Origin: Bacteroidales bacterium
GTDB lineage: Bacteria > Bacteroidota > Bacteroidia > Bacteroidales > UBA3663
Assembly: GCA_045576355.1 (NCBI GenBank)
Contig: JAZNGG010000015.1
Location: forward strand, 9,123-73,122
Direction: 5' to 3'
Length of the DNA: 64,000 nt
Shown here: positions 1-64,000 of the stretch, one piece after another
How positions within the stretch are numbered: position 1 is the stretch's first letter
Layout: each line of letters opens with the position of its first letter
Translations under genes and position numbers: made by a program
Notes under the pieces: generated by a model
Told to the model about the DNA's origin: nothing
Seen by the model: the letters and a program-made list of their open reading frames with translations, nothing else
Database searches by the model: none

Positions 1-264
1 GCTCTCTTAGACATCAGCTACCTGGGCGATGTGGCTCGTCTCTACCTCAACGGCAAACTCATCGATGACAACTTCTGGAACGGACGCTCTTTCCGATACG
101 CTCTTTGGCGACTTCCCAAAGATTGTCATGAGATTGAGCTACGCATCCTCCCATTACAAAAGGAGATGCCCATCTATTTCCCATCCGCATTCCGGGCCGA
201 GGTGGAGAAGGGAATCGAAGTAGGAGAACAAGTCAACAAAGTGACTGTAATCACCTGTCCATAA
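1..264 (+). CDS. 3' end of a glycoside-hydrolase-like protein (C-terminal beta-sandwich domain); the 5' part lies outside the window
   Basis: Frame 1 is open from base 1 (ALLDISYLGDVARLYLNGKLIDDNFWNG...) to the stop at 262-264. The GDVARLYLNGK-type motif is common in C-terminal jelly-roll domains of Bacteroidota glycosidases. The family cannot be assigned from 87 aa. Confidence 0.45.
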   Translation, partial: ALLDISYLGDVARLYLNGKLIDDNFWNGRSFRYALWRLPKDCHEIELRILPLQKEMPIYFPSAFRAEVEKGIEVGEQVNKVTVITCP

Positions 265-324
265 AAAGAGTTTAATGGATCCGATGACACTCTGTTAAAA
301 CCTCTCTATAAAACCGTTTTTAAT

Positions 325-2097
325 ATGTCTAAAACAGCATACATTTATAAGACTTTTCATATTCTGACAGCAGTCTGCAGCATCCTGCTCTCTTGCGTTT
401 CCTGCGATACGAAACAGGATGCCTGGCTCAATATCCGCAACGACTGCTTTTGGGACACTGCCGAGGGGACACCGCTCTACTCCCAGGGAGGGGGCATCTT
501 TCGCTACTACGATCCTGCCGAACAACGCGAGCGATACTTCTGGTATGGGATGCACTATAGAGAAGCTGATGAGTACCGCCATAACCCGACTCACAAATAT
601 CGGGGATGTACGTTCGAATCGGTCACCATCTATGTTTCAGACGACTTAGTCAATTGGCATTTTGTCGGAGATGCAATAGACAGACAAGAGATCAAGCGCA
701 ATAACCTCCCCATGGGATGGTTAGGGAGAATGGGTGTGGCTTATATAGAGTCCGCTCAGAAGTTTGTCTTGATGATGCAGCACAACAACTCCGTCCTCAT
801 GGCACTGAGCGACACTCCGAGAGGTCCGTTTACCTACTACCGCAGTCTCGACATGACCTCCTATTGCAGCACACCCAACACAGGTGACCAGACCGTCTTT
901 GTTGATCCCGACACAGGACGAGGCTACCTGATCTACTGCAAAGCTCAAGGTCGCAACAAAATCTATATTTCCGAAATCGGTGTCACTGCCAACGACAGCA
1001 TAGGATTGCTCTCTTGTCATGAAGTGTTTCAGGGAGCCGGCAGAGAGGGCAACTGTATGTTCAAGTACGATGGGCACTACTATCTCTGCGCCTCCGATCT
1101 TTGGGGATGGGACTGCTCTCATGCCTATTTCCTAAAATCCGAACAGATCGAAGGCCCATATTTACCGACTAACCAAATGCAACTATTCATCCACAGCGAG
1201 CGAGACTTTGCACATCTCACACAAACCGGATTCTTCTATACCCATCGTAGCGAAGGCGGAAAAGAAACGGTCTTGTACTGCGGCGATCGTTGGGCGAACT
1301 TTGCTAATAACGGATTGGGATACAATCAGTGGATTCCGATCTCATTCGACGATTCCGGCACCCCCATCTTCAACTCCGTCTCCTCCTGGGACTTTAATCA
1401 CTCCACCGGCGAATGGCGCGTGGCATCAGACAACAACTACATCCTCAATGGCAGTTTCGATGCCGATCGACGACTCATCCCCGAACCGACCAAGCCTCGT
1501 CAGGCATTCCTGACCGGATGGGACACCGAGTTTATCTCCGGACGGATCGTGGCACATGAAGACTCTCTATCCCCTCGTCTCAACCGATCCAATTCGCCCG
1601 AAGATCAAGCATTCGTGACAGGCAAGATGTCCCTCAATATCTCCGACCGGGAAGCGTTCCGTCGTCGGGTATCACAGCGTGTAGAGGAGACTCCGACCCT
1701 CCCTTTCCCGGCAGGAGACTATCTGCTTCAAGCGCGGGTCAAGGGTAAGGGTGAATCCCTCTCTTGTACTCTATTTGCCACTTCAGACAAATCCCTGCCG
1801 ACCACTCATCCCTTGGTTTCAAGAGAGTATAACGATGGTCTTCCGACATTGGGCAACGGCACGAAAGAGCTCGTTCTTGCACCTTCAGAGCGACCATCGG
1901 ATACTTCCGAATCACCCACCTATGATTTAGGCACTCTCACGGTGGTTCCCTCCGAAACGTGGCAGACCATCCGGATACCGATCCACATAACACAGCCTTC
2001 ACTCCGCATCGGATTTGATGTCACAGGGGCTGCCGGTGCATATTGTCACATCGACGATGTCACATTGGTACGACAACTACAGACAGACCAACAATAA
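325..2097 (+). CDS. Glycoside hydrolase family 43 lipoprotein with a C-terminal carbohydrate-binding-like domain
   Basis: Lipoprotein signal (LLSCVSC). GH43-type blades (FVDPDTGRGYLIY; REGNCMFKYDGHYYLCASD). The C-terminal roughly 200 aa form a beta-sandwich-like region ending YCHIDDVTL. Confidence 0.8.
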   Translation: MSKTAYIYKTFHILTAVCSILLSCVSCDTKQDAWLNIRNDCFWDTAEGTPLYSQGGGIFRYYDPAEQRERYFWYGMHYREADEYRHNPTHKYRGCTFESVTIYVSDDLVNWHFVGDAIDRQEIKRNNLPMGWLGRMGVAYIESAQKFVLMMQHNNSVLMALSDTPRGPFTYYRSLDMTSYCSTPNTGDQTVFVDPDTGRGYLIYCKAQGRNKIYISEIGVTANDSIGLLSCHEVFQGAGREGNCMFKYDGHYYLCASDLWGWDCSHAYFLKSEQIEGPYLPTNQMQLFIHSERDFAHLTQTGFFYTHRSEGGKETVLYCGDRWANFANNGLGYNQWIPISFDDSGTPIFNSVSSWDFNHSTGEWRVASDNNYILNGSFDADRRLIPEPTKPRQAFLTGWDTEFISGRIVAHEDSLSPRLNRSNSPEDQAFVTGKMSLNISDREAFRRRVSQRVEETPTLPFPAGDYLLQARVKGKGESLSCTLFATSDKSLPTTHPLVSREYNDGLPTLGNGTKELVLAPSERPSDTSESPTYDLGTLTVVPSETWQTIRIPIHITQPSLRIGFDVTGAAGAYCHIDDVTLVRQLQTDQQ

Positions 2098-2121
2098 CAA
2101 ATCAAGCTAACAAATAAACTT

Positions 2122-5100
2122 ATGTCAGCAAAAGCGTGGAAAGAACAGGTGACCATCCCCACCTATGAAGTGGGCAAACCTGAAAAGAATCCCATATTTC
2201 TGGAGAAACGTGTCTATCAAGGTTCGAGCGGAGTAGTCTATCCTTACCCCGTGATCGAGTCAATGAGCGACGAGCGGGTGGACAAGGAGTATGAAGCCAT
2301 CTATCTCGAAAACGAATATATCAAAGTGATGATCCTGCCCGAGCTGGGCGGTCGTGTCCAGATGGCATACGACAAGATCAAGCAGCGTCATTTCGTCTAT
2401 TATAATCATGTCATCAAGCCTGCCCTGGTCGGCTTGGCCGGCCCCTGGATCAGTGGCGGCATCGAGTTCAACTGGCCGCAACACCACCGTCCATCGACCT
2501 ACCTGCCCGTCGATACGACGATCGAAGAGCATGCCGATGGTTCGGTCACAGTCTGGATCAACGAAATGGAGCGGATGTTCCACCAGAAAGGGATGGCAGG
2601 GTTCACTCTCCGTCCCGGTTGTGCCTATCTGGAGATAGAGGGCAGGCTGAGTAACCGCACCTCCATGCCGCAGACCTTCCTTTGGTGGGCCAATCCTGCG
2701 GTTGAGGTCAACGACTATTATCAGAGTGTTTTCCCGCCGGATGTCAATGCCGTGTTTGATCACGGCAAGCGAGCCGTCAGCTCCTTCCCCATAGCGACAG
2801 GCACCTATTATAAGATGGACTATTCGGCTGGTGTCGATATCTCCAACTATAAAAACATCAAAGTCCCGACCTCCTACATGGGCGTTAACTCCAAGTATGA
2901 CTTTGAGGGAGGTTATGAGAATGACACCCACGGAGGCATGCTACACGTGGCAAGCCACCATTTCAGCCCCGGCAAGAAACAATGGACCTGGGGCAACGGC
3001 GACTTCGGTCGTGCCTGGGATCGTTGTCTCACCGACGATGACTATGAGGGTGCACCCGGCGTATTCCGCCCCTACATTGAACTGATGGCAGGCATATATA
3101 CCGAAAACCAACCCGACTTCACCTGGCTGATGCCTTATGAGGAGAAACAGTTTGTGCAGTACTTCATGCCCTACCGTGAGTTAGGCATCGTCAAGCAGGC
3201 GACCAGAGATTTTGTCTTCAACATCGAGCAGGCTGCAGCGGGGAAAGTCCGTATCATGGTGATGAGTACTTCTCGTCAGCAGGTATATCTCTCTTTGCGT
3301 CACAAGGATTTGACTCAGGAATTTTATCAGAAGCAACTTACCCTCACGCCCGAAGAGATTCTGGAGGAGGAGATCCATGTCGGAGAATGCACTCTCAACG
3401 ATCTTCACTTCACCATCTCCAAAGATTTTGAGGGACAAGAGAGACTCACCCCCTCGGCACACTATCCCTTCCACGGTCGTATCGTACTGGAGTGGTATGC
3501 CGAGCCGGACGAGATCCGTCCCATCCCCGATGCCGCCGAGGCAGCACTCACTCCGCAAGAGACCAAGACCATCGATCAGCTTTACCTGACCGGTCTGCAC
3601 CTCGAGCAATATCGTCACGCCACATGGTCGGCGCTCAATTATTATGAGGAGGCTCTCCGTCGCGACCCGTTGGACTATCGATGCAACAATCAGATCGGCT
3701 TGTGGTATCTCCGCCGCGGACGATTCGATAAGGCTGAACAATATCTGCGCACTGCGGTCAAAGTCTTGCAGAAGCGTAACCCCAACCCCTATGATGGCGA
3801 ACCGCTCTTCAATCTGGCACTCTGCTTAAAACACCAATTCAAGTTGCAAGAGGCTTACCACTGGTTTTGGAAATCGACATGGAACAAGGCCTGGGCAGAT
3901 GCCGGATACTTCGAAGCCGCCTGCATCAGTACCGGCCAGCGCCGCTATGAAGAGGCTCTCGACGAGGTGGAACGCGCACTCATCAGCAATGCTCGCAACC
4001 ACAAGGCACGCGCTCTTAAAGCGATCATCTTGCGCAAGATGGGACGCACCGACGAGGCTCTGACATGGATCCGCTCGTCTCTCGCAGTCGATCTCTTCAA
4101 CTATGTCTGCCGCTACGAGCAGTACCTCCTCACCCGAGATGAGACCTTGCTGGCAGAGTTGAAGCGACTCTTGCGCGGATCATGCCATAACTATGACGAG
4201 GTGGCATTAGACTATCGGCAGGCAGGACTCACCGATGAGGCTCAGGCCATCTGGCGCTTAGCCATCGAGGAGCAAGCCGTCAGCCCCATGACCTATTATT
4301 ATATGGGTGACTACGAGCAAGCTGAAAAGATCTCTCCGGACTATTGCTTCCCCAACTCCGTCGATGCCATCATCGCACTCACACTCGCCAAGGCATGCAA
4401 CCCACAAGGCGCTCGCGCACCCTATTATCTCGGATGTCTCTATTACGACAAGCGTCAGTATGACCTGGCACGCGACAATTGGGAACTCTCTGCTCGGCTC
4501 GACCCCGAGTTCCCCACCGTGTGGCGCAACCTGGCTCTCTATTATTACAACAAACAGAAGTGCCGCGACAAAGCGATCGACTGCATGGAGCGGGCATTCA
4601 GCCTCGACACCACAGACAGCCGCATCCTCATGGAGCTGGATCAACTCTACAAAGTGACCGGCAAGCCTCACGCAGAGCGACTCGAATTTTTGGAGCAATA
4701 CCCGGCACTCATCGCCGAACGCGACGATCTGCTGCTCGAACAGATCACTCTGCTCAATCAGCTCGGTCACTACCGCGAGGCTATGAACCTCCTCGACAGA
4801 CACATCTTCCATCCGTGGGAAGGTGGCGAAGGCAAGGTGCCGGCACAATATCAATTCTCCCGTGTGGAATGGGCGAAGCAGATATTAAAAGAGGAAAAAG
4901 GGAAAAAGCAGATCGATAAAGCAAAGATGGATCTGTGTCTGGACCTTCTCCTGGAGTGTTTCGACTACCCGCATCATTTGGGAGAAGGCAAACTGCTGGG
5001 GGCACAGGAAAATGACTTCTCATACTTCATGGGCCTTACCTACGAGTATCTGGATGACCTCCCGACCGCTCGCATCTATTGGGAGAATGCCACAGTAGGA

Positions 5101-5475
5101 TCCACCGAGCCGGCTGCTGCAATGTACTATAACGATGCCAAACCCGAAAAGATCTTCTATCAAGGCATGGCTCTGCGCAAGCTGGGACGCATCGATGAAG
5201 CCAACAGCCGTTTCCACAAGTTGGTCAACTACGGCAAACAGCACATCTTCGAACCACAGGTGATGGACTACTTTGCGGTCTCACTCCCCGACCTGCAGAT
5301 CTGGGATGGTGATCTCAACCTGAAAAACCGCATCCACTGCCTCTTCATGCTCGCCCTTGGCTACATGGGTCTCAATGAGATCCATAAGGCAGAGCGCTAT
5401 ATGAAAGAAGTGGAGCAACTGGACATCAATCACCAGGGGATACAAGCACTACGAACATTCATGGAGCAGTATTAG
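2122..5475 (+). CDS. DUF5107 domain protein with a long TPR-repeat C-terminal region (1117 aa)
   Basis: The N-terminus (IPTYEVGKPEKNPIFLEKRVYQGSSGVVYPYP ... LPELGGRV ... IKPALVGLAGPWISGGIEFNWPQHHR) matches my memory of the DUF5107 signature. The remainder is TPR-like helical repeats. It starts 24 nt after the GH43 stop and is probably co-transcribed. Confidence 0.75.
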   Translation: MSAKAWKEQVTIPTYEVGKPEKNPIFLEKRVYQGSSGVVYPYPVIESMSDERVDKEYEAIYLENEYIKVMILPELGGRVQMAYDKIKQRHFVYYNHVIKPALVGLAGPWISGGIEFNWPQHHRPSTYLPVDTTIEEHADGSVTVWINEMERMFHQKGMAGFTLRPGCAYLEIEGRLSNRTSMPQTFLWWANPAVEVNDYYQSVFPPDVNAVFDHGKRAVSSFPIATGTYYKMDYSAGVDISNYKNIKVPTSYMGVNSKYDFEGGYENDTHGGMLHVASHHFSPGKKQWTWGNGDFGRAWDRCLTDDDYEGAPGVFRPYIELMAGIYTENQPDFTWLMPYEEKQFVQYFMPYRELGIVKQATRDFVFNIEQAAAGKVRIMVMSTSRQQVYLSLRHKDLTQEFYQKQLTLTPEEILEEEIHVGECTLNDLHFTISKDFEGQERLTPSAHYPFHGRIVLEWYAEPDEIRPIPDAAEAALTPQETKTIDQLYLTGLHLEQYRHATWSALNYYEEALRRDPLDYRCNNQIGLWYLRRGRFDKAEQYLRTAVKVLQKRNPNPYDGEPLFNLALCLKHQFKLQEAYHWFWKSTWNKAWADAGYFEAACISTGQRRYEEALDEVERALISNARNHKARALKAIILRKMGRTDEALTWIRSSLAVDLFNYVCRYEQYLLTRDETLLAELKRLLRGSCHNYDEVALDYRQAGLTDEAQAIWRLAIEEQAVSPMTYYYMGDYEQAEKISPDYCFPNSVDAIIALTLAKACNPQGARAPYYLGCLYYDKRQYDLARDNWELSARLDPEFPTVWRNLALYYYNKQKCRDKAIDCMERAFSLDTTDSRILMELDQLYKVTGKPHAERLEFLEQYPALIAERDDLLLEQITLLNQLGHYREAMNLLDRHIFHPWEGGEGKVPAQYQFSRVEWAKQILKEEKGKKQIDKAKMDLCLDLLLECFDYPHHLGEGKLLGAQENDFSYFMGLTYEYLDDLPTARIYWENATVGSTEPAAAMYYNDAKPEKIFYQGMALRKLGRIDEANSRFHKLVNYGKQHIFEPQVMDYFAVSLPDLQIWDGDLNLKNRIHCLFMLALGYMGLNEIHKAERYMKEVEQLDINHQGIQALRTFMEQY

Positions 5476-5477
5476 TT

Positions 5478-5650
5478 GATGGGGACTTCGTCCTGCTATG
5501 GCTGATGGCGATGGCGCGATTGGTTTAAGGGTACCTTTTAGGCATTAAGGGCATCAAGGCCTTAAAATTATAATCCTCTGCCATCAGCCATAGCAGGACG
5601 CAACCCCTAAACCCTTAAACCCCTAAACCAACAAACCAACAAACCAAACG
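5478..5650. repeat. Mosaic intergenic repeat locus R1
   Basis: A perfect 20-bp inverted repeat, GTCCTGCTATGGCTGATGGC (5490-5509) and GCCATCAGCCATAGCAGGAC (5580-5599), surrounds a 70-bp spacer. It is followed by the heptamer run CCCTAAA/CCAACAA (5603-5648). The locus begins 3 nt after the upstream stop codon. Confidence 0.85.
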
Positions 5651-5670
5651 TTAAAAAACCTTTCCCCCTC

Positions 5671-5701
5671 TTGACATTGGCTTTCGGATGTTATATCTTT
5701 G
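5671..5701 (+). promoter_or_regulatory. Bacteroides-type promoter of candidate sRNA A
   Basis: TTGACA at 5671-5676 and a perfect -7 box TAtcTTTG at 5694-5701. The whole 45-bp block is conserved in copy B. Confidence 0.5.
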
Positions 5702-5707
5702 TAAAGT

Positions 5708-5787
5708 TTAAGTTGAAAGATAGATGAAGCGTTGAGACGTTGCAGGGCAGATCGCCCTACATGTTTCGATGCTTCATCGCTTTTTTG
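5708..5787 (+). ncRNA. Candidate small RNA A (about 80 nt) ending in a long hairpin plus U-tract
   Basis: Hairpin at 5723-5778 (GATGAAGC...GCTTCATC outer stem, GGGC/GCCC apical stem) followed by GCTTTTTTG. Several G-U pairs exist only on the + strand. A paralog lies at 19255-19356 (-). Confidence 0.4.
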
Positions 5788-5878
5788 TCTCCCTGCACTC
5801 GGCCGTTCGGATGAAAATTCAATGGTCCGAAAGAGTCCATTCATAGAGTTTATTTGCTTAAAAGGCCGAGGCTTTTTA

Positions 5879-6032
5879 CTTCACGAGCGTACCCTCATTA
5901 TTCAACGAGCGTACCCTCGTTGGTCGATGAGCGTACGCTCGTTGTGCAACGAGGCTACGCGTGTTAAAAATTAGCCCCGCCGCGTTACACTAAATAAGCC
6001 AATGAAAATCTCATGAGAGCCAATGCGTGAAA
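5879..6032. repeat. 22-bp-period minisatellite, array A
   Basis: Units are CTTCACGAGCGTACCCTCATTA, TTCAACGAGCGTACCCTCGTTG, GTCGATGAGCGTACGCTCGTTG and TGCAACGAGGCTACGCGTGTTA (5879-5966). About 3 decayed units follow. Confidence 0.85.
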
Positions 6033-6224
6033 ATTTTCTCTTTTTCAACTTTTAGCTCAGACTTTACTATGATTTTCACTTTATGTTCAGATCCCTATTC
6101 AAAAAATCATTAAGAGGCATCCATTGTGTTAGGCTTCATACCGAACTATATGCAAAATCGGATAAAATGATATACGAAGATGGCATTTACATGTTAATTT
6201 TCTAAAAAACGATAGCTCAGGGCT

Positions 6225-6492
6225 GCGAGTTGAGAAGAGTACAGAGAACAGAGTACAGAGAACAGAGAAGCCATAGCGGACGAAGTCCCTTATTTGGTTT
6301 AGAAGTTTAAAGGTTTAGAAGTTTATTTTTTCAACCCTTCAACCCTTCAACCACTAAACCAACCATAGCCATCAGCCATAGCAGGACGCAACCCCTAAAC
6401 CACTAAACCACTAAACCACTCAACCACTCAACCCCTAAACCAACCATAGCCATAGCCATCAGCCATAGCAGGGCGCAGCCCCTAAACCCCTC
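6225..6492. repeat. Mosaic intergenic repeat locus R2
   Basis: A GA-rich run is followed by CCATAGCGGACGAAGTCC, then GGTTTAGAAGTTTA twice, CAACCCTT twice, CCATAGCC/CCATCAGCC units and ACCACTAA/ACCACTCA runs. The same words recur at R3, R7 and R8. Confidence 0.85.
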
Positions 6493-6594
6493 AACCCAAA
6501 AAGAGCGGCATGCCGACATAAAATCGACACACCGCCCCGTCCCACGCTGTTAGGATATTATCTATACAAGACCCTCAAAGAGGTCCCGCACAAA

Positions 6595-6759
6595 TTACAT
6601 ATTTTCGTACTCCAACCATGCAGCACCACGGTTTGAACCTTTCTGCATGGCATTCTCATCATCGAAAGAGGGTCCATTATTCACCCCGATAGAGGCAGAA
6701 ATGACATACTGTGGTTCGGCATAAATGACTTCTATCGTCGGTTTGCTATACTTTTTCAT
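6595..6759 (-). CDS. Possible small protein (54 aa), below the ORF-track cutoff
   Basis: ATG at 6759 to TAA at 6595, reading MKKYSKPTIEVIYAEPQYVISASIGVNNGPSFDDENAMQKGSNRGAAWLEYENM. It lies 59 nt downstream of the 1105-aa gene and is co-oriented with it. I recognise no homolog. Confidence 0.3.
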   Translation of the reverse strand: MKKYSKPTIEVIYAEPQYVISASIGVNNGPSFDDENAMQKGSNRGAAWLEYENM

Positions 6760-6818
6760 ATTCTGAATATTCTTATTATTTTGATCTTGTTTACGTTTTT
6801 TACTCTCTCGATATAAGA

Positions 6819-9800
6819 TTACTTCACGAGCACCTTCTTACCGCCCACGATGTAGAGACCCGGAGCCTTCACTTGCTCCACCTTCTGACCCTGGAGGTTA
6901 TAGATGTCGGCGGCATGCTGCTCTGCTGTTACACCTTCAATACCGGTCTCAGCAGTAGCGATACGCACCTTCGGTGCTGCGGCAGCTGCCGGGAGCACGA
7001 GGAATGCCTTATTAGCCGGGATGTAGCTACCTGTGTACTGATAGAATGCGGTCTCGCTGTCGATGGTAGTGAGCGCATAGATCGAACCACTGAAGTTGGA
7101 TGCAGCCGTACGCACTGCCACACCACTGAGATCTGACTCAACAGCTTCAGTCTCCCCGGTATAAGCCACCATATCGTAACTACCAGGTTCACCGGCAAGC
7201 ACCACACCGGTCTGAGCCGGGATATAACCCTCAGTAAGTTCAACGAGGCTGAGATAATCAGCGGCGTCAGACAATGCACCAACGTATGCTGTCAAACCTG
7301 CAGGCACCGCCACAGCATGATTAGCATAGAAAGTAGAATATCCGCTTTCGTTGATGGTGAGCGTAATGTTCTCGATAGGCTCATAGCATACGGAAATCAG
7401 CAAATTGGCTTGAGTACCTCCCGTACATGCAAAATCTATAGTATTAACAGCATTCACATTCTTGATCAAAAGGTTGCAAGCAGAAGTCGCTGTTTTATCT
7501 GTCAGTACGAGAGACTCTGAGATGATGTTATTCACATAGTCTCCATCTGCATATACACCCTCGATGGTTACAGCTTCGTCATAGTTAGAGTTACCGACCA
7601 AGCGAATATGTTTCAATTTATAACCTGCGTTAGGAGTAATCCGGAAACCTTTCACCTCTCCGGCAGTCTGACCTGTACGGATCTTCAGACCATCTGAAAT
7701 GTTGTTTCCGCTCTCTCCTCCGGCAATATAAGCACCGGGCACGGTATATGAGGTTCCGACATTATCCTTATTCGTTTCACTACCGTTTTCCTTAGTTACT
7801 GTTTCCCAATCAGCTGTCGTTGGATATACTACCTTAACAAGACTGATATAACCGGCATCTCCACCCACTACTATAGTATTCTTTGCGTCAGTACCGGAAA
7901 TCGTATAGCTGATGGTCTTACCCGCAGCGTAATCGGTACTACCCTCGATGGTGGTAGAAGACAACTCGTTATAGGCTGTAATAGTAACTATTGCGCCTTG
8001 ACAAGAAGGGAAACTAAATATGGTACCATTATTCACCTGTGCCCACTCATCAGAGCGACCGATATTATAGATTTTACCATTGGTTCCATCCAAATCAAGT
8101 TTGAGATCCATAGTAACACCTTCCACAGACACCTGTGTCACAAGAATTCCTTTTTTACCTTGATAATTCAAAGCAGGAGCACCATTTTTAGGTCCGAAAT
8201 ACCAATTAGCAGTTATAGGTTCATAATCATGTTTTGCCAATGACACAGTATTTTCTGTAAATACCGGGGTCAATGTGACATCTTCTGTGATAGTTACTTT
8301 GGCACCTATATTATAGGTAGTATTTCCATCGGTCCAACCGGTCAAGGTGTATCCCTCTTTATAGAGAGTCTTATTAGTCGGGATGGTAACCTGACCTCCA
8401 TTATCAACATATTCTACTTCAGGCACGATCCCTTCTACAGACTCTACAGAACCTAAACCATAAGCAACAACCAACAACTTCTCAAAATTTGCAGTCAAAT
8501 TGACATTGGCAGAAAGAGAAGCAATCGCGTAAGTTGCATTTTCAGAGATTACATTAGACTCTGCATCTGTCCAATTGACAAATTTATAACCCGTATTGGC
8601 ATTGGCTGTAAATGATACTGCTGTACCCTCGTCAAAACTTGAGCCGGCAGGAGACTGTGTAATAGTTCCTGCTTCTGCAGGAGAAACAGAAGTTGTCACT
8701 GTGTACTGTGGCACCTCTATAATTGTTCCGGCATACTCTCCCTCGATTTTCACATTGGCAAAACCGACATGCTTTCCTGGATCCAGGTTATAAACATAAA
8801 CGGTCAGATAAAAATCATCTGAAATAGCCTCAAATCCGGTAATATCCAACTCGAATGAAACATCTCCGGCATCACCATTATTACGAATCGGCTTGACTCC
8901 GGTAGCCAACGTTTTAGAAACATCATCTCCGGCACTCACAACGATATCAAACAAACCACCTCCGGTGCCGAAACGACAAATATCGGCACTCACTTTCTTC
9001 GGTGTAAATGTCAATCCACTTTTCAAATCCACTGCCCAAGAAAAAGAATGTCCGTTGGTCTTTTTTGTAACTTTTGCAGATGGAGTAGCAGTAGTGAAGA
9101 CTACACTATTATAACCGGTCTGTGCTTTTTGACCGGACATCTCTGATCCAAGAGAGAAAGATGCAGTAGAAACGACATTATCTACTGACACTTCGTATGC
9201 AGGAGTTGTAGTACCCTCACTCATCGTCCATGAAACAGCTACACTGGTAGTCTCTTCAAAATTGGCGGTCAAGTTAATGTCTGCAGAAACATTATCAATA
9301 GTATAAGAAGCATCCGTAGAGACTTCATTACCCTCGCCGTCTGTCCAGTTTTGAAATGCATAACCGGATTTAGCAGAAGCATTGAGTGTTACAGAACCGC
9401 CCTCATACACTTCAGTCCCGTTGGCTGGAGTTACTACACCGGCATCAGCAGGGTTTACAGATGTCGTAATTGTGTACTTGGAAGCTGAAAGAGAGACTAA
9501 CTCTCCGGTCAATTGCAACTTTTCAGCGGCAAGATATTTAGAATTACTACCAGCATAATAATAATAGACCTTAACATTTATGGCTCCTGTCAAATTACTA
9601 ACAGAAAGGTTCTCCGTAAAAGTCGAATTAGAAATAGATGAATTATTATAATTAGATACTGTATAGCTTTTGGGAGTATTAATAGTAGTAGCAACATCAT
9701 CTACAACATTCTCTACAAGCACTTTATAAGTAAAATTATTACTAACTAAAAAAACGGAGTACAACTGTGAAAGGCTCAAAGAATAACCATCTGGCACATC

Positions 9801-10136
9801 TAAAGTGAATCCAAAATAAGCATCATCTTTAAATTCGGATAAATTACCTCCATCATATTGAGATCTGAAACAATAATCAGGAACAGTAAAACCTACCGCA
9901 GATGAAGTTATAGTATAAATACTTCCTTTATTGGTATTTTGACTTGCTTTTGCACCTTTAATAGCAGTCACCGTCACCAAATCATTCTCCGAAGAGAAAA
10001 CTGCTTCGCTTGCGGTTTTAGCAGAGGTATCCAAAGTACGGGTTATACCCATTTTGAAGCTCTCAGCATACGCACTTCCTATGCCAGCGATCATCATCAC
10101 GATCGCGAAGAACAAATTAAGTAATTGTTTTTTCAT
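6819..10136 (-). CDS. Large T9SS-secreted surface protein with InlB-B-repeat and Listeria-Bacteroides-type repeats
   Basis: Signal peptide MKKQLLNLFFAIVMMIAGIGSAYA. Two InlB-B-like modules (YTITTSVNPADAGVVTP...GYAFQNWTD and YTVTTSVSPAEAGTITQ...GYKFVNWTD) and GYTLTGWTDGNTTY. The C-terminus is a T9SS sorting domain (...IYNLQGQKVEQVKAPGLYIVGGKKVLVK). Confidence 0.8.
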   Translation of the reverse strand: MKKQLLNLFFAIVMMIAGIGSAYAESFKMGITRTLDTSAKTASEAVFSSENDLVTVTAIKGAKASQNTNKGSIYTITSSAVGFTVPDYCFRSQYDGGNLSEFKDDAYFGFTLDVPDGYSLSLSQLYSVFLVSNNFTYKVLVENVVDDVATTINTPKSYTVSNYNNSSISNSTFTENLSVSNLTGAINVKVYYYYAGSNSKYLAAEKLQLTGELVSLSASKYTITTSVNPADAGVVTPANGTEVYEGGSVTLNASAKSGYAFQNWTDGEGNEVSTDASYTIDNVSADINLTANFEETTSVAVSWTMSEGTTTPAYEVSVDNVVSTASFSLGSEMSGQKAQTGYNSVVFTTATPSAKVTKKTNGHSFSWAVDLKSGLTFTPKKVSADICRFGTGGGLFDIVVSAGDDVSKTLATGVKPIRNNGDAGDVSFELDITGFEAISDDFYLTVYVYNLDPGKHVGFANVKIEGEYAGTIIEVPQYTVTTSVSPAEAGTITQSPAGSSFDEGTAVSFTANANTGYKFVNWTDAESNVISENATYAIASLSANVNLTANFEKLLVVAYGLGSVESVEGIVPEVEYVDNGGQVTIPTNKTLYKEGYTLTGWTDGNTTYNIGAKVTITEDVTLTPVFTENTVSLAKHDYEPITANWYFGPKNGAPALNYQGKKGILVTQVSVEGVTMDLKLDLDGTNGKIYNIGRSDEWAQVNNGTIFSFPSCQGAIVTITAYNELSSTTIEGSTDYAAGKTISYTISGTDAKNTIVVGGDAGYISLVKVVYPTTADWETVTKENGSETNKDNVGTSYTVPGAYIAGGESGNNISDGLKIRTGQTAGEVKGFRITPNAGYKLKHIRLVGNSNYDEAVTIEGVYADGDYVNNIISESLVLTDKTATSACNLLIKNVNAVNTIDFACTGGTQANLLISVCYEPIENITLTINESGYSTFYANHAVAVPAGLTAYVGALSDAADYLSLVELTEGYIPAQTGVVLAGEPGSYDMVAYTGETEAVESDLSGVAVRTAASNFSGSIYALTTIDSETAFYQYTGSYIPANKAFLVLPAAAAAPKVRIATAETGIEGVTAEQHAADIYNLQGQKVEQVKAPGLYIVGGKKVLVK

Positions 10137-10259
10137 TGTTGTTTGATTATGTTTTATTCGTGTTTGACTGCTTTAGCTTCTCACACAGACGGCTGATCGG
10201 AATATCGTTAATAATCAACAGATAAAGACAGCACATAGAGAAGACGGCTATTTAGGGTG

Positions 10260-10267
10260 CAAAGGTA
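10260..10267 (-). promoter_or_regulatory. -7 promoter box (TAccTTTG) for the 1105-aa gene
   Basis: The reverse complement of CAAAGGTA is TACCTTTG. It lies about 125 nt upstream of the ATG at 10136. Confidence 0.45.
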
Positions 10268-10380
10268 GAAAAAATAAACGAAAGTAACAAATATTTAGAA
10301 ACATAAACAACAATTATACACCACTTTGACCCTATTTTACTCCTTAAACCTCAAATCGGCAATTGGAGCAAAAGAATATT

Positions 10381-10548
10381 AAGTAAGAAAAAGAGCAAAG
10401 AGGAAACTGAAAACAAAGCCATAATCTATCGCCATCAGCCATAGCGGGCGCAGCCACAAGCCCTCGCCATAGCAGGACGAAGTCCCCCTGCCATAGCCAT
10501 AGCCATAAGCCATAGCGGGCGCAGCCCTTTAAACCCCTCAACCACCCC
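10381..10548. repeat. Mosaic intergenic repeat locus R3
   Basis: A GA-rich tract is followed by CCATCAGCCATAGCGGGCGCAGCC, CCATAGCAGGACGAAGTCC, CCATAGCC twice, CCATAGCGGGCGCAGCCC and finally TTAAACCCCTCAACC. Confidence 0.85.
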
Positions 10549-10690
10549 GGGTGTAATCCACAATTATTCCACCTATGAGAGAATTTCCACCTCCTATAAA
10601 AGGCGAAGCAACGGCTGAATCACTCAGACGTTGCCCCTAATTGTAGCTTATATACCATGAATTTACTGAAAAACAAATTATTTACGGGTG

Positions 10691-10698
10691 CAAAGATA
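10691..10698 (-). promoter_or_regulatory. Second upstream -7 box (TAtcTTTG) that would read through repeat R3
   Basis: The reverse complement of CAAAGATA is TATCTTTG. The GGGTGCAAAG context is shared with the box at 10260. Confidence 0.3.
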
Positions 10699-10765
10699 AT
10701 ATATTTCCAACAAATATCAGGTGTAATAATTGACCAAAATAGGGGGAAAATCGTTAGATTTAACT

Positions 10766-13700
10766 TTATTCCATATCATTTGATTCATTTTTAATACTAT
10801 TATCCTCCTCGCGGCTACGGTTCACTTTCTGTTTGTACTCCACCGGTGGCATTCCCATATCTCGCTTGAAGCACTTACTGAAATATTTCGGGTCAGAGAA
10901 TCCTACTTTATAGGCGACATTGGCCAAAGAATCTTCGCCGGCATTGATGAGCTGCACCGCCCGACGAATACGGATCTTACGGATAAAATCGACCGGCGGC
11001 ATCCCTAAGACGGACTTCACTTTCCGATAGAAGCTCGTACGACTCATGTTGAGCGCATCGGCAAAGTCCTCCACGGAGAGTAAAGGATTGGACATATTTT
11101 GCTCGAAGTAGTCCATCATCCGAGTAACAAACTCCTTGTCATAATCGACCACCTGCGGTGCAGAGAGCGGGATGACATGAGCCGCACCCTCCTTATCGTC
11201 ACTCCGCTCGGGGAGACAACTTGCCAGGAATGCCTGCTGCAACATCTGTCGCTGGTGGAGCAGATTATCTACACGGCTCCGGAGATATGTGGCACTGAAT
11301 GGCTTGGTGAGATAGTCATCGATGCCATGTTCCAGTCCCTCGATGCGGTCATCGATCGAAGACTTGGCAGAGATGACCACGATCGGGACATGACAGATGA
11401 GCGGATCGGCTTTGATGCGGCGCACCATCTCCATGCCATCCATCTCCGGCATCATGAGATCGGTCAGGATGAAGTCTATCTCCTCGCGCTTGACGATGTC
11501 CAGGCCCTCTTTGCCATTGGTTGCCTCCCGAAGTCGGTAGGTCGGAGCGAGGATCGAACAGATAAATTGACGGAGTTCCTCATTGTCCTCGACCACAAGG
11601 ATCGTGGCAGGACGCTGTGGCTTGCCTTTATTGGAGAGCGTGCCATTCTCCTTTTCTGCACTCACCTCTTCGTGCTCGTCCGCCTCTTTGCGCGTCTTCT
11701 CCTCAGTCTCTCCTATGACAAAATCGACCAGCGCATCATCGAGATAGGTCTCCCGTTTGCGGCTGAATGTCACCGTGAAGCATGTCCCTTCGCCCGGTGT
11801 ACTCTTGACATCGATGTGGGCATGATGGAGATGGACCAACTCTTTCACCAGAGATAGCCCGATGCCCGAAGAGGGCTGCATCTCACTGATCTCCGGGAGG
11901 GAGACAAAGCGCTCAAAGATCTTGTTGAGCTGCGAGGATTCGATGCCCCTGCCCTCGTCTGCCACAGCGACGCGCACTTCATCCTCAGAGACACGCATAG
12001 AGACGGTGACAGCCTTGCCGGCATCGGTAAACTTAAAGGCATTGGAGAGGAGATTGAAAATGATCTTCTCTACCTTATCGGCATCGAGCCAAAGCTCCAA
12101 TGTCTCGACCTCCACTTCCATGGTGTAACGGATCTGCTTTTCGCGAGCCTTATCGTCAAAGTATGACTTCACTTTCTGGAGCAGGGGGACTATGTCGGTT
12201 TGACTCAACGTGAGCCGGACGTGTCGGGTCTGTATCTTGCGGAAGTCGAGGATCTGATTGACCAACTCCAGCATCCGCGAAGTGTTTTTATGGGCGAGTT
12301 CGAGGTGATTACGAGCTTGCAGGGAGAGCGGTTCCTGCGCCAGGACATCGCTGATAGGACCGGAGATAAGGGTAAGGGGGGTGCGCAGTTCGTGAGAGAT
12401 GTCGGTGAAATACTTCATCTTGAGGCGGGATATCTTGCGCTCCACGTCCATCTTATGACGGAGTTTGAAGATATAAGTATATATATAGGTAACGATGGTA
12501 ATCAGCACAAAGAAGACCAGGAAGTAGAATAGCCAGCTCCATGGGGTCTCCCAGAAGTTACGTTCGATCTCGATGGAGAGCAGACGGGCATTGTCACACC
12601 AGATGCCATCATGATTGGTGGAGCGGACCTGCAGATGATGGGTCCCACCGGAGAGATTGACAAAATTGACTTTAGGGGCAGAAGAGTAGGTCCAGGGAGT
12701 CTCCTCCGTACCATCCATTTTGTAGGCATAACGGACCAGCGAGGAGGGCGAAAAGTCCAGAGCAGCAAAGGAGAGTCCGAAATCCCGCTGATCGGCCGAG
12801 AGGCGGAGGGTGTCCAGATCATTGAGCGGGATCTCCTCACGATTGGCATAGGAGACACCGGTGAAGACCACACCGGGTGTAAAACGGCTCTTTCGCAGAT
12901 GGTCATAAGAGAAGGTCAACGAACCGCCAAACAGGCCGGCGACCACTTTGCCGGACGGGTGGATGGCAGGCATTGCCTCTGTGAACCGATAATCGCGATC
13001 GAAGTCAGTGCGGTCATAATATTCAAAACGATGTTCCGCAGGATAATAACAAGAAAGGCCGCGACTTGCCACGATCCACAAACGATCATGGAGATCCAGA
13101 CAGGCAGAGAGCGAGACATCGCCTCCGGGGTTCTCCCGATTGAGATAGGTGTCAAAACAGAGTGAATCTGTGAGCAGGTTATCTCCCTGCACTTCGCTCA
13201 CCCCCAATCCATAGGTGCAGACCAATGTCTTCCCCTCAGAGGTGTAGGCGACAGCCATCACATCGTTGCCGGGCAAAGAGGCAGGATCAGCCGAACGATG
13301 GAAATGTTTATAGAAGATGATCTCTGCCGGACGTTCAAAGATGCCGGAGAAAGAGATCAGACCATCTGTCGTACCGACCAGGATGACCCCATCCCGGGCA
13401 CCGGTGATGCACCGGATGTTGTTAAAGTCGAAGTAAGGATAGTTCTGTAGGCGGTTGTTTCGGTTGTTGAAGCGCTGGCCTGTTCCCGTGATCGAAAACA
13501 CATTGAGTCCACCCCCATAGGTGCCAATCCATAGGTGCCGGCGCTCATCCTCATAAAGAGCATATACATTATTATTACTGAGGCTGAAACTGTTGTTGGC
13601 ATCATGCTTGAAGTGCTGTATCGTGATCGATCCATCAGGCTGAAACCAGATGCGATAGAGCCCATCACCTTTCGTCCCGACCCAAAGCGACTTACGTGAG

Positions 13701-15217
13701 TCGCGCAATATGGTGTAGATTCCCTCTGTAGAAAACCGAACCGGAGCATCACTCCAGTGACCAGAGGAAGAGAGATAACGGGGAGCACCGGACGTTTGAT
13801 CCCGATAATAGAGATGTCCCTCTTTGTTGCCATACCAGATCCGATCACCATCGGAATAGACGGCACGCACTTCGCTCTCGGAGATTTCCGGATGATGCTC
13901 AAACTGATGAGACTTGAAAGAGAAATGGAAAAGGTGTGCCGAGGAGACCCAAAGGTTTTTCTGGTTATCGACAAAAAAGCGATTGAAGTTGATCCAGGTG
14001 GTTTTGTCCGAAGCATGATCTAAAACCTCATCATATGGGCGCAGGGCGTCTGTCTCGGGGTCGTACCAGGAGAGAGGTCCCTCTTCGGGCTTGATCCAAA
14101 GGGTCGAGTTGCGATCCTCAAAAGCGACGTGCATACCCTCGAGTTGATTGGTTTGCTCATAGACACGCGGGGAAGCATACCAGCAGACCTTTTGCAGATC
14201 TGCGCTGATGCGATAGACCCCCTCACCCGAAGCATAGAGCCAGAGGTTCTTTTTATGATCGGCAAAGACATGTGAGACATAACGGATCTTCCTGCCATCA
14301 TCCGTCTCGGAGATGAGCTGAAATTCCGCTGTCCCGACATTATAGAGAAACAGTCCGGCATCTGTCCCGATGGCAAGCATCCCATCATCCAATTGATCCA
14401 TGTAGGAGATCCGCCGCACGACCGAAGGAAAGTTCAGAAACTTCACACGATTCTCCTGAGGGACATACTCCGCCAAATAACCATCTGAGGTGACGAGAAA
14501 AATCCTCCCATCCACTTCCCGGATGTCGGAAAAAGTATAGCCGGAGAGGGCACGCTTCTGCCCGTAGATATAGACTCCATGATCGGTCAATATCCACTCC
14601 CTGCCGGACGAGTCGTTGAAGAAGTCATAGACCAGACGTTCCTCAGTGCTACCGCCCTCATCCGATACATCTCCTAAGAAATAGTCAAAATCCGAGAGAT
14701 CATCGTCATTAAATCGGAGACATCCCCCTCCCTGCAGGGCAATCCAGGAGACATGCTTCTCCGGGAAATTGCAAATAGGATGCCACAACTTGGAGGCGAC
14801 CAGATAATTCTTACCAACGATCCGGGAAATATCCTCAAAATGGGATGTCGAAGAGTTAAAACGATAGAGTTTCAGATCGTGGGTGACACACCAGATGTTA
14901 TCCCGACTATCACTGGCAAGGCGTATGATGCGATTGGAAGATTGCGGGTTATCATTGCCCGGCTCAGACCGAAAGAGGAGAAAATCCTTACCATCATAAC
15001 GGCAAAGTCCGTTGCGCGATGCCATCCAGATAAAACCCTTATTGTCCTGATAAAAGTCCGCAATGTGCGTCTCCGTCAACTCGTTGCCGGGAGTGTATTC
15101 TTTAAACTTACACAGCGGACGGGCAGAAAGTGTCGCATCGGGTGCAATCCCAAAAACAGAAGTTAGGAACAAAAACGTAAAACAGAAATATTTCAATTTG
15201 GCAATACCCACTCTCAT
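10766..15217 (-). CDS. Hybrid two-component system sensor kinase/response regulator with AraC-type HTH (HTCS)
   Basis: Domain order is N-terminal beta-propeller/Y_Y_Y-type periplasmic region, TM segment, HisKA (ISHELRTPLTLI), HATPase (GIGLSLVKELV), receiver (ILVVEDNEELRQF...DLMMPEMDG) and AraC HTH (FSDPKYFSKCFKRDMGMPP). Confidence 0.9.
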   Translation of the reverse strand: MRVGIAKLKYFCFTFLFLTSVFGIAPDATLSARPLCKFKEYTPGNELTETHIADFYQDNKGFIWMASRNGLCRYDGKDFLLFRSEPGNDNPQSSNRIIRLASDSRDNIWCVTHDLKLYRFNSSTSHFEDISRIVGKNYLVASKLWHPICNFPEKHVSWIALQGGGCLRFNDDDLSDFDYFLGDVSDEGGSTEERLVYDFFNDSSGREWILTDHGVYIYGQKRALSGYTFSDIREVDGRIFLVTSDGYLAEYVPQENRVKFLNFPSVVRRISYMDQLDDGMLAIGTDAGLFLYNVGTAEFQLISETDDGRKIRYVSHVFADHKKNLWLYASGEGVYRISADLQKVCWYASPRVYEQTNQLEGMHVAFEDRNSTLWIKPEEGPLSWYDPETDALRPYDEVLDHASDKTTWINFNRFFVDNQKNLWVSSAHLFHFSFKSHQFEHHPEISESEVRAVYSDGDRIWYGNKEGHLYYRDQTSGAPRYLSSSGHWSDAPVRFSTEGIYTILRDSRKSLWVGTKGDGLYRIWFQPDGSITIQHFKHDANNSFSLSNNNVYALYEDERRHLWIGTYGGGLNVFSITGTGQRFNNRNNRLQNYPYFDFNNIRCITGARDGVILVGTTDGLISFSGIFERPAEIIFYKHFHRSADPASLPGNDVMAVAYTSEGKTLVCTYGLGVSEVQGDNLLTDSLCFDTYLNRENPGGDVSLSACLDLHDRLWIVASRGLSCYYPAEHRFEYYDRTDFDRDYRFTEAMPAIHPSGKVVAGLFGGSLTFSYDHLRKSRFTPGVVFTGVSYANREEIPLNDLDTLRLSADQRDFGLSFAALDFSPSSLVRYAYKMDGTEETPWTYSSAPKVNFVNLSGGTHHLQVRSTNHDGIWCDNARLLSIEIERNFWETPWSWLFYFLVFFVLITIVTYIYTYIFKLRHKMDVERKISRLKMKYFTDISHELRTPLTLISGPISDVLAQEPLSLQARNHLELAHKNTSRMLELVNQILDFRKIQTRHVRLTLSQTDIVPLLQKVKSYFDDKAREKQIRYTMEVEVETLELWLDADKVEKIIFNLLSNAFKFTDAGKAVTVSMRVSEDEVRVAVADEGRGIESSQLNKIFERFVSLPEISEMQPSSGIGLSLVKELVHLHHAHIDVKSTPGEGTCFTVTFSRKRETYLDDALVDFVIGETEEKTRKEADEHEEVSAEKENGTLSNKGKPQRPATILVVEDNEELRQFICSILAPTYRLREATNGKEGLDIVKREEIDFILTDLMMPEMDGMEMVRRIKADPLICHVPIVVISAKSSIDDRIEGLEHGIDDYLTKPFSATYLRSRVDNLLHQRQMLQQAFLASCLPERSDDKEGAAHVIPLSAPQVVDYDKEFVTRMMDYFEQNMSNPLLSVEDFADALNMSRTSFYRKVKSVLGMPPVDFIRKIRIRRAVQLINAGEDSLANVAYKVGFSDPKYFSKCFKRDMGMPPVEYKQKVNRSREEDNSIKNESNDME

Positions 15218-15366
15218 GATATATAAAGATTAATGTGTAAATGAGACAATAATGCAAAAGTACAATTTTTTTATGACGATACAAGTCTAAAAGAGAACTT
15301 TTCATGGACAACGGCTCTTTTTTTACTTAAATCGAGTTACAATTTGCAAAATACAATTAAAAATCA

Positions 15367-15374
15367 TACATTTG
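15367..15374 (+). promoter_or_regulatory. -7 promoter box (TAcaTTTG) for mscL
   Basis: Perfect TAnnTTTG about 30 nt upstream of the ATG at 15405. Confidence 0.5.
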
Positions 15375-15404
15375 CAGCGTAAAACCAATTAAAAAACGAA
15401 CAAT

Positions 15405-15839
15405 ATGGGAATGCTTAAAGAATTTAAAGAGTTTACCATGCGCGGCAACGTTGTCGATATGGCTGTCGGTGTGATCATCGGTGGTGCTTTTGGTAAAATC
15501 GTTTCTTCACTTGTTAATGACGTGATCATGCCTCCAATCGGTGCACTCATCGGTGGTATGGACTTTACTGATCTCAAACTCATTGTCAAAGATGCTGTGA
15601 TGAATGGCGAAGAGATCGTTAAACCGGCAGTTACACTTAACTATGGTAACTTTATTCAGGTCACTGTGGACTTCTTGATCATCGCGTTCTCTATCTTCAT
15701 GCTCATCAAGATGATCAATATGCTCAACCGCAAGAAGAAAGCCGAAGAGGCTGCTGCTCCTGCACCTCCGCCGGCACCGGCTGAACCCTCTGAGGACATC
15801 AAATTGCTCACAGAGATTCGCGACTTGCTGAAGAAATAA
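15405..15839 (+). CDS. mscL: Large-conductance mechanosensitive channel
   Basis: [44 protein letters not shown] is the canonical MscL N-terminus and TM1. Confidence 0.9.
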
Positions 15840-15868
15840 ACCAAGTCCTAATAATACATATATTATAT

Positions 15869-15906
15869 ATACAAATAGCTGCGTCCATGGTCGCAGCTAT
15901 TTGTAT
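15869..15906. terminator. Hairpin terminator after mscL (15-bp stem)
   Basis: ATACAAATAGCTGCG, loop tccatggt, CGCAGCTATTTGTAT. The 3' arm overlaps a TAtcTTTG box at 15904-15911. Confidence 0.7.
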
Positions 15907-15913
15907 CTTTGCG

Positions 15914-16170
15914 AGGGCTGATGGCTGCAATGGCTCATAGTGAGGGCTTATGGGGCTGCGCCCGCTATGGCTGATGGCGATAGCTTATAGCTTTGTTTTC
16001 ACCTTTCTCCTTTCCCCTTTCAGTTTTCTCCTTTCCTCTTATCAAGGCGCAGCCCCTTATCACGCGCAACCAACGACCAAAGAGAGTAACCCTTCAACCC
16101 CTCAGCCCCAAAACCCCTCAACTCCTAAAACCCTCAACTCCTAAACCAACAAACCAATAAACCAATAAAA
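15914..16170. repeat. Mosaic intergenic repeat locus R4 (two head-to-head modules)
   Basis: GGCTGATGGC/CTATGGC units and GGGGCTGCGCCC are followed by a CT-rich tract. Then come GGCGCAGCCCC, CGCGCAACCAACGACCAAAGAG and CCCTCAAC/CCTAAACC/CAACAAAC heptamer runs. Confidence 0.85.
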
Positions 16171-16225
16171 AAACTAAATTCTTGAATTTTTTTTGAGAAA
16201 CTCTTGCTATATTGTACAAAAGCAT

Positions 16226-16233
16226 TATCTTTG
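16226..16233 (+). promoter_or_regulatory. -7 promoter box (TAtcTTTG) for the Fur-family gene
   Basis: Perfect TAnnTTTG about 43 nt upstream of the ATG at 16276. Confidence 0.5.
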
Positions 16234-16275
16234 CAGCACAAACAAAAAGTGTAACGATTACAAAGAGTGTAAAAC

Positions 16276-16680
16276 ATGGAAGAAGCAAGAGCTATACTAC
16301 AGCAACATGACATCAAACCGTCTTATATGCGGATACTGATCATGCAATATCTGATGAAGCACCCTACTCATCCGACGGTGGATCGAATCTATCAGGACTT
16401 ATCTCCTGAAAATCCTACCCTCTCCAAGACTACAGTGTATAACACACTTAAACTTCTGGCAGAGAAAAAAGCGATCCTCTCGCTCTCCATCAATGAGAAA
16501 AATGCGCAGTATGATGGCGACACTTCTCCACACTCACACTTTCTTTGCCGCTCATGTGGGGCTGTAATGGATCTTCCGGCAGAGTTGATCTCCATCCCCA
16601 AAGAGGCCGAGAAAAAAGGACTCGAAATAGATGAAACGGAGCTCTTCTTTTATGGTCTCTGCAAAAATTGCAGAAAGTAA
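16276..16680 (+). CDS. Fur-family transcriptional regulator (PerR-like)
   Basis: Winged-helix N-terminus, then [15 protein letters not shown] and GLCKNCRK (CxxC pairs). It lies directly upstream of rubrerythrin. Confidence 0.85.
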
Positions 16681-16739
16681 AAGAGACCCGAAGTGAAAAT
16701 AACAACAACCTTATTACTAACTATAAAAAACTTACAACT

Positions 16740-17279
16740 ATGTCAAACAAATTGAAAGGAACAAAGACTGAAGCAAACTTGATGAAGGCATTTGCCGGTG
16801 AATCACAGGCTCGTAACAAGTACACTTACTATGCATCTCGCGCTAAGAAAGATGGTTTCGAACAGATCGCTGCCCTCTTCCAGGAGACTGCTGATCAGGA
16901 GAAAGAACACGCAAAGATGTGGTTTAAGTTCTTCCACGGCATTGGTGACACTGAGCAGAACCTCCTTGATGCTGCACAGGGCGAGAACGATGAGTGGACA
17001 GATATGTATCCTACTATGGCTAAAGAGGCTCGTGAAGAAGGCTTCAATGACATCGCCGACATGTTTGAATTGGTAGCTGCTGTCGAGAAAGCTCACGAGG
17101 AGCGTTATCGCAAACTTCTTGCCAACGTGGCAGGCAAACTCGTCTTCACTCGCGATGGAGACTGCATCTGGCAGTGCCGCAACTGCGGACACCTCCATGT
17201 AGGTAAAGAGGCTCCGAAAGTTTGCCCAACTTGCAAGCACCCACAGGCTTACTTCCAGTTGAAGGCTGAAAACTATTGA
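16740..17279 (+). CDS. rbr: Rubrerythrin
   Basis: Start trimmed to [32 protein letters not shown] (diiron four-helix bundle). The C-terminus is a rubredoxin-like WQCRNCGH...CPTCKHPQ. Confidence 0.9.
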
Positions 17280-17291
17280 TATTCACTGATA

Positions 17292-17333
17292 AAATAAACG
17301 GCAGCATCATCGAGATGCTGCCGTTTATTTTAT
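17292..17333 (+). terminator. Intrinsic terminator after rbr (17-bp stem plus T-run)
   Basis: AAATAAACGGCAGCATC, loop atcga, GATGCTGCCGTTTATTT, followed by TAT. Confidence 0.8.
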
Positions 17334-17334
17334 T

Positions 17335-17570
17335 GGTTTAGGAGTTGAGGGGTTGAGGAGTTTAGGGGCTGCGCCCCACTATGGCTGGGACTTCGTCCAC
17401 TATGACTGATGGCGATGGCTGGGGCAAAGCCCACTATGGCTGATGGCGATGGCTATGGCTTTCCACTTTTCGCTGTTCTCTTTTCTCTTGGAATATGGCG
17501 TTGTTTTCATCTTTCCTCTTTCCTCTTTTCTCTTTCCTCTGTACTGTCATATTTTTTTCTCACACAGAAA
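17335..17570. repeat. Mosaic intergenic repeat locus R5 (reverse orientation)
   Basis: GGTTTAGG/GTTGAGG heptamers, GGGGCTGCGCCCC, GGGACTTCGTCC, GGGGCAAAGCCC and CTATGGCTGATGGCGATGGC units, then a CT-rich tract and GTACTGTCATATTTTTTTCTCACACAGAA. It abuts the fmt stop codon. Confidence 0.85.
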
Positions 17571-17581
17571 TGCCAAGGCCT

Positions 17582-18571
17582 TCAACCGACAAAGTCCCAC
17601 GGACTCCAGCCATTGAGCAGCGAACGGATATCCATCCGTTTCTTGCCGGGCAACTGCACTTCAGTCAAGGCCAATACTCCATCGGCACAATGCAGATGCA
17701 GATAACTCTTACCATCACTCTCCACCTGCCCGACCCGAGCAGTATTATCTCTACCCTCACTGATCACCTTGGCAGCATAAACCTTAATCACCAACTTCTC
17801 ACCGGAAGAGGAGACCAATTCGGTCCACGCAGCCGGATATGGAGAGAGTCCACGTACCTTATTATATATATGTATCGCCGTATCGCTCCAATCGAGCCGA
17901 CACGTCTCTTTAAAAATCTTAGGAGCCGGACGCAACTCTGTCTGATCGTCATAGAGCGTAGTCTGATCGATCGTTTCAATGCGAGAGACATCTCCGTCAG
18001 CCTCCAATAGGAGATCGACAGTCCGCGTCACCAATCCCTTACCCATCATCATCATACGGTCATGTACCGAACCGACATTCTCGTCCGGAGCGATCGGAAG
18101 TTCCTCCTTTAAGATGATTCGTCCGGTATCTATCTCATGATCTAAGAAAAAAGTTGTGGCACCGGTCACACGATCCCCATTGATTACTGCCCAATTGATC
18201 GGAGCAGCTCCACGATATTGCGGAAGGAGTGCTGCGTGAAGATTGAATGTGCCCATGCGGGGCATATCCCACACCACTTCGGGCAACATCCTAAATGCTA
18301 CGACGATCTGCAAATCGGCTTTCCAGGATCGCAATGCCTCCAAAAAGTCCGGATCTTTAAGTTTCTCGGGTTGCAAAAGGGGCAGATCATGCGCCAAGGC
18401 ATACTCCTTGACCGGTGAAAACTGCAACTTGTGCCCTCGCCCTGCCGGCTTATCGGGCATCGTAATAACCCCTACGACATTATACCCTCCGGTGACCAAC
18501 GCATCAAGTGTCGGCACGGCAAATTCGGGTGTCCCCATATAGACTATCCTTAAATCCTCCTTTTGCATCAT
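17582..18571 (-). CDS. fmt: Methionyl-tRNA formyltransferase
   Basis: Start trimmed to MMQKEDLRIVYMGTPEFAVPTLDAL. Contains HAALLPQYRGAAPINWAVINGD. Confidence 0.9.
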   Translation of the reverse strand: MMQKEDLRIVYMGTPEFAVPTLDALVTGGYNVVGVITMPDKPAGRGHKLQFSPVKEYALAHDLPLLQPEKLKDPDFLEALRSWKADLQIVVAFRMLPEVVWDMPRMGTFNLHAALLPQYRGAAPINWAVINGDRVTGATTFFLDHEIDTGRIILKEELPIAPDENVGSVHDRMMMMGKGLVTRTVDLLLEADGDVSRIETIDQTTLYDDQTELRPAPKIFKETCRLDWSDTAIHIYNKVRGLSPYPAAWTELVSSSGEKLVIKVYAAKVISEGRDNTARVGQVESDGKSYLHLHCADGVLALTEVQLPGKKRMDIRSLLNGWSPWDFVG

Positions 18572-18699
18572 TATCTTACTCGTTTTAACAGGTGTGCACC
18601 ACCTAAATAACAAAAAATAGCGGTTTACTCAGGCAAATATAGCACACTCTTATGGTTTTTCCAAAGAAATCGATGAGTTCTTATTCGTAAGGGCGATAG

Positions 18700-18895
18700 T
18701 TAGGGGGTGCAGCCCTTAAAGCCGCTAAACGCATGACCGAAGGGAATAGATAACGCACGCTATAGCTTGCGTTTCCCCTCCGGAAGTGAAGCTCCGGGAA
18801 GCAGTTGCGCCCTGCGAGATCTGTGCGCTCGTGCAAAAAAATGGCGTACTTTTTAAAGAGAAAAAGTGAAAGCCATCTGCCATCGCCATTAGTTA
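18700..18895. repeat. Mosaic repeat locus R6a
   Basis: GGGGGTGCAGCCCTTAAAGCC, ACGCATGACCGAAGGGAATAGATAACGCACG, the hairpin ACGCA...TGCGT, GTGCAAAAAAATGGCGTAC, a GA tract and GCCATCTGCCATCGCC. These are related to modules at 19590-19760. Confidence 0.75.
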
Positions 18896-18991
18896 AAGTT
18901 TAAAAAATATTAACGCTCCATTGCCATCTCAGTTTGACAATTAAGGAGACGTCGGGCGAAGTTTTTAGGAAAAATGAAACAAGAAAAAATT

Positions 18992-19190
18992 TTCACTCAT
19001 CGGCTCGCGTAAGATCACGGATCGGCACGTGTTGTTTCACGCGTCGAGTCTCGTTACATAACGCGTCGAGTCTCGTTGCATAACACGTCGGCATGTGTTT
19101 AAACACGCGTAGCCTTGTTGCATGATTCGCGTAGCCTTGTTATGTCATGAGGGTAGCCTTGTTACGTCATGAGGGTAGCCACTTCAAACA
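18992..19190. repeat. 22-bp-period minisatellite, array B (about 8-9 units)
   Basis: The + strand units include TCACGCGTCGAGTCTCGTTACA, TAACGCGTCGAGTCTCGTTGCA, TAACACGTCGGCATGTGTTTAA, ACACGCGTAGCCTTGTTGCATG, ATTCGCGTAGCCTTGTTATGTC, ATGAGGGTAGCCTTGTTACGTC and ATGAGGGTAGCCACTTCAAACA. Confidence 0.85.
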
Positions 19191-19254
19191 CTTAAACCTA
19201 TGTTTTGTCTCACTCGAACCTATGAATTTTAGTGGGATAACAGAGTGTGAAGAC

Positions 19255-19356
19255 AAAAAAAAGATGAAGCATCGAAACATGGAGGGCGATTCACCCTATG
19301 ACGTCTCAACGCTTCATCGTTTACTACCCCTAAACTTGGGGTAATCACCAAAAATA
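19255..19356 (-). ncRNA. Candidate small RNA B (about 100 nt), paralog of candidate A
   Basis: Read on the minus strand: hairpin 19318-19263 (GATGAAGCGTTGAGACGTCATAGGGTGAATCGCCCTCCATGTTTCGATGCTTCATC) followed by T8 (19262-19255). The 5' segment differs from copy A. Confidence 0.4.
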
Positions 19357-19361
19357 TAATA

Positions 19362-19392
19362 CAAAGATACAACAATCAAAAGCCGATGTCAA
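19362..19392 (-). promoter_or_regulatory. Bacteroides-type promoter of candidate sRNA B
   Basis: Read on the minus strand: TTGACA (19392-19387) and TAtcTTTG (19369-19362). The block is nearly identical to 5671-5701. Confidence 0.5.
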
Positions 19393-19575
19393 GAGGGGAA
19401 AAGTTTTTTTAACAATTCGGTGCTGCGGCGAAAGAACAGAGAACAGAGGAAAGAGGAAAGATGAAAGGAGAAAGGAGAAAACGGATAGCCATAGTGGACG
19501 AAGTCCCTAAGCCATCTGCCATCGCCAATAGCCATAGTGGGCTTTGCCCCAGCAATAGCGGAGAATGATTTGGTA

Positions 19576-19728
19576 TTTTTGCACACAGAAGACACAGAAC
19601 CCGCGTAGCACACGACCGAAGGAAATAACACACAGAGCGCACATGTTTCGCAGTGCTTCCCTTCCGGATGGTAAACGCAAGCGTAAGCGTGCGTTTTCTG
19701 TGTATTTTATGTATTCTGTGTGCAAAAA
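19576..19728. repeat. 153-bp unit bounded by 15-bp inverted repeats
   Basis: TTTTTGCACACAGAA (19576-19590) pairs with TTCTGTGTGCAAAAA (19714-19728). An internal hairpin ACGCAAGC-GTAA-GCGTGCGT is present. Confidence 0.75.
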
Positions 19729-19833
19729 AAATGACAGTACAAAGAAAAGAGAAAAGAGAAAAGAGGAAAGGAGAAAACAAAGCAATCTGCCATAGTGGGC
19801 TTTGCCCCAGCAATAGCGGAGAATGACTTGGTA

Positions 19834-20018
19834 TTTTTGCACACAGAAAACACAGAACCCGCGTAGCCCACGACCAAAGGGAGTAAGACACAGACCACGC
19901 GTAGCACACGACCGAAGGAAATAACACACAGAGCGCACATGTTTCGCAGTGCTTCCATTCCGGATGGTAAACGCAAGCGTAAGCGTGCGTTTTCTGTGTA
20001 TTTTGTGTATTCTGTGTG
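19834..20018. repeat. Second inverted-repeat-bounded unit (with a roughly 30-bp internal duplication)
   Basis: TTTTTGCACACAGAA (19834-19848) pairs with TTCTGTGTG (20010-20018). The CGCGTAGCxCACGACCxAAG word is duplicated inside. Confidence 0.7.
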
Positions 20019-20400
20019 AGACAAAAACTGTAGAAGACGGCTTTAAGGGCTAAAAAAGGCAAAAAGGGCAAAAAGGCATCCAACCAACCGCATAGTAATA
20101 ACAAGAGTACAGAGAAAAGTGAAAGGAGAAAGGAGAAAGGAGAAAACAAAGCCATCTGCCATCGCCATCAGCCATAGTGGGGCGCAGCCCCTAAACTCCT
20201 CAACCCCTAAACCCCTAAACCAAACAGGGCGCAGCCCTAAACTCCTCAACCAACCACAAATCATTTTCAGTAAATATACACATTTTATGCGCCATAAATA
20301 TAAATTTCATACGTTTTCTGTATCTTTTTCCCATTATTTTGCTATTTTACCAAAAATTCTGCTTATTTTTGCGCCATTGATTAAAAAACTTTATGATGCT

Positions 20401-21894
20401 ATGGTTACTTATCCAGTCTTAACTGCCGAAGAGGCAGCTCGCTTAATCCAACACAACGACACGATCGGAATCGGAGGATTCTCCTCTGTCGGAACGCCCA
20501 AAGCCATTCCGGCAGCATTAGCAACATACGCGAAACAACAGCATGAAGCAGGCAAAGAGTTTCAAATCGGGCTCATCACTGGAGGTGCCACCGGCAACCC
20601 CATCGACACAGCCCTCGCAGAGGCAAAGGCTGTCAAATTTCGCACCCCATTCCAGTCCAATAAAGAGATGCGCAATGCCATCAACCGTGGCGAAGTGCAA
20701 TATTTCGACCTCCACCTCTCAATGATCGGGCAGGATGTCCACTACGGTTTCCTCGGCAAGATCGACGTGGCTATCGTCGAAGCATCAGCCATCACTCCTG
20801 ACGGAGGGATCATCCTCAGCACATCAGTAGGCATCGCCCCCACTCTCGTGGAGAAAGCGGACAAAGTGCTTATCGAACTCAATGACTATCACGCCGGCAA
20901 ACTGACCGGCATGCACGATATCTACATCCCGGAGTGTCCTCCTCATCGCAAGCCGATCGCCATCTGTCATCCCGGCGAGCGCATCGGTACCCCGGACATC
21001 AAGGTCGATCCGCGCAAGGTGATCGGTGTTGTCAAGACATGTGATCGAGACAACCTCGCACCATTCACCCCACTCAATCGGGAGACACAGCAGATCGGAT
21101 ACAACGTCGCTGCATTCCTCTCTGCCGAACTCAAGCGCGGAGGCATCCCTAAGGAATTTCTCCCACTGCAAAGCGGCGTGGGCAACATTGCCAATGCCGT
21201 ACTCGGAGCATTGGGCGATGACGACTCTCTCCCTCCCTTCTCGATGTACACCGAAGTGATACAAAACTCAGTCATCGATCTGATGAAGAAAGGTCGTTGC
21301 GAGTATGTCACCGGCAGTTCGCTCACACTCGACGAGGAGAAACTCGACGAGATGTATAGCAACATGGACTTCTTCGGCAAGCGCGTATTGCTCCGTCCGC
21401 AGGAGATCACTAACCACCCGGAGGTGATCCGTCGTCTCGGCATCATCGCTGTCAATACCGCCTTGGAGATGGACATCTTTGGCAATGTCAATTCGACCCA
21501 TGTCCTCGGCACAAAGATGATGAACGGCATCGGCGGTTCGGCAGATTTCGCCCGCAATGCCTATCTCTCCATCTTCACCACTCCCTCGACAGCCAAGGGA
21601 GGACTCATCTCCTCCGTCGTGCCGATGGTTTCTCACGTCGATAGTTCAGAACACTCCGTCCGTGTCGTGGTGACCGAACAGGGAGTGGCAGACCTGCGCG
21701 GCAAGTCTCCGGCTCAGAGAGCGCGTTGCATCATCGAAAACTGTGCCCATCCGGACTATAAAGAGTTGCTCTGGGACTTCTTAAGACTCTCAGAGGGGAA
21801 AGGTTATCATACCCCCACCTCACTCAGCAATGCTTTCCGGATGCACCTTGCATTTGAAGAGACCGGAGACATGCGCAACACCCAGTTTATCTGA
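20401..21894 (+). CDS. Acetyl-CoA hydrolase/transferase family protein (succinate/acetate CoA-transferase type)
   Basis: Start trimmed to MVTYPVLTAEEAARLIQHNDTIGIGGFS; the upstream part of the track ORF runs into the repeat. Contains SGVGNIANAVL and EMDIFGNVNSTHVLGTKMMNGIGGSADFARNA. Confidence 0.85.
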   Translation: MVTYPVLTAEEAARLIQHNDTIGIGGFSSVGTPKAIPAALATYAKQQHEAGKEFQIGLITGGATGNPIDTALAEAKAVKFRTPFQSNKEMRNAINRGEVQYFDLHLSMIGQDVHYGFLGKIDVAIVEASAITPDGGIILSTSVGIAPTLVEKADKVLIELNDYHAGKLTGMHDIYIPECPPHRKPIAICHPGERIGTPDIKVDPRKVIGVVKTCDRDNLAPFTPLNRETQQIGYNVAAFLSAELKRGGIPKEFLPLQSGVGNIANAVLGALGDDDSLPPFSMYTEVIQNSVIDLMKKGRCEYVTGSSLTLDEEKLDEMYSNMDFFGKRVLLRPQEITNHPEVIRRLGIIAVNTALEMDIFGNVNSTHVLGTKMMNGIGGSADFARNAYLSIFTTPSTAKGGLISSVVPMVSHVDSSEHSVRVVVTEQGVADLRGKSPAQRARCIIENCAHPDYKELLWDFLRLSEGKGYHTPTSLSNAFRMHLAFEETGDMRNTQFI

Positions 21895-22096
21895 CACTCC
21901 GCAGAGAGTTCTCCCATGACCGATTGGGGATAAAACATAGGTGGTTTACACCATTAAAATAGTATGTCTATGAGGGTGGTAAATGGATACGTGTCGATGG
22001 CAGTGGTACTATAAACATCAAAGCTATCAAGTACGATAGGATTTAAGATTTCTACTTAAATAATAGGTCGTTATACTTGATTTCAGATAAAAGCAG

Positions 22097-22104
22097 TATC
22101 TTTG
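22097..22104 (+). promoter_or_regulatory. -7 promoter box (TAtcTTTG) ending only 4 nt before the yhcG-like ATG
   Basis: GCAGTATCTTTGCACTATG. This implies a leaderless or near-leaderless mRNA, or use of Met4. Confidence 0.45.
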
Positions 22105-22108
22105 CACT

Positions 22109-23164
22109 ATGAAACAGATGCAGATTCATAATAGCACAGATATTATTGCCGATATTAAGCAGATTATCGATCAAGCGAGAAAACAAGCATACACTTCGAT
22201 TAACACATTGATGATACAATCGAATTGGTTGGTGGGTCGTCGTATTGTGGAGGAAGAACAAGGTGGAGCTTCACGAGCTGAATATGGCAAGGCTCTGCTG
22301 AAGAATCTTGCCACCGAGTTGATGCCGATATACGGCAATTCATATTCAGCCCGTCGCTTGCAGGATTATCGTCAATTCTATCTTTATTGCAAGGATATAG
22401 AGAATTGGCACACGCGAGTGCCAAATCTTACTTGGACACATTATCGTGAATTGCTTACGGTTAGCGATGAGACTGCTCGTCAATGGTATATGCAGGAGGC
22501 AGCCAAAGAAATGTGGAGCGTCCGCACTCTTCACCGCAATATATCATCGCAATACTATTATCGTTTGTTGCAATCGCAAACAAAGGATGTGGTAATCGAT
22601 GAGATGAAACAGATTACAGCACCTATGCAGGGTGACAAGTTGGAGTTTATCAAGAATCCTGTTGTTGCAGAGTTTTTAGGGCTGGCTCCGAATACAAAAT
22701 TCTCTGAAACTGAATTGGAGAGTGCCATAATCACCCATCTTCAGAAATTCATTATGGAATTGGGGAAAGGTTATGCCTTTGTTGCTCGTCAACAACATAT
22801 CCGAACAGATATGGGCGACTTCTATATCGACCTCGTGTTCTACAACTACATTCTCAAATGCTTTATGCTTGTTGATTTGAAAACAGAGCAAATAAGTCAT
22901 CAAGATGTAGGGCAGATGGACATGTATATCAGAATGTACGATGAGTTGAAACGAACGGAGGGCGATAATCCGACAATCGGACTTATCCTTTGCTCTCGTA
23001 CAAGTGAGGATATGGCACGATACTCTATGCTTAAAGATAATGATCGATTGTTTCAAGCAAAATATCTCACATTCTTGCCAACAAAAGAGGAATTGACAAA
23101 TGAGATTGAGCGTCAAAAAATGATATTCAGATTGCAGCAAGAAAATGACACTCCCGAAGAATAA
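22109..23164 (+). CDS. PDDEXK nuclease domain protein, YhcG/DUF1016 family
   Basis: The N-terminal helical domain (NWLVGRRIVEEEQGGASRAEYGKALLKNLA...YRQFY) and the C-terminal PD-(D/E)xK core (FYIDLVFYNYILKCFMLVDLKTEQISHQDVGQMDMYI) are typical of DUF1016. Confidence 0.8.
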   Translation: MKQMQIHNSTDIIADIKQIIDQARKQAYTSINTLMIQSNWLVGRRIVEEEQGGASRAEYGKALLKNLATELMPIYGNSYSARRLQDYRQFYLYCKDIENWHTRVPNLTWTHYRELLTVSDETARQWYMQEAAKEMWSVRTLHRNISSQYYYRLLQSQTKDVVIDEMKQITAPMQGDKLEFIKNPVVAEFLGLAPNTKFSETELESAIITHLQKFIMELGKGYAFVARQQHIRTDMGDFYIDLVFYNYILKCFMLVDLKTEQISHQDVGQMDMYIRMYDELKRTEGDNPTIGLILCSRTSEDMARYSMLKDNDRLFQAKYLTFLPTKEELTNEIERQKMIFRLQQENDTPEE

Positions 23165-23384
23165 GTAATCGGGAGTGTTTCTGTATATGCGAAATAAATT
23201 TTGAGTGGCTTAGCTTTATTTAGGAAAATTGTTATACCTTTGTCGTACAAGAGTTATTTGAGAGTATTGCTACCGCAAACCGCAGAAATTCGCACGATTC
23301 CCAAATCGTTACCTCGCTCTTTTCAAAATAATTTCAAGTGTTCATTCTTCAAACGATTATATCAAATCGATGAAATATTTAAAT

Positions 23385-23426
23385 AAGAAGAGAGGCTGTG
23401 CCCCAACCGGCAAAGCCTCTCTTCTT
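23385..23426. terminator. 13-bp-stem hairpin shared by the convergent yhcG-like and CPBP genes
   Basis: AAGAAGAGAGGCT, a 16-nt loop, AGCCTCTCTTCTT. On the minus strand it is followed by ATTTAAATATTT, directly after the CPBP stop. Confidence 0.7.
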
Positions 23427-23429
23427 ATT

Positions 23430-24260
23430 TTAATCATCGGTGTCCGACTGAAACTCCTCTTTATAGGGCGGAGCTTCCGGCAAAGACTCTTTCAAATAAA
23501 AGTACATACCGACCATTATGACAAGCACACCGGCAAAGAGCAGGTAAGTCGATGTCACTCCTATATGGTCAATGATCTTAGTGCTATAATCCTCTTTAGA
23601 CATCGTCGCTGCCAAAATGGTAGCAATGCCATTATTGATGAAGTGTCCGATGATGCCGGGTACGACACTTCCCGTCCGATAATACAACCATCCGAATATC
23701 ATACCGATAGCAAAGGCAAACACGACTTGCGCAGGATTAAAATGAACGATGCCAAACACGGCTGAAGCAATCAAAATAGCATATATCGGCTTCATACCTC
23801 TCCTCAACAAATAACCTTGGATTGCTCCACGAAAAAGAAGTTCTTCGACAATCGGAGCCATAATAGCTATCGAAATGATGCCAAACACATCCCGACTCAT
23901 CGAAAATAAAGTATCCTGCATGTAATCGGGAAGTTCGAGAAACTCGCTACAAAGATTAAAAAATACCATCGAGGCTAATATGAATGGGATACTCAGCCCA
24001 ATCGTTTTACCCGAAACTTCTGAAAAACTCTTCAGATTAAATCTGACATATTTGAAATGAATGAGATGCCATACCATCGCGACACCGGACAACAACAAGG
24101 AAAGAGCGGTATAGGTTCCGGTATTAGCCGGATTGGAAAGCACCGCGAGGTCCCCTCCACTATTTACAAACTGAATCAAAAGAGTCGGAACAAGAATGAT
24201 CGCTGTAAAGAGAAACTGATAAAGGAAATAGTAAATGACTAATTTAATGGTTCGTAACAT
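23430..24260 (-). CDS. CPBP family intramembrane glutamic endopeptidase (CAAX protease/Abi-type)
   Basis: A multi-TM protein with the EELLFRG and HFINN motifs. Confidence 0.8.
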   Translation of the reverse strand: MLRTIKLVIYYFLYQFLFTAIILVPTLLIQFVNSGGDLAVLSNPANTGTYTALSLLLSGVAMVWHLIHFKYVRFNLKSFSEVSGKTIGLSIPFILASMVFFNLCSEFLELPDYMQDTLFSMSRDVFGIISIAIMAPIVEELLFRGAIQGYLLRRGMKPIYAILIASAVFGIVHFNPAQVVFAFAIGMIFGWLYYRTGSVVPGIIGHFINNGIATILAATMSKEDYSTKIIDHIGVTSTYLLFAGVLVIMVGMYFYLKESLPEAPPYKEEFQSDTDD

Positions 24261-24355
24261 AACTTATAGATATTGAATAGTTTACCAATGATTATTCTCA
24301 CAAAAGAATCTAAGAAATGACTTTGGAAAATCATTATCACCTTTTGTTTCAATTG

Positions 24356-24363
24356 CAAATATA
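24356..24363 (-). promoter_or_regulatory. -7 promoter box (TAtaTTTG) for the CPBP gene
   Basis: The reverse complement of CAAATATA, about 95 nt upstream of the ATG at 24260. Confidence 0.4.
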
Positions 24364-24381
24364 ACTACTTTCTCCTAATTG

Positions 24382-27090
24382 TCAAAAAAATCGCCACCAG
24401 TCAAGGCGGACATCGCCTTCTGCTTGATCGATACAGAGATATAGGTCATGTACCCCTTGAGCACCTTGAATCTTGGTTTTGAATGAGCGATATTTCTCCA
24501 CACTGCCGGTAGGCTTGAGCAGAACAGTTCCCACGACCGGACCCTCCGGACTATCGAGCCGCACGGTCAATGTGGCAGAACCTGTACCTGCAGCAGAAAG
24601 GGAAAATCGCTTGGCTCCCGTTCCGAAATCGACACCGCGCAAACGGATGTATTCGTTCGGGTCAAGATCATAGATATACATATTTTTCTTTCCCTCAGAG
24701 AAGGGCATCTGTTCCACAATGCCCGTATTATCAAATCCGACTTTAGCACTCTTCAAGCCGTATCCCCAGTTCATCGTCTCAGCCTCTACCCGACGGTATG
24801 GGTCGAAGGTGTGGAGCTGTTCGGCCGGCTGCTGATCGAGCCAATAAGGGAGTTCGGCGATGGTGCCATCGGGATTGTACTTCATCTCGGTAAAAGTGAC
24901 CGAACGACGCTCATAATGGCGCAAGATGTCGATATTCTTCAAGTCATAGTTCTGCCCGAAAAGATAAGTACGTCCCTTGAAATCGGCGATACCGGGATGA
25001 TTGCCGCGAGTGCGCGGAGTGTGATCCATGATGTGACCTTTATGTTCCCAGGGGCCTGTGGGGCTCTGGCTCATGGCATAACCAATACCCTCCGGACAAC
25101 AAGTGGAGGCAAAAGCCATGTAGTAGTAATCACCTCGTTTATAACACCAAGGTCCCTCCTGATAGTCCGGGATGCGAGGCAACTTAACGATGTCGCCCAC
25201 CGTAGAGATCATATCCTCCCCGAGTTTGACATAGTAGGTATTAGGATTACCCCAGTACATATAGGCCTGTCCGTCATCGTCGATAAAGACAGTGGGATCG
25301 ATATCATCCCAATGTTCGCGTTGCCAAACGAGCGGTTTGCCGAGCGGATCCTTATAAGGTCCATAGGGAGAGTCTGCAACGAGAACACCGATACCATGCC
25401 CATGCAGAGGAGCATAGAGATAATATTTGCCATTGCGAGAGACGGTTTGGATCGCCCAAGCACCATTGTCCCGACTGCGCCAGGCAAAGTCTTTGAGCGA
25501 GGCTATCGCACCATGTTCTGTCCAATTGACCATATCGGTAGTGGAATAGAGCAACCAGTCATACATAAAGAAACCCGCCGAACTGCGCTCATTCGGGTCG
25601 GCGATGTCTTCGGGAGAGGAGTCATGAGAGGTGAAGAGGAAAAGAGTATCCCCCACGACCAACGGAGAAGGATCGGCGGTGAATTTGGTCTGCGTAAACG
25701 GCATATTGGCTTGCTCCACGCCACGCATCTCCCACCAGTCGAAATTCATCAAGTGGGGTCCCTTACGACCGGTAAAGCAGAGATAGAGGTCATGCACACC
25801 TGTAACCTTAGTCTTGATGTCTGCCACCAAAGTCTGCCAATTCTCCCATCCTCCTGTACCGGGCACATCAAGACGGGTGAGCAACTCGCCTTTCAGACTG
25901 TCCACACGCACCTCGATGGCACCTCCACGCAGACCACTTGCCACACGGGCAGTAAATGTGCGGGGCAACATACGACCGAAATCCACGGCTTGCAACTTGA
26001 TGTAGTCCCCATTATGCGCATCGGTGACATAGACTCCGATCTCATCGTTTTGCTCGGTCTTCAATCCTCGAGAGAAAGCCATCGTCTCTGCCTCGACACG
26101 GCGATAAGGACAGAATGTCCCGACAGGTTTCACTCCGGCATCGGTGGGATGAATCGTGGGGAATGATCCATCAGGGTTATAGGTAAACTCCTCGATGGCT
26201 ACACTACGACCGAAACCGCCTCCTCCGGGCAACTTGCCGGTGTGATAGAAAAAGTAGCTATGCCCTTTATAATCTGCCACTCCGGCATGATTGGTAAACG
26301 AACCTGTATTGCCCAAAGGCATAATCTCTCCGGCGTATTTCCACGGACCGGTCGGGGAGGTCGCTGTGCTGTAAGAGATGTGTTCCGGCACCCCTCCGGC
26401 AGCATAGATGAGCTGGTAAGTGCCGTTGCGCTTGGTGAGCCAGGGACCTTCGACATAGCAGTCCTTGTACTTCTTGCCCTGCTCGCGGTTCTTCATCAGC
26501 GGAGCACCAAAAGCCTCCTCGGTCATGTCGGCAACGATGAGGTCTCCCTCATAGGAGATCATATCCTCGTTGAGTTTGAGATAATAGAGCTGCGGATTGC
26601 CCCAGCACACCCATGCCTGTCCATCGTCATCGATAAAGACACTGGGGTCGATGTGGTCCCATGAACCATTTTCATATAGAGGCTTCCCGATGGCATCGCG
26701 GAACGGGCCCGTCGGCGAATCCCCCACTGCCACACCAATCGCCATACCTCCGGAGAGTTTGGAGTGGGCGCAGATGTACCAATAGAACTTGCCGTTGCGC
26801 TCGATCGCCTGTGCCGCCCAGGCACGATCATCTGCCCATGAGAAAGACTCAAGGGCCAAAGGCGAACCATGGTCGAGCCAATTGACCATATCGTCAGACG
26901 AGTAGATACGCCACTCCTGCATCCAGAAGAAGTCTGCCCCATCTTCATCATGACCGGTATAGACATACATACGTCCGTCATGCACCAGCGGAGCGGGGTC
27001 TGTGGTGAAACAAGTCTGCACGATTGGATTTTGTGCGAAACCCTGCAGGACAAAAGTCAGAAGCAGGGATAAAAGAGATATCTTTTTCAT
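24382..27090 (-). CDS. Tandem GH43 glycoside hydrolase with two CBM6-like modules
   Basis: Signal peptide. Two GH43 modules (NPIVQTCFTTDPAPLVHDGRMYVYTGHD and FTADPSPLVVGDTLFLFTSHD). Each is followed by a CBM6-like module (YRRVEAETM...GDYIKLQAVDFG and YRRVEAETMNW...YIRLRGVDFG). Confidence 0.85.
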   Translation of the reverse strand: MKKISLLSLLLTFVLQGFAQNPIVQTCFTTDPAPLVHDGRMYVYTGHDEDGADFFWMQEWRIYSSDDMVNWLDHGSPLALESFSWADDRAWAAQAIERNGKFYWYICAHSKLSGGMAIGVAVGDSPTGPFRDAIGKPLYENGSWDHIDPSVFIDDDGQAWVCWGNPQLYYLKLNEDMISYEGDLIVADMTEEAFGAPLMKNREQGKKYKDCYVEGPWLTKRNGTYQLIYAAGGVPEHISYSTATSPTGPWKYAGEIMPLGNTGSFTNHAGVADYKGHSYFFYHTGKLPGGGGFGRSVAIEEFTYNPDGSFPTIHPTDAGVKPVGTFCPYRRVEAETMAFSRGLKTEQNDEIGVYVTDAHNGDYIKLQAVDFGRMLPRTFTARVASGLRGGAIEVRVDSLKGELLTRLDVPGTGGWENWQTLVADIKTKVTGVHDLYLCFTGRKGPHLMNFDWWEMRGVEQANMPFTQTKFTADPSPLVVGDTLFLFTSHDSSPEDIADPNERSSAGFFMYDWLLYSTTDMVNWTEHGAIASLKDFAWRSRDNGAWAIQTVSRNGKYYLYAPLHGHGIGVLVADSPYGPYKDPLGKPLVWQREHWDDIDPTVFIDDDGQAYMYWGNPNTYYVKLGEDMISTVGDIVKLPRIPDYQEGPWCYKRGDYYYMAFASTCCPEGIGYAMSQSPTGPWEHKGHIMDHTPRTRGNHPGIADFKGRTYLFGQNYDLKNIDILRHYERRSVTFTEMKYNPDGTIAELPYWLDQQPAEQLHTFDPYRRVEAETMNWGYGLKSAKVGFDNTGIVEQMPFSEGKKNMYIYDLDPNEYIRLRGVDFGTGAKRFSLSAAGTGSATLTVRLDSPEGPVVGTVLLKPTGSVEKYRSFKTKIQGAQGVHDLYLCIDQAEGDVRLDWWRFF

Positions 27091-27100
27091 GTGTATTAGG

Positions 27101-28861
27101 TTATTTTATTACAATCTTATTACTTCTGCACGAGCCATCCTGCAGGGTCTCCCGACAGATATAGATGCCCGGAGACGATGCCTCACGGGTCATCCCTGCC
27201 ATGTCGAAATACTCGACGGAGATCACCTTGTCGTCAGAGTCTGAGACTCCTGAGAGGGCTGAGACCGCCCCCTTATGAGTGAGGGAGGCACGACCGATGA
27301 CCAGATCTGCCCACGGCGCATCTGCCGTGTAGAAAGTGACCATATAGTAGCCTTTTTCGTGAATGTCAAAAGAGAAAGTCTTGGCTGTAGTGCCCGAAAA
27401 GTTATTGGTGGCAGCGTTGCCGACATTGGCTGTCGGGGTAAACGTATTGGCATAGACCGTCTTGCCCTCCAGTGTCTCTATCGCCACCGTAACAGGGGAG
27501 AAAGTCGGGATGTTCCAGTTGCAGACACGGGTGGAAAACTGGTAGTTGCCGGGATGTAACAAGAGCGAGATCGCAGTCTCTTCGGCAGCATAGCGGGCGT
27601 AGCCGGCTTTGACCCCTCCGGTGGCGTTGCGGGTGTAAAGTCCCCACTCAAAGTCCTTCTGCGTGCCGGTGAACTGAAACACACGGCTTCCGGATGAGTA
27701 ACCGGACGAATATCCTACTCGCTTCTCATTGCCGTCATAGGTGGTCCACCCATTAGGGACACTCCCTGCGGTGGCAAAGACACTCGCCATCTGATGCGTG
27801 CCGGTCACCTCCTTCACCGCGATAGAACGCTGAAAACTCCCTGTGCGCCCCTCATCATCGGTGACTACGGCGCGGATGTAGTGCGTCCCTCTGGACAGAT
27901 TCTCCAAGACATAAGTATAGGGGGCTTCGGTCATCTCGGCGAGGAGCGATCCGTTGAGAAAAAACTCCACTTTAGCCACCTTGCCATCCGGATCACTGGC
28001 TGTGGCACTGATGGTGATGGGGGGAACATCGACAGCTCCGCCGATGGCTACAAACGTGAGTCCGTCTTCGGGAGAAGTGAGCTTCACCGAAGGCTCTTTG
28101 ATCTCCAGGGAGTAACGCTTACAGAAGTTCCAGATCTCTTCGCCCGTAAAGACGACATCATTAGAGATCCAGTGACCCTTGTTGGCAAGCTCCAGCAGCA
28201 CCACCTCTACCCCATTCTCTCCGGGGCCCCAGGTGTGTCGGGTGATGTGATTGGCACGATAGGGACTCTTGACCTTGGCTGTGGTGGGGCATCCGTTGCG
28301 TTTGACCCAGCCGGCAAGGATGTTGGCAACGCCTCCAAAGTTCACCACGTCGTCTGTCGTGCCGTGCGTATGGATGATCGGCACCGGACGGGAACTGGTG
28401 TATGTGCCTCCACCCATCGGGTAACCACTGATGGGGGCAAAAGCGGCAAACTTGTCCGCCATACGGTTCATGGCATGATAGGTAAACATGCCACCCATGG
28501 AGAATCCGGAAATATAGACCCGATTACGATCGATGTCATACTTGGTAACCATCTCGTCGATCAATGCCTCCATGAACTTAAGGTCACGGTCACCACCGAT
28601 GTCCCATCCGCGGTCGATGCCGTTGGGGAAGACGGTGACAAACTTGGCAGTATCGGCGATGCTCTCAATCTTCAGCATATCTCTCTGATAGGCGGCATCT
28701 TGATTCATGCCGTGGCAAGAGATGAGCAATGGGCGCTGGGGTCCCAGGTTTTCAGGGGCATAGACCAGATAATTACGGCTGGTATTATCGACCGTAATAG
28801 TCTCTGCACTCAGAGGTGCAACAAGCAATAAGGCAAGTAAAAAGCCGAATAGTCTTTTCAT
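27101..28861 (-). CDS. PHB-depolymerase-family / CE1-like esterase with Ig-like and beta-sandwich domains and a T9SS sorting domain
   Basis: LISCHGMNQDAAY...FPNGIDRGWD...VYISGFSMGGMFTYH (GxSxG nucleophile elbow). A Big-like module (ISATASDPDGKVAKVEFFLNG). The C-terminus is ...PGIYICRETLQDGSCRSNKIVIK. Confidence 0.8.
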   Translation of the reverse strand: MKRLFGFLLALLLVAPLSAETITVDNTSRNYLVYAPENLGPQRPLLISCHGMNQDAAYQRDMLKIESIADTAKFVTVFPNGIDRGWDIGGDRDLKFMEALIDEMVTKYDIDRNRVYISGFSMGGMFTYHAMNRMADKFAAFAPISGYPMGGGTYTSSRPVPIIHTHGTTDDVVNFGGVANILAGWVKRNGCPTTAKVKSPYRANHITRHTWGPGENGVEVVLLELANKGHWISNDVVFTGEEIWNFCKRYSLEIKEPSVKLTSPEDGLTFVAIGGAVDVPPITISATASDPDGKVAKVEFFLNGSLLAEMTEAPYTYVLENLSRGTHYIRAVVTDDEGRTGSFQRSIAVKEVTGTHQMASVFATAGSVPNGWTTYDGNEKRVGYSSGYSSGSRVFQFTGTQKDFEWGLYTRNATGGVKAGYARYAAEETAISLLLHPGNYQFSTRVCNWNIPTFSPVTVAIETLEGKTVYANTFTPTANVGNAATNNFSGTTAKTFSFDIHEKGYYMVTFYTADAPWADLVIGRASLTHKGAVSALSGVSDSDDKVISVEYFDMAGMTREASSPGIYICRETLQDGSCRSNKIVIK

Positions 28862-28930
28862 GTCGGAGACAATTTAACGTTAATAAAATCTGTTAATGGT
28901 ATTGATTGGGACAAAGATATGTCTCCGACA
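28861..28930. repeat. 11-bp perfect inverted repeat bracketing the esterase promoter
   Basis: TGTCGGAGACA (28861-28871, overlapping the ATG) pairs with TGTCTCCGACA (28920-28930). The -7 box lies between them. Confidence 0.7.
28912..28919 (-). promoter_or_regulatory. -7 promoter box (TAtcTTTG) for the esterase gene
   Basis: The reverse complement of CAAAGATA, about 50 nt upstream of the ATG at 28861. Confidence 0.5.
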
Positions 28931-28942
28931 AGAACTTATCTA

Positions 28943-31864
28943 TCAGTTTTGTGACAAAACATGATAGTTTTGTAACGTACCGTCATAATCGATCACTATA
29001 CCCCCTGCAGGATCGGCATCCCAGGGGTAAGGATGCTCCGGAGAGATCGGAATCACCCTCAAAGTGATACGTTCCGGCATCGTGGGAAATGAGCCTTGTC
29101 GTGCCCCGATGGTAAGGCTATGATCGGCCTCGTTATATGAGATCGGAATACGGGCATACTCGCCGCGCTCGTAACCATAGTCCGTACCGGCATCATCATA
29201 GAGCGTAAAGTGCGCATCGGCACCGGTGTAGAGCAAAAGGGTGATCTGATCCATCGGCTGCTCGTCGCTCCACTGCAGGTCTTTGCCCAATGGGAGGATC
29301 GTTCCGGCAGGTACATGCAGCGGGATCCGCTCATAAGGGGCTTCCACCTCGCACATCTCTCCGCCAGAAGAGACCCGTTTACCACTATAGAAGTCATACC
29401 ATCCGCCGGGTGTCTCGGGGAAGTAAAGGGTGCGTGTCCTGTCGCCATATCGATAAATGGGCGAAACCATCAGCGAGGGTCCCAGCAAGAACTGATCACC
29501 GATGTCGCGGACGCGGAGATCAGCCGTATAATCCATGACCAGAGGACGCATGAGGGTGTAATCCTCAAAGTGTGTCCTGCCGGCCAGCGAGTAGAGATAG
29601 GGGAGCAATCGGTAGCGAAGACGGAGGTAATAGGCGATGGAGCGATAGGCAGGATGCTCCTCCGGTGCGATATTCCACGGTTCACGGGGTGGATATTGTC
29701 CATGAGCACGAAACAGAGGGACAAACGCGCCGAACTGATACCAGCGGGTATTCAACTCGCGCCACTCCTTCAGATCCTCGTTTTCACGTCCGGTCTTCTT
29801 ATACTCTTTCCAGGCTTTCTCATACCGTTTTTCGACACAAAAACCACCGATGTCCATCGTCCAATAAGGGATGCCACTGATCGAGAAATTGAGTCCGGCA
29901 GAGATCTGAGCCTTCATATCCTCCCAGCGTGTGGCGATGTCCCCACTCCATGTGGCAGTGCCGTAACGCTGCAGTCCGGAGAAGCCCGAGCGGGTGAGCA
30001 GGAAGACGCGGCGGTCGTCTTTACCCTCGTGGGTCGGTGTTGTCTCATCGACACCGCCGGCGGAGCGCTGTCCATCGTAGATGGCTTCGGCATTCATCAG
30101 CGCATAAGCATTGAAAAACTCGGTCGATGACCCCAATGCCGTAGGTCCACAGAGCGCCTTGCGATAAGGGAGGTCGGTACAGTCACGGATGTTCGGTTCG
30201 GAGGCATCCATCCACCAGGCATCGATGCCGAGCGGATAGAGTTTCTCTTTCATCTGCTGCCAGAAGAGGCGACGGGCATCGGGGCTATAGGCATCATAAA
30301 ACGAGTAATGATAGCCCTGACCGATCCAGTCCTTGAGACTGTCGCGGACCGCCTGCCGATACATCCACCCCCGCTCATCAAACTGACGGAAGTGCTCCGT
30401 ATCGACATAAAACTTGGGCCACACCGAGATCATCAGTCGGGCATGGCGGGCATGGACACTATCGACCATCGCCCGGGGATCGGCAAATCGGGCGACATCA
30501 AAATCATGACTACCCCATGCCTCCTCCGGCCAGTAGTTCCAGTCGAGGACAATGTTGTCTATCGGCAAACGACGGCGGCGAAACTCTGCCAGATTGGCGA
30601 GAAGCTCATCTGCCGTCTTATATCGTTCGCGGCTCTGCCAGTAACCCATTGCCCAGCGGGGCATGACCTGAGACTTGCCGGTCAGGGTGCGATAGCCCAA
30701 GATGATCTCATCCATATCTTCACCGGCGATCAGATAGTAATCCAGCTGGCGGGTCATCTCGCTCCACCAGGAGTGTTGTCCTTGCTGCTGAGGATCGACC
30801 GGGGCAAGGGCACGCAGTCCGCAATAAGACTCGCCTCCATCGGGTCGCCACTCCACTCGGATCGGGACACGACGCCCTGCCTCCAGAGTGACGGCAAACT
30901 TATAGGCGTTGGGGTTCCATGCCGTGCGCCAACGTTCTGCCACGACCTCCCGATCGTCGATAAAGACCCGGACATATCCGGCATAGTAAAGGATAAACTT
31001 AAACTCACCGCTCTCGCGAGGTTCGATGGCGCCCTCATAGAGCACTGACGAACCATAAAGGGGGAATTTCTCCGGGAGATTGCGGATCGTCTTGAGGTTC
31101 TCAAAGTAGAGTGAATCCTCGCGGCGCACCACCGTCTCACCCCGCTGCGGAGTGTAGGTGCCGGTCAAGGCGCCCTCTACACCCTCCTTATCATAGAGCC
31201 GAAAGAGGCGATGCAGCTGGTCATAGTCGCGCGGATTGCCGAAGCGACAGAGCGAATAGCTGTCGAGCAGCAGTCCATAGCCTCGGGTGGAGACGACAAA
31301 GGGGAGAGAGACTTTGGTGTTATACTGGAAAAGTTCCTCATTTTTACCTTTATAATTAAACTCATCTGCCTGATGTTGTCCCAGGCCATAAAATGCCTCA
31401 TCATCGGGAGAGTCAAAGACTTGTCGGATCGTGTAGCCCTCCGTCTCATCGACACGGATCGGGGTAAACTGCTTGCCTCCACCCTGCGGCTCGGCGAGGA
31501 TAACCTTGCCGTCCCGGTCGGTAAACCGGACCTCTCCGGTCGAGGCAATGACCGAGGCGGTCAATGCAGCAGTCTGCAGCGAGATGGTGTCTCCCTGCCG
31601 TGCGACGGTGTAGGGGGTGACATGCTCACGGGGGACGACCACGAGGGAGGTCGGATCGGCAAAACGCCGTTCGGGGGTGGCTGAAACACGGATGATGCGC
31701 TCACCCATCACCTCAAATCGTACCAATCGGGCATCACCCTCCTCTTGTGCTGCCACATGGACGGTCACAGACTGTCCCTCCTGTTTGTAGTCGCCCACAG
31801 AGGTACATGCCATCGGCAACCAGGCTGCCAATAATCCCATAGGGATCGCTCTCTTTATCTTCAT
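28943..31864 (-). CDS. Glycoside hydrolase family 31 (alpha-xylosidase/alpha-glucosidase type) with a PA14-like insert
   Basis: The track ORF starts at a TTG (31882). I prefer the ATG at 31864, which gives the lipoprotein signal MKIKRAIPMGLLAAWLPMACTS. GH31 motifs are LPIDNIVLDWNYW, GIDAWWMDASEPN and FLLTRSGFSGLQRYG. Confidence 0.85.
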   Translation of the reverse strand: MKIKRAIPMGLLAAWLPMACTSVGDYKQEGQSVTVHVAAQEEGDARLVRFEVMGERIIRVSATPERRFADPTSLVVVPREHVTPYTVARQGDTISLQTAALTASVIASTGEVRFTDRDGKVILAEPQGGGKQFTPIRVDETEGYTIRQVFDSPDDEAFYGLGQHQADEFNYKGKNEELFQYNTKVSLPFVVSTRGYGLLLDSYSLCRFGNPRDYDQLHRLFRLYDKEGVEGALTGTYTPQRGETVVRREDSLYFENLKTIRNLPEKFPLYGSSVLYEGAIEPRESGEFKFILYYAGYVRVFIDDREVVAERWRTAWNPNAYKFAVTLEAGRRVPIRVEWRPDGGESYCGLRALAPVDPQQQGQHSWWSEMTRQLDYYLIAGEDMDEIILGYRTLTGKSQVMPRWAMGYWQSRERYKTADELLANLAEFRRRRLPIDNIVLDWNYWPEEAWGSHDFDVARFADPRAMVDSVHARHARLMISVWPKFYVDTEHFRQFDERGWMYRQAVRDSLKDWIGQGYHYSFYDAYSPDARRLFWQQMKEKLYPLGIDAWWMDASEPNIRDCTDLPYRKALCGPTALGSSTEFFNAYALMNAEAIYDGQRSAGGVDETTPTHEGKDDRRVFLLTRSGFSGLQRYGTATWSGDIATRWEDMKAQISAGLNFSISGIPYWTMDIGGFCVEKRYEKAWKEYKKTGRENEDLKEWRELNTRWYQFGAFVPLFRAHGQYPPREPWNIAPEEHPAYRSIAYYLRLRYRLLPYLYSLAGRTHFEDYTLMRPLVMDYTADLRVRDIGDQFLLGPSLMVSPIYRYGDRTRTLYFPETPGGWYDFYSGKRVSSGGEMCEVEAPYERIPLHVPAGTILPLGKDLQWSDEQPMDQITLLLYTGADAHFTLYDDAGTDYGYERGEYARIPISYNEADHSLTIGARQGSFPTMPERITLRVIPISPEHPYPWDADPAGGIVIDYDGTLQNYHVLSQN

Positions 31865-31909
31865 AAGTCTTTTATTATTCAATTATTTATATGTATCGCT
31901 TTACGGCTT

Positions 31910-31917
31910 CAAAGATA
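31910..31917 (-). promoter_or_regulatory. -7 promoter box (TAtcTTTG) for the GH31 gene
   Basis: The reverse complement of CAAAGATA, about 45 nt upstream of the ATG at 31864. Confidence 0.5.
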
Positions 31918-31998
31918 CGTTTTTATCTTGGAAAAAAGAAGTTTCTCTCTCTCTTTTCTCTCCCATGAGAGCCTTTCTCTCACCGTTCTGTCAGCCTA

Positions 31999-32086
31999 TA
32001 CACATTACACGGCAGCGTCATACACGTTACACGGCGGCGTCGTGCAAGTCACACGGCGGCATCATGCAAATACATTTCCGAAACAT
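31999..32086. repeat. 22-bp-period minisatellite, array D (different unit sequence)
   Basis: Units are TACACATTACACGGCAGCGTCA, TACACGTTACACGGCGGCGTCG, TGCAAGTCACACGGCGGCATCA and a decayed TGCAAATACATTTCCGAAACAT. The array is preceded by a CT-rich tract. Confidence 0.8.
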
Positions 32087-32302
32087 CTTTATTTAGAGCC
32101 ACTTACCACAATACGTTTTCTCCACACTTCTTCACAAACAAAGAAAAAAGAGACTGCATCAAGTAATCTTGACACAGCCTCAATGTTCTCGTTCATAACG
32201 ATCAATACGTCTATCAAATTCCAATCTGACAACCTCTGACATCAAATCATGTGGTTATAATCAAATTAGGATTATAGTATTCGGAGAGTTTTAGAGAAAA
32301 CT

Positions 32303-33538
32303 TTATCTGTTGCTAACAGGTCTTACATATAACACTCCACCACCTTTGACCTCTTTTTCCTCATAAAAATTATATTTCTTGCCCGTTATTGGATGTGTCC
32401 AATCAAACTCTTTGTCACTCCTAAATGGACAAAGGACAAGCCCATAGTCACAATATGTGTGAGCTTTTTCTGTCAGCACTTCACCGACTCCGATTTCTTT
32501 CTCAATAGATACTAATTCGTTATGAAAATCGGCTTTTATTTCTCGAAAGTCATCATCGGAAAGACCACCGACGTTACAATTTCTCTTATATTGTTCTCCA
32601 CAATCTACTGCATCTTTTAAATACCCAATAATGTCTTCTGAAGCACTCAAATAGACGGTGATGTCATGCTTGCTGCTTTTTTTAACGTATGGAAGAAAGA
32701 TCACAGATGTACCATCTACTTTATCACTGATATAAAACCCTTTAGTACCATTATACTCACCGCTTTTCCAACAGCACTCCTCTTCCAGTTCCTGCCACTC
32801 CCATTCTGTGGGAATACGATACTTGTTCCCCATAGTTCGAGTTGCGACATCATATTTAGAATTTCCTAACCAATTATTATCATCGACATCCTCAGGTACA
32901 AAATAACGTGTCTCATCGGAAGATATATCATACAAAGCATCAGATTCATCATAATCAAATGGCTTAAATGCAAAACGCTGCTGTAATAAAGTTCCGGCAA
33001 GCGACGAAGAACTTGCACCCATATTGTATGATGCCCACTTTACGCTCAATCCTAAATCGACTAAATCATCGTCAGACAACTTAAAATCAGGCGTTTCAAA
33101 ACTGCGGATTTCCCCATTGTATTTGGTTCCTCCAACATAAGCATAGGCACGATAATAATAAATGGTGCCCGGCTCTAATAATCCTTCACCATCTGAAATA
33201 AGATCTGTCGTGAAATGTCCATTAGAAACACCGCTGTTAGAAATTGCAAACTTTGTCTCACTGGTATTAAAATTGGGTTGGAAAGGGGTAAACTCTACTC
33301 CTAAAGTGCTATATGCGCCCTGATAAACGGTATTAATCGAAGATAATATAGTAGCTGTTAATGGTTTCACATCTCGATAACCTCCGGTAGCCACAAAGCT
33401 ATTTTTTGTGATTTTACCATAATCTTCGGAAACATCTACCATAGGATCTAATTCTTCATCATCTTCACTACAAGCAGCAAAGTTCACACACATCAGAATG
33501 GCAATAACAGCCATCCCAATTTTTCTTAAAGTTTTCAT
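32303..33538 (-). CDS. Lipoprotein with an Fn3-like N-domain and a FISUMP/DUF1566-like C-domain
   Basis: Start trimmed to MKTLRKIGMAVIAILMCVNFAACS. Contains GTIYYYRAYAYVGG (Fn3-like), VDLGLSVKWASYNMGA and KYRIPTEWEWQEL (the FISUMP-type WRLPT-EW-L pattern). The gene is AT-rich. Confidence 0.6.
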   Translation of the reverse strand: MKTLRKIGMAVIAILMCVNFAACSEDDEELDPMVDVSEDYGKITKNSFVATGGYRDVKPLTATILSSINTVYQGAYSTLGVEFTPFQPNFNTSETKFAISNSGVSNGHFTTDLISDGEGLLEPGTIYYYRAYAYVGGTKYNGEIRSFETPDFKLSDDDLVDLGLSVKWASYNMGASSSSLAGTLLQQRFAFKPFDYDESDALYDISSDETRYFVPEDVDDNNWLGNSKYDVATRTMGNKYRIPTEWEWQELEEECCWKSGEYNGTKGFYISDKVDGTSVIFLPYVKKSSKHDITVYLSASEDIIGYLKDAVDCGEQYKRNCNVGGLSDDDFREIKADFHNELVSIEKEIGVGEVLTEKAHTYCDYGLVLCPFRSDKEFDWTHPITGKKYNFYEEKEVKGGGVLYVRPVSNR

Positions 33539-33582
33539 TAAATATAAAAATAAAAAGAAGGCGTAAACTATTCGATACTCGC

Positions 33583-33706
33583 CTTTGCTTAAGGTTACCG
33601 CCAAGTGACCACGTTTACGACAAGCACGAACAGCCCACACCTAAGTGTGAACTTACTTCGCTGCTTATTCTCGTAAACTGAATGATTGGCGGTATTCAAA
33701 GCAAAG
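33583..33706. repeat. 124-nt rod-like near-perfect palindrome
   Basis: Nested helices: CTTTGCTT/AAGCAAAG, TACCGCCAA/TTGGCGGTA, GTTTACGA/TCGTAAAC, AAGCACGAA/TTCG(C)TGCTT, and CACAC-ctaa-GTGTG. There are no G-U pairs, so the strand is undetermined. Confidence 0.75.
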
Positions 33707-33908
33707 AGAACAAGGGCTAAAAGCTCAAAATCCAATATTTAAACAAGTCCAAATGAGAACGCTCTCCTTAGTTAATAATATGTATATATAAAAGAGTTCT
33801 CTCGGTGAAGTGCACCCCTCAGGGGACAGCAATCTTCAATGCGTTCATCGGGTACTGTCTGTTTCTTAACGGAATGTATTTATGGGGTTAATAATCAATT
33901 TGTCATGG

Positions 33909-33916
33909 CAAATATA
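33909..33916 (-). promoter_or_regulatory. Possible -7 box (TAtaTTTG) giving a roughly 370-nt leader for the lipoprotein gene
   Basis: The reverse complement of CAAATATA. It is the only consensus box I see between 33539 and 34046 on the minus strand. Confidence 0.3.
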
Positions 33917-34046
33917 CTATTTGTTAAGTGAAAAACAAAATAAACATCGTATTTTTAACCCCATCGTTAATTATCTATGGGAATTTATAGGACCCACCTA
34001 TAATAAAAATGTATGGTAAAACCATAGTTCTTTCGGAAATCTTTTG

Positions 34047-34054
34047 TACCTTTG
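34047..34054 (+). promoter_or_regulatory. -7 promoter box (TAccTTTG) for uvrA
   Basis: Perfect TAnnTTTG about 38 nt upstream of the ATG at 34092. Confidence 0.5.
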
Positions 34055-34091
34055 TCCGCTACAAAACATCTAAATACAGACAGGCAAACAG

Positions 34092-36959
34092 ATGGCTAAA
34101 AAGACGAATCACGACAGCAATACCTCCCAACTGACGCCGGAGGAGCAAATCATAAAGGCTCCTAACAGCATCTTTATCAAAGGGGCACGTGTCAACAATC
34201 TTAAAAACATCGATGTGGAGATCCCCCGCGACCGACTGATCGTAGTGACCGGTCTGTCCGGATCGGGGAAGTCCTCACTCGCTTTTGACACCCTCTATGC
34301 AGAGGGGCAACGCCGCTACGTGGAGTCCCTATCATCCTATGCCCGACAGTTTTTAGGGAGGATGGGGAAACCGGAGTGCGACTACATCATCGGAATCCCT
34401 CCGGCTGTTGCCATCGAGCAGAAAGTCGTGGTCCGCAACCCCCGTTCGACCGTCGGCACATCGACCGAAATCTACGACTATCTGAGACTGCTTTATGCCC
34501 GCATCGGCAAGACCTACTCCCCCATCAGCGGAGAACTGGTCAAGAAACATACGACCGAGGACATCATCCGTCGCATCGCCGAACTGCCGGACGGCACACG
34601 CATCGCCCTCTTTGTCAACGCAGATGTCCCCTCCGGCCGATCGCTGGCTGAGCATCTGGAGATCCTGAAGAAAACCGGATTCTCTCGCGCAGAGAGTGAC
34701 GGCAGATTTATCAAACTCGAAGAGGTATCGGCTGCGCCGTTTCATCTGGTCATAGACCGTATGGCTCTCCCCCTGGCAGATCAGGCAGCAGAGAGCCGAC
34801 TAGCAGACTCCATCGAAACCGCATTTTATGAGGGGGACGGAGAGTGCGCCATCAAGGCATGGACTCCGGATGGCAATATCAGAGAGATGCTCTTCAGTAA
34901 GCGTTTTGAGGCAGACGGCATGACCTTTGAGGAGCCGTCAGAGATGATGTTTAACTTCAATAGCCCTATGGGAGCATGTCCTCGCTGCGAGGGCTTCGGA
35001 AAGATATTAGGCATCGACGAAGATCTGGTCATCCCCAACAAGACTCTGTCTGTCTATGAGGACTGTGTCGTCTGCTGGCGAGGAGATAAAATGTCCGAAT
35101 GGAAGAAAGACCTGATCGCTCATGCTGCCGAGGTAAACTTCCCGATCCATCGCCCCTATTATCAGCTGACCCAGCAGGAGAAAGATCTTCTTTGGCACGG
35201 ATGTTCCGCTTTTTACGGCATCGACGACTTCTTTAAGATGGTCTCTGAGAACCTTTACAAGATCCAGTATCGGGTCATGCAGGCCCGTTATCGGGGAAAG
35301 ACGCTCTGTCCCGAATGTCACGGCTCACGTCTGAAAAAGGAGGCAGGATATGTCAAAGTGGGCGGAAAGAGCATCACCGAATTGACTCAAATGTCCATCA
35401 CCGAGTTGTCCCGCTTCTTCGGTCAGCTCACGCTCGACGAGCATGATGCCCAAATCGCCAAACGACTCCTCACGGAGATCAACAGCCGACTTAAATTTCT
35501 CAGTGATGTCGGCCTCAGCTATCTGACCCTCGACCGACTGAGCAACACCCTCTCGGGAGGTGAAAGCCAACGCATCAATCTGGCAACCTCGCTGGGCAGT
35601 TCGCTCGTCGGCTCCATGTATATCCTCGATGAGCCGAGCATCGGACTGCACTCCCGAGACACCGAACTGCTGATCAACGTGCTGAAACAGCTCCGGGATC
35701 TGGGCAACACGGTCATCGTCGTCGAACACGATGAAGAGATCATCCGTTCAGCAGATTATCTGATCGACATCGGACCGGAGGCAGGACGGATGGGCGGCGA
35801 GATCGTCTTCCAGGGAGAGATAGAGAAACTCTCTTCGAATTATGATGCTGCCGAGAGAGATAAAATCATCATTGACCCGGAGATCCTAAAACGTAGCCAT
35901 ACCGCCCGATTTATCACCGGCGCAGAAAAAATAGATCTCCCTTTACGACCCCGTCCCTGGAACAGCTATATCGAGGTAAAAGGGGCTGTGCAAAACAATC
36001 TGAAAAACATCTCTGTAAAGTTTCCTATAGGGGTCATGACGGTCGTGACCGGTGTCTCAGGATCGGGCAAATCGACGCTCGTCCGGGACATCCTCTACCG
36101 AGGATTGCTCCGTCACTTAGGAGAAGCCGGAGATGCCCCCGGAGACTTTGCCGGATTGGGTGGCGACCTCCGGAGGATCCGAAACATCGAATTTATCGAC
36201 CAGAACCCCATCGGCAAGTCCTCACGCAGCAATGCCGCAACCTATATGAAAGCCTATGATGAGATCCGCCGCGTATTCGCCGATCAGCAGATGGCTAAAC
36301 AACTCGGATTTACTCCGGCGACCTTCTCGTTTAATGTCGAGGGGGGACGCTGCGAGGAGTGTAAGGGAGAGGGAACGATCACCATCGAGATGCAGTTTAT
36401 GGCCAATCTCGTCATGGAGTGTGAAGCCTGTCACGGCAAGCGATTTAACAGCGATGTCCTCGAGGTGCTCGATAAGGAAAAAAACATTGCCGATGTGCTC
36501 GATATGTCTGTCGATGAGGCAATCGAGTTTTTTGCAGAGCAGCCCAAGGTGGTGCAACGTCTGCTCCCCCTGAAGCATGTCGGACTGGGATATATCAAAC
36601 TCGGACAATCCTCCTCCTCGCTCTCCGGCGGAGAGAACCAGCGCGTCAAACTCGCCTATTACCTCGGGTCGGATGAGAAACCCGATACGCTCTTTATCTT
36701 TGACGAACCGACGACCGGTCTGCACCTGCATGACGTGAAGATCCTGATGGAAGCCTTTAATGCCCTCCTGCTCAAAGGACACACGATCATCATCATCGAG
36801 CATAATCTCGATGTCATCAAATGCGCAGATCACATCATCGACCTGGGTCCGGAGGGAGGAGATGCCGGAGGCAATCTGGTCATCCAGGGGACACCGCAAG
36901 AGGTGGCTGCCTGCGCAGAGTCGCACACAGGAAAATTCTTAAAAGAGAAAATACGTTAG
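34092..36959 (+). CDS. uvrA: Excinuclease ABC subunit A
   Basis: Two ABC modules ([10 protein letters not shown] / LSGGESQRI and [10 protein letters not shown] / [12 protein letters not shown]) and zinc-finger cysteines ([24 protein letters not shown]...CEACHGKR). Confidence 0.95.
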
Positions 36960-37071
36960 TTAAGCCGTTTTTGCACGAATGTCTTCGGAAACTTGCGGGA
37001 ATACATTCGGACAAGCGTCGGAAGGGGAATCAGAAAAATCCGGGCATCTCTGAGGGAGTACCCAAGAGAGA

Positions 37072-38373
37072 TCAAAAGCAATGCCCCATGGAGGCATTAT
37101 ATAAGCGGCTGCCCTTCGGGGGACGAAGGAAATCGATCTGCGGCAAAGCACCATCGGCCTGACGCGGTGCGGTCAAGAGATCGGCATCGACAGAGAGAAA
37201 GTCCCCGGCAGAAATATTCATATCAGATGGGACAAAGCTGTTATTGCCTATCACACACCTCGTGGTATCCACATCAATCAGGTGCCGACCGGGAGAACGA
37301 GGCTCTAAAGAGACATTGCCCACCAAGACATGACCATAGCCCAACGTGTCTCGCACCACCGCTGGAGAGATGCGATTGAGCATACAGAAGTTTGAGGGAT
37401 TCTTATATCCGGTATTATTTTGCCAAACGATGCCTGATAGATGGTGGTTGGCATAAAAGCCTTTATTCTTATTCATGTAGGCAATGCAGTTCTTTACCGT
37501 ATGTTGCGGCACGACATGCAGGTGTTTCACTCTCGGCTTCATCCCATATCCGCCGGACTTAAAGCCGGTCCCATCACCGGCACGATCCATCGTCCCGGGC
37601 TGATAGCCATTGAGGAAAGCCCAGCAATCTTCTATCACATAGGCAGCATGGGCATTGATCAGGTCAAAACCATCGTCGCTGTTCCACCATGCCCGGCATC
37701 CGCGGAAGACATTGCCCGTGCATGACTCATCGAGAACATGACCTCCAAAGCCATCCACATTGCCCCCGTATGGGCCTTCTGAATAGGGATCATAGTTATT
37801 ATAGGCATCACAGTTGAGCACAAGATTGTCCGACCCTGCCACCTGATAATAACCGATGGCCATCCCGTCATGCATCGCAATGTTTTCGACGATGCAATGC
37901 GAGCCGCCTCTGGCACTGATGCACTCCGACTGGGTGTGCCCCTTGACCGTGACTTGCACTCCGACGATCTCAAAATTGCGCAGGTGAAGCCATGAGCCTT
38001 GCATATAAACGGCACTGACACGCTTGTTGCGAGGACGCACTGCCGAGAAGTCAAAGACCGGACGCTCTCCCGGCAAGCCGAAATAACAGATGCGGGCATC
38101 ACGCACTCCGCTCTTATCCAGATCTATGACATGGACATATCGCCGATCTTGTGACATGATTTGATCCTCAGTCACCCGATAAAGACCGCCTGCCATCCAA
38201 AGGGTATCCCCTGCCTGCATGGCTTGCTGCGCCCTCCTCCACGTAGCCCACGGAGCAGACAAGGAAGTTCCGGCAGCGGCATCATCGCCCCCGGGGGAGA
38301 GATAAAACTGACGGGCTGAGATCGGCAAAGCCGACAAAAGGAGAAAAAGCAAAGAAAAAGCGCTGCGTATCAT
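37072..38373 (-). CDS. Right-handed parallel beta-helix protein, pectate-lyase-like (PL9-type features)
   Basis: Start trimmed to MIRSAFSLLFLLLSALPISA. Contains FYLSPGGDDAAAGTSLSAPWATWRRAQQAMQAGDTLWMAGGLY, plus DGFGGH and WWNSDDGFDL as in PL9-like lyases. Confidence 0.65.
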   Translation of the reverse strand: MIRSAFSLLFLLLSALPISARQFYLSPGGDDAAAGTSLSAPWATWRRAQQAMQAGDTLWMAGGLYRVTEDQIMSQDRRYVHVIDLDKSGVRDARICYFGLPGERPVFDFSAVRPRNKRVSAVYMQGSWLHLRNFEIVGVQVTVKGHTQSECISARGGSHCIVENIAMHDGMAIGYYQVAGSDNLVLNCDAYNNYDPYSEGPYGGNVDGFGGHVLDESCTGNVFRGCRAWWNSDDGFDLINAHAAYVIEDCWAFLNGYQPGTMDRAGDGTGFKSGGYGMKPRVKHLHVVPQHTVKNCIAYMNKNKGFYANHHLSGIVWQNNTGYKNPSNFCMLNRISPAVVRDTLGYGHVLVGNVSLEPRSPGRHLIDVDTTRCVIGNNSFVPSDMNISAGDFLSVDADLLTAPRQADGALPQIDFLRPPKGSRLYNASMGHCF

Positions 38374-38517
38374 AATGTGAAAAATACAATTAGTAATGAC
38401 CGGACAAAAGTAAAGATAATTTATCAAAAAAACACACTTCTCTCCGTTATATTTGTTTTCTGCTCAGATAATTCGCCAAATCTGCAAACGTTTTTTGGCT
38501 AATTGGATACAAATCTG

Positions 38518-38525
38518 TAAATTTG
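38518..38525 (+). promoter_or_regulatory. Possible -7 box (TAaaTTTG) for tyrS, implying a roughly 125-nt leader
   Basis: CTGTAAATTTGCTGCC. A second box, TAtaTTTG, lies near 38449. Confidence 0.35.
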
Positions 38526-38654
38526 CTGCCATTATTCCGAATCGCGAAACTCTGATCGGAGAGCATGATCTCAGAGGGTGACGACCGCCCTTATGAGCAT
38601 CTCGAGAGTGAGAATCAAAGTATATTATTTTCAAATTTTAATCATATTATTTCT

Positions 38655-39980
38655 ATGAATTTCGTTGAAGAATTGAAATGGCGCGGCATGATCCAGGACT
38701 TTATGCCGGGCACAGAAGAGCAACTTGAGAAAGAAATGACCTCGGCTTACCTCGGCATCGACCCGACAGCCGACTCTCTGCATATAGGACACTTGGTCGG
38801 AGTGATGATGCTCCGCCACTTCCAGCGCTCCGGCCACAAGCCGATCGCCCTTATCGGTGGTGCCACCGGCATGATCGGTGATCCCTCCGGCAAGTCTCAG
38901 GAGCGTGTCCTGATCGACGAGGAGCGCCTGAGACACAATCAGGAGTGCATCCGCAAACAGCTCTCCAAGTTCTTGGACTTCGACAGCGATGCCCCCAACC
39001 ATGCCGAGCTCGTCAATAATTATGACTGGATGAAGGACTTTACGTTTCTCGATTTCATCCGCAACATCGGTAAACTCATCACCGTCAATTACATGATGAG
39101 CAAAGACTCCGTGAAGCGTCGTTTCACCGGCGAGAATGGTGCTGACGGTATGTCATTCACAGAGTTTTCTTATCAGTTGCTTCAGGGATATGACTATCTC
39201 TATCTCAATACCCACAAGAACTGCAAACTGCAGTTGGGTGGTGCCGATCAATGGGGTAATATCACCACCGGCACAGAGATGATCCGCAAAGTGACCGGAG
39301 CAGAGGCATTTGCCATCACTTGCCCACTCATCACTAAGGCTGACGGCAAGAAGTTTGGCAAGACAGAGAGCGGCAATGTGTGGCTGGATCCCAAACGGAC
39401 CTCTCCCTACAAGTTCTATCAGTTCTGGCTCAATGTAAGCGATGATGATGCTGCTCGCTATATCCGCATCTTTACCAGCCTCACTCAAGAGGAAATCCTG
39501 GCACTCGAAGCCGAACAAGCAGAGGCTCCTCATCTCCGTCCTCTCCAGAAGCGCCTCGCTAAGGAACTGACCATAATGGTACACAGCGAAGCAGATTACG
39601 AACAGGCTGTGGCAGCCTCTAACATGCTTTTTGGCAATGCCGACAGCGCAGCACTCAAGTCTCTCGACGAAGAGACCCTTTTACAGGTATTTGAAGCGGT
39701 CCCTTCATACACCATCGAGGAGAATCGCCTCGCTGAAGGGATCAAAGCTGTAGATCTGACCACCGAATGTAAACCGACCACAGAGGGTGGTGCTCCGATA
39801 TTCGCCTCCAAGGGTGAAATGCGTAAACTCGTTCAGGGTGGTGGTATCAGCATCAACAAGAGCAAACTCGCAGCCTTTGATCAGGTCATCACAAGTGAAG
39901 ACTTGCTCCAGGGCAAATACCTCATCGTGCAGAAAGGTAAGAAAAACTATTATCTGATCACTGTCGTTTCAGGTAACTAA
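38655..39980 (+). CDS. tyrS: Tyrosine--tRNA ligase
   Basis: Start trimmed to [20 protein letters not shown] motif (SLHIGHLV), KMSKS-like motif (KFGKTESG) and a C-terminal S4-like domain. Confidence 0.95.
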
Positions 39981-40013
39981 ACAAATATCCACCTACTCAA
40001 CCCAGTCGTGACA

Positions 40014-42089
40014 ATGAAACGTCTCCTCCTATTAACAACCTTATGCTTCGGCACTATGATTGTGGCTCATGCCCAGCAAGTAAAACACGGATTAAGCGGT
40101 TTTGCCGCCACCCCCGCTTATGGGCTTGAAGGGACAATCGGAGGAGGACTGGGAGAGGTGGTCTATGCCACATCTGAAGCAGAATTACGCAAGTATTGTC
40201 AAGCCTCCGAGCCTTATACGATCCTGTTTGAAGGGACAATCAGTCTGACTAACGAGAAGGATATTCAGTTGTCCTCCGACAAAACCATTATCGGCCTTAA
40301 TGGCAATGCCGTTCTGGACGGAATCGGGTTTAACGCTAGCAATGTGAGCAATGTCGTCATACGAGGATTTACCATCAGAAATGCCCATCAGGATGCCATT
40401 GCATTTCGCACATCGCATCATGTTTGGGTAGATCATTGCGATCTGTCGGCATCCGATGACGGTTTGCTCGACTTCACAATCGGTTCAGATCTGCTTACGG
40501 CTTCATGGAATAAGTTTCACGACCATGACAAGGTATCTGTTTGTAACTCCGGCACACAGCACTATGAAGATGTGGACAAAGAGAATGTCTCTTACCACCA
40601 CAATGCTTTCATAAAGACGACCCAGCGCAATCCTCGCATCGGGTACGGACGCGGACACGTCTGGAACAACTATTATGAGAGTGTCTCTTCCTACTGTGTC
40701 GGCTACTTCACCGGTGCCAAAGTCATTATCGAGAAAAACTATTTCTACAAGAGCAAGACCCCGCTGAAACAGATGTATTCGTCCGATCCGACATCGGCAC
40801 ACTATGCGGAAGCACTCTCCATAGACAATGTTTTCTCCGGTTGCTCCGGCAACACCCAAGGGACAGGAGATGCGTTTGATGCACTCTATTATTATGACTA
40901 CGAGATGATGCTCGATGCTGCTGCCGATGTGCCCAACGTGGTGAAAGGGAGTGCAGGACCCATCAAAGGTCTGGAATATGACTTGATCCCCTTGCCCAAT
41001 CACGGCAGGATCGATTATCCGGAAGTCAACCCCACACTGCGATGGAGCAAAGCTCCCGGAGCGATCTCTTATGACGTCTATCTCTCCACATCTCCGGAGA
41101 CGCTTGGGGCAAATCTGATAGGGACAGTTACAGACAATGCCATTGAACCACTTTCACTCTCTCCCTCTACAACCTACTACTGGCGAGTGGATACCCGACT
41201 GGCAGAAGAGGTGAAACAGGGCGCAGTGTGGCAGTTTACCACCGCCGGAGAAAAAACCTCCAAGCCGTACCCTGCTGATGGCGAAACCAATGCACAACTG
41301 CAAGCTCAAAAGAGCGCTAATACCACTCAGCCCATGACTTTGAGTTGGTCTCCGACATTAGGAGCCGAGGGATATAGCGTCATGCTTTCCGATGGTGAGG
41401 GATACGTTGAAGCCGCCGAACTGGGAGCCGGTGTTACCACTTGGCAACCTCCTACCCTACGCAGAGGTCGCCAATACAGATGGAAAGTTACACCTATCAT
41501 CAATGGAAATCCGAGTACATCCGGTGAGACATGGACTTTCTCAGCTCCTATAACTCCAATTAAAGAGGGAATATCCGAAGCAGAAGCATGGACGCGAGGT
41601 CTGCGTGCCTACATAGAGAACCCCACCGGATGGTTTACCGCATCAGGCAGCAGGGTTGTCGGTGGAGAGTCCGGACCCGGCACTCTCAATGCCGAATGGC
41701 GTGGAGACCACGTCAAAGCGAATATATCGGTCTGTATGTTTGATGAAAGTGACGGAAAGGGAACTTACAAACTTTTTGTCAATGACATAAAAGTCGGATC
41801 TGCAACTGCCTCGACCAACAATGATAAACTCGTCACTTATGCCCTTTGCTCCACAGAACTTCAATCCGGAGATCAGATCCGTTTGGAATTTGCTCCGGAG
41901 GGTGGAGAAGGCTGCCGCACGGACTATGTGAAAATCGATGTTTCAGAGATCATCAGCGGCATCGAAGATATTCATCCCGATACAGAAGGCCAAAGCCGCA
42001 CCTATAATCTCTTGGGTATTCCTGTAGAAGAGGGTTATGAAAGCTTCATCATCCGTGACGGAAATATTACCATCACTCGCCCCCAATAA
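40014..42089 (+). CDS. Pectate lyase (PL1) with Fn3-like modules, a beta-sandwich module and a T9SS sorting domain
   Basis: ATG at 40014 (the track begins at a GTG two codons upstream). Contains HHVWVDHCDLSASDDGLLD and NPRIGYGRGHVWNNYY. The C-terminus is ...RTYNLLGIPVEEGYESFIIRDGNITITRPQ. Confidence 0.85.
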   Translation: MKRLLLLTTLCFGTMIVAHAQQVKHGLSGFAATPAYGLEGTIGGGLGEVVYATSEAELRKYCQASEPYTILFEGTISLTNEKDIQLSSDKTIIGLNGNAVLDGIGFNASNVSNVVIRGFTIRNAHQDAIAFRTSHHVWVDHCDLSASDDGLLDFTIGSDLLTASWNKFHDHDKVSVCNSGTQHYEDVDKENVSYHHNAFIKTTQRNPRIGYGRGHVWNNYYESVSSYCVGYFTGAKVIIEKNYFYKSKTPLKQMYSSDPTSAHYAEALSIDNVFSGCSGNTQGTGDAFDALYYYDYEMMLDAAADVPNVVKGSAGPIKGLEYDLIPLPNHGRIDYPEVNPTLRWSKAPGAISYDVYLSTSPETLGANLIGTVTDNAIEPLSLSPSTTYYWRVDTRLAEEVKQGAVWQFTTAGEKTSKPYPADGETNAQLQAQKSANTTQPMTLSWSPTLGAEGYSVMLSDGEGYVEAAELGAGVTTWQPPTLRRGRQYRWKVTPIINGNPSTSGETWTFSAPITPIKEGISEAEAWTRGLRAYIENPTGWFTASGSRVVGGESGPGTLNAEWRGDHVKANISVCMFDESDGKGTYKLFVNDIKVGSATASTNNDKLVTYALCSTELQSGDQIRLEFAPEGGEGCRTDYVKIDVSEIISGIEDIHPDTEGQSRTYNLLGIPVEEGYESFIIRDGNITITRPQ

Positions 42090-42903
42090 GATTTTCTTGC
42101 TTGAGTAAACGCTCGTTCATCATCTTCCGTTCAGAGTCAAAAAACCATCCCCACTTGTTGAAGTAGCGGCACATATTTACAAAGTGTACCCACAACATGG
42201 AGAGGCTCTTATAACTGGCGGCATGATGATCGTGGACAATAATCGCGCCCGGAAAAAACATCGTCTGCCAATGGCGATGGATGCGCCGTGTAAGATCGAT
42301 GTCCTCAGGATAGAGGAAGAAATGCTCATCAAAAAGTCCCGTCTCTCGAAGGGCATCGACTCGCAAAAACATGAAGCACCCGGTGTGATAAGGGACATTC
42401 ATCTCATGGTCATAGCCGGTCAATGCAAGCGTATAAATCTGCCTGCGATGGTCACACCAGCTCTTAGGCAGGAAACGACGAATAAATAGATCCATCGGTG
42501 AGGGCAACAGACGACAAGCATACTGCAATCTACCATCCGGATAGATCACTTTCGGGATCACTTGCCCAACGTCCGGATGGTTTTCCATATACTCCATTAC
42601 CAATTCAAGATTCCCCTTGTCATAATAGACATCGCTATTGATGACCAGGTGATACTTGACATTATCCTCTGCCATAGATTTACGGAGTGCCACATTATGC
42701 CCGGCTCCGTAACCGGTATTGGAATGAGCTATATAGATAATCCGCTTATCATCTTGCTGCGCACAAAAGAGTTTCAGTCGCTCTTCTTCTCCGTTATCAA
42801 CGATATAAACATGATGGACAAAAGAGGAGATCAACAGCGAATCCAAACATCTCTTCAACTCTTCGGCAGGCGTATGATAAGTAACAATCGAAACGTTTAA
42901 CAT
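42073..42903 (-). CDS. Glycosyltransferase family 2
   Basis: MLNVSIVTYHTP..., GYGAGHN and an NSDV (DxD-like) motif give a GT-A fold. The 3' end overlaps the pectate lyase 3' end by 17 nt. Confidence 0.8.
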   Translation of the reverse strand: MLNVSIVTYHTPAEELKRCLDSLLISSFVHHVYIVDNGEEERLKLFCAQQDDKRIIYIAHSNTGYGAGHNVALRKSMAEDNVKYHLVINSDVYYDKGNLELVMEYMENHPDVGQVIPKVIYPDGRLQYACRLLPSPMDLFIRRFLPKSWCDHRRQIYTLALTGYDHEMNVPYHTGCFMFLRVDALRETGLFDEHFFLYPEDIDLTRRIHRHWQTMFFPGAIIVHDHHAASYKSLSMLWVHFVNMCRYFNKWGWFFDSERKMMNERLLKQENLIGGE

Positions 42904-42925
42904 AAGTATTTACCTACTTTTGACG

Positions 42926-42934
42926 CAAAGATAA
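42926..42934 (-). promoter_or_regulatory. -7 promoter box (TAtcTTTG) for the GT2 gene
   Basis: The reverse complement of GCAAAGATA, about 25 nt upstream of the start. A second identical box lies about 40 nt further upstream. Confidence 0.45.
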
Positions 42935-43008
42935 TGTATTATGTCGAATGCAACAAATTCATCGGCAAAGATACAACAATATTGGTATCAGATAGATATA
43001 TTATTTCT

Positions 43009-43584
43009 CTACTCCCTAAGCAAGAGTGAAAAACTGAGAGAATTGAGTCCTGAGATTTCTTCATCGGAGGGATAGCCGGGGTAAAGAGCGATGCGATAGT
43101 CTCCATGATAAGGAAAGTCTATCGGCAACCGGCAAACATCATTGAGAGAAATCAACGACCCCCAAGAGTCTCCTCTCCATCGGATGTTATGGCCGATGGC
43201 ATCTTTATCTTCGGTCTCGATAAGCAGTATTTCGATCTTCTCCCTATGGGTATAATAAGTTCGAGCATTGGAGTCTGTAAATTGTATCTCTAACCACAGA
43301 CAAAGAGAATGATGGCGAAAGAGATGTTCATGTCTGAGAGAAATGAGAAGAAGATAAGGTGTTTGCTCGACGATATAAGGATCGTCCGGCATAAGCCCTT
43401 CACGTATAGTCCCTGCAGGCAATACCTCCAATGGGATATAAACCGTATCGGTCGGCATCCAAGTAGCAGGGATGTCGACCGATGATAGGAGTACCTCTCG
43501 TTGCTCTGTACAAGCTGTATTAAAGCTGATGATAGCAGCAGCGATAGTGCAGAATAAGAGGGAGATGCGAATACGTAATTTCAT
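43009..43584 (-). CDS. gldH: Gliding-motility/T9SS-associated lipoprotein GldH
   Basis: Lipoprotein signal (...ISFNTAC). GldH-like blocks LLLISLRHEHLFRHHSLCLWLEI and RWRGDSWGSL. It sits in the conserved position directly downstream of the PSP1 gene. Confidence 0.6.
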   Translation of the reverse strand: MKLRIRISLLFCTIAAAIISFNTACTEQREVLLSSVDIPATWMPTDTVYIPLEVLPAGTIREGLMPDDPYIVEQTPYLLLISLRHEHLFRHHSLCLWLEIQFTDSNARTYYTHREKIEILLIETEDKDAIGHNIRWRGDSWGSLISLNDVCRLPIDFPYHGDYRIALYPGYPSDEEISGLNSLSFSLLLRE

Positions 43585-43605
43585 GTGTTCGGATTACTTT
43601 TCATT

Positions 43606-45072
43606 TCACTTCCCCTTATTTTCAGGGTGCTCATGCCGTTCTCGGGAGTGGTGCACACCTTTAGATCTGTCTCCGCTTCGATTCTCTCTGTGCCGATCGT
43701 TACCACGTTTACCCTCATTCGTTTTGTCACCATTGCGGGGCTCTTTGGGTCGATCATTGTTTCGTTTCCCCTCTTTAGGGATTTCGTCGTTGTGGTTTTC
43801 CTTGTTATCCCGATGTCTGTCACCTCGATTTTTCTTATTCTTTTTGCGACGATCGAACCTTGTCAAATCTTCATCTCCTACACCATCTGTAAACTCGGGT
43901 AATGCCTCCTTCTCATCATCACTGAGAGACAATTTCTCCGGTTTATGTCCGCGCTTGTTCATATTGATAATCTCCCACGCACGAGAGGAGCTGATGGTAA
44001 CAAGGTTAAAAGGTCCATCTTTGGAAGTAGAGTAGGTGACGCTACGACTTAAGATATCAGCCTTAAAGAAGTAATAATCCTGATCCTGTGTCTGGAGGAC
44101 AATATCTTTTTGCGGAATTTCGCGGTTTGCCTCCATATAGCAGTCCACCTCATAGTTAAGACAGCACTTGAGTTTAGCGCATTGTCCTGCCAACTTTTGA
44201 GGATTCATGGAGAGATCCTGAAATCGGGCAGCTGCCGTACCTACACTCATAAACTTAGTGTGCCATCCAGCACAACAGAGTTCGCGTCCGCATGGGCCGA
44301 TACCTCCGATACGTCCTGCCTCTTGACGAGCGCCGATCTGCTTCATCTCTATGCGCACCTTAAACACATCGGCAAGCACCTTGATGAGCTGACGGAAGTC
44401 CACTCGTCCATCTGCAATATAATAGAATATGGCTTTATTTCCATCTCCTTGATACTCGACATCACCGATCTTCATCTCCAGATTCAGATCTTCTGCGATC
44501 TTACGAGAACGAAGCATGGTGTCATGCTCTTTGGCTTTGGCCTCACGATAACGCTCCATATCGCTGGGTTTGGCTATACGGAAAACTTTACGGATGGGAT
44601 CCCGATCGTCAAAGCGCACATTCATCTTCTTGATTTGCAAAGAGACGAGATGGCCGGTCAGAGTAACCTCTCCAATGTCATGTCCGGGATTGCCTTCGAC
44701 GGCAACAATATCCCCCTTATGGAGCTTAAGGTGATTTTGATTGAGGTAATAACCCTTACGAGTATTTTTAAATTGCACCTCAACAAAGTCACACTCTGCA
44801 TTAGCCTCCGGGGCATGTCGCATCCAGTCATAGACCATCAACTTCTTATTGTCACGGCAATTAGCACAAAGGCTCCGCGGATGATCTCCAATCGGTCTCT
44901 CATCGATCTCCTGCTGGCACTCTGCCGGACAACCCTCTTTAGGCTCCTGCGGCTCAACTACCGATGACTCAGCCATAGGTTGCTCTACTGCCGGAGACTC
45001 TGTAACGGGGGTCTCTGTCGGGGATATTATATTATTATTAGGATTGAATGTTTCGTCCATAGGAAGAATCAC
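43606..45072 (-). CDS. PSP1/RicT-family (stage 0 sporulation-like) protein with a charged low-complexity C-terminal tail
   Basis: PSP1 core (VEVQFKNTRKGYYLNQNHLKLHKGDIVAVEGNPGHDIGEV...; CGRELCCAGWHTKF). An alternative ATG start is at 45060. The last roughly 90 aa are R/K/D/E/N-rich. Confidence 0.8.
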   Translation of the reverse strand: MILPMDETFNPNNNIISPTETPVTESPAVEQPMAESSVVEPQEPKEGCPAECQQEIDERPIGDHPRSLCANCRDNKKLMVYDWMRHAPEANAECDFVEVQFKNTRKGYYLNQNHLKLHKGDIVAVEGNPGHDIGEVTLTGHLVSLQIKKMNVRFDDRDPIRKVFRIAKPSDMERYREAKAKEHDTMLRSRKIAEDLNLEMKIGDVEYQGDGNKAIFYYIADGRVDFRQLIKVLADVFKVRIEMKQIGARQEAGRIGGIGPCGRELCCAGWHTKFMSVGTAAARFQDLSMNPQKLAGQCAKLKCCLNYEVDCYMEANREIPQKDIVLQTQDQDYYFFKADILSRSVTYSTSKDGPFNLVTISSSRAWEIINMNKRGHKPEKLSLSDDEKEALPEFTDGVGDEDLTRFDRRKKNKKNRGDRHRDNKENHNDEIPKEGKRNNDRPKEPRNGDKTNEGKRGNDRHRENRSGDRSKGVHHSRERHEHPENKGK

Positions 45073-45139
45073 AATGTTAATGTTAATCCTCTGGAGACTG
45101 TGTGAAAATATTATTTTACGCAGCCTCCTCTATCAGGTG

Positions 45140-45169
45140 GTCATAATGTGTACTAAGCCACATTATGAC
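45140..45169 (-). terminator. 11-bp-stem hairpin downstream of rny
   Basis: GTCATAATGTG, loop tactaagc, CACATTATGAC. There is no clear U-tract, so it may be an attenuator or processing site. Confidence 0.4.
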
Positions 45170-45204
45170 TCGCCGATCTGAGGAAAGGATGTCGCTGTTA
45201 GTTA

Positions 45205-46749
45205 TTATTTTGCGTAGCTGACAGCGCGAGTCTCTCTGATGACAGTGATCTTCACCTGACCCGGATAGGTCATCTCAGTCTGGATCTTTCTTGCGATATC
45301 TGCCGACAACTGTTCTGCCTGAGCATCGTCAATCTTATCCGCTCCAACGATGACACGGAGTTCACGACCTGCCTGGATGGCATAAGTCTTAATTACGCCG
45401 GGATAAGAGAGAGCCATGCGTTCGAGATCCTGAAGACGTTTGATATATGCCTCGATGATTTCACGACGAGCACCCGGACGGGCACCGGAGATGGCATCAC
45501 ACACCTGGACGATCGGAGCGATCAAAGAGTTCATCTCACACTCATCGTGGTGAGCCGCGATGGCATTACAGATATCGGGTTTCTCTTTATATTCCTCTGC
45601 TATCTTAGCACCGAGAAGTGCGTGTGGCAATTCCGGTTCATCATCCGGCACTTTACCGATATCGTGTAAAAGACCTGCACGACGGGCTTTCTTGACATTC
45701 AGACCCAACTCAGCTGCCATGATGGCACAAAGATTGGCTGTCTCACGGGCATGCTGCAAGAGGTTCTGACCATAAGAAGAACGGTATTTCATCTTACCGA
45801 TCATACGAATCAACTCAGGATGCAAACCATGGACACCCATATCGATAGCTGTACGCTTACCGGTTTCGATAATCTCCTCTTCGAGTTGTTTACGCACTTT
45901 GGCAACCACCTCTTCGATGCGTGCAGGATGGATACGGCCATCCAAAACGAGCTGATGGAGCGCCAAGCGAGCGGTCTCACGACGCACCGGATCAAAGCAT
46001 GAAAGAACGATAGCCTCCGGAGTATCATCGACAATAATTTCCACACCGGTTGCAGCCTCAAGAGCGCGAATATTGCGACCCTCACGACCGATAATACGGC
46101 CCTTAATTTCGTCACTATCAATATGGAATACGGTAACCGCATTCTCTGTTGCAGTCTCTGAGGCTACGCGCTGGATGGTTTTAATCACTATAGACTTAGC
46201 CTCTTTATTGGCTGTGAGACGGGCCTCGTCCATAATCTCATTGATGTAAGAAGCGGCTTCTGTCTTTGCCTCATCTTTAAGACCTTCGATCAGTTTAGCT
46301 TTAGCCTCATCTGCACTGAGCCCGGCAATCTGTTCCAGCATGGTACGTGCCTCTTTCTTGATATCCTCCACTTCCTGACGGCGCTGATCGACAAGAGCCA
46401 ACTGGTTTTTCAGATTTTCGCGTTGGTTATCATTGTCAGAAATCTTACGATCCAACTCCGATTGCTTTTGAGACAATTGCTGCTCACGCTGTTTGGCTCG
46501 CTGCTCGCTCTGTTGCAATTTCTGGTTACGCTGATTGGCCTGACGATCAAAGTCAGACTGCATTTTGATGATTTTCTCCTTAACTTCTAAGAGTTTTTTC
46601 TCTTTCAGCATATCTCCCTCTTTGATTGCTTTTTCCCGCTCGCTCTTATATGTCTTACCAAAGACATACTTCATCACCAGCAGAACAATCACACCTCCCA
46701 GCACAAGGCCCACGATGGAGGCGATAGCTATTATTATTTCTTGGTTCAT
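45205..46749 (-). CDS. rny: Ribonuclease Y
   Basis: N-terminal TM helix, coiled coil, KH domain ([15 protein letters not shown]) and HD domain (LLHDIGK). Confidence 0.95.
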
Positions 46750-46899
46750 GATAAGAATAAAAAATTAGTATATAATTGATTAATTGGGTTTCTCATATAG
46801 CTCCTCATTAAAGGAAGCATACATATATATATAAAACAACACTGCTCCCATTGCTGGGGGTAGTGGTGCATGGTTTCGAGATTATTTAGAGACGTGGTA

Positions 46900-47193
46900 T
46901 TATTGATTCAGATACTGGCGCAACTCTGCCGCCATTTTTTCTATCTCTTCGCCGGCAGCATCAGCATTGCTGTCTGCATCCTGCTTGAGGAATCTAACTG
47001 CAATATCGACAGCCGTAAAGACCAGCATATGTTCTTGTGACAACCCGGCTCCTCTATACTTCTCTGCGTATTGAGCCAATCGGGTATTGATCATAGCGGC
47101 AGCTTTCCTTATCACTCCCTCTTCTTCCGGCTTGACCTGGAGCGGATATTTCTGGTCGGCTATCTTTATATTAATTTTCAATCTCTCACTCAT
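46900..47193 (-). CDS. zapA: Cell division protein ZapA
   Basis: 97 aa. INIKIADQKYPLQVKPEEEGVIRKAAAMIN is a ZapA-type N-terminus, followed by a coiled-coil tail. Confidence 0.8.
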   Translation of the reverse strand: MSERLKINIKIADQKYPLQVKPEEEGVIRKAAAMINTRLAQYAEKYRGAGLSQEHMLVFTAVDIAVRFLKQDADSNADAAGEEIEKMAAELRQYLNQ

Positions 47194-47221
47194 TGCCTAA
47201 CTCTTTTTCACATTATCTAAG

Positions 47222-47521
47222 TTATCCATTGAGTTTTGCAATGCAATCGTCAATTTCATGCACCATACCGAGAAATCTGTCTTTTAGCATTTTGATCTCT
47301 TCTTCCGAATGTGCGGACCCTAATGCCATTCCGGACTGCAAATCCCGATAGTTGCTTTCCAGTCTTGTTTTTTCTGCTTCGAGTGCTTCTATCCGTTTTT
47401 GCTGCTGCTCCACCTGCTGCAGTAATTCTGCATTATATGATTCTGACGCCGTGCATCGCTCCTCTAAGGTCACTATCAGCGCGCGTAGTTCATGCAGCAA
47501 TTTCTTAAAATCGACACTCAT
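47222..47521 (-). CDS. Small coiled-coil protein upstream of zapA (function unknown)
   Basis: 99 aa and heptad-rich (LLQQVEQQQKRIEALEAEKTRLESNYRDLQ). It is co-oriented with zapA, 28 nt upstream. Confidence 0.6.
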   Translation of the reverse strand: MSVDFKKLLHELRALIVTLEERCTASESYNAELLQQVEQQQKRIEALEAEKTRLESNYRDLQSGMALGSAHSEEEIKMLKDRFLGMVHEIDDCIAKLNG

Positions 47522-47551
47522 AGCCTCTTGTCTTGACTGTGAAAATCTTTA

Positions 47552-47559
47552 CAAAGATA
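47552..47559 (-). promoter_or_regulatory. -7 promoter box (TAtcTTTG) for the coiled-coil/zapA operon
   Basis: The reverse complement of CAAAGATA, about 30 nt upstream of the ATG at 47521. Confidence 0.5.
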
Positions 47560-47815
47560 TAATTTATTTTTGATATGACAATTCTTTAGTGCAACTTTTT
47601 TCATTTTCACTATTAAAAAAGCCCCTTTCACCCTGATAACAGAACGTTTTTATTATCATAACCTACCGGTGTCCGACAAAACTTTTCTCTGTAATATAAA
47701 GGTTATTTCGTGCACTTAATTTTTTGAGGCACCTCATTTCTCCTCTTTTTTCACCCTCTCTGATACGCGAAAAAAAGTTATTTTTGGGTTTAAGCTGAAG
47801 AGCTGTGACCTTCTG

Positions 47816-47947
47816 CTTCACGAGGGTACGCTCATGACGCAACGAGGGTACGCTCGTGAGGCAATGAGGCTACGCTCGTGATACAACGAGGGTACGCTCG
47901 TGAGGCGATGAGGCTACGCGCGTTATTCAACGGGACTCTTGACAAAT
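47816..47947. repeat. 22-bp-period minisatellite, array C (cleanest copy)
   Basis: Units are CTTCACGAGGGTACGCTCATGA, CGCAACGAGGGTACGCTCGTGA, GGCAATGAGGCTACGCTCGTGA, TACAACGAGGGTACGCTCGTGA, GGCGATGAGGCTACGCGCGTTA and one decayed unit. Confidence 0.85.
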
Positions 47948-48089
47948 CATTCCACAACCTTTACACCGATCATACGCCAACAATTATCAGTTTTATCCGC
48001 CTCTTCATAAAAAACTAAAATAAGAAAGAAATATTTCGCAAACCAATCCTTTTATATTAATTTATGGTCTATCATTGCGGTGAAAACAT

Positions 48090-48872
48090 TTATTTTCTGA
48101 TGAAATAAATAGATACTTCATAGAGCATGTATAACGGCAAAGTGACCAAAAGCATGGAGAAGATGTCCGGTGGGGTAATGATGGCAGAGACAATCATTAT
48201 AGCCACAAGGGCATGACGACGATAGTTGCGTAACGTTTGGGGTGATATTAATCCCACTTTATGCAGCAAACGGATAGCAATGGGAAGTTCAAAGACACAT
48301 CCCATAGTTAGCATCAGACAGGAAAATGTAGAGATGTAAGAAGAAAGTGTAATCGTGCTGGTCACTTCAGGACTCACCTGATATGATCCCAAAAAATGGA
48401 GCGCGATAGGGAAAATAATATAATAGTTGAGCAGACACCCGAGAGCAAAAAGAAGATAGGTGACCGGGAAGATGATGCGGGCAAAGCGGTATTCGTTTTG
48501 ATAAAGAGCCGGAGCAACAAATTTGAAGATTTGCCAAAGCAAATATGGAAGAGCCAAAAGAAATCCTCCCATCAAAGCCACTTGCAAATGAGCCGAAAAT
48601 TGGGCAGACAACTCCGTACTGATGAGATGGAGATGGAAGTCTCCAAAAAAATTCTTGTCTGCACCCAATATGATACGGCTTAACTCATCTAACCCCCGAT
48701 AGGTTGGGAAGTCGGGCGAACAAGGAGCAAGGATCATATCAAACAAAGGCTCCTTGGCAACGAAGAGCGTAACTGCAACCAAGATCACCGCCACGACACA
48801 TCGCCAAATGACACCCCGCAAAACCTCCAGATGATCCCAGAATGTCATGGGAGAATGTGCATCCTCATTCAT
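48090..48872 (-). CDS. tatC: Twin-arginine translocase subunit TatC
   Basis: Six-TM TatC topology. It starts with a 4-nt overlap with tatA. Confidence 0.9.
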
Positions 48873-49081
48873 TTAGGATCTTTGTTATATTTACCAGTGT
48901 CTTCGTTTTTATTATTCGCTTTGTCGTCATCGACTCCGTTCATACCATCTTTAAAGCTCTTGACGCCTTTGCCCAGCCCTTTCATCAATTCAGGGATCTT
49001 CTTCCCTCCGAAGAGGAGTAAAATAACAATGGCGATAACCAACACTTCAGAAGTTCCTAATCCAAACATCAAGAATTTCAT
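48869..49081 (-). CDS. tatA: Twin-arginine translocase subunit TatA/E
   Basis: [36 protein letters not shown] is the canonical TatA TM segment plus amphipathic helix. Confidence 0.9.
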
Positions 49082-49105
49082 AACAATTCGTTTTTAGTAT
49101 TTCGG

Positions 49106-49113
49106 CAAAGATA
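49106..49113 (-). promoter_or_regulatory. -7 promoter box (TAtcTTTG) for tatAC
   Basis: The reverse complement of CAAAGATA, about 25 nt upstream of the ATG at 49081. Confidence 0.5.
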
Positions 49114-49182
49114 GTCAATTATTTTTGATTAATACAACATTAGCTCTTGGTTTTTCACATTATCGACAATCGGTCACATAAA

Positions 49183-49212
49183 GAGGGTGCGCCAATTTTT
49201 TGACACACCCTC
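49183..49212 (-). terminator. Hairpin downstream of frdB with the conserved loop CCAATTTTTTGA
   Basis: GAGGGTGCG, loop ccaattttttga, CACACCCTC. The loop and flanking stem bases recur at 58615-58648. Confidence 0.5.
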
Positions 49213-49282
49213 ATCTAAAGTAATATCTTCTTTCCCCTCGCTTCGAGTTACAAATGTCTCTCAGAGCTGTGGGAAGTTGGGA

Positions 49283-50038
49283 TCAATCGTTGATTTTTGC
49301 CTTGATAAACTCACGATTCAAACGAGCAATATTGCTGATCTTCACGCTCTTTGGGCACTCCATCTCGCAAGCGCGAGTATTAGTACAGTTACCAAAGCCG
49401 AGTTCATCCATCTTAGCCACCATGGCCTTTGCGCGACGAGCAGCCTCTACACGACCTTGCGGGAGGAGAGCGAACTGGCTCACTTTAGCAGAGACGAAAA
49501 GCATGGCTGAACCATTTTTACATGCAGCAACACATGCGCCACAACCGATACAGCTTGCTGAATCCATCGCCTCATCGGCATCAACCTTAGAGATCAAAAT
49601 GGCATTTGCGTCCTGTGCAGCACCTGTATTGACAGAGGTATAACCACCAGCTTGCTGAATCTTGTCAAAAGCCGAACGATCAACCATCAAGTCACGGATG
49701 ATGGGGAAACCAGCAGAACGCCAAGGCTCTACTGTGATTGTCTCCTCATTTTTAAACTTACGCATGTGTAACTGACAGGTAGTGATGGCGTCATCGACAC
49801 CGTGCGGACGGCCGTTGATGTAGAGCGAACACGTACCACAGATACCTTCGCGACAGTCGTGATCAAACACGATAGGCTCTTCGTGTTTGTTGATAAGTTG
49901 CTCGTTGAGTGTGTCCATCATTTCGAAGAAGGACATTTCAGTTGATACGTTCTCGACGCGGTATGTTACGAACTTACCCGGTTCTTTGGGTCCGCGCTGA
50001 CGCCAAACTTTTACGTTTACATTGATTAATTTTTCCAT
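49283..50038 (-). CDS. frdB: Succinate dehydrogenase/fumarate reductase iron-sulfur subunit
   Basis: Cluster ligands [21 protein letters not shown] and [13 protein letters not shown]. Confidence 0.95.
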
Positions 50039-50116
50039 GTGTAGTCAATTTCTAAAATTAAGAAGTTGGATAATGGCGATTTGTAGCGCCGGTTTTACCC
50101 GGCTGCTACTGCGCGA

Positions 50117-52096
50117 TTAGTTCTTATAGTTACGGGTCTGTACTTTAATATACTGATAGTTGAGTTCCTCCTTGATAAGTTCGGGTGTCTCACCTTCGCC
50201 TGTGTACTTCCAGCAGCCGACATAAGAGAACTTATCATCATGACGGAGAGCCTCTCCTTCCGGAGTCTGGTGCTCTTCACGGAAGTGACCACCACAAGAC
50301 TCTTCACGATTATAAGCATCAAGAGCCATCAACTCACCGATTTCGATGAAGTCAAGGAGACGTAGAGCCTTGTCAAGCTCTACGTTGAGCGTAGAAGCAT
50401 CACCCGGCACATAAACCTCTTTCCAGAATGTCTCACGGATCTCCTTAAGCAACTTGATACCCTTTTCGAGTCCCTCTTTAGTACGTCCCATGCCGACATG
50501 CTCCCACATGATGTGACCCAACTCCTTATGGATGCTGTCCACAGTGCGAGTTCCTTGCACCTTCATGATGCGGTCAATCTTCTCCTGGAGAGCCTTCTCT
50601 GCAGCCTCAAATTCAGGAAGATCGATAGAGAAACGAGGCACCTGAATCTGATCAGCGAGATAATTCTGAATAGTATAAGGCAATACGAAGTATCCGTCAG
50701 CAAGACCCTGCATCAAAGCAGAAGCACCCAGACGGTTAGCACCATGATCAGAGAAGTTAGCTTCACCGATGGCGAAAAGACCCTTGACAGAGGTCATCAA
50801 TTCGTAATCCACCCAAATACCACCCATAGTGTAGTGAATAGCAGGATAGATCATCATCGGTGTCTCATACGGATCCTGATCTGTGATCTTCTGATACATC
50901 TGGAAAAGGTTACCATAGCGCTCCTCAACAGCCTTCTTACCGAGACGCTGGATAGCAGAGCTAAAGTCGAGGAATACGGCAAGGCCTGTAGAGTTTACAC
51001 CATAACCCTTGTCACAACGCTCTTTAGCAGCACGTGAAGCTACGTCACGGGGCACAAGGTTACCGAAAGCAGGATAACGACGCTCCAAATAGTAGTCGCG
51101 ATCCTCTTCTTTGATATCTGTAGGTTTGATTTCACCTTTCTGAAGTTTCTTGGCATCCTCCAGGTTCTTCGGCACCCAGATACGACCATCGTTACGGAGA
51201 GACTCAGACATAAGAGTCAACTTAGACTGAATGTCACCATGTACCGGGATACAAGTGGGGTGAATCTGTGCATAGCAGGGGTTAGCAAACCAAGCGCCCT
51301 TGTGGTAACACTGGATTGCAGCCGAACCATTGCAAGACATAGCATTGGTAGAGAGGAAGTAGGCATTACCATAACCACCAGTACCGATTACTACCGCATG
51401 AGCAGCATGACGCTCAATCTTACCGGTCACAAGGTCACGCACGATGATACCACGAGCGCGCTCTACACCTTCGCTATCCTTAACGAGAACGACATCAAGC
51501 ATCTCATGGCGAGAGTACATCTTAACAGTACCCTTGTTCACCTGACGCATGAGCGCGCTATATGCACCGAGGAGCAATTGCTGACCAGTCTGACCTTTAG
51601 CATAGAATGTACGTGACACCTGTGCACCACCGAAAGAACGGTTAGCAAGTGTTCCGCCATATTCGCGAGCGAAAGGCACACCTTGAGCTACACACTGGTC
51701 GATAATATCGTTAGAAACCTCTGCGAGACGATAGACATTAGCTTCGCGAGCACGATAGTCACCACCCTTGATAGTGTCATAGAAGAGACGGTAGATAGAG
51801 TCACCGTCATTTTGATAGTTTTTAGCAGCATTGATACCGCCCTGTGCTGCGATAGAGTGAGCACGGCGAGCACTGTCTTGAATACAGAAACACTTAACGT
51901 TAAATCCCATTTCACCGAGAGATGCAGCTGCAGATGCTCCGGCAAGACCAGAACCAACGATGATCACGTCAAGACGACGTTTGTTGGCAGGATTGACAAG
52001 TTTCTGATGAGCTTTATAGTTGTTCCATTTCTCTGCCAACTCGCCTTCCGGAATGCGCGAGAGAGCGGGGTCGAGAATAGTTGTTTTAAGTTCCAT
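50117..52096 (-). CDS. frdA: Fumarate reductase/succinate dehydrogenase flavoprotein subunit
   Basis: FAD-binding [14 protein letters not shown], plus HPTCIP and HYTMGGI. Confidence 0.95.
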
Positions 52097-52186
52097 TTTT
52101 ACTTCCGTAAATTAAGGGTTAAAAAGAATTGGTGTTTTTTGGGGTGGGATGTTAATATCCCTGATTATGCCAATAGTGAGAAAAGA

Positions 52187-52873
52187 TTACACACCACAGC
52201 ATGCACCGCAACTCCAGTTACGAATCACTCCGGCGAGGATAACTGCCAGGAATCCGAGACAGAGAAGCGTGGTATAAATACGGCTGATGCAGATCCAGCG
52301 GTTGAGCCATACTTTACCGCTCCAGCCCAATGTGTGCATAGCGCTCCAGAAACCATGATTCAAGTGGAACCAAAGAGCTGCGATCCAAATAACATAGATA
52401 CACACATAAACCGGGCAAGAGAAAGTCTGCTCGATCCAGTAAGAACCATCAGCGGCATGAGCGAGGTCTCCTGTGTGAGTAAGCTCAGCAAACATCATCT
52501 TAAACCAGAAGTTGTAGCCATGGATAGCCAAACCGCAGAGAACAACAACGCCCAAAGCGAGCATGTTTTTAGATTCCCATTCGATGGGCTGCTTGCCGGA
52601 AACGGCATAACGCTCCTTGCCACGAGCACGGAGGTTCTGCACATTGAGCCAAAAAGCATAAATGATGTGGATCACGAAGAGAGCAGCCAAAGCGCCGGTG
52701 GCAGCAACAGCATACCAGTTCGCACCCAAAAATTCACACACCAAGTTGTAACCCTCCCGAGAGAAGATATACACGAGGTTCATCGCCATGTGAAAGGTAA
52801 GAAAGAGGATCAAGGCGGTACCTGTCACACTCATCACTACCTTACGGCCGATAGAGGAAGATGTTAACCACAT
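52187..52873 (-). CDS. frdC: Succinate dehydrogenase/fumarate reductase cytochrome b subunit
   Basis: Five predicted TM helices with conserved His residues. It is the first gene of the frdCAB order typical of Bacteroidales. Confidence 0.85.
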   Translation of the reverse strand: MWLTSSSIGRKVVMSVTGTALILFLTFHMAMNLVYIFSREGYNLVCEFLGANWYAVAATGALAALFVIHIIYAFWLNVQNLRARGKERYAVSGKQPIEWESKNMLALGVVVLCGLAIHGYNFWFKMMFAELTHTGDLAHAADGSYWIEQTFSCPVYVCIYVIWIAALWFHLNHGFWSAMHTLGWSGKVWLNRWICISRIYTTLLCLGFLAVILAGVIRNWSCGACCGV

Positions 52874-53096
52874 AGAGTTTAAAAAAAATTGATTGTTATT
52901 GAATAGATTTAATTAATATTGTTTCCGTATGGTATGGAATAAAACGATGCGAAAATAATGATTTTTATGCATTCTGCCAATTTTCCGCACTCATATTCTA
53001 TTTGGAAGCCCTTATTTTACCCTCTTTTGAGATGTCGGCTTTCTGTTTTTGTTTGATAAATTTTGTTTTCCGCACGCGTTGCATTATCTTCGCGAC

Positions 53097-54086
53097 ATGA
53101 AAATAGCAGATATTACATTTCCTGATCGCCCAGTTTTTCTTGCTCCGATGGAAGATGTCACCGATGTCGGTTTTCGTCTTTTATGTAAGGAACAAGGAGC
53201 AGACATGGTCTATTCGGAATTTGTCTCAGCCGATGCACTCATCCGCTCGATCGACAAGACCCAACGCAAGCTTCACCTCTTAGAAGAAGAGCGTCCTGTA
53301 GTGATACAGATCTACGGACGAGATGTGGTGTCGATGGTAGAGGCAGCCCGGCTTGTCGAAGAGGCTCGTCCGGACATCATCGATCTCAATTTTGGGTGTC
53401 CGGTTAAACGAGTTGCCGGCAAGGGTGCCGGTGCCGGACTACTGCAAAACGTCCCGTTACTACTTGAGATCACTCGCGAAGTGGTCAAAGCTGTAAAACT
53501 TCCTGTGACGGTCAAGACCCGCCTCGGATGGGACTGCGAACATAAGATTATCGTCACATTGGCAGAACAACTCCAAGACTGCGGCATCGCAGCTCTCGCC
53601 ATACATGGACGCACGCGAAGCCAGATGTACACAGGCGAGGCTGACTGGCGTCTGATCGGAGAGGTAAAAAATAATCCTCGGATGCACATTCCCATCATTG
53701 GCAACGGAGACATTACCTCTGCAGAAATTGCCCGTGAGCGTTTTGAGCAATATGGGGTAGATGCCATCATGGTAGGTCGTGCCACATTTGGTCGTCCATG
53801 GATATTCCGCGAAATCCGTCATCTGCTCGACACAGGATCTCCACTCCCCCCTCTTTCGGTGGAGTGCTGCATCGGATTGTTGCGTCGGCAAGTAGAGGAG
53901 AGCGTCTCTCGCATTGGAGAGTATCGCGGCATCCTGCACATCAGGAGGCACCTGGCAGCGACACCTCTATTTAAGGGAATTCCCAATTTCCGGGAGACCC
54001 GCATCCGAATGCTTCGCGCAGAAACCGTAGAGGAATTATTTGCAGTGATGCAAGAGGCGGCAGAAATGGTCTCCGGCAAATCATAA
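53097..54086 (+). CDS. dusB: tRNA dihydrouridine synthase DusB
   Basis: Start trimmed to MKIADITFPDRPVFLAPMEDVTDVGFRLLC. Contains DLNFGCP and AIHGRTR. Confidence 0.9.
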   Translation: MKIADITFPDRPVFLAPMEDVTDVGFRLLCKEQGADMVYSEFVSADALIRSIDKTQRKLHLLEEERPVVIQIYGRDVVSMVEAARLVEEARPDIIDLNFGCPVKRVAGKGAGAGLLQNVPLLLEITREVVKAVKLPVTVKTRLGWDCEHKIIVTLAEQLQDCGIAALAIHGRTRSQMYTGEADWRLIGEVKNNPRMHIPIIGNGDITSAEIARERFEQYGVDAIMVGRATFGRPWIFREIRHLLDTGSPLPPLSVECCIGLLRRQVEESVSRIGEYRGILHIRRHLAATPLFKGIPNFRETRIRMLRAETVEELFAVMQEAAEMVSGKS

Positions 54087-54115
54087 AAAGTACGACTTAA
54101 GGCGCTTAGACATTA

Positions 54116-54152
54116 ATTCCCCCTGTAGCAATTCATCTGCTGCAGGGGGAAT
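54116..54152. terminator. 15-bp-stem hairpin between convergent dusB and trmD
   Basis: ATTCCCCCTGTAGCA, loop attcatc, TGCTGCAGGGGGAAT. One T-G position pairs only in the + strand RNA. Confidence 0.7.
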
Positions 54153-54187
54153 TTATATTCGAAATTATATGGGATGACCCGACAACC

Positions 54188-54862
54188 TTAAAGCAAGTCC
54201 GGGCGAAGCTTTTGAGTCCGTTCGACAGCCTGCTCGTGCTCCCACTCACGGATCTTTCTTTCATGTCCTGACAGTAGAATCTCCGGCACCTTCCATCCCT
54301 TATAGTCTGCCGGGCGAGTATAAACCGGAGGGGCAAGCAGATTATCTTGAAAACTATCAGACAGCGCACTCTGCTCATCACCAATCGCACCCGGTATAAC
54401 ACGTATAACTGCATCAGCAATAATAGCAGCAGGTAGTTCTCCTCCGGTTAGGACATAATCTCCGATCGTTATTTCTTTGGTGATCAGATGTTCACGGATT
54501 CGATAGTCAATCCCCTTATAATGACCACAGAGGATGATAATGTTTTCCAGCATCGACAGTGCATTGGCCATCGGCTGATTAAACTGCTCGCCATCCGGAG
54601 TCACAAAGATCACCTCGTCATAGTCCCTTTCTGCTTTGAGAGCACTGATACAACGATCGATCGGTTCGCACTGCATCACCATGCCGGCAGTTCCCCCAAA
54701 GGCATAATCATCGACCCGACGATGACGAAGATCTGTGCTATAGTCACGCAGGTTGTGAATATGTATCTCAGCCAGCCCTTTGGCTTGTGCCCGCTTAATA
54801 ATAGACTGATTGAGCGGTCCCTCTAAAAGTTCGGGGAGAACAGTAATAATATCGATGCGCAT
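54188..54862 (-). CDS. trmD: tRNA (guanine37-N1)-methyltransferase
   Basis: [13 protein letters not shown]..., [13 protein letters not shown] and [13 protein letters not shown]. Confidence 0.95.
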
Positions 54863-55048
54863 AATAGATTAAGCAAATTATGTTATTGGCGTAGCAAAAG
54901 TACATAAAAAAATCCATAAACGCCCCTTTTCTCTCCTTTTTTGTTATCTGCCACCTCTCTTCCATACATTTTCGCATCTTTCATGATCTTGTTTTCAAGG
55001 TTTTTCTTTATCTTCGCAGTGTTATACACTTATATTAATTATCTTCTT

Positions 55049-57883
55049 ATGAAACATTTATTACAACATTTAGCCGTTCTCATCGCGGCTTTGTTTATCG
55101 GAGTGGGGGCACTGCATGCTGACATGACCGAAAAAACACTATTGGCCAATGGCAACACCAGTAACGAACCCAATGCCGGTACGAGCTATAGCATCAGTGG
55201 CACGTATGTAGCCGGAGGTGGCAATGTCAATTGCCCTCTCATCAGCGATAAAGGAGTGAAACTCCGCTGCCAGCGTCAAGCCGGAGACCTCAATAATACG
55301 ATCCGAATCGACGTAAACGAGGGCTTTTTGATTACCGGTGTACAGGGACAGGCAGTCTCCAATTATGACACCCCATGCACCTTGACTGCAGTCTATGTGG
55401 ATGGTGACACAGAGCATAATCTCCTCACGACCTCCTGCACATTCCCCGCTAAGGGAGAGACTGCTACAAAGTTTGAGGTGAATGGCTTTGAAGCAAAAAG
55501 TTATGTCGATCTTGTGACAGACGGAGGTAGTGCTCAGGTCAATTTCGGAGCGATCATCTCTTATAAGCTCCCGGCCATGCCCGATCCCGACGCTAATGAC
55601 ATTCTCTATCTTTACAACTCCTCTTATGCCACATACTGCGGCATCAATAAGGACCCCCTCTATGCAGCCATAGCTGATCATCTTTCCACCTCGGGCCTCG
55701 ACCTGGTGGCTTATGACATGAACGGCAGAAGTGCTTCAGATCTGGATCAAGTAGCACTCGCCCGTGCCATCATCTCCACAGAGGCTAATGCCGGTTCTAA
55801 CGAACTCGGTGTAGCTCTCGCTGAAGCCGCCACCCAAGTGCCGATGCTCAATCTGAAAACCTTCTACTTCAGCAGCGGAAGATGGGGATGGGGCACAGCA
55901 GCCAATCCCTCTGCTCCCACACCAACCATCACTATTGGAGCTCCGGGCCTGGCACTTTTTGAAGGCCTTCTTATGACAGATGAAGGGCAAGCAGATCTCT
56001 TCACTCCTACCACTCTGAGTAATCTGATACAGGGAGCCTCCATCTCTGGCAACGATGTGGAGACTTTGGCAGAGGTGGAAAACTATCAAGCCGTATTCTC
56101 TCGTGGAGACAACTTCATCCACATCGGCTACTCTTATGACGACATCTCTGAGATCAATGGCAATGGCAAACAATTGGTACTCAACGCACTCGATCTTTTG
56201 CTGGCAGGTAAGGGATTTAAAACACCGAGGACACAGCCCCGCCTGGTTCACATGACGATCGATGGAGCCGCCGTCTCCTCTGCATTTTTAGGACGGCTCT
56301 CCGGAGGGGAAACCACAGAGACTCTTTATGCCCTTCCCGATGCATTTCCGGTCGTAGCAGCCGAAGCTACAGCCGGTGGCACAGTAGAAATACAACAAGC
56401 CACAGCCGCAACCCCAAAAGCAGTTATCACTCTGAAGGATGCTACCGGGACCGAGTTGAAGACCTATGTCATCCACTTCAATATCAAGGTAAAAGAAGCA
56501 GCCGAGAAACATAAATTTGACTTCGTAGTAGGAGTTGACGGAGATATCAACGAGGCTTTTGCCGCCATCGAACGCTTCTCCGGATCCGGTCGTTATCACG
56601 TCTTCATCCCCGATGGGACACACCGCCTCACCGGTAATACAACAATCAACATCGAAGAGAGCCGCACATGGAATGACTCGACCGGTGTGGACAATCGTAA
56701 TTATGTCGGACAACAATATAACAATGCAATGACATGGATCAAAAAGAGTAATATTTCACTGGTCGGTCAGAGCACATCCGGTACAATCCTCTATAATGAG
56801 CCACTTTTCTGCGGCATCTCATACACCTCTACGGTCGAACTCCGCAACAGCGCTAAAGACTGTTACCTGCAGGATCTCACCCTCAAAAACAATTATGCTT
56901 ATGGCAGACACGATCGCGGTGTGGCAGTAGCATTCTACGATCGCGGCACCCGCTCCATCCTCAAAAATGTCAAACTTTGGAGCAACCAAGACACATATAC
57001 CTCTGCCGGCGATCGTTGCTATTATGAGACCTCAGAAATCTGCGGCACGGTGGACTTTATCTGTGGCAGCGGCAATATGTGGTTTGAGCGGTGTAATCTC
57101 ACCATCAACAATCGCTCGGGCAACGTCATCACTGCTCCTCGCACTACCGAATCTCAGGCTTGGGGTTATGTCTTCAATCACTGTGTCATAGACCGTGCAT
57201 CGGGTGCCTCCTCTGTCAAAGATGGCAACTGGACATTAGGCCGTCCTTGGGGAGCTTCTCCTGCTGCCACTTATCTGCACACGACAATGAAGGTAAAACC
57301 AAGCAATGCAGCTTGGACTAAAATGACCAACGATCTGGTATGCCGATTCCACGAATTTGGCAGTGTGGACGTGAACGGCAATGCCATCAGCCTCTCCTCT
57401 CGATCCATCTCAGCTTGCAATCCCGCAGAAGGCAGTGACAACCCGGTACTTAGTGCAGCAGAAGCAGCACTCTATACGGTGGAAAAAGTCTTAGGTGGAG
57501 AGGATGGATATGATCCGACAGAACTGACAAGTCAATGTAATGCTCCGGCTGTCACAGCAGAGGGTAACCTATTGACATGGGACGATGATGTTTATGCCTC
57601 TTGCTATGTGATTTTCCTCGATGGTGAATATCTGGCTAACCAGGTAGAAACCACTTTCCGTGCCACACTACCCGGCAAATATACCGTGCGAGCAGCCAAT
57701 GGACGAGGTGGTCTCGGAGCGGCATCAGCTCCCGTAGAGATTGCAACCAGTGGTGTCGATAACATCTCTGCGACAACTCTTACTGATGATAATAAACTCT
57801 ATGACCTGAGTGGTCGTCCAGTGCAAAAACACTCTCGCCCGGGCATTTATATCCAAGGCAATAAGACCATTATAAAAAACTAA
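55049..57883 (+). CDS. Pectinesterase (CE8) with a large N-terminal region and a T9SS sorting domain
   Basis: Start trimmed to MKHLLQHLAVLIAALFIGVGALHA. CE8 motifs are WSNQDTY, GTVDFICGSG and LGRPWG. The C-terminus is ...LYDLSGRPVQKHSRPGIYIQGNKTIIKN. Confidence 0.85.
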   Translation: MKHLLQHLAVLIAALFIGVGALHADMTEKTLLANGNTSNEPNAGTSYSISGTYVAGGGNVNCPLISDKGVKLRCQRQAGDLNNTIRIDVNEGFLITGVQGQAVSNYDTPCTLTAVYVDGDTEHNLLTTSCTFPAKGETATKFEVNGFEAKSYVDLVTDGGSAQVNFGAIISYKLPAMPDPDANDILYLYNSSYATYCGINKDPLYAAIADHLSTSGLDLVAYDMNGRSASDLDQVALARAIISTEANAGSNELGVALAEAATQVPMLNLKTFYFSSGRWGWGTAANPSAPTPTITIGAPGLALFEGLLMTDEGQADLFTPTTLSNLIQGASISGNDVETLAEVENYQAVFSRGDNFIHIGYSYDDISEINGNGKQLVLNALDLLLAGKGFKTPRTQPRLVHMTIDGAAVSSAFLGRLSGGETTETLYALPDAFPVVAAEATAGGTVEIQQATAATPKAVITLKDATGTELKTYVIHFNIKVKEAAEKHKFDFVVGVDGDINEAFAAIERFSGSGRYHVFIPDGTHRLTGNTTINIEESRTWNDSTGVDNRNYVGQQYNNAMTWIKKSNISLVGQSTSGTILYNEPLFCGISYTSTVELRNSAKDCYLQDLTLKNNYAYGRHDRGVAVAFYDRGTRSILKNVKLWSNQDTYTSAGDRCYYETSEICGTVDFICGSGNMWFERCNLTINNRSGNVITAPRTTESQAWGYVFNHCVIDRASGASSVKDGNWTLGRPWGASPAATYLHTTMKVKPSNAAWTKMTNDLVCRFHEFGSVDVNGNAISLSSRSISACNPAEGSDNPVLSAAEAALYTVEKVLGGEDGYDPTELTSQCNAPAVTAEGNLLTWDDDVYASCYVIFLDGEYLANQVETTFRATLPGKYTVRAANGRGGLGAASAPVEIATSGVDNISATTLTDDNKLYDLSGRPVQKHSRPGIYIQGNKTIIKN

Positions 57884-57928
57884 GCACATTCACAAATAAG
57901 CCTCTAAAAGGCATTCCGGGATAAATCA

Positions 57929-57960
57929 GCGAGGACAGATCGATGAGATTTTGTCCTCGC
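57929..57960 (+). terminator. 9-bp-stem hairpin after the pectinesterase gene
   Basis: GCGAGGACA, a 14-nt loop, TGTCCTCGC. The trailing T-run is weak. Confidence 0.45.
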
Positions 57961-58614
57961 ATTACTTTATCCCCATCGATCATTAGCCCCAAAAGACGAT
58001 ATTAAGCTATTGCTGTGTCTGTTTTCAGACGATAGTGCACACCTTCTCACCCGTCTTACGCTAATCGGACAACTCCTGTTGGATCTATGTTGCCTTATGC
58101 TCTATATATTAATCAGTAAATAAAACTATATTCATCCCTTAACATAGATAATAAGAACGCTTTAAATAAGCATGAAGAACTCCAATTATTTAATAAATAC
58201 AATATTGCGGCGGATTATACATAACATTGTGGAGCATTATCCCAAATATTGTGTATAATTGTACTGCGTATTGTGTACATTTTTATGAAGGCATTTTTTA
58301 TGGGTTTGTTTGCCTGTCCTAATACTTTTAATAAGCGTTCCTATCTACTTTCTTGTGCTATTCTTTTTGGAGTATGTCCCGTTATGTTTATAAACACCTC
58401 TGCACCAAGTATGACGACCTCAGGAGGGCAAGCAAATGCGCACTTACCGACAGACGTTCATTGGGAAAGAGCCCTAAAACCGGATTCTGACGATAGCTTA
58501 TAAAGTAGAACCAGCCATAATATCAAGCAAACCTTAATCTTCAGAGCTGCGTCTTCGAGAGGCAACTTGATGGTCTAAAGACCGACTTGGGGTTAATCAC
58601 ATTATTACATAGCT

Positions 58615-58648
58615 AAAGCGGGTGCGCCAATTTTGACGCACCCGCTTT
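58615..58648. terminator. 12-bp-stem hairpin with the conserved loop CCAATTTTGA, downstream of the FKBP-like gene
   Basis: AAAGCGGGTGCG, loop ccaattttga, CGCACCCGCTTT. It is related to the hairpin at 49183-49212. Confidence 0.5.
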
Positions 58649-58747
58649 CACATCCTTATACTTATTCTTATGCCCGACAGAAGCCTAAAAATTTATACTC
58701 TCCAAAGCATTAAGTGGTTTAGATATTCACCTTTACCGGTTACTCTC

Positions 58748-59419
58748 CTAACGTTTTTGAGCTTTGCTTGTACCTCCCCACCAAGTGATGTCACACAACT
58801 CTATGCGGAAGAACAAAGACGAGTAGGGCTTAATGCCGCCGGAGGATTGCCCTGCCTGACCGTAGCCTAATTGCCAAGGCACAGCGATCAGCCAAGAGTC
58901 TCCGATATGCATATTCTGAAGCACATCTGCCCATCCATCAATGACATCAGCACATGTAAAGTCCTCAAAAAACAACACCTGCATAGACTCTAACGTATCA
59001 GCCTTGATCGAACTATCAAAAAAGATCGAGTCCATCACAGCCGGATCATTAAACGAAGTACCATCCGCAGGGAGAAGATCGAGCACTGACTCCGTATCAT
59101 AGAGGGTGTAGTGCACCTTCAACGTACTAGTAAAATAAGGGGAATACCATTTATTGATTGCTCGCAGACTATCTTCGTTAGCCGCTTTCAGCACACGATA
59201 GTAGGTCTTAAACGAAGGGTAAGACAAGGACTGAATCGCATTAGCAAAATAAGCCTCCTCTCCATAGTCTGACAAATAACCTTCCATCGTATTAAACAAC
59301 GAATCGTTACGATCTCGCCAATCGTAGTACTTGCTGTAATCTACTACATTGGTATCATCGTCTATACACGAGACTATGAGCATCGGCAAGGCCAAAAGGG
59401 CAAAAAAGATTCTTTTCAA
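58748..59419 (-). CDS. FKBP-type peptidyl-prolyl isomerase-like lipoprotein
   Basis: A TTG start gives the lipoprotein signal MKRIFFALLALPMLIVSC. The C-terminal block GWADVLQNMHIGDSWLIAVPWQLGYGQAG...SSLFFRIEL is FKBP-like. Confidence 0.6.
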   Translation of the reverse strand: MKRIFFALLALPMLIVSCIDDDTNVVDYSKYYDWRDRNDSLFNTMEGYLSDYGEEAYFANAIQSLSYPSFKTYYRVLKAANEDSLRAINKWYSPYFTSTLKVHYTLYDTESVLDLLPADGTSFNDPAVMDSIFFDSSIKADTLESMQVLFFEDFTCADVIDGWADVLQNMHIGDSWLIAVPWQLGYGQAGQSSGGIKPYSSLFFRIELCDITWWGGTSKAQKR

Positions 59420-59443
59420 AGCAATAAAGTTTTTTAGAGTGTT

Positions 59444-60994
59444 TTAATCATTCTCGATCTTGCGGAGCAAAGATGAGATATTGACAGAGTCACCGATAAT
59501 CTTGTGCAAGTCAGCAATAGCCACACGCTCTTGAGCCATCGTGTCACGATAACGCAAAGTCACGGTGTTATCCTCCAAGGTCTGATGATCGATCGTGACA
59601 CAATAAGGAGTACCGATAGCATCCTGACGACGATAACGCTTACCGATAGAGTCCTTGATGTCTATCTGACAAGTGTAGTCATAACGGAGTTCCTTCATGA
59701 TCTCATCAGCCTTCTCCGGGAGACCATCTTTTTTCACAAGAGGCAAGATAGCCACCTTCACCGGTGCTAAAGCAGCCGGCAAGGAGAGGACTACACGAGT
59801 CTCGCCATTTTCGAGTTGCTCCTCCTTATAAGAAGCTGCCATCACGCTGAGGAACATACGATCCACACCGATTGAGGTCTCAATGACATAGGGTGTGTAA
59901 GACTCTTTAGTTTCAGGATCAAAGTACTCAATCTTCTTACCACTGAACTTAGCGTGCTGAGAAAGATCGAAGTTAGTACGGCTGTGGATACCCTCCACCT
60001 CCTTAAAGCCAAACGGCATGTTAAACTCGATGTCAGTGGCCGCATTGGCATAGTGAGCCAACTTTTCATGATCGTGATAACGATACATGCAATCGCCAAA
60101 GCCAAGCGCTTTATGCCATTTGAGACGAGTCTCTTTCCACTTGGCAAACCAGTCTAACTCTGTGCCGGGCTTCACAAAGAACTGCATCTCCATCTGCTCA
60201 AACTCACGCATACGGAAGATAAACTGACGAGCCACGATCTCATTACGGAATGCCTTACCGATCTGAGCGATACCAAAAGGCAACTTCATACGGCCGGTCT
60301 TCTGCACATTGAGGAAGTTGACAAAGATGCCTTGTGCCGTCTCAGGACGCAAATACACCTTCATAGCGCCATCAGCAGTCGAACCCATCTCAGTAGAGAA
60401 CATCAAGTTAAACTGACGCACATCAGTCCAGTTACGGGTACCACTGATCGGATCCACGATCTCCTCGTCGAGAATGATCTGCTTCAGTTCTTCGAGATTC
60501 ATCTCGTTCATTGCCACACTGTAGCGCTCATGCAGCGCATCCCACTTAGCCTGATTTTCGAGGACGCGAGGATTGGTCTCACGGAACTTCTGTTCGTCAA
60601 AAGCCTCACCAAATCTCTTGGCAGCCTTCTCCACCTCTTTCTTCATCTTATCCTCATACTTCGCCAGCTGTTCCTCGATCAGAACGTCTGCACGATAACG
60701 CTTCTTAGAGTCACGATTATCGATCAACGGATCATTAAAAGCATCGACATGGCCGGAAGCCTTCCAAATAGTCGGGTGCATAAAGATGGCTGAATCGATA
60801 CCGACAATATTCTCATGGAGGAGAGTCATAGCCCGCCACCAATACTGTTTGATATTGTTTTTCAGTTCGACACCATTCTGACCATAATCATAAACAGCTC
60901 CGAGACCATCATAAATTTCACTTGAGGGGAACACAAAGCCGTACTCCTTACAGTGAGAAACCAGCTTTTTGAAAACATCTTCCTGAGTAGCCAT
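59444..60994 (-). CDS. glyQS: Glycine--tRNA ligase (dimeric class II type)
   Basis: 516 aa. Class II motifs (FRNEI..., GIDR) and a C-terminal anticodon-binding domain. Confidence 0.95.
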   Translation of the reverse strand: MATQEDVFKKLVSHCKEYGFVFPSSEIYDGLGAVYDYGQNGVELKNNIKQYWWRAMTLLHENIVGIDSAIFMHPTIWKASGHVDAFNDPLIDNRDSKKRYRADVLIEEQLAKYEDKMKKEVEKAAKRFGEAFDEQKFRETNPRVLENQAKWDALHERYSVAMNEMNLEELKQIILDEEIVDPISGTRNWTDVRQFNLMFSTEMGSTADGAMKVYLRPETAQGIFVNFLNVQKTGRMKLPFGIAQIGKAFRNEIVARQFIFRMREFEQMEMQFFVKPGTELDWFAKWKETRLKWHKALGFGDCMYRYHDHEKLAHYANAATDIEFNMPFGFKEVEGIHSRTNFDLSQHAKFSGKKIEYFDPETKESYTPYVIETSIGVDRMFLSVMAASYKEEQLENGETRVVLSLPAALAPVKVAILPLVKKDGLPEKADEIMKELRYDYTCQIDIKDSIGKRYRRQDAIGTPYCVTIDHQTLEDNTVTLRYRDTMAQERVAIADLHKIIGDSVNISSLLRKIEND

Positions 60995-61100
60995 TGTTTT
61001 TGATTTATTGATATATTATAATTGTTTCTTTTAAACTTTAAACACAAAGAGATAAATGCTTCTTTGCGATCCAATAACCATTGGGGTGTTAAATGCGGCG

Positions 61101-61108
61101 CAAAGATA
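61101..61108 (-). promoter_or_regulatory. -7 promoter box (TAtcTTTG) for glyQS
   Basis: The reverse complement of CAAAGATA, about 105 nt upstream of the ATG at 60994. Confidence 0.45.
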
Positions 61109-61227
61109 ACTCTTTTCCCACACATAAGCGGTAAATCCTACAATAATTTCACTTCAGAGAGACGATAATTGACAGATTTTTAGCATTCGAAGTCTCCAAC
61201 TTACAATCTTTAACTACAATGGTTTCG

Positions 61228-61938
61228 TTAGTTTTTAGCGTGTTGTCTTCTTTTATAACACATCGCGTAGTCGCACAGACCGCATGAGTATTGTTGGGGT
61301 TTCACCTCTTTACCCACACCGATTACACCACTAACCGACTTGATGGGAAGCATAAGACAAGACTCGGTCAAACGGATACCGCAGGGAGTGGACGAAGGGA
61401 AGAGAGAGAAAAGCTCCTTCTGTCCGGACAAATGCCAACCACAATAACCGGGACTGAACCGTAACGTATGATGCAAATCCACCGAGTCTAACCGGCTCTG
61501 CAAGTCTGCCTCCATAAGGTCTGCCACTTTTTCGACCAATGCCGACCCGATGGCATCCGCAATATAAACTTTCAGCATATCACCCTCTCGCTTCAGTTGC
61601 TCCATCCACAGATCAAACTCCTCTCCGACTGTCGCTGTAAAAATGAGAAACAGCGTGGCATCTTGGAGTTGGTGGGCAATGATCTTCCCCACCTGAAAAA
61701 GAGACTTCCGCTCTGCTCCCAATGTTAAGGTTGCGGCCGTTCGGTCAAGAGTTCCCGGTACGAAAAGATAGGTATAGCGGGGCAAAGCACAACTCACAGC
61801 TTCTGCATAGAGGGCATCCACCTCCCGGATTAAAGAATCTCCTTCGCTATGATGCGGCAAAGCATCTCCCATCGCCTCCAGTATCTCGGAGCGCGAGAGA
61901 GCCCATTCATCATGAGAAAGTTTTCGTTCGATTTGCAT
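61228..61938 (-). CDS. Protein with a vitamin-B12-dependent methionine synthase activation-domain-like fold
   Basis: RFSPGYCGWHLSGQKELFSLF resembles the SPGYG-type block of Met_synt_B12-like proteins. These commonly sit beside URO-D-family methyltransferases. Confidence 0.55.
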   Translation of the reverse strand: MQIERKLSHDEWALSRSEILEAMGDALPHHSEGDSLIREVDALYAEAVSCALPRYTYLFVPGTLDRTAATLTLGAERKSLFQVGKIIAHQLQDATLFLIFTATVGEEFDLWMEQLKREGDMLKVYIADAIGSALVEKVADLMEADLQSRLDSVDLHHTLRFSPGYCGWHLSGQKELFSLFPSSTPCGIRLTESCLMLPIKSVSGVIGVGKEVKPQQYSCGLCDYAMCYKRRQHAKN

Positions 61939-61971
61939 TTTGGTTGAGTAGTTGAAAGGATGAATGGATTC

Positions 61972-62163
61972 TTAGAGAAAAGGAAAACTGAAAGGTGAAA
62001 ACTGAAAACAAAGCCAAAAGCCATAGCGGACGAAGTCCTTGTTTAGTTTAGAAGTTTATTTTTTAGCACGCGAAGCCCATGACCAAATAAAGATGAAAAC
62101 TGAAAACAAAACCATCAGCCATAGCAAGGCGCAGTCCCCTAAACCACTAAACCAACACTGCCA
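61972..62163. repeat. Mosaic intergenic repeat locus R7
   Basis: A GA tract, CCATAGCGGACGAAGTCC, TTGTTTAGTTTAGAAGTTTATTTTTT, CGCGAAGCCCATGACCAAATAAAG, a second GA tract, CCATCAGCCATAGCAAGGCGCAGTCCCC and CTAAACCACTAAACC. Confidence 0.85.
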
Positions 62164-63198
62164 TCAGCCAATATTCCACTTTGCCACTGCATCAAAGAAA
62201 GCTTCTATATTGGCAGCAGATACTCCGGGAGGAATATCACAACCCGAGGAGATAACAAAATTGCGATATGTCTGAGTAGCATCCAAGAGTTTCAGAGTCT
62301 CCTTACGCACCTCGTCCGGACTTGCCTGTTGGAAAATACTAACAGGATCAATATTACCCATCACTAAGACATCTGAGGGACACTCCTGCAAAGCAGCTGT
62401 CATATCGATCTTATTACCGAAATGATAAGCCGCAGCACCTGAAGCCACCATGGCCGAAGTGCATTGTCCTGTATTGCCACAATTATGAAGGATTACCATA
62501 AAATGCTCATCCTGAACACGCTCCACGATTTCCTTGACATAAACCGAGGAGAAGAGGCGGCAATCATCGTCTGAAAGGAGTCCTGCTGCCGGCTCAGCCA
62601 TCATAACCCCCTGCACGCCACAGGCTTTCAACGCCAAGCAGTAATCGATCAGAAATGCCGTACACTTCTCCAGCAACCGGCGCGCAGCAGCCGGATTGAC
62701 ATAGATCAGCATCATGATCTCAGACATGTCATAAAGTCGGCCGGCCAAAGAGTAGGGTCCGATACAACCCGCCAAGACCGGACGATCTGTGATGCTCCGA
62801 GAGAGGAGCAGATTGGCACGCAGATATTCGGGTACGCGACCGGCAGAAAGCGCCGGAACCTGCAGACGATCGATGTCTCGCTCGTTGTGGAGCAGCCTGC
62901 CGACGACACTCGGCACTTCATCTTCCGGAAAGACCACCTCTGCGCCAAAAGCCTCAGCCTCCACCGTCAGATCCATAATCACCGTGGCAGCTGCACCCGG
63001 ATAACGATGAGCGACAGCCTCAACGGCTTCGGCATGAACACGACCATCGGTCACCGCACGACACACAGTCTGTCCGATCATTTCGATTCCCGGATGAGTC
63101 ATAATCGGGCAAGCCACCCGATTATGTGACACCATAATCTCATTTGCCCAATGGGACATATCACACTGCTTCATTGTATAACTCTTTAATTCTTTCAC
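62164..63198 (-). CDS. Uroporphyrinogen decarboxylase-family methyltransferase (MtaA/CmuA-like)
   Basis: 344 aa with a URO-D fold. It is typical of corrinoid-dependent methyltransferase systems. Confidence 0.75.
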   Translation of the reverse strand: MKELKSYTMKQCDMSHWANEIMVSHNRVACPIMTHPGIEMIGQTVCRAVTDGRVHAEAVEAVAHRYPGAAATVIMDLTVEAEAFGAEVVFPEDEVPSVVGRLLHNERDIDRLQVPALSAGRVPEYLRANLLLSRSITDRPVLAGCIGPYSLAGRLYDMSEIMMLIYVNPAAARRLLEKCTAFLIDYCLALKACGVQGVMMAEPAAGLLSDDDCRLFSSVYVKEIVERVQDEHFMVILHNCGNTGQCTSAMVASGAAAYHFGNKIDMTAALQECPSDVLVMGNIDPVSIFQQASPDEVRKETLKLLDATQTYRNFVISSGCDIPPGVSAANIEAFFDAVAKWNIG

Positions 63199-63209
63199 TT
63201 TTAGTCAGG

Positions 63210-63217
63210 CAAATGTA
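63210..63217 (-). promoter_or_regulatory. -7 promoter box (TAcaTTTG) for the URO-D-family gene
   Basis: The reverse complement of CAAATGTA, about 12 nt upstream of the ATG at 63198. Confidence 0.45.
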
Positions 63218-63321
63218 AGAAATAATATGTAATTATCCGAAATCTCAGGCGAAAAAGCTACAAACTTTCCTTAATACAAGAAAAAATTATTACCTTCGCT
63301 CCGAAAAACATCTTTTCTTGG

Positions 63322-63562
63322 CAAAGAAAAGTAAAGAGCAAAGAGAAGCCATCAACCATTGCGGACGAAGTCCTTGTTTGGTTTAAAAGTTTAAAGGTTT
63401 AGAAGTTTATTTTTTCAACCCTTCAACCACTCAAACCTTCAACCCGCGAAGCCCACGACCAAATAAAGAGCAAAGATGAAAGAGCAAAGCCATAGCCATC
63501 GCCATCAGCCATAGCAGGGCGCAGCCCTTTAAACCCCTCAACCCTTCAACCACTCAACCAAA
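63322..63562. repeat. Mosaic intergenic repeat locus R8
   Basis: Same module order as R7 and R2. A GA tract, GCGGACGAAGTCC, TTGTTTGGTTTAAAAGTTTAAAGGTTTAGAAGTTTATTTTTT, CAACCCTTCAACC, CGCGAAGCCCACGACCAAATAAAG, a second GA tract, CCATAGCC/CCATCGCC/CCATCAGCCATAGCAGGGCGCAGCCC and heptamers. Confidence 0.85.
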
Positions 63563-63587
63563 ACAAAACCAATTACTACTATACACG

Positions 63588-64000
63588 ATGAGAAAACTAC
63601 TATCACTTCTGCTGGTTGCCCTTGCTGTCGGCACCTCGCAGAGCCATGCCGCTCCACAAGTCCGCTACACCGGAACGACTTTGAGCAATCCTTATTTGCA
63701 TGACGGAGGGTTAGCCCCCATCATTGGCACACATAACATACAGACCATGCGTGCCAACCGCGAACAACCGGATGAGACCAACTGTCAGGGGTGGACCTAT
63801 AACCACCAGCCGATGATGGCATATTGGCACGGACGCTTCTGGCTACACTACCTCTCCGACCCGATCAGCGAACACATCCCGCCCTCTGTGACCTGGCTCC
63901 AGACCTCCACCGACGGACGGCAATGGACCAACCCGGAGATTATCTTCCCCGAGTATCAAGTGCCCGACGGATTCCGCAAAGAGGGACAAAACCGCGAGGC
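63588..64000 (+). CDS. 5' part of a secreted protein (runs off the window); function not assignable
   Basis: ATG at 63588 with signal peptide MRKLLSLLLVALAVGTSQSHA. The frame stays open to base 64000 (...GWTYNHQPMMAYWHGRFWLHYLSDP...TSTDGRQWTNPE...). It is absent from the ORF track because no stop lies in the window. Confidence 0.6.
   Translation, partial: MRKLLSLLLVALAVGTSQSHAAPQVRYTGTTLSNPYLHDGGLAPIIGTHNIQTMRANREQPDETNCQGWTYNHQPMMAYWHGRFWLHYLSDPISEHIPPSVTWLQTSTDGRQWTNPEIIFPEYQVPDGFRKEGQNRE

What the first reader, a model, noticed from the sequence alone, without database searches (positions are those of the whole stretch)
5650..6053. Roughly 400-bp dispersed composite element: sRNA module, spacer and 22-bp minisatellite (2 full copies and 1 decayed copy)
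Copy A (5650-6053, +) and copy B (18970-19413, -) share the same parts in the same order.
- They begin with the left end GTTAAAAAAC.
- Next come the promoter, hairpin and T-run.
- A partly conserved spacer of about 85 bp follows (...AAAATTCA...GGTTTAAG...).
- A 22-bp tandem array comes next.
- They end at GAGCCRATGNGTGAAAATTTT.

A decayed copy at about 47700-47947 keeps the T-run context (CTCATTTCTCCTCTTTTTTCACCCTCTCTG), the GGTTTAAGCTGAAG word and a clean array, but has lost the promoter and hairpin.

The architecture (unique flanks, an internal minisatellite and an internal promoter) is reminiscent of the minisatellite-containing MITE described in Porphyromonas gingivalis as BrickBuilt. That comparison is from memory, and sequence relatedness is untested. 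The ends are only weakly inverted (GTTAAAAAAC versus GTTGAAAAAG), and I cannot see target-site duplications.
Basis: partly seen in the sequence, partly recalled or inferred. Interest (0 to 1): 0.6.

Follow-up and report, generated by a model that had tools for sequence, protein, structure and literature searches.

The report
Repeated small-RNA cassette with minisatellite
Two intergenic regions of this uncultured gut Bacteroidales genome carry the same non-coding unit, a promoter, a hairpin-terminated small-RNA gene, a 22-bp tandem array and a tail; its parts recur many times in related genomes, but it lacks the hallmarks of a classical transposable element.

Summary
Copies A (5650 to about 6046, +) and B (19416-18905, -) are real. 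They share five parts in the same order and orientation:
- a 54-57 nt promoter module;
- a 56-nt hairpin followed by a T-run;
- a spacer;
- a 22-bp array;
- a tail.

The claimed decayed copy C (47819-47934) is only another 22-bp array. Its flanks match A and B no better than shuffled sequence.

The parts are multi-copy in related metagenome genomes, as depth over single-copy depth:

| Part | Copies |
|---|---|
| Promoter | about 11-28 |
| Hairpin | about 7-25 |
| Array units | about 20-60 |
| Tail | 2-10 |

The left end is sharp and the same in eight runs. At least one further contig carries hairpin, spacer and array in the same order.

The array varies in unit number: another strain has one extra unit in copy B.

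I found no terminal inverted repeats above chance, no target-site duplication, no BrickBuilt/IS5 end sequence and no transposase in the window. The modules also occur apart.

Best reading: a lineage-restricted family of paralogous small-RNA genes embedded in a modular intergenic repeat mosaic that includes a 22-bp minisatellite. It resembles BrickBuilt and BOX in architecture but is not a member of either.

Transcription is predicted, not shown. The element is absent from the GTDB species-representative genomes, JGI metagenomes, IMG/VR, phage and plasmid collections, and from Rfam.

The parts
5650..5703 (+). Copy A promoter module P (GTTAAAAAACC...TATCTTTGTA). It has TTGACA at 5671-5676 and the Bacteroidetes-type -7 box TATCTTTG at 5694-5701.
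   Evidence: It is 87% identical to B. The sigma-70-type scan gives 10/12 with a 17-nt spacer. Depth is 11-14x the single-copy level in X1, with a sharp left end at 5650 in 8 runs.
5704..5722 (+). Copy A variable 5' leader of the predicted small RNA.
   Evidence: It is only 34% identical to B. Depth drops to about 3x here. A second breakpoint lies at 5714-5723, with different upstream sequences in other copies.
5723..5790 (+). Copy A hairpin H (56 nt: an 18-bp lower stem, an internal loop and a 5-bp apical stem) followed by GCTTTTTTGTCT. Predicted to be the body and intrinsic terminator of a small RNA of about 80 nt.
   Evidence: The fold is -38.6 kcal/mol, z = -7.3, against -27.4 for the antisense strand. 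The covariance model scores 95 bits sense and 46 antisense. Depth is about 7-10x.
5791..5882 (+). Copy A spacer S.
   Evidence: Local similarity to B's spacer was reached by 0 of 500 shuffles. Three contigs in X1, each with 11-15% differences, cover it (summed depth about 4x), and each spans into the array.
5883..5972 (+). Copy A 22-bp minisatellite R: 4 units of AACGAGSSTACSCTCRT plus 5-6 nt. The last unit is degenerate and ends GCGTGTTAAAAATT.
   Evidence: TRF reports period 22 and 3.2 copies. The unit family is shared with B, C and L014. Depth is 20-30x.
5973..6046 (+). Copy A tail T, with the conserved core GAGCCAATGCGTGAAAATTTTCTCTTTTTC at 6017-6046.
   Evidence: The core occurs only in A and B in the window. 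Tail similarity was reached by 0 of 500 shuffles. Depth is 2-4x and falls to single copy at 6047.
19360..19416 (-). Copy B promoter module P, including the ATT that precedes GTTAAAAAAAC.
   Evidence: Depth is 22-30x, with sharp ends at 19413-19416 and 19360-19362. It lies inside long contigs of otherwise unlike sequence, 9 and 13 kb.
19319..19359 (-). Copy B leader, with an extra small hairpin (UUACCCC/GGGGUAG).
   Evidence: The B-type leader is at 6-9x in X15-18.
19251..19318 (-). Copy B hairpin H plus a T-run of 8.
   Evidence: The fold is -45.9 kcal/mol, z = -8.2, against -27.7 antisense. The covariance model scores 103 bits.
19181..19250 (-). Copy B spacer S.
   Evidence: It is about single copy in X15-18.
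19028..19180 (-). Copy B arrays: B1 at 19103-19180 (AACAAGGCTACCCTCATGACRT) and B2 at 19028-19102 (AACGAGACTCGACGCGTTATGY).
   Evidence: TRF reports period 22 twice. Units are shown in register. Strain L041 has one extra B2 unit. B2 is at 30-60x in X15-18.
18905..19027 (-). Copy B tail T, with the core GAGCCGATGAGTGAAAATTTTTTCTTGTTTC. The B-type tail continues to 18905.
   Evidence: Depth is 4-10x, with a sharp end at 18905 in X15-18.
47819..47934 (+). Array-only member of the 22-bp family (5 units). It is not a copy of the composite.
   Evidence: Flanks are at chance similarity. It is conserved in place in other strains.

Best explanation
The unit is one frequent arrangement of modules in a lineage-specific, non-coding intergenic repeat mosaic.

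**Its core is a small-RNA gene.**
- The conserved promoter module has TTGACA, a 17-nt spacer and TATCTT. These overlap the Bacteroidetes CTTG...TAtcTTTG arrangement.
- The promoter drives a transcript of about 80 nt in A and about 100 nt in B.
- The transcript has a variable 5' leader and a constant 56-nt hairpin. The hairpin with its following U-run acts as an intrinsic terminator.
- The gene is present in several to tens of paralogous copies per genome.

**Downstream parts.** In the same orientation lie a loosely conserved spacer, a 22-bp minisatellite of short palindromic units (ACGAG-N6-CTCGT), and a tail. The minisatellite gains and loses units by slippage.

**How it spreads (inferred).** Duplication and recombination among the surrounding mosaic repeats seem more likely than cut-and-paste transposition.

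**Shown:** the anatomy, copy multiplicity, consistent ends, unit-number variation and strand asymmetry of folding.

**Inferred:** transcription, termination, any regulatory role of the RNA, and the way the unit spreads.
For: **Anatomy and conservation**
- The promoter and hairpin are each 87% identical between A and B, while everything else is 34-52%.
- Both promoters score 10/12 in the sigma-70 scan and carry TATCTTTG.

**Folding points to an RNA read from the promoter strand**
- The hairpin folds at z = -7 to -8.
- It is 11-18 kcal/mol more stable on the promoter strand than on the opposite strand, because of four G-U pairs.
- The covariance model scores 95 and 103 bits sense against 46 and 40 antisense.
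- A T-run follows the hairpin on that strand only.
- Variation among copies is confined to the apical part. It includes 5748 C>T together with 5754 G>A at a predicted pair.

**Multiplicity and ends**
- Depth ratios and sharp common ends were seen in eight metagenome runs.
- Contigs span hairpin, spacer and array.

**Modularity**
- The promoter module sits alone inside 9-kb and 13-kb contigs.
- Arrays stand alone at C and in L014.
- The hairpin occurs with other upstream sequences.

**Array instability.** Strain L041 has one extra unit in copy B.

**No protein-coding signal**
- The open frames differ in length and start between A and B.
- No homologues were found in 5.8 billion proteins.
Against: - No RNA evidence. 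Three metatranscriptomes and one probable RNA run cover mscL, fur and rubrerythrin of this organism at depth 3-9. They hold no contig on the hairpin, spacer, array or tail.
- This is weak evidence. Coverage is low, and small structured RNAs are poorly captured by such libraries.
- Copy numbers come from the k-mer depth of metagenome contigs. Several related species may be mixed in, so some 'copies' could be orthologous loci of co-resident relatives.
- Sharp, reproducible ends fit an insertion mechanism better than plain recombination.
- The lower 18-bp stem is invariant, so it gives no covariation support.
Confidence: 0.6

Rival explanations
1. It is a non-autonomous transposable element (a MITE in the BrickBuilt sense). 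A transposase encoded elsewhere in the genome would move it, and it has captured a minisatellite and carries an internal promoter.
For: - It is multi-copy, intergenic and lacks coding capacity.
- The left end is sharp and reproducible, and the B-type right end is sharp at 18905.
- Copy B's unique parts are missing from X1, X2 and X5.
- It has a leader-array-tail architecture like BrickBuilt.
Against: - Inverted ends are at chance: 144, 832 and 311 of 1000 shuffles did as well.
- No target-site duplication was found.
- The BrickBuilt/IS5 end motif is absent from the ends.
- The window holds no transposase.
- The modules occur separately and at different copy numbers.
- The absence of B in X1, X2 and X5 is not a clean empty site. 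Their fmt gene is only about 87% identical, so they are another species.
Confidence: 0.15
2. It is simply two or a few paralogous small-RNA genes made by segmental duplication. They happen to lie next to members of an unrelated, much commoner 22-bp array family, so the 'composite' has no unity of its own.
For: - Arrays are far more numerous than hairpins and occur without them.
- The spacer and tail are poorly conserved, at 52%.
Against: - The spacer and tail are significantly similar between A and B, in the same order and orientation.
- Further contigs join hairpin, spacer and array.
- The B-type tail next to the array is itself at 4-10x.
Confidence: 0.15
3. The promoter plus hairpin is a cis-acting leader or attenuator. 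It would control read-through into a downstream gene, fmt in copy B, rather than being a free-standing small RNA.
For: Copy B lies upstream of fmt in the same orientation, about 330 nt from its start.
Against: - Copy A lies between two convergent genes, with no gene downstream in its orientation.
- Arrays and a tail lie between the terminator and fmt.
- Rfam finds no known leader.
Confidence: 0.05

Closest known systems
BrickBuilt, the minisatellite-containing MITE of Porphyromonas gingivalis (PMC4596501)
   Same: - It is found in Bacteroidales, is strictly intergenic and has no coding capacity.
- It has the same layout: a non-repetitive leader, an internal tandem array of about 22-23 nt units with variable number, then a non-repetitive tail.
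- It has promoter activity inside the element.
- It has roughly 10-20 copies, with partial forms lacking leader or tail.
   Different: - BrickBuilt has 23-nt units, IS5-type terminal inverted repeats (GAGACCTTTGCA/TGCAAAGGTCTC) matching ISPg1, and short flanking duplications at 3 of the 4 copies that keep both ends.
- Here the units are 22 nt. The ends are not inverted repeats, that motif is absent and there is no duplication.
- Here the leader is a complete promoter-hairpin-terminator gene.
- BrickBuilt is restricted to P. gingivalis and P. gulae.
FopS, the 14-member paralogous sRNA family of Bacteroides thetaiotaomicron (PMC11697453)
   Same: - Both are multi-copy small-RNA genes in Bacteroidales.
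- Each has its own canonical promoter and intrinsic terminator.
- Both are under about 100 nt (FopS 65-70 nt; here about 80-100 nt predicted).
- Both are mostly intergenic.
   Different: - FopS members share a conserved 5' seed, GTGTTTTTCATAGTATTAG. It is absent here.
- This family keeps the 3' hairpin constant and varies the 5' leader.
- No link of FopS to minisatellites is described in the parts of that paper read here.
- FopS expression and targets are shown by experiment. Here neither is shown.
Pneumococcal BOX elements and E. coli BIMEs (modular intergenic mosaic repeats; from general knowledge, not tested here)
   Same: - Both are built from modules that combine in different numbers and orders.
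- BOX has an internal module repeated in tandem (boxB).
- Both sit in intergenic regions, are predicted to form stable RNA structures, and have no transposase of their own.
   Different: - There is no sequence relationship.
- BOX ends (boxA/boxC) and REP units are defined palindromes.
- Neither carries a complete promoter-to-terminator RNA gene.

Membership tests
BrickBuilt (P. gingivalis MITE) | Tandem internal repeat of 23 nt | tested here: not met
   All arrays have period 22. The BrickBuilt unit is 23 nt. The unit sequence is published only as a logo, so no sequence comparison was possible.
BrickBuilt (P. gingivalis MITE) | IS5-type terminal inverted repeats GAGACCTTTGCA / TGCAAAGGTCTC | tested here: not met
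   With up to 2 mismatches there are 5 hits in the window against 5.8 expected, and none at the element ends.
BrickBuilt (P. gingivalis MITE) | Leader and tail sequences homologous to those of BrickBuilt | not testable with these tools
   No P. gingivalis sequence is held. The paper reports BLAST hits only in P. gingivalis and P. gulae.
BrickBuilt (P. gingivalis MITE) | Exclusively intergenic, multi-copy, with full and partial forms | tested here: met
   A, B and C and the L014 array are all intergenic. Multi-copy depth is shown.
MITE (general) | Terminal inverted repeats | tested here: not met
   The left end scored against the reverse complement of the right end is at chance in A and in B, for both candidate right ends.
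MITE (general) | Target-site duplication flanking the element | tested here: not met
   The flanks of A and B share no direct repeat at the mapped ends.
MITE (general) | Precise presence/absence (filled and empty sites) between strains | tested here: inconclusive
   - The same-species contig L041 has B in place.
- The runs lacking B are a different species.
- L029 lacks the C array, but only 28 nt are held.
MITE (general) | A related autonomous IS with matching ends in the same genome | not testable with these tools
   Only 64 kb of the genome is available, and it holds no transposase.
FopS sRNA family | Conserved 5' seed R1' (GTGTTTTTCATAGTATTAG) | tested here: not met
   There are 0 matches with up to 3 mismatches. 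The seed sequence was taken from the oligonucleotide list.
FopS sRNA family | Multi-copy genes, each with its own Bacteroidetes promoter and intrinsic terminator | tested here: met
   
Free-standing bacterial sRNA gene | A detectable transcript with a defined 5' end and 3' end | tested here: inconclusive
   No RNA contig lies on the hairpin in four RNA runs, but coverage of the organism is only 3-9x on rubrerythrin.
Any Rfam family | A match to a curated covariance model | tested here: not met
   There is no hit at gathering score in the window. At the A locus only chance-level hits appear, and at B none.

The most novel reading that the evidence does not exclude
The promoter-leader-hairpin units could be a family of guide-like RNAs. 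A constant 3' scaffold would be bound by one protein, and exchangeable 5' leaders would give target specificity. The adjoining arrays of 16-bp palindromes spaced every 22 bp would be a binding platform for a dimeric DNA-binding protein. The whole unit would spread by a mechanism that leaves neither inverted ends nor target duplications.
Probability: 0.07. Interest if true: 0.7.

Novelty: new variant of a known kind. Interest (0 to 1): 0.38.

Why it matters
- Multi-copy small RNAs are only beginning to be described in gut Bacteroidales; FopS is the main example. This would add an unrelated family with the opposite design, a constant hairpin and a variable leader, in an uncultured and poorly sampled lineage.
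- It would tie an sRNA family physically to a variable-number repeat and to a dense intergenic repeat mosaic.
- Such repeats break short-read assemblies: the Logan contigs end at them.
- They mark a point where gene order differs between strains.
- They offer strain-typing markers.
- As far as shown here, the unit has no medical or applied significance.

Tried and rejected
**Collection scans**
- Genome contigs (GTDB species-representative genomes) and JGI metagenome-contig scans with the invariant 18-mer of the hairpin gave 13 and 8 hits. All lie in unrelated contexts, about the number expected by chance (my own estimate). The one Bacteroidales hit, L007, lies inside continuous hslU-like (my reading) coding sequence.
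- Three IMG/VR scans (promoter core, 3' arm, double array unit) gave only chance hits or none.
- blastn of copy A against the plasmid and phage collections found no match.

**Other searches**
- I searched the protein database for spurious ORFs translated across the hairpin, as a way to find other copies. Nothing was found.
- Rfam gave nothing.
- A covariance model of the hairpin, run with filters off, finds only A and B in the window. The remaining hits look like generic terminators.

**Empty sites**
- X1, X2 and X5 lack B, but they turned out to be a different species, with fmt about 87% identical.
- L029 is too short to decide.
- The tatC-side contigs show the C array in place in the other strains.

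**RNA evidence**
- No RNA run is indexed for the element itself.
- Runs found through rubrerythrin give no signal on the element at low coverage.

**Ideas rejected**
- parS-like or iteron readings of the arrays were considered. Only a half-site resemblance exists (CGTGAAACA in B), so I did not pursue them.

Full report
**Setting**

The window is from a member of the Bacteroidales.
- It encodes a hybrid two-component sensor, GH43, GH31, pectinases, DUF5107, RNase Y, TatAC and fumarate reductase.
- GC content is about 48%.
- Promoters are of the TAnnTTTG type.
- Its fmt protein has one relative at 93% identity, and all others are at 80% or less. The few that carry a source name are called 'Bacteroidales bacterium' MAGs. 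The lineage is therefore thinly sampled.
- The DNA runs that hold it are mostly gut, faecal and wildlife metagenomes.

**The observation: copies A and B**

Copy A lies between two convergent genes (2122-5475 + and 6819-10136 -). Copy B lies on the minus strand upstream of fmt. The alignment shows the same parts in the same order and orientation.

Module by module, A and B compare as follows.

| Module | Identity |
|---|---|
| Promoter | 87% |
| Leader | 34% |
| Hairpin plus T-run | 87% |
| Spacer | 52% |
| Array | 45% |
| Tail | 52% |

- The local similarity of spacer and tail was reached by none of 500 shuffles.
- Three diagnostic words occur exactly twice in 64 kb, where 0.00-0.02 are expected.

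**The observation: copy C**

The third 'decayed' copy is not confirmed.
- Region 47819-47934 is a clean array of the same unit family.
- Its flanks score at chance against the A/B spacer and tail.
It belongs to the upstream region of a zapB-like gene.

**Anatomy of the left part**

Both copies carry TTGACA, a 17-nt spacer and TATCTT, scoring 10 of 12. This overlaps the Bacteroidetes -7 box TATCTTTG, with CTTG 20 nt upstream.

About 20-40 nt further on lies a 56-nt hairpin. It has an 18-bp lower stem, a small internal loop and a 5-6 bp apical stem. A run of 6-8 T follows.

Three results point to an RNA read from the promoter rather than a DNA palindrome.
- The hairpin folds at -38.6 and -45.9 kcal/mol (z = -7.3 and -8.2).
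- On the opposite strand it reaches only -27.4 and -27.7, because four pairs are G-U.
- A covariance model scores 95-103 bits sense and 40-46 bits antisense, and finds no third copy in the window.

The predicted product is an RNA of about 80 nt (A) or 100 nt (B). Its 5' leader differs between copies, and B has a 22-nt insertion that forms a second small hairpin.

There is no coding signal.
- Frames across the region differ in length and start.
- They have no homologues in the protein database.

Rfam has nothing.

**Anatomy of the right part**

All arrays are built from one 22-nt unit family: AACGAGSSTACSCTCRT plus 5-6 variable nt. This holds for A, B1, B2, C and one in strain L014.
- Each unit holds a 5-bp inverted repeat around a 6-nt core.
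- Each array ends in the same degenerate unit...TACGCGYGTTAWWAA. The arrays therefore have a polarity, and it is the same relative to the RNA gene in A and B.
- The array is unstable in unit number. A contig from another sample (L041) is 98.8% identical over 2 kb and carries copy B with one extra B2 unit, one more T in the T-run and one base change in the stem.

**Copies elsewhere: collection searches**

Exact-pattern scans of the GTDB species-representative genomes, the JGI metagenomes and IMG/VR gave only chance matches. So did blastn against the plasmid and phage collections.

**Copies elsewhere: metagenome depth**

I laid assembled contigs of eight metagenome runs on A and B at 80% identity or more. 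The table gives depth relative to the local single-copy level.

| Module | X1, laid on A (single copy = 24) | X15-18, laid on B (single copy = 5-17) |
|---|---|---|
| Promoter | 11-14x | 22-28x |
| Leader | about 3x | 6-9x (B-type) |
| Hairpin | about 7x | 10-25x |
| Spacer | about 4x | about 1x |
| Array | 20-30x | 30-60x (B2) |
| Tail | 2-4x, single copy from 6047 | 4-10x, sharp end at 18905 |

- The left end is at the same base in all eight runs, with different sequences upstream. Most of those end in ATT.
- Several contigs run from hairpin through spacer into the array.
- One contig, 651 nt in X16 and 2885 nt in X18, carries the hairpin, then 97 nt, then the last array unit.
It is not met: the unit is dispersed.

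**The unit is modular, not one indivisible element**

- The promoter module sits alone, with sharp ends on both sides, inside 9-kb and 13-kb contigs.
- The hairpin is found behind other upstream sequences.
- Arrays stand alone at C and downstream of rubrerythrin in strain L014.
- The whole unit is usually embedded among other, far commoner short repeats: hexamer, heptamer and octamer runs and GC hairpins. These reach 50-100x depth.

**Tests for a transposable element**

- Inverted ends are at chance in both copies.
- There is no flanking duplication.
- The 12-nt BrickBuilt/IS5 end is at chance frequency and never at the ends.
- The window holds no transposase.
- Clean filled and empty sites could not be obtained.
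  - The runs that lack B belong to another species, with fmt about 87% identical.
  - The one contig that lacks the C array holds only 28 nt beyond the junction.

**Transcription**

No RNA run is indexed for the element. Three metatranscriptomes and one probable RNA run were found through rubrerythrin. They cover mscL, fur and rbr at depth 3-9 but hold nothing on the hairpin, spacer, array or tail. Only a few low-depth pieces of the promoter module appear. At this coverage, and with libraries not made for small RNAs, the result is inconclusive.

**Comparison with known systems**

*BrickBuilt.* The architecture is the same: leader, tandem array of variable length, tail, internal promoter, intergenic position and tens of copies in a Bacteroidales genome. 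Every defining feature that could be tested fails: unit length, IS5-type ends and host range.

*FopS.* Function is probably closest to this paralogous sRNA family of Bacteroides. The FopS 5' seed is absent. The design is also reversed, with a constant 3' hairpin and a variable 5' leader.

*BOX and BIME.* These repeats resemble it as modular mosaics. This comparison is from general knowledge only.

**Verdict**

The unit is a real, lineage-restricted, multi-copy non-coding unit. It is best read as a paralogous small-RNA gene cassette joined to a 22-bp variable-number repeat within a modular intergenic mosaic. It is a new variant of known kinds of bacterial repeats and is of moderate interest. 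It is neither a BrickBuilt relative nor a demonstrated MITE.

Noticed in passing
window 5470-5650, 6230-6540, 10390-10545, 15945-16175, 17325-17560, 19430-20230, 61975-62155, 63360-63570: A very abundant intergenic repeat mosaic. It combines runs of hexamers (CCATAG/CCATCG), heptamers (GAGAAAG, AGAGAAC) and octamers (AACCCCTA, AAACCAAC) around short GC hairpins (GGGGCTGCGCCCC, GGGACTTCGTCC), in both orientations. Depth in metagenome X1 reaches 600-2000 against a single-copy level of 21-24. Copies A and B both abut such blocks.
   Followed up: partly
window 19531-20027: A tandem duplication with a period of about 258-296 bp (143 nt at 95%, 106 nt at 93%) lies between copy B and the acetyl-CoA hydrolase gene. 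The long ORFs listed here (19409-20155, 248 aa, and others) are made of repeats and are probably spurious.
   Followed up: no
window 31998-32069 and 58201-58253: Two further tandem arrays of period 22 have different unit sequences (ACACGGCGGCGTCATGCAAGTC, and a weak AT-rich one). The first lies just upstream of the GH31 gene's promoter region, and its reverse complement faintly resembles the B2 units. Period 22 recurs in this genome.
   Followed up: partly
L014 1196-1730 versus window 17280-17580: In a strain 98% identical over fur-rubrerythrin, the gene after the repeat block is a GH43 gene instead of fmt. The intergenic region there carries a 4-unit 22-bp array that is absent at this site in the window. 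A gene-order breakpoint between strains therefore lies in the repeat mosaic.
   Followed up: partly
window 6182-6208 and L014 1587-1613: The motif GGCATTT-N4-GTTAATTTTCTAAAAA follows the array region in both loci, at different distances, and precedes a simple-repeat block. It loosely resembles the tail core GAGCCRATGNGTGAAAATTTT. It may be a boundary motif of the mosaic.
   Followed up: partly
L029 1-28 versus window about 47800: One strain's contig diverges from all others exactly at the inner edge of the C array flank (...CTCTTCAGCTTAAACCC). The 28 nt beyond match nothing in the window. This could be absence or replacement of the array in that strain.
   Followed up: partly
window 24382-27090: The 902-aa product has an internal duplication, with two GH43 and two CBM6 segments. 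At the DNA level it shows as 123 nt at 75% identity with a spacing of 1350.
   Followed up: no
window 22109-23164 and 32303-33640: Two low-GC islands (38-40%) were seen. One holds a YhcG/DUF1016 PDDEXK nuclease gene. The other holds a 445-aa ORF with no Pfam match.
   Followed up: no

Follow-up and report, generated by a model that had tools for sequence, protein, structure and literature searches.

Bacteroides species possess multicopy families of small RNAs (sRNAs) with canonical promoters, such as FopS/GibS and a six-member family that is found beside transposases or invertases (PMC11697453). The FopS members occur throughout the Bacteroidaceae with 12-15 copies per genome and have a conserved single-stranded seed, R1, in common (PMC11697453). 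In Segatella copri intergenic sRNAs with lengths of 75-477 nt (the ScnR set and SrcF) have been defined by dRNA-seq together with Northern blots, and the sRNAs of the Prevotellaceae are typically not conserved beyond the species complex (bioRxiv 10.1101/2024.04.05.588293). BrickBuilt, a MITE/minisatellite of Porphyromonas gingivalis, is built from a leader, 23-nt repeats and a tail and shows promoter activity in the leader as well as in the tail (PMC4596501). It is present in 19 copies with terminal inverted repeats of the IS5 type, is restricted in its host range and does not match any Rfam family (PMC4596501).

Here we analyze a stretch of DNA of 64,000 nucleotides (the window), which carries two related intergenic elements, copy A (5650-5787, plus strand) and copy B (19412-19255, minus strand). 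We put the probability that both are paralogous, self-contained candidate small-RNA genes at roughly 55%. The host of both elements is an uncultured Prevotella-like Bacteroidales species.

Like the multicopy sRNAs of Bacteroides the two elements are intergenic and non-coding, have a predicted transcript length of ~80-100 nt, carry a promoter and a terminator in each copy and exist as paralogs which were possibly spread by mobile DNA. They are set apart from FopS by description, as it is the double-stranded stem which is conserved and the exposed tail which varies, as there are two copies and as nothing similar was found outside of their lineage. With the sRNAs of Segatella copri they share a Prevotellaceae-type host, the -7/-33 promoter logic, a predicted size within the described range and little or no conservation past the species complex; unlike these sRNAs the present candidate is known from sequence alone and has no similarity to the described families. 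The larger repeat in which both copies are embedded resembles BrickBuilt, being intergenic and species-restricted with head-to-tail 22-23-nt repeats without spacers and in variable number, with a leader that carries promoter elements, with terminators in the vicinity, and without an Rfam match. It differs from BrickBuilt in that the unit has no terminal inverted repeats and that 2-3 units are in view; furthermore its best-conserved part is a closed unit of promoter and terminator hairpin, which is not described for BrickBuilt. The BOX elements of Streptococcus pneumoniae have a plan similar to that of BrickBuilt. Finally, as in intrinsic terminators, a G+C-containing stem-loop is followed by a U-tract and the arrangement is unidirectional, the opposite strand of copy B having no U-tract, whereas the unusually long stem (23 bp), its position 21-43 nt past its own promoter and its over-conserved sequence are unlike an intrinsic terminator.

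Structure and conservation of the two copies

The positions which a sequence-only reading of copy A had given for TTGACA, the -7 box, the 56-nt hairpin and the U-tract were all confirmed by reading the letters directly. The upstream block GTTAAAAAACCTTTCCCCCTC (5650-5670, plus strand), an A-tract followed by a C-rich part, forms the left edge of the homology between both copies. It is followed by the -33/-35 element TTGACA at 5671-5676, which is the same in copy B, and, after a 17-nt spacer, by the Bacteroidota -7 box TAtcTTTG at 5694-5701. The transcription start as deduced from the -7 box and the single-stranded 5' tail AAAGUUUAAGUUGAAAGAUA would occupy positions 5703-5722. According to the folding the 56-nt hairpin (5723-5778) has a lower stem of 18 bp, in which 5723-5740 is paired with 5761-5778, and above it an internal loop and an apical stem GGGC/GCCC of 4-5 bp with the loop AGAUC. 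Exactly four wobble pairs, namely G5731-U5770, U5733-G5768, G5736-U5765 and G5739-U5762, are present in the lower stem, in line with the at least four G-U or U-G pairs claimed before. Directly 3' of the hairpin lies GCTTTTTTG (5779-5787), an intrinsic-terminator tail consisting of GC and a U6 tract (six T at 5781-5786).

The comparison of the segment with its own DNA by nhmmer, as suggested by the sequence-only reading, recovered one paralog within the window, copy B, which is located on the minus strand (19412-19243, E = 1.7e-17) and was also found by blastn. An unfiltered covariance-model search of the whole window yielded two copies only, with 102.5 and 102 bits. In the alignment to copy A, the upstream block of copy B, its TTGACA (19392-19387) and its -7 box TATCTTTG (19369-19362) together cover 19362-19412 of the minus strand; the same -7 box TATCTTTG is present at 5694-5701. 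Between promoter and hairpin copy B accommodates an insertion of 22 nt relative to copy A (19338-19359), which makes a second -7 box TATTTTTG (19356-19349) and contributes the 5' arm to an additional small hairpin (19345-19323). The 56-nt hairpin of copy B (19263-19318; 102 bits) folds with the same lower stem as in copy A and with the apical stem GGGUG/CGCCC including a U-G pair, and the letters that follow form a U8 tract (19255-19262). Alignment and TRF place the spacer, the 22-nt arrays (19180-19109 and 19090-19039) and a tail containing GCCGAT motifs at 18960-19254 of the minus strand.

The identity between both copies is distributed very unevenly. The A-tract/C-rich block together with TTGACA (5650-5676) is identical at 25 of 27 positions (93%), the promoter spacer at 71%, and the part from the -7 box to the start (5694-5705) at 12 of 12 positions (100%). 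The 5' tail is 47% identical with only the heptamer AAGUUUA being shared, which constitutes the 5' end in copy A and a hairpin loop in copy B. In the lower stem 18/18 positions of the 5' arm and 18/18 positions of the 3' arm are the same, 36/36 in total. For the apical 20 nt the identity drops to 65%, and for the U-tract (U6 in copy A, U8 in copy B) it is 83%. A further ~270 nt of downstream homologous sequence are 60-66% identical, and beyond this block the homology vanishes. With a divergence of ~35% in the adjacent homologous DNA, the probability that all 36 stem positions stay unchanged by chance is 0.65^36 or ~2e-7. All substitutions within the hairpin (7/7) are located in loops or preserve pairing. 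Of the 23 base pairs 22 are invariant and one has a one-sided change from C-G to U-G. With two sequences and no compensatory change among the 23 pairs, the RNA structure is thus without covariation support. That both arms are identical down to their wobble pairs exceeds the needs of a terminator; it could also stem from a constraint on the DNA level or from gene conversion.

Promoter, folding and coding potential

Both copies have the elements of a sigma ABfr-type promoter, a -7 box TAnnTTTG with a -33 element 17 nt upstream. The copy A promoter matches 10 of 12 consensus positions and is the best sigma-70-like site of its intergenic region; likewise the copy B promoter, also with 10 of 12 matching positions, is the top promoter-like site of its own intergenic region. 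For the combined pattern TTGACA-N15-19-TAnnTTTG the 64 kb contain three occurrences where 0.04 are expected, and two of the three are copies A and B. When the -7 box is considered by itself, 35 of the 45 TAnnTTTG sites fall into the non-coding 19% of the window, and the intergenic sites are mostly positioned 12-130 nt upstream of gene starts on the same strand. From this enrichment before gene starts we conclude that the genome does use the Bacteroidota-type promoter.

Folded as RNA, the plus strand of 5706-5790 reaches -38.6 kcal/mol vs -18.7 +/- 2.9 kcal/mol for shuffled sequences (z = -6.9), an energy which none of 200 shuffles attained; the minus strand of this region reaches only -27.4 kcal/mol. 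The observation made on copy A is real and non-random. For the 77-nt core the sense RNA was again favored over the antisense RNA, with -36.2 vs -27.0 kcal/mol in copy A and -33.8 vs -18.2 kcal/mol in copy B, and the z-scores of the sense-strand hairpin range from -6.9 to -7.2. With DNA parameters the respective values are -15.3 vs -12.9 kcal/mol (copy A) and -12.6 vs -8.3 kcal/mol (copy B), meaning that the two strands differ little under DNA parameters and much more under RNA parameters. The earlier argument that the G-U pairs make sense as a plus-strand RNA holds in both copies and is reinforced by the C-G to U-G change of copy B, which would give an A-C mismatch on the opposite strand. As in an intrinsic terminator, the stable hairpins (-36.2 and -33.8 kcal/mol) are followed by U6 in copy A and by U8 in copy B.

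Beyond the ATG frames of 3 and 17 codons that had been listed before, copy A is overlapped by an ATG ORF of 25 codons (5769-5846), a TTG ORF of 80 codons (5732-5974) and an antisense ORF of 73 codons (5623-5844). Neither frame nor length of the copy A ORFs is kept in copy B, and there are no Pfam matches or relatives of these ORFs. The previous list of frames had omitted the three longer ORFs. An own promoter and an own terminator in an intergenic location without coding potential are the features expected of an sRNA gene, and both are combined here.

Genomic setting and the surrounding repeat

The window is part of the core chromosome of a plant-polysaccharide-degrading Bacteroidales organism and encodes GH43, GH31, pectate lyases, a hybrid two-component regulator, RNase Y, TatC, fmt, TyrRS and GlyRS. 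No transposase, integrase, relaxase or recombinase genes were found in the 64 kb. Copy A sits in a 1.3-kb gap between convergent genes, and the co-directional gene upstream of it is a DUF5107/TPR gene (2122-5475, plus strand). Between this gene and the next one there is no intrinsic-terminator-like site on the plus strand besides the copy A hairpin, which may therefore also end the DUF5107/TPR mRNA; for copy A the assumption of the sequence-only reading that no flanking gene needs a terminator has to be given up. Copy B is located between the divergent genes of fmt (minus strand) and of an acetyl-CoA hydrolase (plus strand) and has no co-directional upstream gene, and fmt, the gene downstream of copy B, is preceded by a -7 box of its own at a distance of 70 nt. 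Copy B is therefore a promoter-terminator unit closed on itself, which is the strongest argument against regarding the element as a plain terminator.

Copies A and B are the leaders of a homologous block of ~400 nt, in which the leader is followed by a spacer of 60-95 nt, a 22-nt tandem array and a tail. This composite repeat with the array behind the element had been missed by the reading of copy A. In copy A the spacer (5791-5882, plus strand) is homologous to that of copy B with 65% identity. The array with the partly palindromic sequence ACGAGCGTACCCTCGTTGTTCA extends from 5883 to 5970, as indicated by TRF, repeat-family and pattern matches, and the tail module (5971-6055) with two GCCAATG motifs and GTGAAAATTTTCTC forms the right edge of the homology. 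The array units are partly palindromic (ACGAGCGTACGCTCGT), and according to TRF each array contains about 3-4 of them (3.2-3.3). In the copy A spacer we also observed a second stem, CTCGGCC...GGCCGAG followed by GCTTTTT, which is absent from copy B.

Further 22-nt arrays without a leader are located at 47820-47932, 31998-32069 and 58201-58253. We considered the array at 47820-47932 (array C) as a decayed third copy and rejected this, as the similarity to the leader was marginal (9 of 500 shuffles against copy A) and not significant against copy B. There is also no hairpin near array C. With the 22-nt array used as an anchor, one rumen Bacteroidales MAG was found to carry similar CAAGGCTACGC arrays without a homologous leader. 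Since both array C and the array of the MAG exist without the promoter-hairpin, the leader is not obligatory for the arrays. Inverted repeats at the ends of the unit were not significant, the best matches being no better than ~4% of the shuffles and differing between copies A and B, and no target-site duplication is evident at the edges of the A/B homology. The unit therefore has the multicopy, intergenic and modular plan of a BrickBuilt-like element and lacks terminal inverted repeats and target duplications.

Search for relatives

The comparison with Rfam that had been suggested for the copy A segment gave no match to a known family. For the whole window no family of Rfam 15 reached the gathering score, and at E <= 10 only meaningless matches to miRNA precursors appeared around both copies. 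A degenerate hairpin pattern had 0 matches in 185,579 GTDB species genomes, JGI metagenomes and viral contigs, and blastn of the 421-nt unit against plasmid and phage collections had no match. A six-frame pseudo-protein query found nothing; this query is unreliable, as it did not recover the 73-aa ORF of the window either, although the collection contains it. A direct search with this 73-aa ORF retrieved the ORF itself only. When the promoter pattern alone was used in the metagenomes, only the queA promoter of unrelated Bacteroidota with 33% GC matched, and we discarded this candidate.

For the flanking DUF5107 protein we found one exact record, on an NCBI contig of 87 kb; its relatives have 72-79% amino-acid identity, the next closest having 79%. 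In the genomes that carry these relatives the stretches between genes are compact and contain neither the element nor the repeat families. For the host species itself there are short-read assemblies with 97.8-99.6% nucleotide identity; none of the contigs fetched from them reaches copy A or copy B, and those beside copy A end at REP-like repeats. The host species is sparsely sampled; metagenome runs in which it is represented are ERR15157066, ERR15157024, DRR768612 and SRR24653741. Taken together the element appears to belong to no known family, and the candidate sRNA would be limited to one lineage of the Bacteroidota. Given the narrow conservation of Prevotellaceae sRNAs, missing homologs outside of the lineage are to be expected and are not evidence against an RNA gene.

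Proposed transcript and alternative explanations

In the reading that we prefer, a near-consensus promoter of the housekeeping sigma factor would start transcription ~5 nt past the -7 box, and the hairpin and U-tract of the transcript itself would end it, which predicts an RNA of ~83 nt from copy A and of ~100-115 nt from copy B. Each RNA would be composed of a short variable 5' tail and a long G-U-containing stem-loop. As the stem is invariant including its wobble pairs and the tail and the loops are variable, we infer that the function resides in the stem. The stem would act foremost as terminator and stability element and may also be bound as a double strand, in a sequence-specific manner, by a protein or a nuclease. 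A conserved accessible seed common to both paralogs was not found, since their tails and loops differ, and among the 32 translation-initiation regions of the window no target exceeded the shuffled controls; a classical conserved seed as in FopS seems less likely. Promoter, hairpin and U-tract are kept in order and orientation with drifting surroundings, which fits selection on a small transcription unit, and the far better conservation of the promoter boxes and the stem compared with the array and the tail points to such a selection as well. The previously proposed small-RNA gene on the plus strand has gained from the paralog, which keeps the promoter boxes, the stem arms and the U-tract, and has lost some of its weight because the hairpin may terminate the upstream gene.

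The transcription unit is embedded in a larger repeat and its conservation might thus serve the repeat instead of an RNA. The promoter-hairpin would then be the leader of a composite, possibly once-mobile repeat, its signals being element-borne or by-products that might insulate or drive transcription around the array, and the RNA would have no function. We consider this doubtful, albeit the most plausible of the alternatives. The homology of copies A and B over ~400 nt including spacer, array and tail speaks for it, as do the recurrence of 22-nt arrays in further intergenic regions, the abundance of other intergenic repeats, several with -7 boxes, and the precedent of BrickBuilt, which shares the modular plan, the promoter activity and the narrow host range (PMC4596501). 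Such an origin does not sit well with the missing terminal inverted repeats and target duplications, with a window free of transposases and integrases, with a leader that is missing from array C and from the array of the rumen MAG and with promoter boxes and a stem that are much better kept than array and tail. It is, however, partly compatible with the small-RNA reading. A composite minisatellite repeat could carry and duplicate its own small structured RNA, with the invariant, wobble-containing stem being recognized sequence-specifically by a dsRNA-binding protein, by a nuclease or by whichever protein binds the palindromic 22-nt array next to it. An RNA would thereby be tied to the upkeep or the control of the repeat family that occupies the intergenic regions of this genome; we regard such a new kind of element-borne RNA gene as unlikely. 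A function of the hairpin at the level of DNA, i.e., as a strand-specific single-stranded hairpin or as an imperfect palindrome bound by a protein with the promoter being incidental, is more improbable still. Candidates would be a REP/RAYT- or IS200/IS605-type end, an oriT-like site beside accessory-protein repeats or a recombinase site. Arms that are identical including the mismatch positions would suit sequence-specific recognition by a protein, G-T mismatches also favor the top strand as single-stranded DNA, the nearby partly palindromic 22-nt units resemble protein-binding sites, and in each unit the GCCRATG motif shows one and the same A/G difference at all three sites. But this explanation leaves the conserved promoter and U-tract in the right order and orientation unexplained, and the strand asymmetry which is small with DNA and large with RNA parameters argues against it, as do the absence of a Y1 transposase, relaxase or recombinase gene from the window and the presence of just two copies in the window, unlike REP-type elements.

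The hairpin with its U-tract has the canonical design of a terminator, and the DUF5107/TPR gene has no other terminator-like site downstream, so copy A could be the ordinary intrinsic terminator of this gene with a promoter-like sequence by chance, copied as passive DNA. This does not fit copy B, where the neighboring acetyl-CoA hydrolase gene is divergent and a co-directional upstream gene is missing; in addition the near-consensus promoter is a rare one within the window and is kept box by box, and passive DNA would not be expected to hold 36/36 stem positions amid 35% divergence. We judge this explanation to be slightly less probable than a function of the DNA hairpin. The least probable explanation, to which we give hardly any credit, is a promoter-proximal attenuator, a conditional terminator gating read-through into the array and the tail and, in copy B, toward fmt. 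Promoter, terminator and conserved downstream block do follow each other in that order in both copies, copy B is directed at fmt at a distance of 640 nt, and a second terminator-like stem precedes the array of copy A. On the other hand there is no conserved anti-terminator pairing, the 5' tail being 47% identical and differing by 22 nt in length; copy A has no co-directional gene for 11 kb downstream, fmt has its own promoter, and no riboswitch or leader family matched.

Provided that the candidate small-RNA genes are transcribed, they would represent a new sibling small-RNA family in an uncultured Prevotella-like plant-polysaccharide degrader of the gut or rumen, in a group whose RNA regulators are almost uncharted and apparently fast-changing. 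Being a sequence-based candidate from a single lineage, its immediate impact is modest. With its invariant stem and its variable tail, the unusual pattern of conservation speaks against the common design based on seed pairing. The carriage as leader of a repeat is a probable route of gene duplication, and the position in front of a minisatellite illustrates, by a concrete case, a way in which small-RNA genes may multiply and spread within a genome.

Tandem arrays and shared motifs

Several intergenic tandem arrays with a strict period of 22 nt are present within these 64 kb of core chromosome (5883-5953, 19039-19180, 31998-32069, 58201-58253 and array C at 47820-47932). Many of the array units contain the 16-nt palindrome ACGAGCGTACGCTCGT, as in operator or centromere-type arrays of protein-binding sites. 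A comparable array, built of CAAGGCTACGC units, occurs in the rumen Bacteroidales MAG RUG14560 (L003, 4240-4590). Immediately upstream of array C there is a -7 box (TATTTTTG) at 47779.

The composite repeat units around the candidate small-RNA gene (copy A) and its paralog on the minus strand (copy B) each contain the motif GCCRAT three times: the promoter spacer has one site, in inverted orientation, and the tail has two. In copy A all three sites (5675-5681, 5998-6004 and 6019-6025) read GCCAAT, and in copy B all three (19382-19388, 19020-19026 and 18998-19004) read GCCGAT. Such a uniform A/G difference inside each unit is a hint of pairing, of conversion or of recognition that is specific to a subfamily.

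We also compared the promoter of copy B (19393-19362) with the queA promoter of unrelated Bacteroidota with 33% GC (CTTGACATCGGCTTTaaaaTGTTGTATCTTTG), which is found on the JGI freshwater metagenome contigs L006-L009. Including the spacer, 28 of 32 nucleotides are identical. This likeness, though striking, is probably due to chance or to convergence on a strong-promoter sequence.

Protein search with composite queries

When all six frames were concatenated with X linkers into one query, no match was obtained in the protein collection. The collection does, however, contain the window's own 73-aa ORF, which has 50 identical residues in common with the composite query and was nevertheless missed. 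Negative results from such concatenated queries should therefore not be trusted.

REP-like repeats

Most of the long intergenic regions of the window are filled by members of a prolific REP-like repeat family, in which GCCATCAGCCATAGCAGGGCGCAGCCCC, together with small GC hairpins, is joined to 8-nt periodic runs of telomere-like appearance (CCCTAAAC / CCACTAAA). Such stretches are located at 5480-5650, 6260-6520, 10400-10540, 15950-16170, 17386-17550, 19430-20230, 62000-62170 and 63345-63570. The family is absent from the corresponding loci in the nearest relatives, and it is at these repeats that short-read contigs of the same species break off.

Immediately 3' of the stop codon of the DUF5107/TPR gene, family sequence forms a long inverted repeat (5482-5607) with 28-nt arms, which are 89% complementary and spaced 70 nt apart. 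It is not accompanied by a U-tract and may stabilise the mRNA 3' end.

The region 19531-20027 contains repeats that are 143 nt and 106 nt long, 93-95% identical and about 258-296 nt apart. Each has a -7 box within it (TATTTTTGCACAC; 19574 and 19832), and they are directed toward the acetyl-CoA hydrolase gene. Across these repeats a spurious ORF of 248 aa (19409-20155) has been called in a public protein collection.

Follow-up and report, generated by a model that had tools for sequence, protein, structure and literature searches.

A clade-restricted family of modular intergenic repeats built around a tagged mini-hairpin in an uncultured Bacteroidales bacterium

The DNA analysed here, referred to throughout as the window, is a 64 kb stretch of chromosomal DNA from an uncultured gut-type Bacteroidales bacterium. 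Pfam scanning of its open reading frames identified genes for GH43, GH31 and pectin-degrading enzymes, a hybrid two-component sensor, MscL, Fur and rubrerythrin, with further genes encoding Fmt, RNase Y, TatC, fumarate reductase, TyrRS and ProRS. The nearest named homologues, at 66–76% identity, come from 'Bacteroidales bacterium' MAGs and from Phocaeicola, the names of Fmt and URO-D homologues being the basis for the assignment to Bacteroidales, and exact copies of window proteins were found on short Logan contigs from several sequencing runs.

Between these genes lies a dispersed, modular, non-coding repeat family that occupies nine intergenic loci. Its existence had been proposed in an earlier note made from the DNA letters and was borne out by word counts and self-comparison. 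ATCAGCCATAG occurs 10 times in the 64 kb against 0.03 expected from shuffles, and GGRCGNAGYCC occurs 14 times in the window against 0.39 expected. Sensitive self-blastn confined repeated DNA to the nine loci and a second, separate element adjoining two of them, returning the intervals 5481–5790, 6268–6497, 10408–10543, 15952–16165, 17333–17557, 18869–18889, 19251–20224, 61991–62154 and 63356–63562. Pattern annotation likewise recovered the recurring module order, in both orientations, that the note had described. The elements are assembled from the following parts:

P module: purine 7-mer tract of period 7 (e.g. AGAGAAC/GAAAGGA)
G6 module: (GCCATN)n, period 6/13 in Tandem Repeats Finder
Tag module: CCATAG, a spacer of 1–2 nt, then a 4–5-bp hairpin with a G-N-A triloop
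T module: (GGTTTAGAAGTTTA)n followed by a T-run
C8 module: C-rich, G-free octamers of period 8 (AACCCCTA, AACCACTA, TTCAACCC)
K linker: CGCGWAGCCCACGACCRAA, containing GCGAAGC or GCGTAGC
Element tail: a second P-G6-tag-hairpin-C8 series, often closing with (AAACCAAY)n
Hairpin Ha: GGAC-GAA-GTCC (stem-loop-stem)
Hairpin Hb: GGGC-GCA-GCCC
Hairpin Hc: GGGC-TTT-GCCC
Tagged hairpin sequences of the family: CCATAGCA-GGGCGCAGCCC and CCATAGC-GGACGAAGTCC

The order of these modules is fixed and oriented: P is followed by (GCCATN)n, the tag, the hairpin, T or C8, and K, after which the series begins again. The word CGCGWAGCCCACGACC stands after the GGTTTAGAAGTTTA or C-rich octamers and before the restart. 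Units are chained head to tail through the linker modules T and K and, at loci 6 and 7, through an X unit of ~180 nt. Tandem Repeats Finder corrected one detail of the first description, in which the C-rich runs figured as heptamers; these have a period of 8 and are mostly octamers, while the period of 7 holds for the GA tracts. The octamer and tail tracts contain 0–5 G against 11–35 C, and the T module is ~75% complementary to the octamers, the mismatches being A opposite C. By locus, the family is laid out as follows:

5478–5535, minus strand: locus 1, left unit, in inverted orientation and starting 3 nt past the TAG of gene 2122–5475; hairpin GGACGAAGTCC at 5483–5493
5568–5650, plus strand: locus 1, right unit; GCCATCAGCCATAG, decayed hairpin, octamers and (AAACCAAC)n tail
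6225–6497, plus strand: locus 2, three tandem units
6236–6269: locus 2, P tract
6271–6288: locus 2, tag and hairpin CCATAGC-GGAC-GAA-GTCC
6294–6331: locus 2, T module (two GGTTTAGAAGTTTA plus T6)
6333–6362: locus 2, C-rich octamers
6363–6383: locus 2, (GCCATN)n and tag, with a decayed hairpin at 6384–6394
6390–6443: locus 2, second octamer run
6444–6470: locus 2, (GCCATN)n and tag, with hairpin GGGC-GCA-GCCC at 6471–6481
6479–6497: locus 2, final octamers
10381–10548, plus strand: locus 3; P, three tagged hairpins (GCA, GAA and GCA loops) and octamers
15914–16040, minus strand: locus 4, inverted part; decayed unit, hairpin GGGCGCAGCCC at 15953–15963 and P tract
16041–16170, plus strand: locus 4, forward part; hairpin remnant, K at 16063–16081, octamers and (AAACCAAY)n tail
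17335–17570, minus strand: locus 5; two P tracts, three tagged hairpins (TTT, GAA and GCA loops) and octamers
18700–18895, plus strand: locus 6; ~180-nt X unit in a divergent copy that contains a K-like word, then a short P tract and GCCATCTGCCATCGCCAT
19428–20262, plus strand: locus 7; P-Ha-Hc-X, a ~260-bp tandem duplicate (P-Hc-X with an extra K), then P-(GCCATN)n-Hb-octamers-Hb-octamers
61939–62166, plus strand: locus 8, full composite; P-Ha-T-K-P-Hb'-octamers
63322–63575, plus strand: locus 9, full composite; P-Ha-T-octamers-K-P-(GCCATN)n-Hb-octamers-tail

The backbone of locus 2 is nearly base-for-base equal to those of the full composites at loci 8 and 9, giving three near-identical composite copies up to 57 kb apart. 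Complex non-repetitive words such as CCATAGCGGACGAAGTCCTTGTTTGGTTTAGAAGTTTA and CGCGAAGCCCACGACCAAATAAAGA are nearly unchanged between loci separated by up to this distance, and shared unique words also occur in other lineages at non-orthologous sites. At locus 1, the left and right units form a 28-nt inverted pair that is 89% complementary, and part of 19428–20262 is a local tandem duplication of ~260 bp. Inverted-repeat searches of loci 1, 2, 8 and 9 found no terminal inverted repeats, only the internal complementarity between T module and octamers.

Together the nine loci total 2.56 kb, or ~24% of the ~10.5 kb of intergenic DNA in the window. They hold about 20 tagged units, none of which lies inside a gene, and the long ORFs of the window are free of family loci; unit direction is 13 one way against 4 the opposite way. 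The assertion that the family fills almost every gap longer than 300 bp was overstated: a manual count on the ORF map places it in 6 of the 11 gaps of at least 300 bp, plus one gap of 225 bp. Family-bearing gaps lie only at 5.4–20.3 kb or 61.9–63.6 kb, with none at 20.3–61.9 kb, and the density of the family is a regional feature. The reported tendency to start near stop codons was confirmed at locus 1, which begins 3 nt past a TAG, and at locus 8, where the TGA stop of gene 62164–63198 is provided by the repeat word GGCTGATGG. The latter locus separates two formerly adjacent operon genes. Locus 5 lies between the fmt stop and the rubrerythrin terminator, locus 7 ends just upstream of the acetyl-CoA hydrolase promoter region, and locus 9 is placed in a divergent promoter region.

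A second, different repeat, E22, is separate from the family and interleaved with it. Two copies are present:

5651–6224, plus strand: E22a; TTGACA-17-TATCTTTG promoter-like box, a 23-bp hairpin and T-run at 5726–5788, and 22-bp tandem repeats at 5883–5953
18896–19427, minus strand: E22b, the second copy, with 22-bp arrays at 19039–19180

Between strains, the arrays of E22b differ by an indel of one 22-bp unit.

The hairpin of the family was compared across 23 distinct tagged units from the window and related contigs. The stem, 4 bp long and 5 bp in some copies, is only ever GGAC/GTCC (7) or GGGC/GCCC (16), paired in every case, and it encloses a 3-nt loop of GCA (10), GAA (8), TTT (3) or GTA (2), so that 20 of the 23 loops fit G-N-A (A, C or T at N). 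Of the tags, 19 are CCATAG, three CCATCG and one CCATTG. We infer that the hairpin is under constraint, the apparent covariation of its stem resting on few sub-families and very few independent events. Within the loci, all 14 occurrences of GCGNAGC are on the family plus strand, a density 22 times that of the background. As DNA, GCGNAGC forms a mini-hairpin of extraordinary stability, the RNA form being less stable; such mini-hairpins occur at single-stranded DNA priming sites (phage G4, ssiA) and at phage N4 virion-RNAP promoters (PMC13037366). Because the motif is one-stranded in the loci and the mini-hairpin is stable as DNA, it is probably a strand-specific signal that is read on single-stranded DNA.

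No transposase, integrase or Y1/HUH enzyme was detected in the Pfam-scanned ORFs of the window, as the earlier note had stated, or in the related loci examined. The same note took the ORFs over the repeats for translation artefacts. A 248-aa ORF at 19409–20155, annotated as a protein in the source record, agrees with this view, as it has no homologue but itself among 5.8 billion proteins and no Pfam hit. Several other candidate identities were considered and dropped. MFE z-scores were unremarkable in eight of ten segments, with only loci 1 and 2 beating shuffles and only locus 1 folding strongly (z about −7), and the idea of a structured RNA was abandoned on this ground. The idea of a terminator was abandoned because consensus terminator-like sites are no commoner than in shuffles; hairpin-plus-T-run terminators that are separate from the family adjoin loci 2, 4 and 5 (called by the scan at locus 2, read by eye at loci 4 and 5). 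The lack of terminal inverted repeats disposed of a MITE. A G-quadruplex or telomere-like (CCCTAAA)n identity was set aside, as four G-runs occur in few loci and the octamers vary (CCACTAA, CCTTCAA), and a replication-strand argument from GC skew is too weak with nine loci.

To date the family has been found in one clade. A core scan pattern, GCCATCAGCCATAGN{1,2}GGNCNNNGNCC, which matches six units in the window, returned only five chance matches from 185,579 GTDB species genomes and seven from JGI metagenomes. The chance matches contain one family word each and lie in high-GC DNA except for L011 (50% GC), none of them in a known relative. Two pattern scans of IMG/VR gave no match. A search of the window against Rfam 15 gave no hit at the gathering threshold; the hits at E<1, six miRNA precursors and one snoRNA, are eukaryotic, far below gathering and spurious. 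Blastn of locus 9 against plasmids and phages returned nothing relevant, and no description of the family was found in the literature, so that Rfam, these searches and published work did not place the words in any family already named. Nor are the words peculiar to the window, the other outcome that would have undone the earlier proposal: they recur in a sister lineage and at other genomic sites. Sensitive blastn found family DNA in clade members L017 and L028, and family words lie outside the window in L017, L028 (1280–1740 and 3400–3489), L033 and L036. In the sister lineage L017 (93% Fmt identity), a GA tract and GCCATCTGCCAT stand directly 3' of the fmt stop. In L036, a complete 205-bp element forms the whole spacer between fmt and the next, convergent gene, stop codon to stop codon, and the hydrolase gene has an inverted unit upstream. 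In L028, units follow rubrerythrin and adjoin a GH43 gene. In relatives at 77–80% protein identity, sensitive blastn found no family DNA in 58 kb. The family is clade-restricted and previously undescribed; it is new as a family, not as a principle.

Family sequences were reproduced in independent Logan assemblies from at least 6 runs. The lineage and its sister lineages are represented in runs DRR768612, DRR773925, SRR24653741, ERR15157066 and SRR28221527. L007 is identical to the window at every base over 61987–63392, whereas a few SNPs and a single 7-nt unit (at 62094) set L006 apart. Because independent assemblies contain them in exact or near-exact form, the repeats are not an assembly artefact. 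Short-read contigs from independent samples repeatedly end within the repeats, as expected for multi-copy DNA.

Comparison of strains and relatives for presence or absence, suggested in the earlier note as a check on the family, revealed both empty sites and unit-step polymorphism. At locus 8, the window carries a 225-bp composite between the URO-D-like and Met_synt_B12 genes, which overlap in L008 (78% identity) and are 12 bp apart in L033 (83% nt identity), the site being empty in both. Alignment with the L033 site, a single site in a species 83% identical, showed no target-site duplication. The junction falls at a native TGGTTTAG, one octamer unit that is already present in the empty site of L033, and two small family-like fragments (12 and 23 nt) lie a few bases from it. 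At locus 9, L033 shares the outer junctions but encloses just one unit between them (hairpin GGGGC-GTA-GCCCC); since P tracts bound the extra block of the window composite at both sides, its gain by accretion and its loss by deletion between direct repeats would look alike. The gap between fmt and rubrerythrin measures 117 bp in the syntenic L025, which lacks the element, versus 302 bp in the window.

Among strains, flanking DNA differs by about 0.6–0.8% SNPs and by homopolymer-length indels, and the stutter modules change by whole units of 7, 8 or 21 nt. Such steps were seen at 62094 (7 nt), in L029 (one deletion of 7 nt and four of 8 nt) and in L030 (one deletion of 21 nt). The P tract of locus 4 is VNTR-like among strains, with 7-nt and 21-nt deletions, and the four 8-nt unit deletions of L029 fall in the forward part of this locus. 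Between lineages, orthologous elements are unlike in their internal module make-up. Gene order differs at two places bordering repeats: the acetyl-CoA hydrolase gene points the opposite way in L017 and L036, and in L028 a GH43 gene takes the place of fmt after rubrerythrin.

These data have led us to propose, with a probability of roughly 0.6, that the family is a young, clade-restricted, non-autonomous and non-coding REP/BIME-like interspersed mosaic repeat that changes by slippage and recombination. The proposal is supported by the enrichment and intergenic placement, the fixed grammar, the restricted range, the empty and filled sites, the unit-step polymorphism, the constraint on the hairpin, the short-read contigs that stop within repeats and the changes of gene order beside them. 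In this model, genes beyond the window would encode the activity that produces new copies, recognising the tagged mini-hairpin on a single strand of DNA; the candidate that suggests itself is an HUH/Y1-type enzyme, and template switching or gene conversion primed on short octamer or purine-tract matches could provide an alternative route. Once in place, the arrays would grow, shrink and reshuffle through slipped-strand mispairing and recombination between internal direct repeats. Where the family affects neighbouring genes, by supplying a stop codon, splitting an operon or adding 3'-UTR hairpins and a C-rich leader, the effect looks like a by-product and not like the reason why the family exists. 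Against the proposal stand the lack of a dispersal enzyme in the window or the related loci examined, the lack of terminal inverted repeats, the lack of a target-site duplication at locus 8, the only insertion for which a close relative has the site empty, the two equally fitting histories of locus 9, a tag of ATAG or ATCG rather than the GTAG or CGTC of described REPs, a mostly head-to-tail arrangement that is rare in REP families (PMC3733652), and stem variants that amount to few sub-families.

It is possible, though in our judgement unlikely, that the elements are instead portable transcription or RNA punctuation kept for a function as terminators, insulators or 3'-end stabilisers. Such roles have already been proposed for REPs. 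Transcribed in the family plus direction, an mRNA would gain a small hairpin and, behind it, either the U-rich T module or a long tract that is rich in C and free of G, in composition like a Rho loading site; transcribed in the other direction, it would gain G.U-paired hairpins and then a pyrimidine tract. Several elements start at or a few nt from stop codons, the L036 element fills the entire spacer of two convergent genes, and the octamer and tail tracts show the C-over-G bias given above. In addition, G.U pairs give the CUAUGG repeats and the T/octamer pair a better fold on the G-rich strand, with locus 2 reaching z values of −5.1 and −4.2 in two runs on that strand versus −2.9 and −3.0 on the other, and the inverted pair of locus 1 folds strongly. 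However, on the gene map the orientation of the elements to flanking transcription is inconsistent, with approximately half of the C-rich ends facing the 3' end of a convergent gene, and loci 2, 4 and 5 adjoin terminators that are separate from the family. Locus 8 interrupts an operon, and locus 9 occupies a divergent promoter region. Neither terminator-like sites nor folding in most of the tested segments rise above shuffles, the strand signals conflict (the G-N-A loops form on one strand and the G.U pairs on its complement), and module lengths drift freely among strains.

A more speculative view, and one we regard as distinctly doubtful, is that the family represents a new mode of spread for non-coding DNA, either tagged mini-hairpin copying or an HUH-type enzyme with a new tag specificity. 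Here the ATAG-tagged G-N-A mini-hairpin of one strand would nucleate copying with neither inverted ends nor target duplication, through template switching or gene conversion anchored on octamer and purine-tract matches of 5–8 nt; alternatively, an unrecognised Bacteroidales HUH-type enzyme would do the copying. The junction of locus 8 at a native TGGTTTAG, with family-like fragments nearby, hints at anchored copying. If this view were true, the elements would be hypervariable 'contingency' spacers that reshape operons and gene order.

Very improbable is an origin of the loci as independent micro- or minisatellites expanded in place, or as one local duplication, with no common ancestry. Tandem repeats of 6–8 nt do make up most of each locus, slippage by unit steps is seen directly, part of locus 7 is a local duplication, and the empty site of L033 already holds one octamer unit at the locus 8 junction. 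However, module order is identical everywhere, and an in-place origin is largely refuted because complex unique words are common to distant loci and to non-orthologous sites in other lineages. The idea that the repeats encode small hydrophobic peptides, for instance toxin-like genes reading MAMA(D/M)G and then F/L/S-rich on the G-rich strand, is scarcely credible: ATG-started ORFs of 33–98 aa recur over the hairpin and purine-tract segments and the 248-aa ORF is annotated, but the repeat periods, 7 and 8 nt, are not divisible by three, strain indels of 7 and 8 nt shift any frame, the frames differ from copy to copy, and the reading has neither a homologue nor a Pfam hit behind it.

The repeats interrupt short-read assemblies and yield a spurious annotated protein; they also alter gene ends, split an operon and border changes in gene order, and therefore matter for assembling or annotating this lineage. 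They would serve as good strain-typing markers. The clade offers a natural series that could show the birth and spread of REP-like DNA, from no element in relatives at 78–80%, through one unit or an empty site in the relative at 83% nt identity, to the composites of the window and the unit-step variants of its strains. The mini-hairpin on one DNA strand provides a concrete biochemical handle for an enzyme search.

Among known repeat systems, a CRISPR array consists of regularly spaced identical repeats of 24–48 bp with unique spacers; this identity was rejected, as the 6–8-nt and 22-nt tandem repeats here are spacer-less and the window ORFs include no cas genes. The STRR heptamer arrays of cyanobacteria, reportedly described by Mazel et al. 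in 1990, are dispersed runs of one tandem heptamer, e.g. CCCCAGT, in heterocystous cyanobacteria. Shared with them are tandem runs of the 7-nt class at many intergenic sites in one lineage, strand asymmetry and value as strain fingerprints. The present family differs in having several stutters, which keep a set order about tagged hairpins and unique linker words, and in its phylum and sequences. Membership was rejected on its units (AGAGAAC/GAAAGGA, GCCATN, AACCCCTA and others) and unique modules, leaving a resemblance of kind only. Pneumococcal BOX elements, of the form boxA-boxB(n)-boxC, are built from unique modules of 45–60 nt that fold into a long RNA hairpin. Like them, the family is an ordered, modular, non-coding intergenic mosaic with a variable number of internal modules and no transposase of its own; unlike them, its variable modules are 6–8-nt stutters, its overall folding is weak and its sequence is unrelated.

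The single-stranded DNA priming and N4 sites share with the family a C-G closed G-N-A triloop on a stem of 3–5 bp, present on one strand only. They are single functional phage or plasmid sites, whereas the family hairpins are dispersed chromosomal repeats, likened to them in sequence class. A further parallel is BrickBuilt of Porphyromonas gingivalis, which has IS5-type terminal inverted repeats and a single 23-nt minisatellite (PMC4596501). BrickBuilt/MITEPgRS elements are likewise species-restricted intergenic composites of the Bacteroidales, with a variable tandem array and partial or mosaic copies (PMC4596501). The family differs in its much shorter repeat units, and MITE/BrickBuilt membership was rejected because it has no terminal inverted repeats and shows no target duplication at locus 8. 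It is E22, with its leader bearing a promoter-like box, its 22-bp minisatellite and its tail, that is similar to BrickBuilt in architecture.

The REPs, BIMEs and REPINs of Proteobacteria and others are associated with RAYTs, a cognate Y1/HUH gene being expected in the genome and typically having the repeats on either side; none was seen among the window ORFs or in the related loci examined. REPs themselves are defined by a terminal GTAG tag (variants keep the first G) or CGTC tag beside a stem-loop; the stem measures 5–13 bp, the 5-bp minimum being found in Thauera, and the element 20–40 bp (PMC3733652). Inverted dimers, head-to-head or tail-to-tail, predominate among them and head-to-tail dimers are rare (PMC3733652). 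Like REP/BIME elements, the family is dense and extragenic, often lying just downstream of genes or between convergent genes (PMC3733652, PMC2817692). Its short tag, 1–2 unpaired nt and stem-loop recall the GTAG-1 and GTAG-2 REPs, including the very short loops. Sub-families with complementary stem changes, mosaics with linker motifs and lineage-specific abundance are shared as well. The differences lie in the tag (ATAG, ATCG or ATTG) and in the predominantly head-to-tail order, with locus 1 as the only inverted pair; on these grounds membership in the GTAG/CGTC REPs was rejected (PMC3733652). The stem of 4–5 bp is a borderline case, at or below the smallest REPs described. REPs also lack the 6–8-nt tandem repeats that form most of each family element. 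No new principle is indicated by these comparisons, and the family resembles REP/BIME, MITE and STRR repeats in kind. By analogy of role, we think it rather probable that it is the Bacteroidales counterpart of the REP/BIME or BOX mosaics, standing beside these families and not within them.

Interleaved with the mosaic family is a second repeat, E22, and around loci 6-7 lies a unit of ~180 nt, X; both also occur on contig L028 of a related strain. An open reading frame is called across the repeats of this region.

18700-18850: X unit
19556-19740: X unit
19812-20030: X unit
L028 3430-3489: X unit
5651-6224, plus strand: E22 copy
18896-19427, minus strand: E22 copy
L028 1460-1640: E22 copy
19409-20155, minus strand: 248-aa ORF

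The X unit has long inverted arms (GCACACAGAA...TTCTGTGTGC), an A-run and small internal hairpins; it contains the word CGCGTAGCACACGACCGAAGG, which resembles the K linker of the main family, and the sequence ACATGTTTCG..TGCTTC, found in the E22 hairpin as well. Since its copy in the related strain lies at a different genomic site, X is a dispersed module and not merely a local duplicate. The source NCBI record annotates the 248-aa ORF, which lies wholly within repeats, as a protein (P0241). A search of 5.8 billion proteins turned up no homologue and Pfam gave no match; the ORF is therefore almost certainly a spurious gene call.

Gene order differs around these repeats. In the sister lineages (L017, L036), the acetyl-CoA hydrolase gene lies immediately upstream of fmt in the same orientation, with a gap of ~105-133 bp; in the window the hydrolase gene (20290-21894) is inverted and 1.7 kb of repeats separate it from fmt. 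Directly downstream of the inverted gene is encoded a protein of the YhcG/DUF1016 PDDEXK-nuclease family (22109-23164, plus strand). A further gene pair is arranged differently in relatives.

61228-63198, minus strand: genes for a URO-D-family (MtaA/CmuA-like) methyltransferase and a Met_synt_B12 activation-domain protein

In relatives these two genes overlap or almost adjoin; in the window a 225-bp element lies between them, splitting the pair and altering the C-terminal residues of the upstream protein (…KWNIG* versus …KWNLELV* in the close relative L033). Elsewhere, an orphan 445-aa ORF (32303-33640, minus strand), with neither a Pfam nor an NCBIfam match, lies in DNA with a GC content of 38%, compared with ~48-55% for its neighbours, and may have been horizontally acquired.

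Short-read (Logan) contigs of the lineage from independent runs (L006, L007, L017, L026-L032, L037) end within the P, T or octamer modules of the main family. The repeats therefore fragment assemblies of the organism, which may be why the family goes unseen in species-representative genome collections.

The E22 element carries a promoter-like box, TTGACA-17-TATCTTTG, and a hairpin of 18+5 bp with four G.U pairs followed by a U8 run, resembling an sRNA or a terminator. About 100 nt beyond lie 22-bp tandem repeats (ACGAGCGTACCCTCGTTGTTCA), every unit a small palindrome, alongside a GTGAAAATTTT box; at 19064 one strain has one additional unit. Three more 22-bp tandem arrays occupy large intergenic gaps from which the main family is absent.

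31998-32069: units differ from that of E22
47820-47932: E22 unit, reverse orientation
58201-58253: units differ from that of E22

E22 has no match in Rfam; in architecture it is similar to BrickBuilt of P. gingivalis.

What the first reader, a model, noticed from the sequence alone, without database searches (positions are those of the whole stretch)
10436..10532. Covarying 11-nt mini-hairpins with C-GNA-G triloops inside the CCATAG units
The unit after CCATAG occurs in three stem/loop versions that keep complementarity.
- GGAC-GAA-GTCC: for example 6278-6288, 10476-10486, 19495-19505, 62027-62037, 63363-63373, and inverted at 5483-5493 and 17385-17395.
- GGGC-GCA-GCCC: for example 6471-6481, 10447-10456, 10517-10527, 20179-20189, 63517-63527, and inverted at 15953 and 17364.
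- GGGC-TTT-GCCC or GGGC-AAA-GCCC: 19538, 19797 and 17421.

The third stem position switches A:T to G:C on both arms together, which argues for selection on a hairpin rather than on a linear word. C-GAA-G and C-GCA-G are the classic hyper-stable GNA-triloop DNA mini-hairpin cores. That suggests a single-stranded DNA or RNA recognition element of the kind used by REP/RAYT or IS200/IS605-type systems.
Basis: partly seen in the sequence, partly recalled or inferred. Interest (0 to 1): 0.6.

Follow-up and report, generated by a model that had tools for sequence, protein, structure and literature searches.

The report
Mini-hairpin core of mosaic intergenic repeats
An uncultured gut Bacteroidales bacterium carries about a hundred copies of an intergenic repeat built around an 11-base G-N-A-loop hairpin flanked by short tandem arrays, which resembles REP/BIME elements but meets none of their defining tests and has no identified enzyme.

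Summary
The 11-mers GGAC-GAA-GTCC (7 copies), GGGC-GCA-GCCC (7) and GGGC-TTT-GCCC (3) are at the stated places, give or take 1-3 nt. One listed copy, at 10446, is imperfect.

All 22 copies lie in the 18% of the window that is non-coding. Each is the core of a fixed-order mosaic: purine heptamers, then GCCATNN units ending in CCATAG, then one or more hairpins, then CYNAACC octamers.

Metagenome contigs of the same species suggest roughly 100 GCA-type cores per genome. Perfect stems dominate. One stem pair covaries (A:T and G:C, with some G·T forms). Loop variation sits on the middle base (GAA, GCA, GTA, also GGTA), which fits the G-N-A / G-NN-A rule for stable DNA mini-hairpins.

Between strains the flanking arrays change by 7-, 8-, 21- and 32-nt indels, consistent with slippage. 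No insertion or excision was seen at the loci compared.

The repeat words were not found in any other public collection searched. Relatives at 89-96% GlyRS identity lack them, though two have other tandem arrays in their spacers.

The REP/RAYT or IS200 reading stays a hypothesis. The tag is ATAG rather than GTAG, stems are only 4-5 bp, there are no terminal inverted repeats, and the window has no transposase.

Best reading: a lineage-specific, REP/BIME-like selfish or structural DNA repeat with a strand-folding core.

The parts
10388..10417 (+). Island C, module P: purine-rich short repeats (GAAAAAGAGCAAAGAGGAAACTGAAAACAAA).
   Evidence: Sequence read. The same kind of 7-mer arrays sits at the left end of the other islands.
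10418..10444 (+). Island C, module M: GCCATNN units ending in CCATAG (GCCATAATCTATCGCCATCAGCCATAG).
10446..10456 (+). Imperfect hairpin GGGC-GCA-GCCA (3 pairs).
   Evidence: One contig of run X4 lacks 10455-10508 (a 54-nt skip), which removes the middle GAA hairpin unit; the ends of the skip lie in the two direct repeats GCCATAGCGGGCGCAGCC.
10475..10485 (+). Hairpin GGAC-GAA-GTCC (A:T version), preceded by CGCCATAGCA.
   Evidence: Contig depth here is 416-436 against 9-11 in the unique flanks of runs X1 and X3.
10490..10515 (+). Module M: GCCATA GCCATA GCCATAA GCCATAG.
10517..10527 (+). Hairpin GGGC-GCA-GCCC (G:C version; contains GCGCAGC).
10528..10550 (+). Island C, module T: TTTAAACC CCTCAACC ACCCC (C-rich octamers without G).
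   Evidence: Run X4 has an extra CCTAAACCAATAA inserted after 10543.
5483..5515 (-). Island A1: hairpin GGACGAAGTCC plus GCCAT units, starting 7 nt after the stop codon of gene 2122-5475.
5580..5650 (+). Island A2: GCCAT units, broken hairpin GGACGCAACCC (5596), CTAAACC/CAAACC array. With A1 it forms a long, almost perfect (about 21-24 bp) inverted repeat spanning 5489-5602.
   Evidence: DNA fold -36.2 kcal/mol, z -6.9.
6236..6497 (+). Island B. Order: P array, M, GAA hairpin (6278), GTTTAGAA array, T6, TTCAACCC array, M, broken hairpin (6384), T array, M, GCA hairpin (6471), T array. It ends against the terminator-like hairpin 6502-6538 on the - strand, which lies about 280 nt downstream of the stop (6819) of gene 6819-10136.
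   Evidence: The GTTTAGAA/TTCAACCC arrays fold into a long imperfect hairpin (-30.2 kcal/mol, z -3.25 on the - strand).
15917..16040 (-). Island D1, just after the mscL terminator: GCA hairpin (15953), GCCAT units, pyrimidine heptamers (module P read on the complement).
   Evidence: Strain alleles differ by -7 and -21 nt and by a 1-nt change that makes a 5-bp stem.
16045..16175 (+). Island D2: AGGCGCAGCCC, a CGCGCAACCAACGACC module and a CTNAACC octamer array, ending about 60 nt upstream of the perR TATCTTTG box.
   Evidence: One strain allele has a 32-nt deletion and another an 8-nt deletion.
17335..17545 (-). Island E, between the rubrerythrin terminator and the 3' end of fmt. Read on the - strand: P array, M, TTT hairpin (17422), M, GAA hairpin (17388), M, GCA hairpin (17366), T array.
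19433..19552 (+). Island F1: P array, M, GAA hairpin (19496), M, TTT hairpin (19539).
19743..19810 (+). Island F2: P array, one CCATAG unit, TTT hairpin (19797).
20105..20258 (+). Island G: P array, M array, GGGGC-GCA-GCCCC (20180), T array, second GCA hairpin (20227) with no CCATAG before it, T array. It lies upstream of the promoter of gene 20401-21894.
61975..62160 (+). Island H. It fills the 225-nt spacer between the two - strand genes 62164-63198 and 61228-61938. Order: P, M, GAA hairpin (62028), GTTTAGAA module, P', M, AGGCGCAGTCC (62127), T array.
63322..63575 (+). Island I. Order: P, M, GAA hairpin (63363), GTTTARAA array, T6, TTCAACCC array, CGCGAAGCCCACGACC module, P', M, GCA hairpin (63517), T array. 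It ends 14 nt before the ATG at 63589.

Best explanation
The 11-nt units are the conserved core of a lineage-specific, high-copy mosaic extragenic repeat in an uncultured gut Bacteroidales bacterium. It is REP/BIME-like in kind but not a member of that family.

**Anatomy (shown).**
- Each island has the same module order. Purine-rich heptamers come first, then GCCATNN hexa- or heptamers whose last unit is CCATAG.
- After 1-2 unpaired bases comes the hairpin GGRC-(G-N-A)-GYCC. The M-plus-hairpin unit may be repeated up to three times.
- The island ends in C-rich, G-free CYNAACC octamers that fade into A-rich sequence.

**How it most likely works (inferred).**
- The core works by folding of one strand. 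The likeliest form is single-stranded or extruded DNA on the strand that carries the G-N-A loop, giving a GCGNAGC-type mini-hairpin.
- That hairpin would be a structural landmark for a trans-acting protein that copies, recombines or maintains the element.
- Once an island is in place, its flanking arrays grow and shrink by replication slippage. The stable hairpin may promote this by stalling polymerase.
- The islands then persist as largely selfish spacer DNA in permissive sites between terminators and promoters.

Shown: copy number, strictly intergenic position, module order, kept pairing, the loop rule and the indels consistent with slippage. Inferred: the ssDNA form, the existence of a protein partner and the way the element spreads.
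For: **Real, repeated, non-coding.**
- The exact words are present far above chance.
- All 22 copies lie in the 18% of the window that is non-coding.

**Module order.** The same order recurs in 12 islands.

**Copy number, from contig word depth in four metagenome runs.**
- GCA core: about 1000 against about 10 in X1 and X3, and 3250 against about 27 in X4, so roughly 100 copies per genome.
- GAA core in one flank context: about 40-45 copies.
- P and GTTTAGAA arrays: about 85-115 copies.

**Structure is constrained.**
- 90.8% of cells are paired, with one covarying pair.
- Versions seen outside the window:
  - GGGCGAAGCCC
  - GGGCGTAGCCC and GGGCGGTAGCCC
  - a 5-bp GGGGCGCAGCCCC
  - the G·T form GGGCGAAGTCC
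- In the pile-up only the middle loop base (C>A, 11-32%) and one stem base (C>T, 3-8%) vary at 2% or more. The adjacent arrays vary at many positions.
- The loops GAA, GCA, GTA and GGTA fit the G-N-A / G-NN-A mini-hairpin rule. GCGNAGC melts at 70-76 °C (PMC13037366).
- The broken form is rare, at about 2-3 copies per genome.

**Slippage.** Strain alleles differ by 7-, 8-, 13-, 21- and 32-nt indels inside the arrays, and by a 54-nt deletion between direct repeats.

**Lineage-specific.**
- No true match in 185,579 species-representative genomes, JGI metagenomes, IMG/VR, plasmids or phages.
- Relatives at 89-96% GlyRS identity lack the words.

**DNA-level or selfish rather than message-bound.**
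- Islands occur in both orientations (9 on +, 3 on -) with no fixed relation to neighbouring genes.
- Short-read contigs break at islands, and synteny breaks there too.
Against: - No enzyme was identified. 30 window genes scanned against Pfam, plus four read from their translations or called-gene tables, are housekeeping or carbohydrate-active genes. The rest of the genome could not be fetched.
- No insertion or excision polymorphism, target-site duplication or terminal inverted repeat was seen. The islands at 5483, 6458+, 10400-10550 and 15900-16175 are present in all strains compared.
- The covariation rests on one pair and few independent events.
- The TTT-loop version (3 copies) breaks the G-N-A rule.
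- Nearest-neighbour folding gives the isolated hairpins only -2.3 to -3.9 kcal/mol, no better than shuffles. The special G·A stacking is not in that model.
- Two islands probably lie inside transcripts: 61975-62160 in an operon spacer and 63322-63575 just before an ATG. An RNA role is therefore not excluded.
- 17 of 22 hairpins have the G-N-A strand on the + strand. By GC skew and gene orientation that strand looks like the leading-strand template, which is not the strand most exposed as ssDNA (inference).
- Depth-based copy numbers come from collapsed assembler contigs and are rough.
Confidence: 0.45

Rival explanations
1. True REP/RAYT or IS200/IS605-type system. The CATAG-plus-hairpin is the ssDNA recognition and cleavage site of a Y1 HUH transposase encoded elsewhere in the genome, and this enzyme disperses the units.
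For: - The layout is REP-like: a tetranucleotide, 1-2 unpaired bases, then a stem-loop.
- Subfamilies carry alternative complementary stem bases and G·T pairs, as described for GTAG-1 and GTAG-2 REPs (PMC3733652).
- It is high-copy and extragenic.
- One inverted dimer resembles a REPIN (5489-5602).
- The vocabulary is species-specific.
Against: - The tag is ATAG, not GTAG or CGTC. Stems are 4-5 bp against the usual 6-9 bp.
- Most units are direct tandem copies, not inverted pairs.
- There is no Y1 transposase in 64 kb.
- No mobility was seen among strains.
- GTAG repeats have not been reported in Bacteroidetes (PMC3733652).
Confidence: 0.2
2. RNA-level element. The islands are transcribed as leaders, operon spacers or 3' tails, and the hairpin with its C-rich, G-poor arrays acts in RNA. 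Possible roles are a Rho-loading (rut-like) insulator, a processing or stability signal, or a protein sponge.
For: - G·T (G·U) intermediates exist: GGGCGAAGTCC and AGGCGCAGTCC.
- Island 63322-63575 ends 14 nt before an ATG with no TAnnTTTG box in between. Island 61975-62160 fills an operon spacer.
- The T and M modules are C-rich and almost free of G on the + strand.
- Metatranscriptome contigs contain island-like sequence.
Against: - Orientation relative to transcription is not consistent. Six islands that follow a gene's 3' end would be read as the G/T-rich complement.
- No RNA run was indexed for island B.
- Metatranscriptome depth is low and DNA carry-over is possible.
- No Rfam family matches.
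- The G-N-A rule with a C·G closing pair is a property of DNA mini-hairpins.
Confidence: 0.15
3. No selected structure. The islands are slippage-prone minisatellites typical of this clade, and the small palindromes stay perfect through template-switch correction of quasi-palindromes during replication. A variant of this view is that GGRCNNNGYCC is a double-stranded palindromic site for a dimeric DNA-binding protein.
For: - Relatives L243 and L244 have spacers full of other short tandem arrays (7-, 10-, 11-, 16/17-, 22- and 25-mers) with different words.
- Strain differences are array-unit indels.
- Only one pair covaries.
- The isolated hairpins are not more stable than shuffles in standard models.
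Against: - Slippage alone does not explain the same ordered four-module mosaic at about 100 loci.
- It does not explain why loop positions 1 and 3 are fixed while position 2 varies. Template switching perfects stems but puts no constraint on loops.
- A dimeric protein with degenerate half-sites would tolerate GGAC...GCCC hybrids, yet hybrids are rare.
Confidence: 0.15

Closest known systems
REP / BIME elements and REPINs of Proteobacteria (with RAYT transposases)
   Same: - High-copy, strictly extragenic and species-specific.
- A short tag next to a stem-loop, sometimes with unpaired bases in between.
- Subfamilies with compensating stem changes and G·T pairs.
- Mosaic islands that combine the palindrome with other fixed motifs (BIME-like).
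- Occasional inverted dimers.
   Different: - The tag is (C)ATAG, not GTAG or CGTC.
- Stems are 4-5 bp and the whole palindrome is 11-13 nt, against 20-40 bp.
- Units are mostly direct repeats.
- The flanks are true tandem arrays of period 6-8.
- No RAYT is known.
- The phylum is Bacteroidota, where only CGTC-type repeats were reported (PMC3733652).
Cyanobacterial STRR heptamer arrays with embedded small dispersed repeats (SDR; Elhai et al. 2008, Genome Res 18:1484; recalled from memory, paper not held in the library)
   Same: - Intergenic tandem heptamers.
- Very small (about 20-27 nt) hairpin-capable dispersed repeats nested in or next to them.
- No known enzyme.
- Vocabulary specific to the lineage.
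   Different: - A different phylum and no sequence similarity.
- The module order is fixed here.
- Mobility was inferred for SDRs from orthologous comparisons and was not seen here.
Extraordinarily stable DNA mini-hairpins GCGNAGC / GCGNNAGC (phage G4 origin, RSF1010 ssiA, phage N4 early promoters; PMC13037366)
   Same: - The cores contain GCGCAGC, GCGAAGC, GCGTAGC and GCGGTAGC, or ACGAAGT.
- There is a C·G closing pair, and loop G and A are invariant while the middle base is free.
- Known natural examples are ssDNA landmarks read by primases or a phage RNA polymerase.
   Different: - Those examples are single sites in phage or plasmid origins and promoters, not a chromosomal family of about 100 copies.
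- Formation of the hairpin was not tested here.
- The TTT-loop version does not fit the rule.
BrickBuilt MITE with internal 23-nt minisatellite in Porphyromonas gingivalis (PMC4596501)
   Same: - A Bacteroidales intergenic repeat that combines dispersed copies with an internal tandem array.
- Copy number of arrays varies.
- The window also holds 22-nt arrays of that style.
   Different: - BrickBuilt has a leader and tail with small inverted-repeat ends and about 19 copies.
- The element here has no inverted ends, units of 6-8 nt, and a hairpin core.
Intergenic TAACTGA heptamer direct repeats of Beggiatoaceae and cyanobacteria (PMC4679880)
   Same: Many intergenic sets of tandem heptamers, proposed to be regulatory.
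   Different: That is a single unit type, mostly in 5' regions and without a hairpin core. The comparison rests on the abstract only.

Membership tests
REP (GTAG/CGTC-tagged palindromic repeats) | Terminal GTAG (or CGTC) tetranucleotide next to the stem. | tested here: not met
   Every array-linked hairpin is preceded by CCATAG (once TCATAG, once CCATTG) plus 1-2 bases. The first base of the tag is A, not G. According to PMC3733652 the degenerate forms vary only at positions 2-3.
REP (GTAG/CGTC-tagged palindromic repeats) | Palindrome of 20-40 bp, with stems mostly 6-9 bp (5 bp at the least). | tested here: not met
   Stems are 4 bp, or 5 bp in some copies. The whole unit is 11-13 nt.
REP (GTAG/CGTC-tagged palindromic repeats) | High copy number and extragenic location. 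| tested here: met
   About 100 copies per genome by contig depth. All 22 window copies are non-coding.
REP/RAYT (REPtron) system | A single-copy RAYT (Y1 HUH) gene flanked by the repeats in the same genome. | not testable with these tools
   None among 30 window genes scanned against Pfam.
REPIN | Two REPs in inverted orientation forming one long hairpin, as the replicating unit. | tested here: inconclusive
   There is one such pair (5489-5602, about 21-24 bp, z -6.9). The other islands carry hairpins in direct orientation.
IS200/IS605-derived non-autonomous elements | Subterminal imperfect hairpins at both ends, with fixed cleavage tetra- or pentanucleotides, and a TnpA in the genome. | tested here: not met
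   Hairpins are internal, with 1-3 per island. The ends are tandem arrays with ragged borders. No TnpA is in the window.
Classical MITE | Terminal inverted repeats and a target-site duplication. | tested here: not met
   The left end is a purine-rich array and the right end a C-rich array, with no inverted ends and no duplicated flank.
DNA mini-hairpin motif (GCGNAGC / GCGNNAGC) | A C·G closing pair with a loop G-N-A or G-NN-A, where any N is allowed. | tested here: met
   - 14 of 17 perfect copies and all 5 imperfect window copies have GAA or GCA loops.
- GTA and GGTA loops occur elsewhere in the species.
- In the pile-up only the middle loop base varies.
- Exception: 3 copies with a TTT loop.
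DNA mini-hairpin motif (GCGNAGC / GCGNNAGC) | Physical formation: high Tm, anomalous gel mobility, resistance to 3' exonuclease. | not testable with these tools
   Standard DNA energy parameters give only -2.3 to -3.9 kcal/mol. They do not model the sheared G·A pair.
Any Rfam RNA family | A match at the family's gathering score. | tested here: not met
   There are 0 hits in the whole window at gathering score. At E ≤ 1 only chance microRNA-precursor and snoRNA hits appear, lying on the long inverted repeats.

The most novel reading that the evidence does not exclude
The islands may be a previously undescribed class of bacterial repeat, which could be called hairpin-minisatellite mosaics. In this reading a hyper-stable G-N-A DNA mini-hairpin is a functional ssDNA landmark. 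It could be a priming, recombination or HUH-enzyme site of a Bacteroidales-specific system. The same machinery, or polymerase stalling at the hairpin, would generate the ordered tandem arrays around it. That would also explain why related species carry array-rich spacers with entirely different words.
Probability: 0.2. Interest if true: 0.75.

Novelty: new variant of a known kind. Interest (0 to 1): 0.5.

Why it matters
- REP-like repeats and their enzymes are well studied in Proteobacteria. In gut Bacteroidales they are close to unknown.
- This family breaks short-read assemblies at each island and coincides with a synteny breakpoint. It fills large spacers next to promoters and terminators, so it bears on assembly quality, genome plasticity and perhaps gene insulation in a little-known gut lineage.
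- If the G-N-A mini-hairpin really forms, this would be the first chromosomal high-copy family built on that motif. It would give a natural setting for testing what such hairpins do in cells.
- The species-specific words would also serve as a sensitive marker for tracking this lineage in metagenomes.

Tried and rejected
**Collection scans for the repeat.**
1. A pattern with most hairpin bases free, scanned against genome contigs, returned 118 chance hits in unrelated taxa. That scan was wasted.
2. Flank-anchored patterns found only chance hits in coding DNA of high-GC taxa, in genome contigs and metagenome contigs. Viral contigs gave nothing real. Plasmids and phages gave no match.

**Looking for the genome and its relatives.**
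3. Protein-anchored searches with the hybrid two-component regulator returned only 25-36% paralogues. PerR gave 45% or less.
4. Fetching more islands through spurious ORFs found only the window's own ORF.
5. Extending the window through its end genes failed.

**Function and transcription.**
6. Rfam gave nothing beyond chance microRNA-like and snoRNA hits on the inverted repeats.
7. Two metatranscriptomes were too shallow and contig-based to decide whether islands are transcribed. No RNA run was indexed for island B.

**Readings considered and dropped.**
8. Coding. Open frames across islands, such as 19409-20155 on the - strand, are low-complexity artefacts with no homologues.
9. G-quadruplex or telomere-like function of the (TTTAGGGG)n complement. 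Most arrays have only CC or CCC runs.
10. Intrinsic terminator. No U-run follows the stem.
11. An orientation rule relative to neighbouring genes. None was found.

**Literature.** A search for the exact words returned only unrelated primer and gene sequences.
Full report
**What is at the site.** The stretch 10436-10532 lies in the 629-nt spacer between two minus-strand genes. These are a hybrid two-component regulator (10766-15217) and a surface-repeat protein (6819-10136). It reads: GCCATNN units ending in CCATAG, then GGGCGCAGCCA. Next come CGCCATAG-CA and GGACGAAGTCC. Then four GCCATA(A)G units and GGGCGCAGCCC. It ends in C-rich octamers (TTTAAACC CCTCAACC). A purine-rich stretch (10388-10417) precedes it.

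**Check of the observation.**
There are 7 GGACGAAGTCC, 7 GGGCGCAGCCC and 3 GGGCTTTGCCC, counting both strands.
- A given 11-mer is expected about 0.03 times in the window. CCATAG occurs 54 times against 27 ± 4.8 in shuffles.
- One listed copy (10446-10456) ends in A and has only three pairs.
- A census of all near matches found 17 perfect and 5 imperfect copies inside repeat islands. Everything else within two mismatches lies outside the repeat islands, almost all of it in coding DNA, and looks like chance.
- On 25 copies (window plus locus L119), 90.8% of cells pair, against 25-58% for slid partners. Exactly one pair covaries: G:C 10, A:U 6, G:U 1, other 2. Only 3 of 500 shuffles reach the score.
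- In the window the A:T stem always carries a GAA loop, so on window data alone this could be a single historical event.

**The hairpin is one module of an ordered mosaic.**
- Twelve islands in the window share the same order:
  - module P, purine-rich heptamers such as GAGAAAG, GAAAACT and AGAGAAC;
  - module M, GCCATNN units of 6-7 nt whose last unit is CCATAG;
  - 1-2 unpaired bases and then the hairpin, with the M-plus-hairpin unit repeated up to three times;
  - module T, CYNAACC octamers with no G, fading into AACCAATA and A-runs.
- In three islands the GAA hairpin is followed instead by a GTTTAGAA array, T6 and a TTCAACCC array. These fold into a long imperfect hairpin.
- Every M array of an island that ends in CCATAG is followed by a hairpin or a decayed one. 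The single exception, 18872-18891, ends in CCATTAG and runs straight into TTAAAGTTTAAAAAA.
- All 22 hairpins lie in the 18% of the window that is non-coding.
- Islands sit between terminators and promoters, 9 on the + strand and 3 on the - strand. No consistent relation to the direction of neighbouring genes was found.
- Units at 5483 (-) and 5596 (+) form a long, almost perfect (about 21-24 bp) inverted repeat.

**The organism.**
- The genes are housekeeping functions plus pectin and xylan enzymes. Promoter boxes are of the TAnnTTTG type, so this is a Bacteroidales bacterium (the promoter motif is from established knowledge).
- Its DNA is found only in gut and wildlife metagenome runs.
- Apart from near-identical (99%) copies from the same species, the nearest PerR is 57% identical. 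GlyRS has relatives at 96, 93, 92 and 89%.

**Copy number and variation across the genome.**
- I laid assembler contigs of four metagenomes on island sequences. Word depth at the GCA core is about 1000 in X1 and X3 against about 10 for unique flanks. It is 3250 against about 27 in X4. That is on the order of 100 copies per genome.
- The GAA core in the 10475 context gives about 40-45 copies. The P and GTTTAGAA arrays give about 85-115. These figures are rough, because contigs collapse repeats.
- At the GCA core (6471-6481) only two positions vary at 2% or more. These are the middle loop base (C>A, 11-32%) and one stem base (6479 C>T, 3-8%). The loop G and A and the other stem bases do not vary, while the adjacent T array varies at many positions.
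- The broken form GGACGCAACCC has depth 17-28 in X1 and X3, or 2-3 copies.
- Contig ends and inserts show further versions:
  - GGGCGAAGCCC, which is common;
  - GGGCGTAGCCC and GGGCGGTAGCCC;
  - GGGGCGCAGCCCC;
  - the G·T form GGGCGAAGTCC and GGACGGAGTCC.
- The G:C stem therefore occurs with GAA, GCA, GTA, GGTA and TTT loops, and the A:T stem with GAA. Stem state and loop type are not locked together, which strengthens the case for kept pairing.
That is not met.

**The loop rule.** GAA, GCA and GTA are all G-N-A, and GGTA is G-NN-A. A 2026 review of mini-hairpin DNA states that only GNA triloops (any N) and GNNA tetraloops closed by C·G give the extraordinarily stable GCGNAGC / GCGNNAGC hairpins, with Tm 70-76 °C. 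Natural examples lie at the phage G4 origin, RSF1010 ssiA and phage N4 early promoters, where a primase or a phage RNA polymerase reads folded ssDNA (PMC13037366). GGGCGCAGCCC contains GCGCAGC exactly, and GGGCGAAGCCC contains GCGAAGC. The three TTT-loop copies are the exception. Standard energy parameters do not model this motif and give the cores only -2.3 to -3.9 kcal/mol.

**How the islands change.**
- Two contigs of other strains span the island upstream of perR. Besides one base substitution, they differ from the window by -7 and -21 nt in the heptamer array and -32 nt in the octamer array. A 1-nt change also makes a 5-bp stem.
- Other runs show an 8-nt deletion, a 13-nt insertion of octamer-like sequence, and a 54-nt deletion between two direct GCCATAGCGGGCGCAGCC repeats.
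- All of this is what replication slippage would produce.
- At the orthologous loci compared, the islands are present in every strain. I saw no filled-versus-empty site, no target duplication and no inverted ends.
- Downstream of rubrerythrin the neighbour differs between strains: fmt in the window and a GH43 gene in L119. The break lies at the island-bearing spacer.

**Distribution.**
- Flank-anchored patterns that match 2-3 times in this window found nothing real in 185,579 species-representative genomes, in JGI metagenomes or in IMG/VR. Island B found nothing in plasmids or phages.
- Loci from relatives at 89-96% GlyRS identity lack the words.
- Two of those relatives have spacers packed with other tandem arrays. 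L244 carries GAGTAGA x15, ATTTTCA x11 and 10/21-, 11- and 22-mers. L243 carries 16/17-mers x7-9 and 22- and 25-mers.
- Array-rich spacers are thus a patchy trait of the clade, and the words are species-specific.

**Enzyme.** None of the 30 window genes scanned against Pfam is a transposase, integrase, reverse transcriptase or HUH protein. The one nuclease-like gene is a DUF1016/YhcG protein at 22109-23164. Four further annotated genes were not scanned; their translations and called-gene tables identify them as the two-component regulator, MscL, PerR and rubrerythrin. The rest of the 87-kb contig and of the genome could not be retrieved.

**RNA.**
- There is no Rfam family.
- Two shallow metatranscriptomes cover the coding genes and contain some island-like contigs. 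They cannot show strand or ends, and DNA carry-over is possible.
- By position, island 63322-63575 ends 14 nt before an ATG with no promoter box in between. Island 61975-62160 fills an operon-like spacer. Some islands are therefore probably transcribed, in either orientation (inference).

**Interpretation.**
- The safest statement is descriptive. This is a lineage-specific, high-copy, strictly extragenic mosaic repeat whose most conserved part is a small palindrome that keeps its pairing and obeys the G-N-A loop rule.
- I think the core most likely acts as a folded single strand of DNA read by a trans-acting protein. The ordered mosaic would be spread by copying or recombination, and the arrays then drift by slippage (confidence 0.45).
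- The specific REP/RAYT or IS200/IS605 reading (0.2) has the right flavour but fails the tag, size and end-structure tests, and it has no enzyme.
- An RNA role (0.15) and a no-selection reading (0.15) remain open. The latter means slippage plus quasi-palindrome correction, or a duplex protein site.

**Comparison with known systems.**
- The closest are REP/BIME mosaics (PMC3733652) and the cyanobacterial heptamer arrays with embedded mini hairpin repeats (Elhai 2008, from memory).
- Also close are the BrickBuilt minisatellite MITE of P. gingivalis (PMC4596501) and the mini-hairpin ssDNA signals of phage and plasmid origins (PMC13037366).
- It works like the first two and carries the motif of the last. 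It is not a demonstrable member of any of them.
- I rate it a new variant of a known kind, of moderate interest.

Noticed in passing
window 5671-5790 (+) and 19392-19250 (-): Two homologous small-RNA-like genes. Each has a TTGACA-17-TATCTTTG box, then about 90-110 nt ending in an 18-bp stem (GATGAAGCGTTGAGACGT...) and a T-run. There is no Rfam match.
   Followed up: partly
window 19560-19735, 19818-20035 and 18690-18850 (+): A tandemly duplicated unit of about 175-220 nt, plus a diverged copy. Each has a TATTTTTG box and a terminator-like ACGCAAGCGTAAGCGTGCGTTTTCTGTG. A shared CGCG(A/T)AGC(C/A)CA(C/T)GACC module also occurs inside the islands at 16064, 62070 and 63447.
   Followed up: partly
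window 5883-5953, 19039-19180, 31998-32069, 47820-47932, 58201-58253; L119 1476-1560: Tandem arrays of 22-nt units (ACGAGCGTACCCTCGTTGTTCA-like), each unit a small palindrome, in other spacers and next to a hairpin island in L119. The style recalls the BrickBuilt 23-nt minisatellite MITE of P. gingivalis.
   Followed up: no
L243 11630-11815, 12620-12830, 15787-16075; L244 617-852, 9368-9800, 12627-12900: Relatives at 93% and 89% GlyRS identity have spacers packed with quite different short tandem arrays. These include 7-mers x11-15, 16/17-mers x7-9, and 22- and 25-mers. Other relatives (L242, L246) have compact spacers. Array-rich spacers look like a patchy trait of the clade.
   Followed up: partly
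window 18872-18891: A GCCAT array that ends in CCATTAG and runs straight into TTAAAGTTTAAAAAA with no hairpin. It may be an empty or a deleted site for the hairpin unit.
   Followed up: no
window 17280-17581 versus L119 1196-1730: Strains in the metagenome runs have rubrerythrin followed by a different terminator, a different island and a GH43 gene, instead of fmt. Homology stops at the stop codon, and fmt and the acetyl-CoA hydrolase gene have no depth at 92% likeness or above.
   Followed up: partly
window 63322-63589: The island runs to 14 nt before the ATG of a signal-peptide gene, with no TAnnTTTG box in between. The nearest candidate box (TACCTTCG, about 63292) lies upstream of the island, so the island may be a 280-nt 5' leader.
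   Followed up: no
window 7363-10107: In run X4 the contig that spans the surface-repeat protein gene matches only its two ends at 92% or more. About 3 kb in between is replaced by diverged sequence, so this is a hypervariable surface gene.
   Followed up: no
window 3 (GC skew) and gene strands: Cumulative GC skew falls steadily across the window, and 22 of 34 genes are on the - strand. The + strand therefore looks like the leading-strand template. 17 of 22 hairpins carry the G-N-A strand on +.
   Followed up: no
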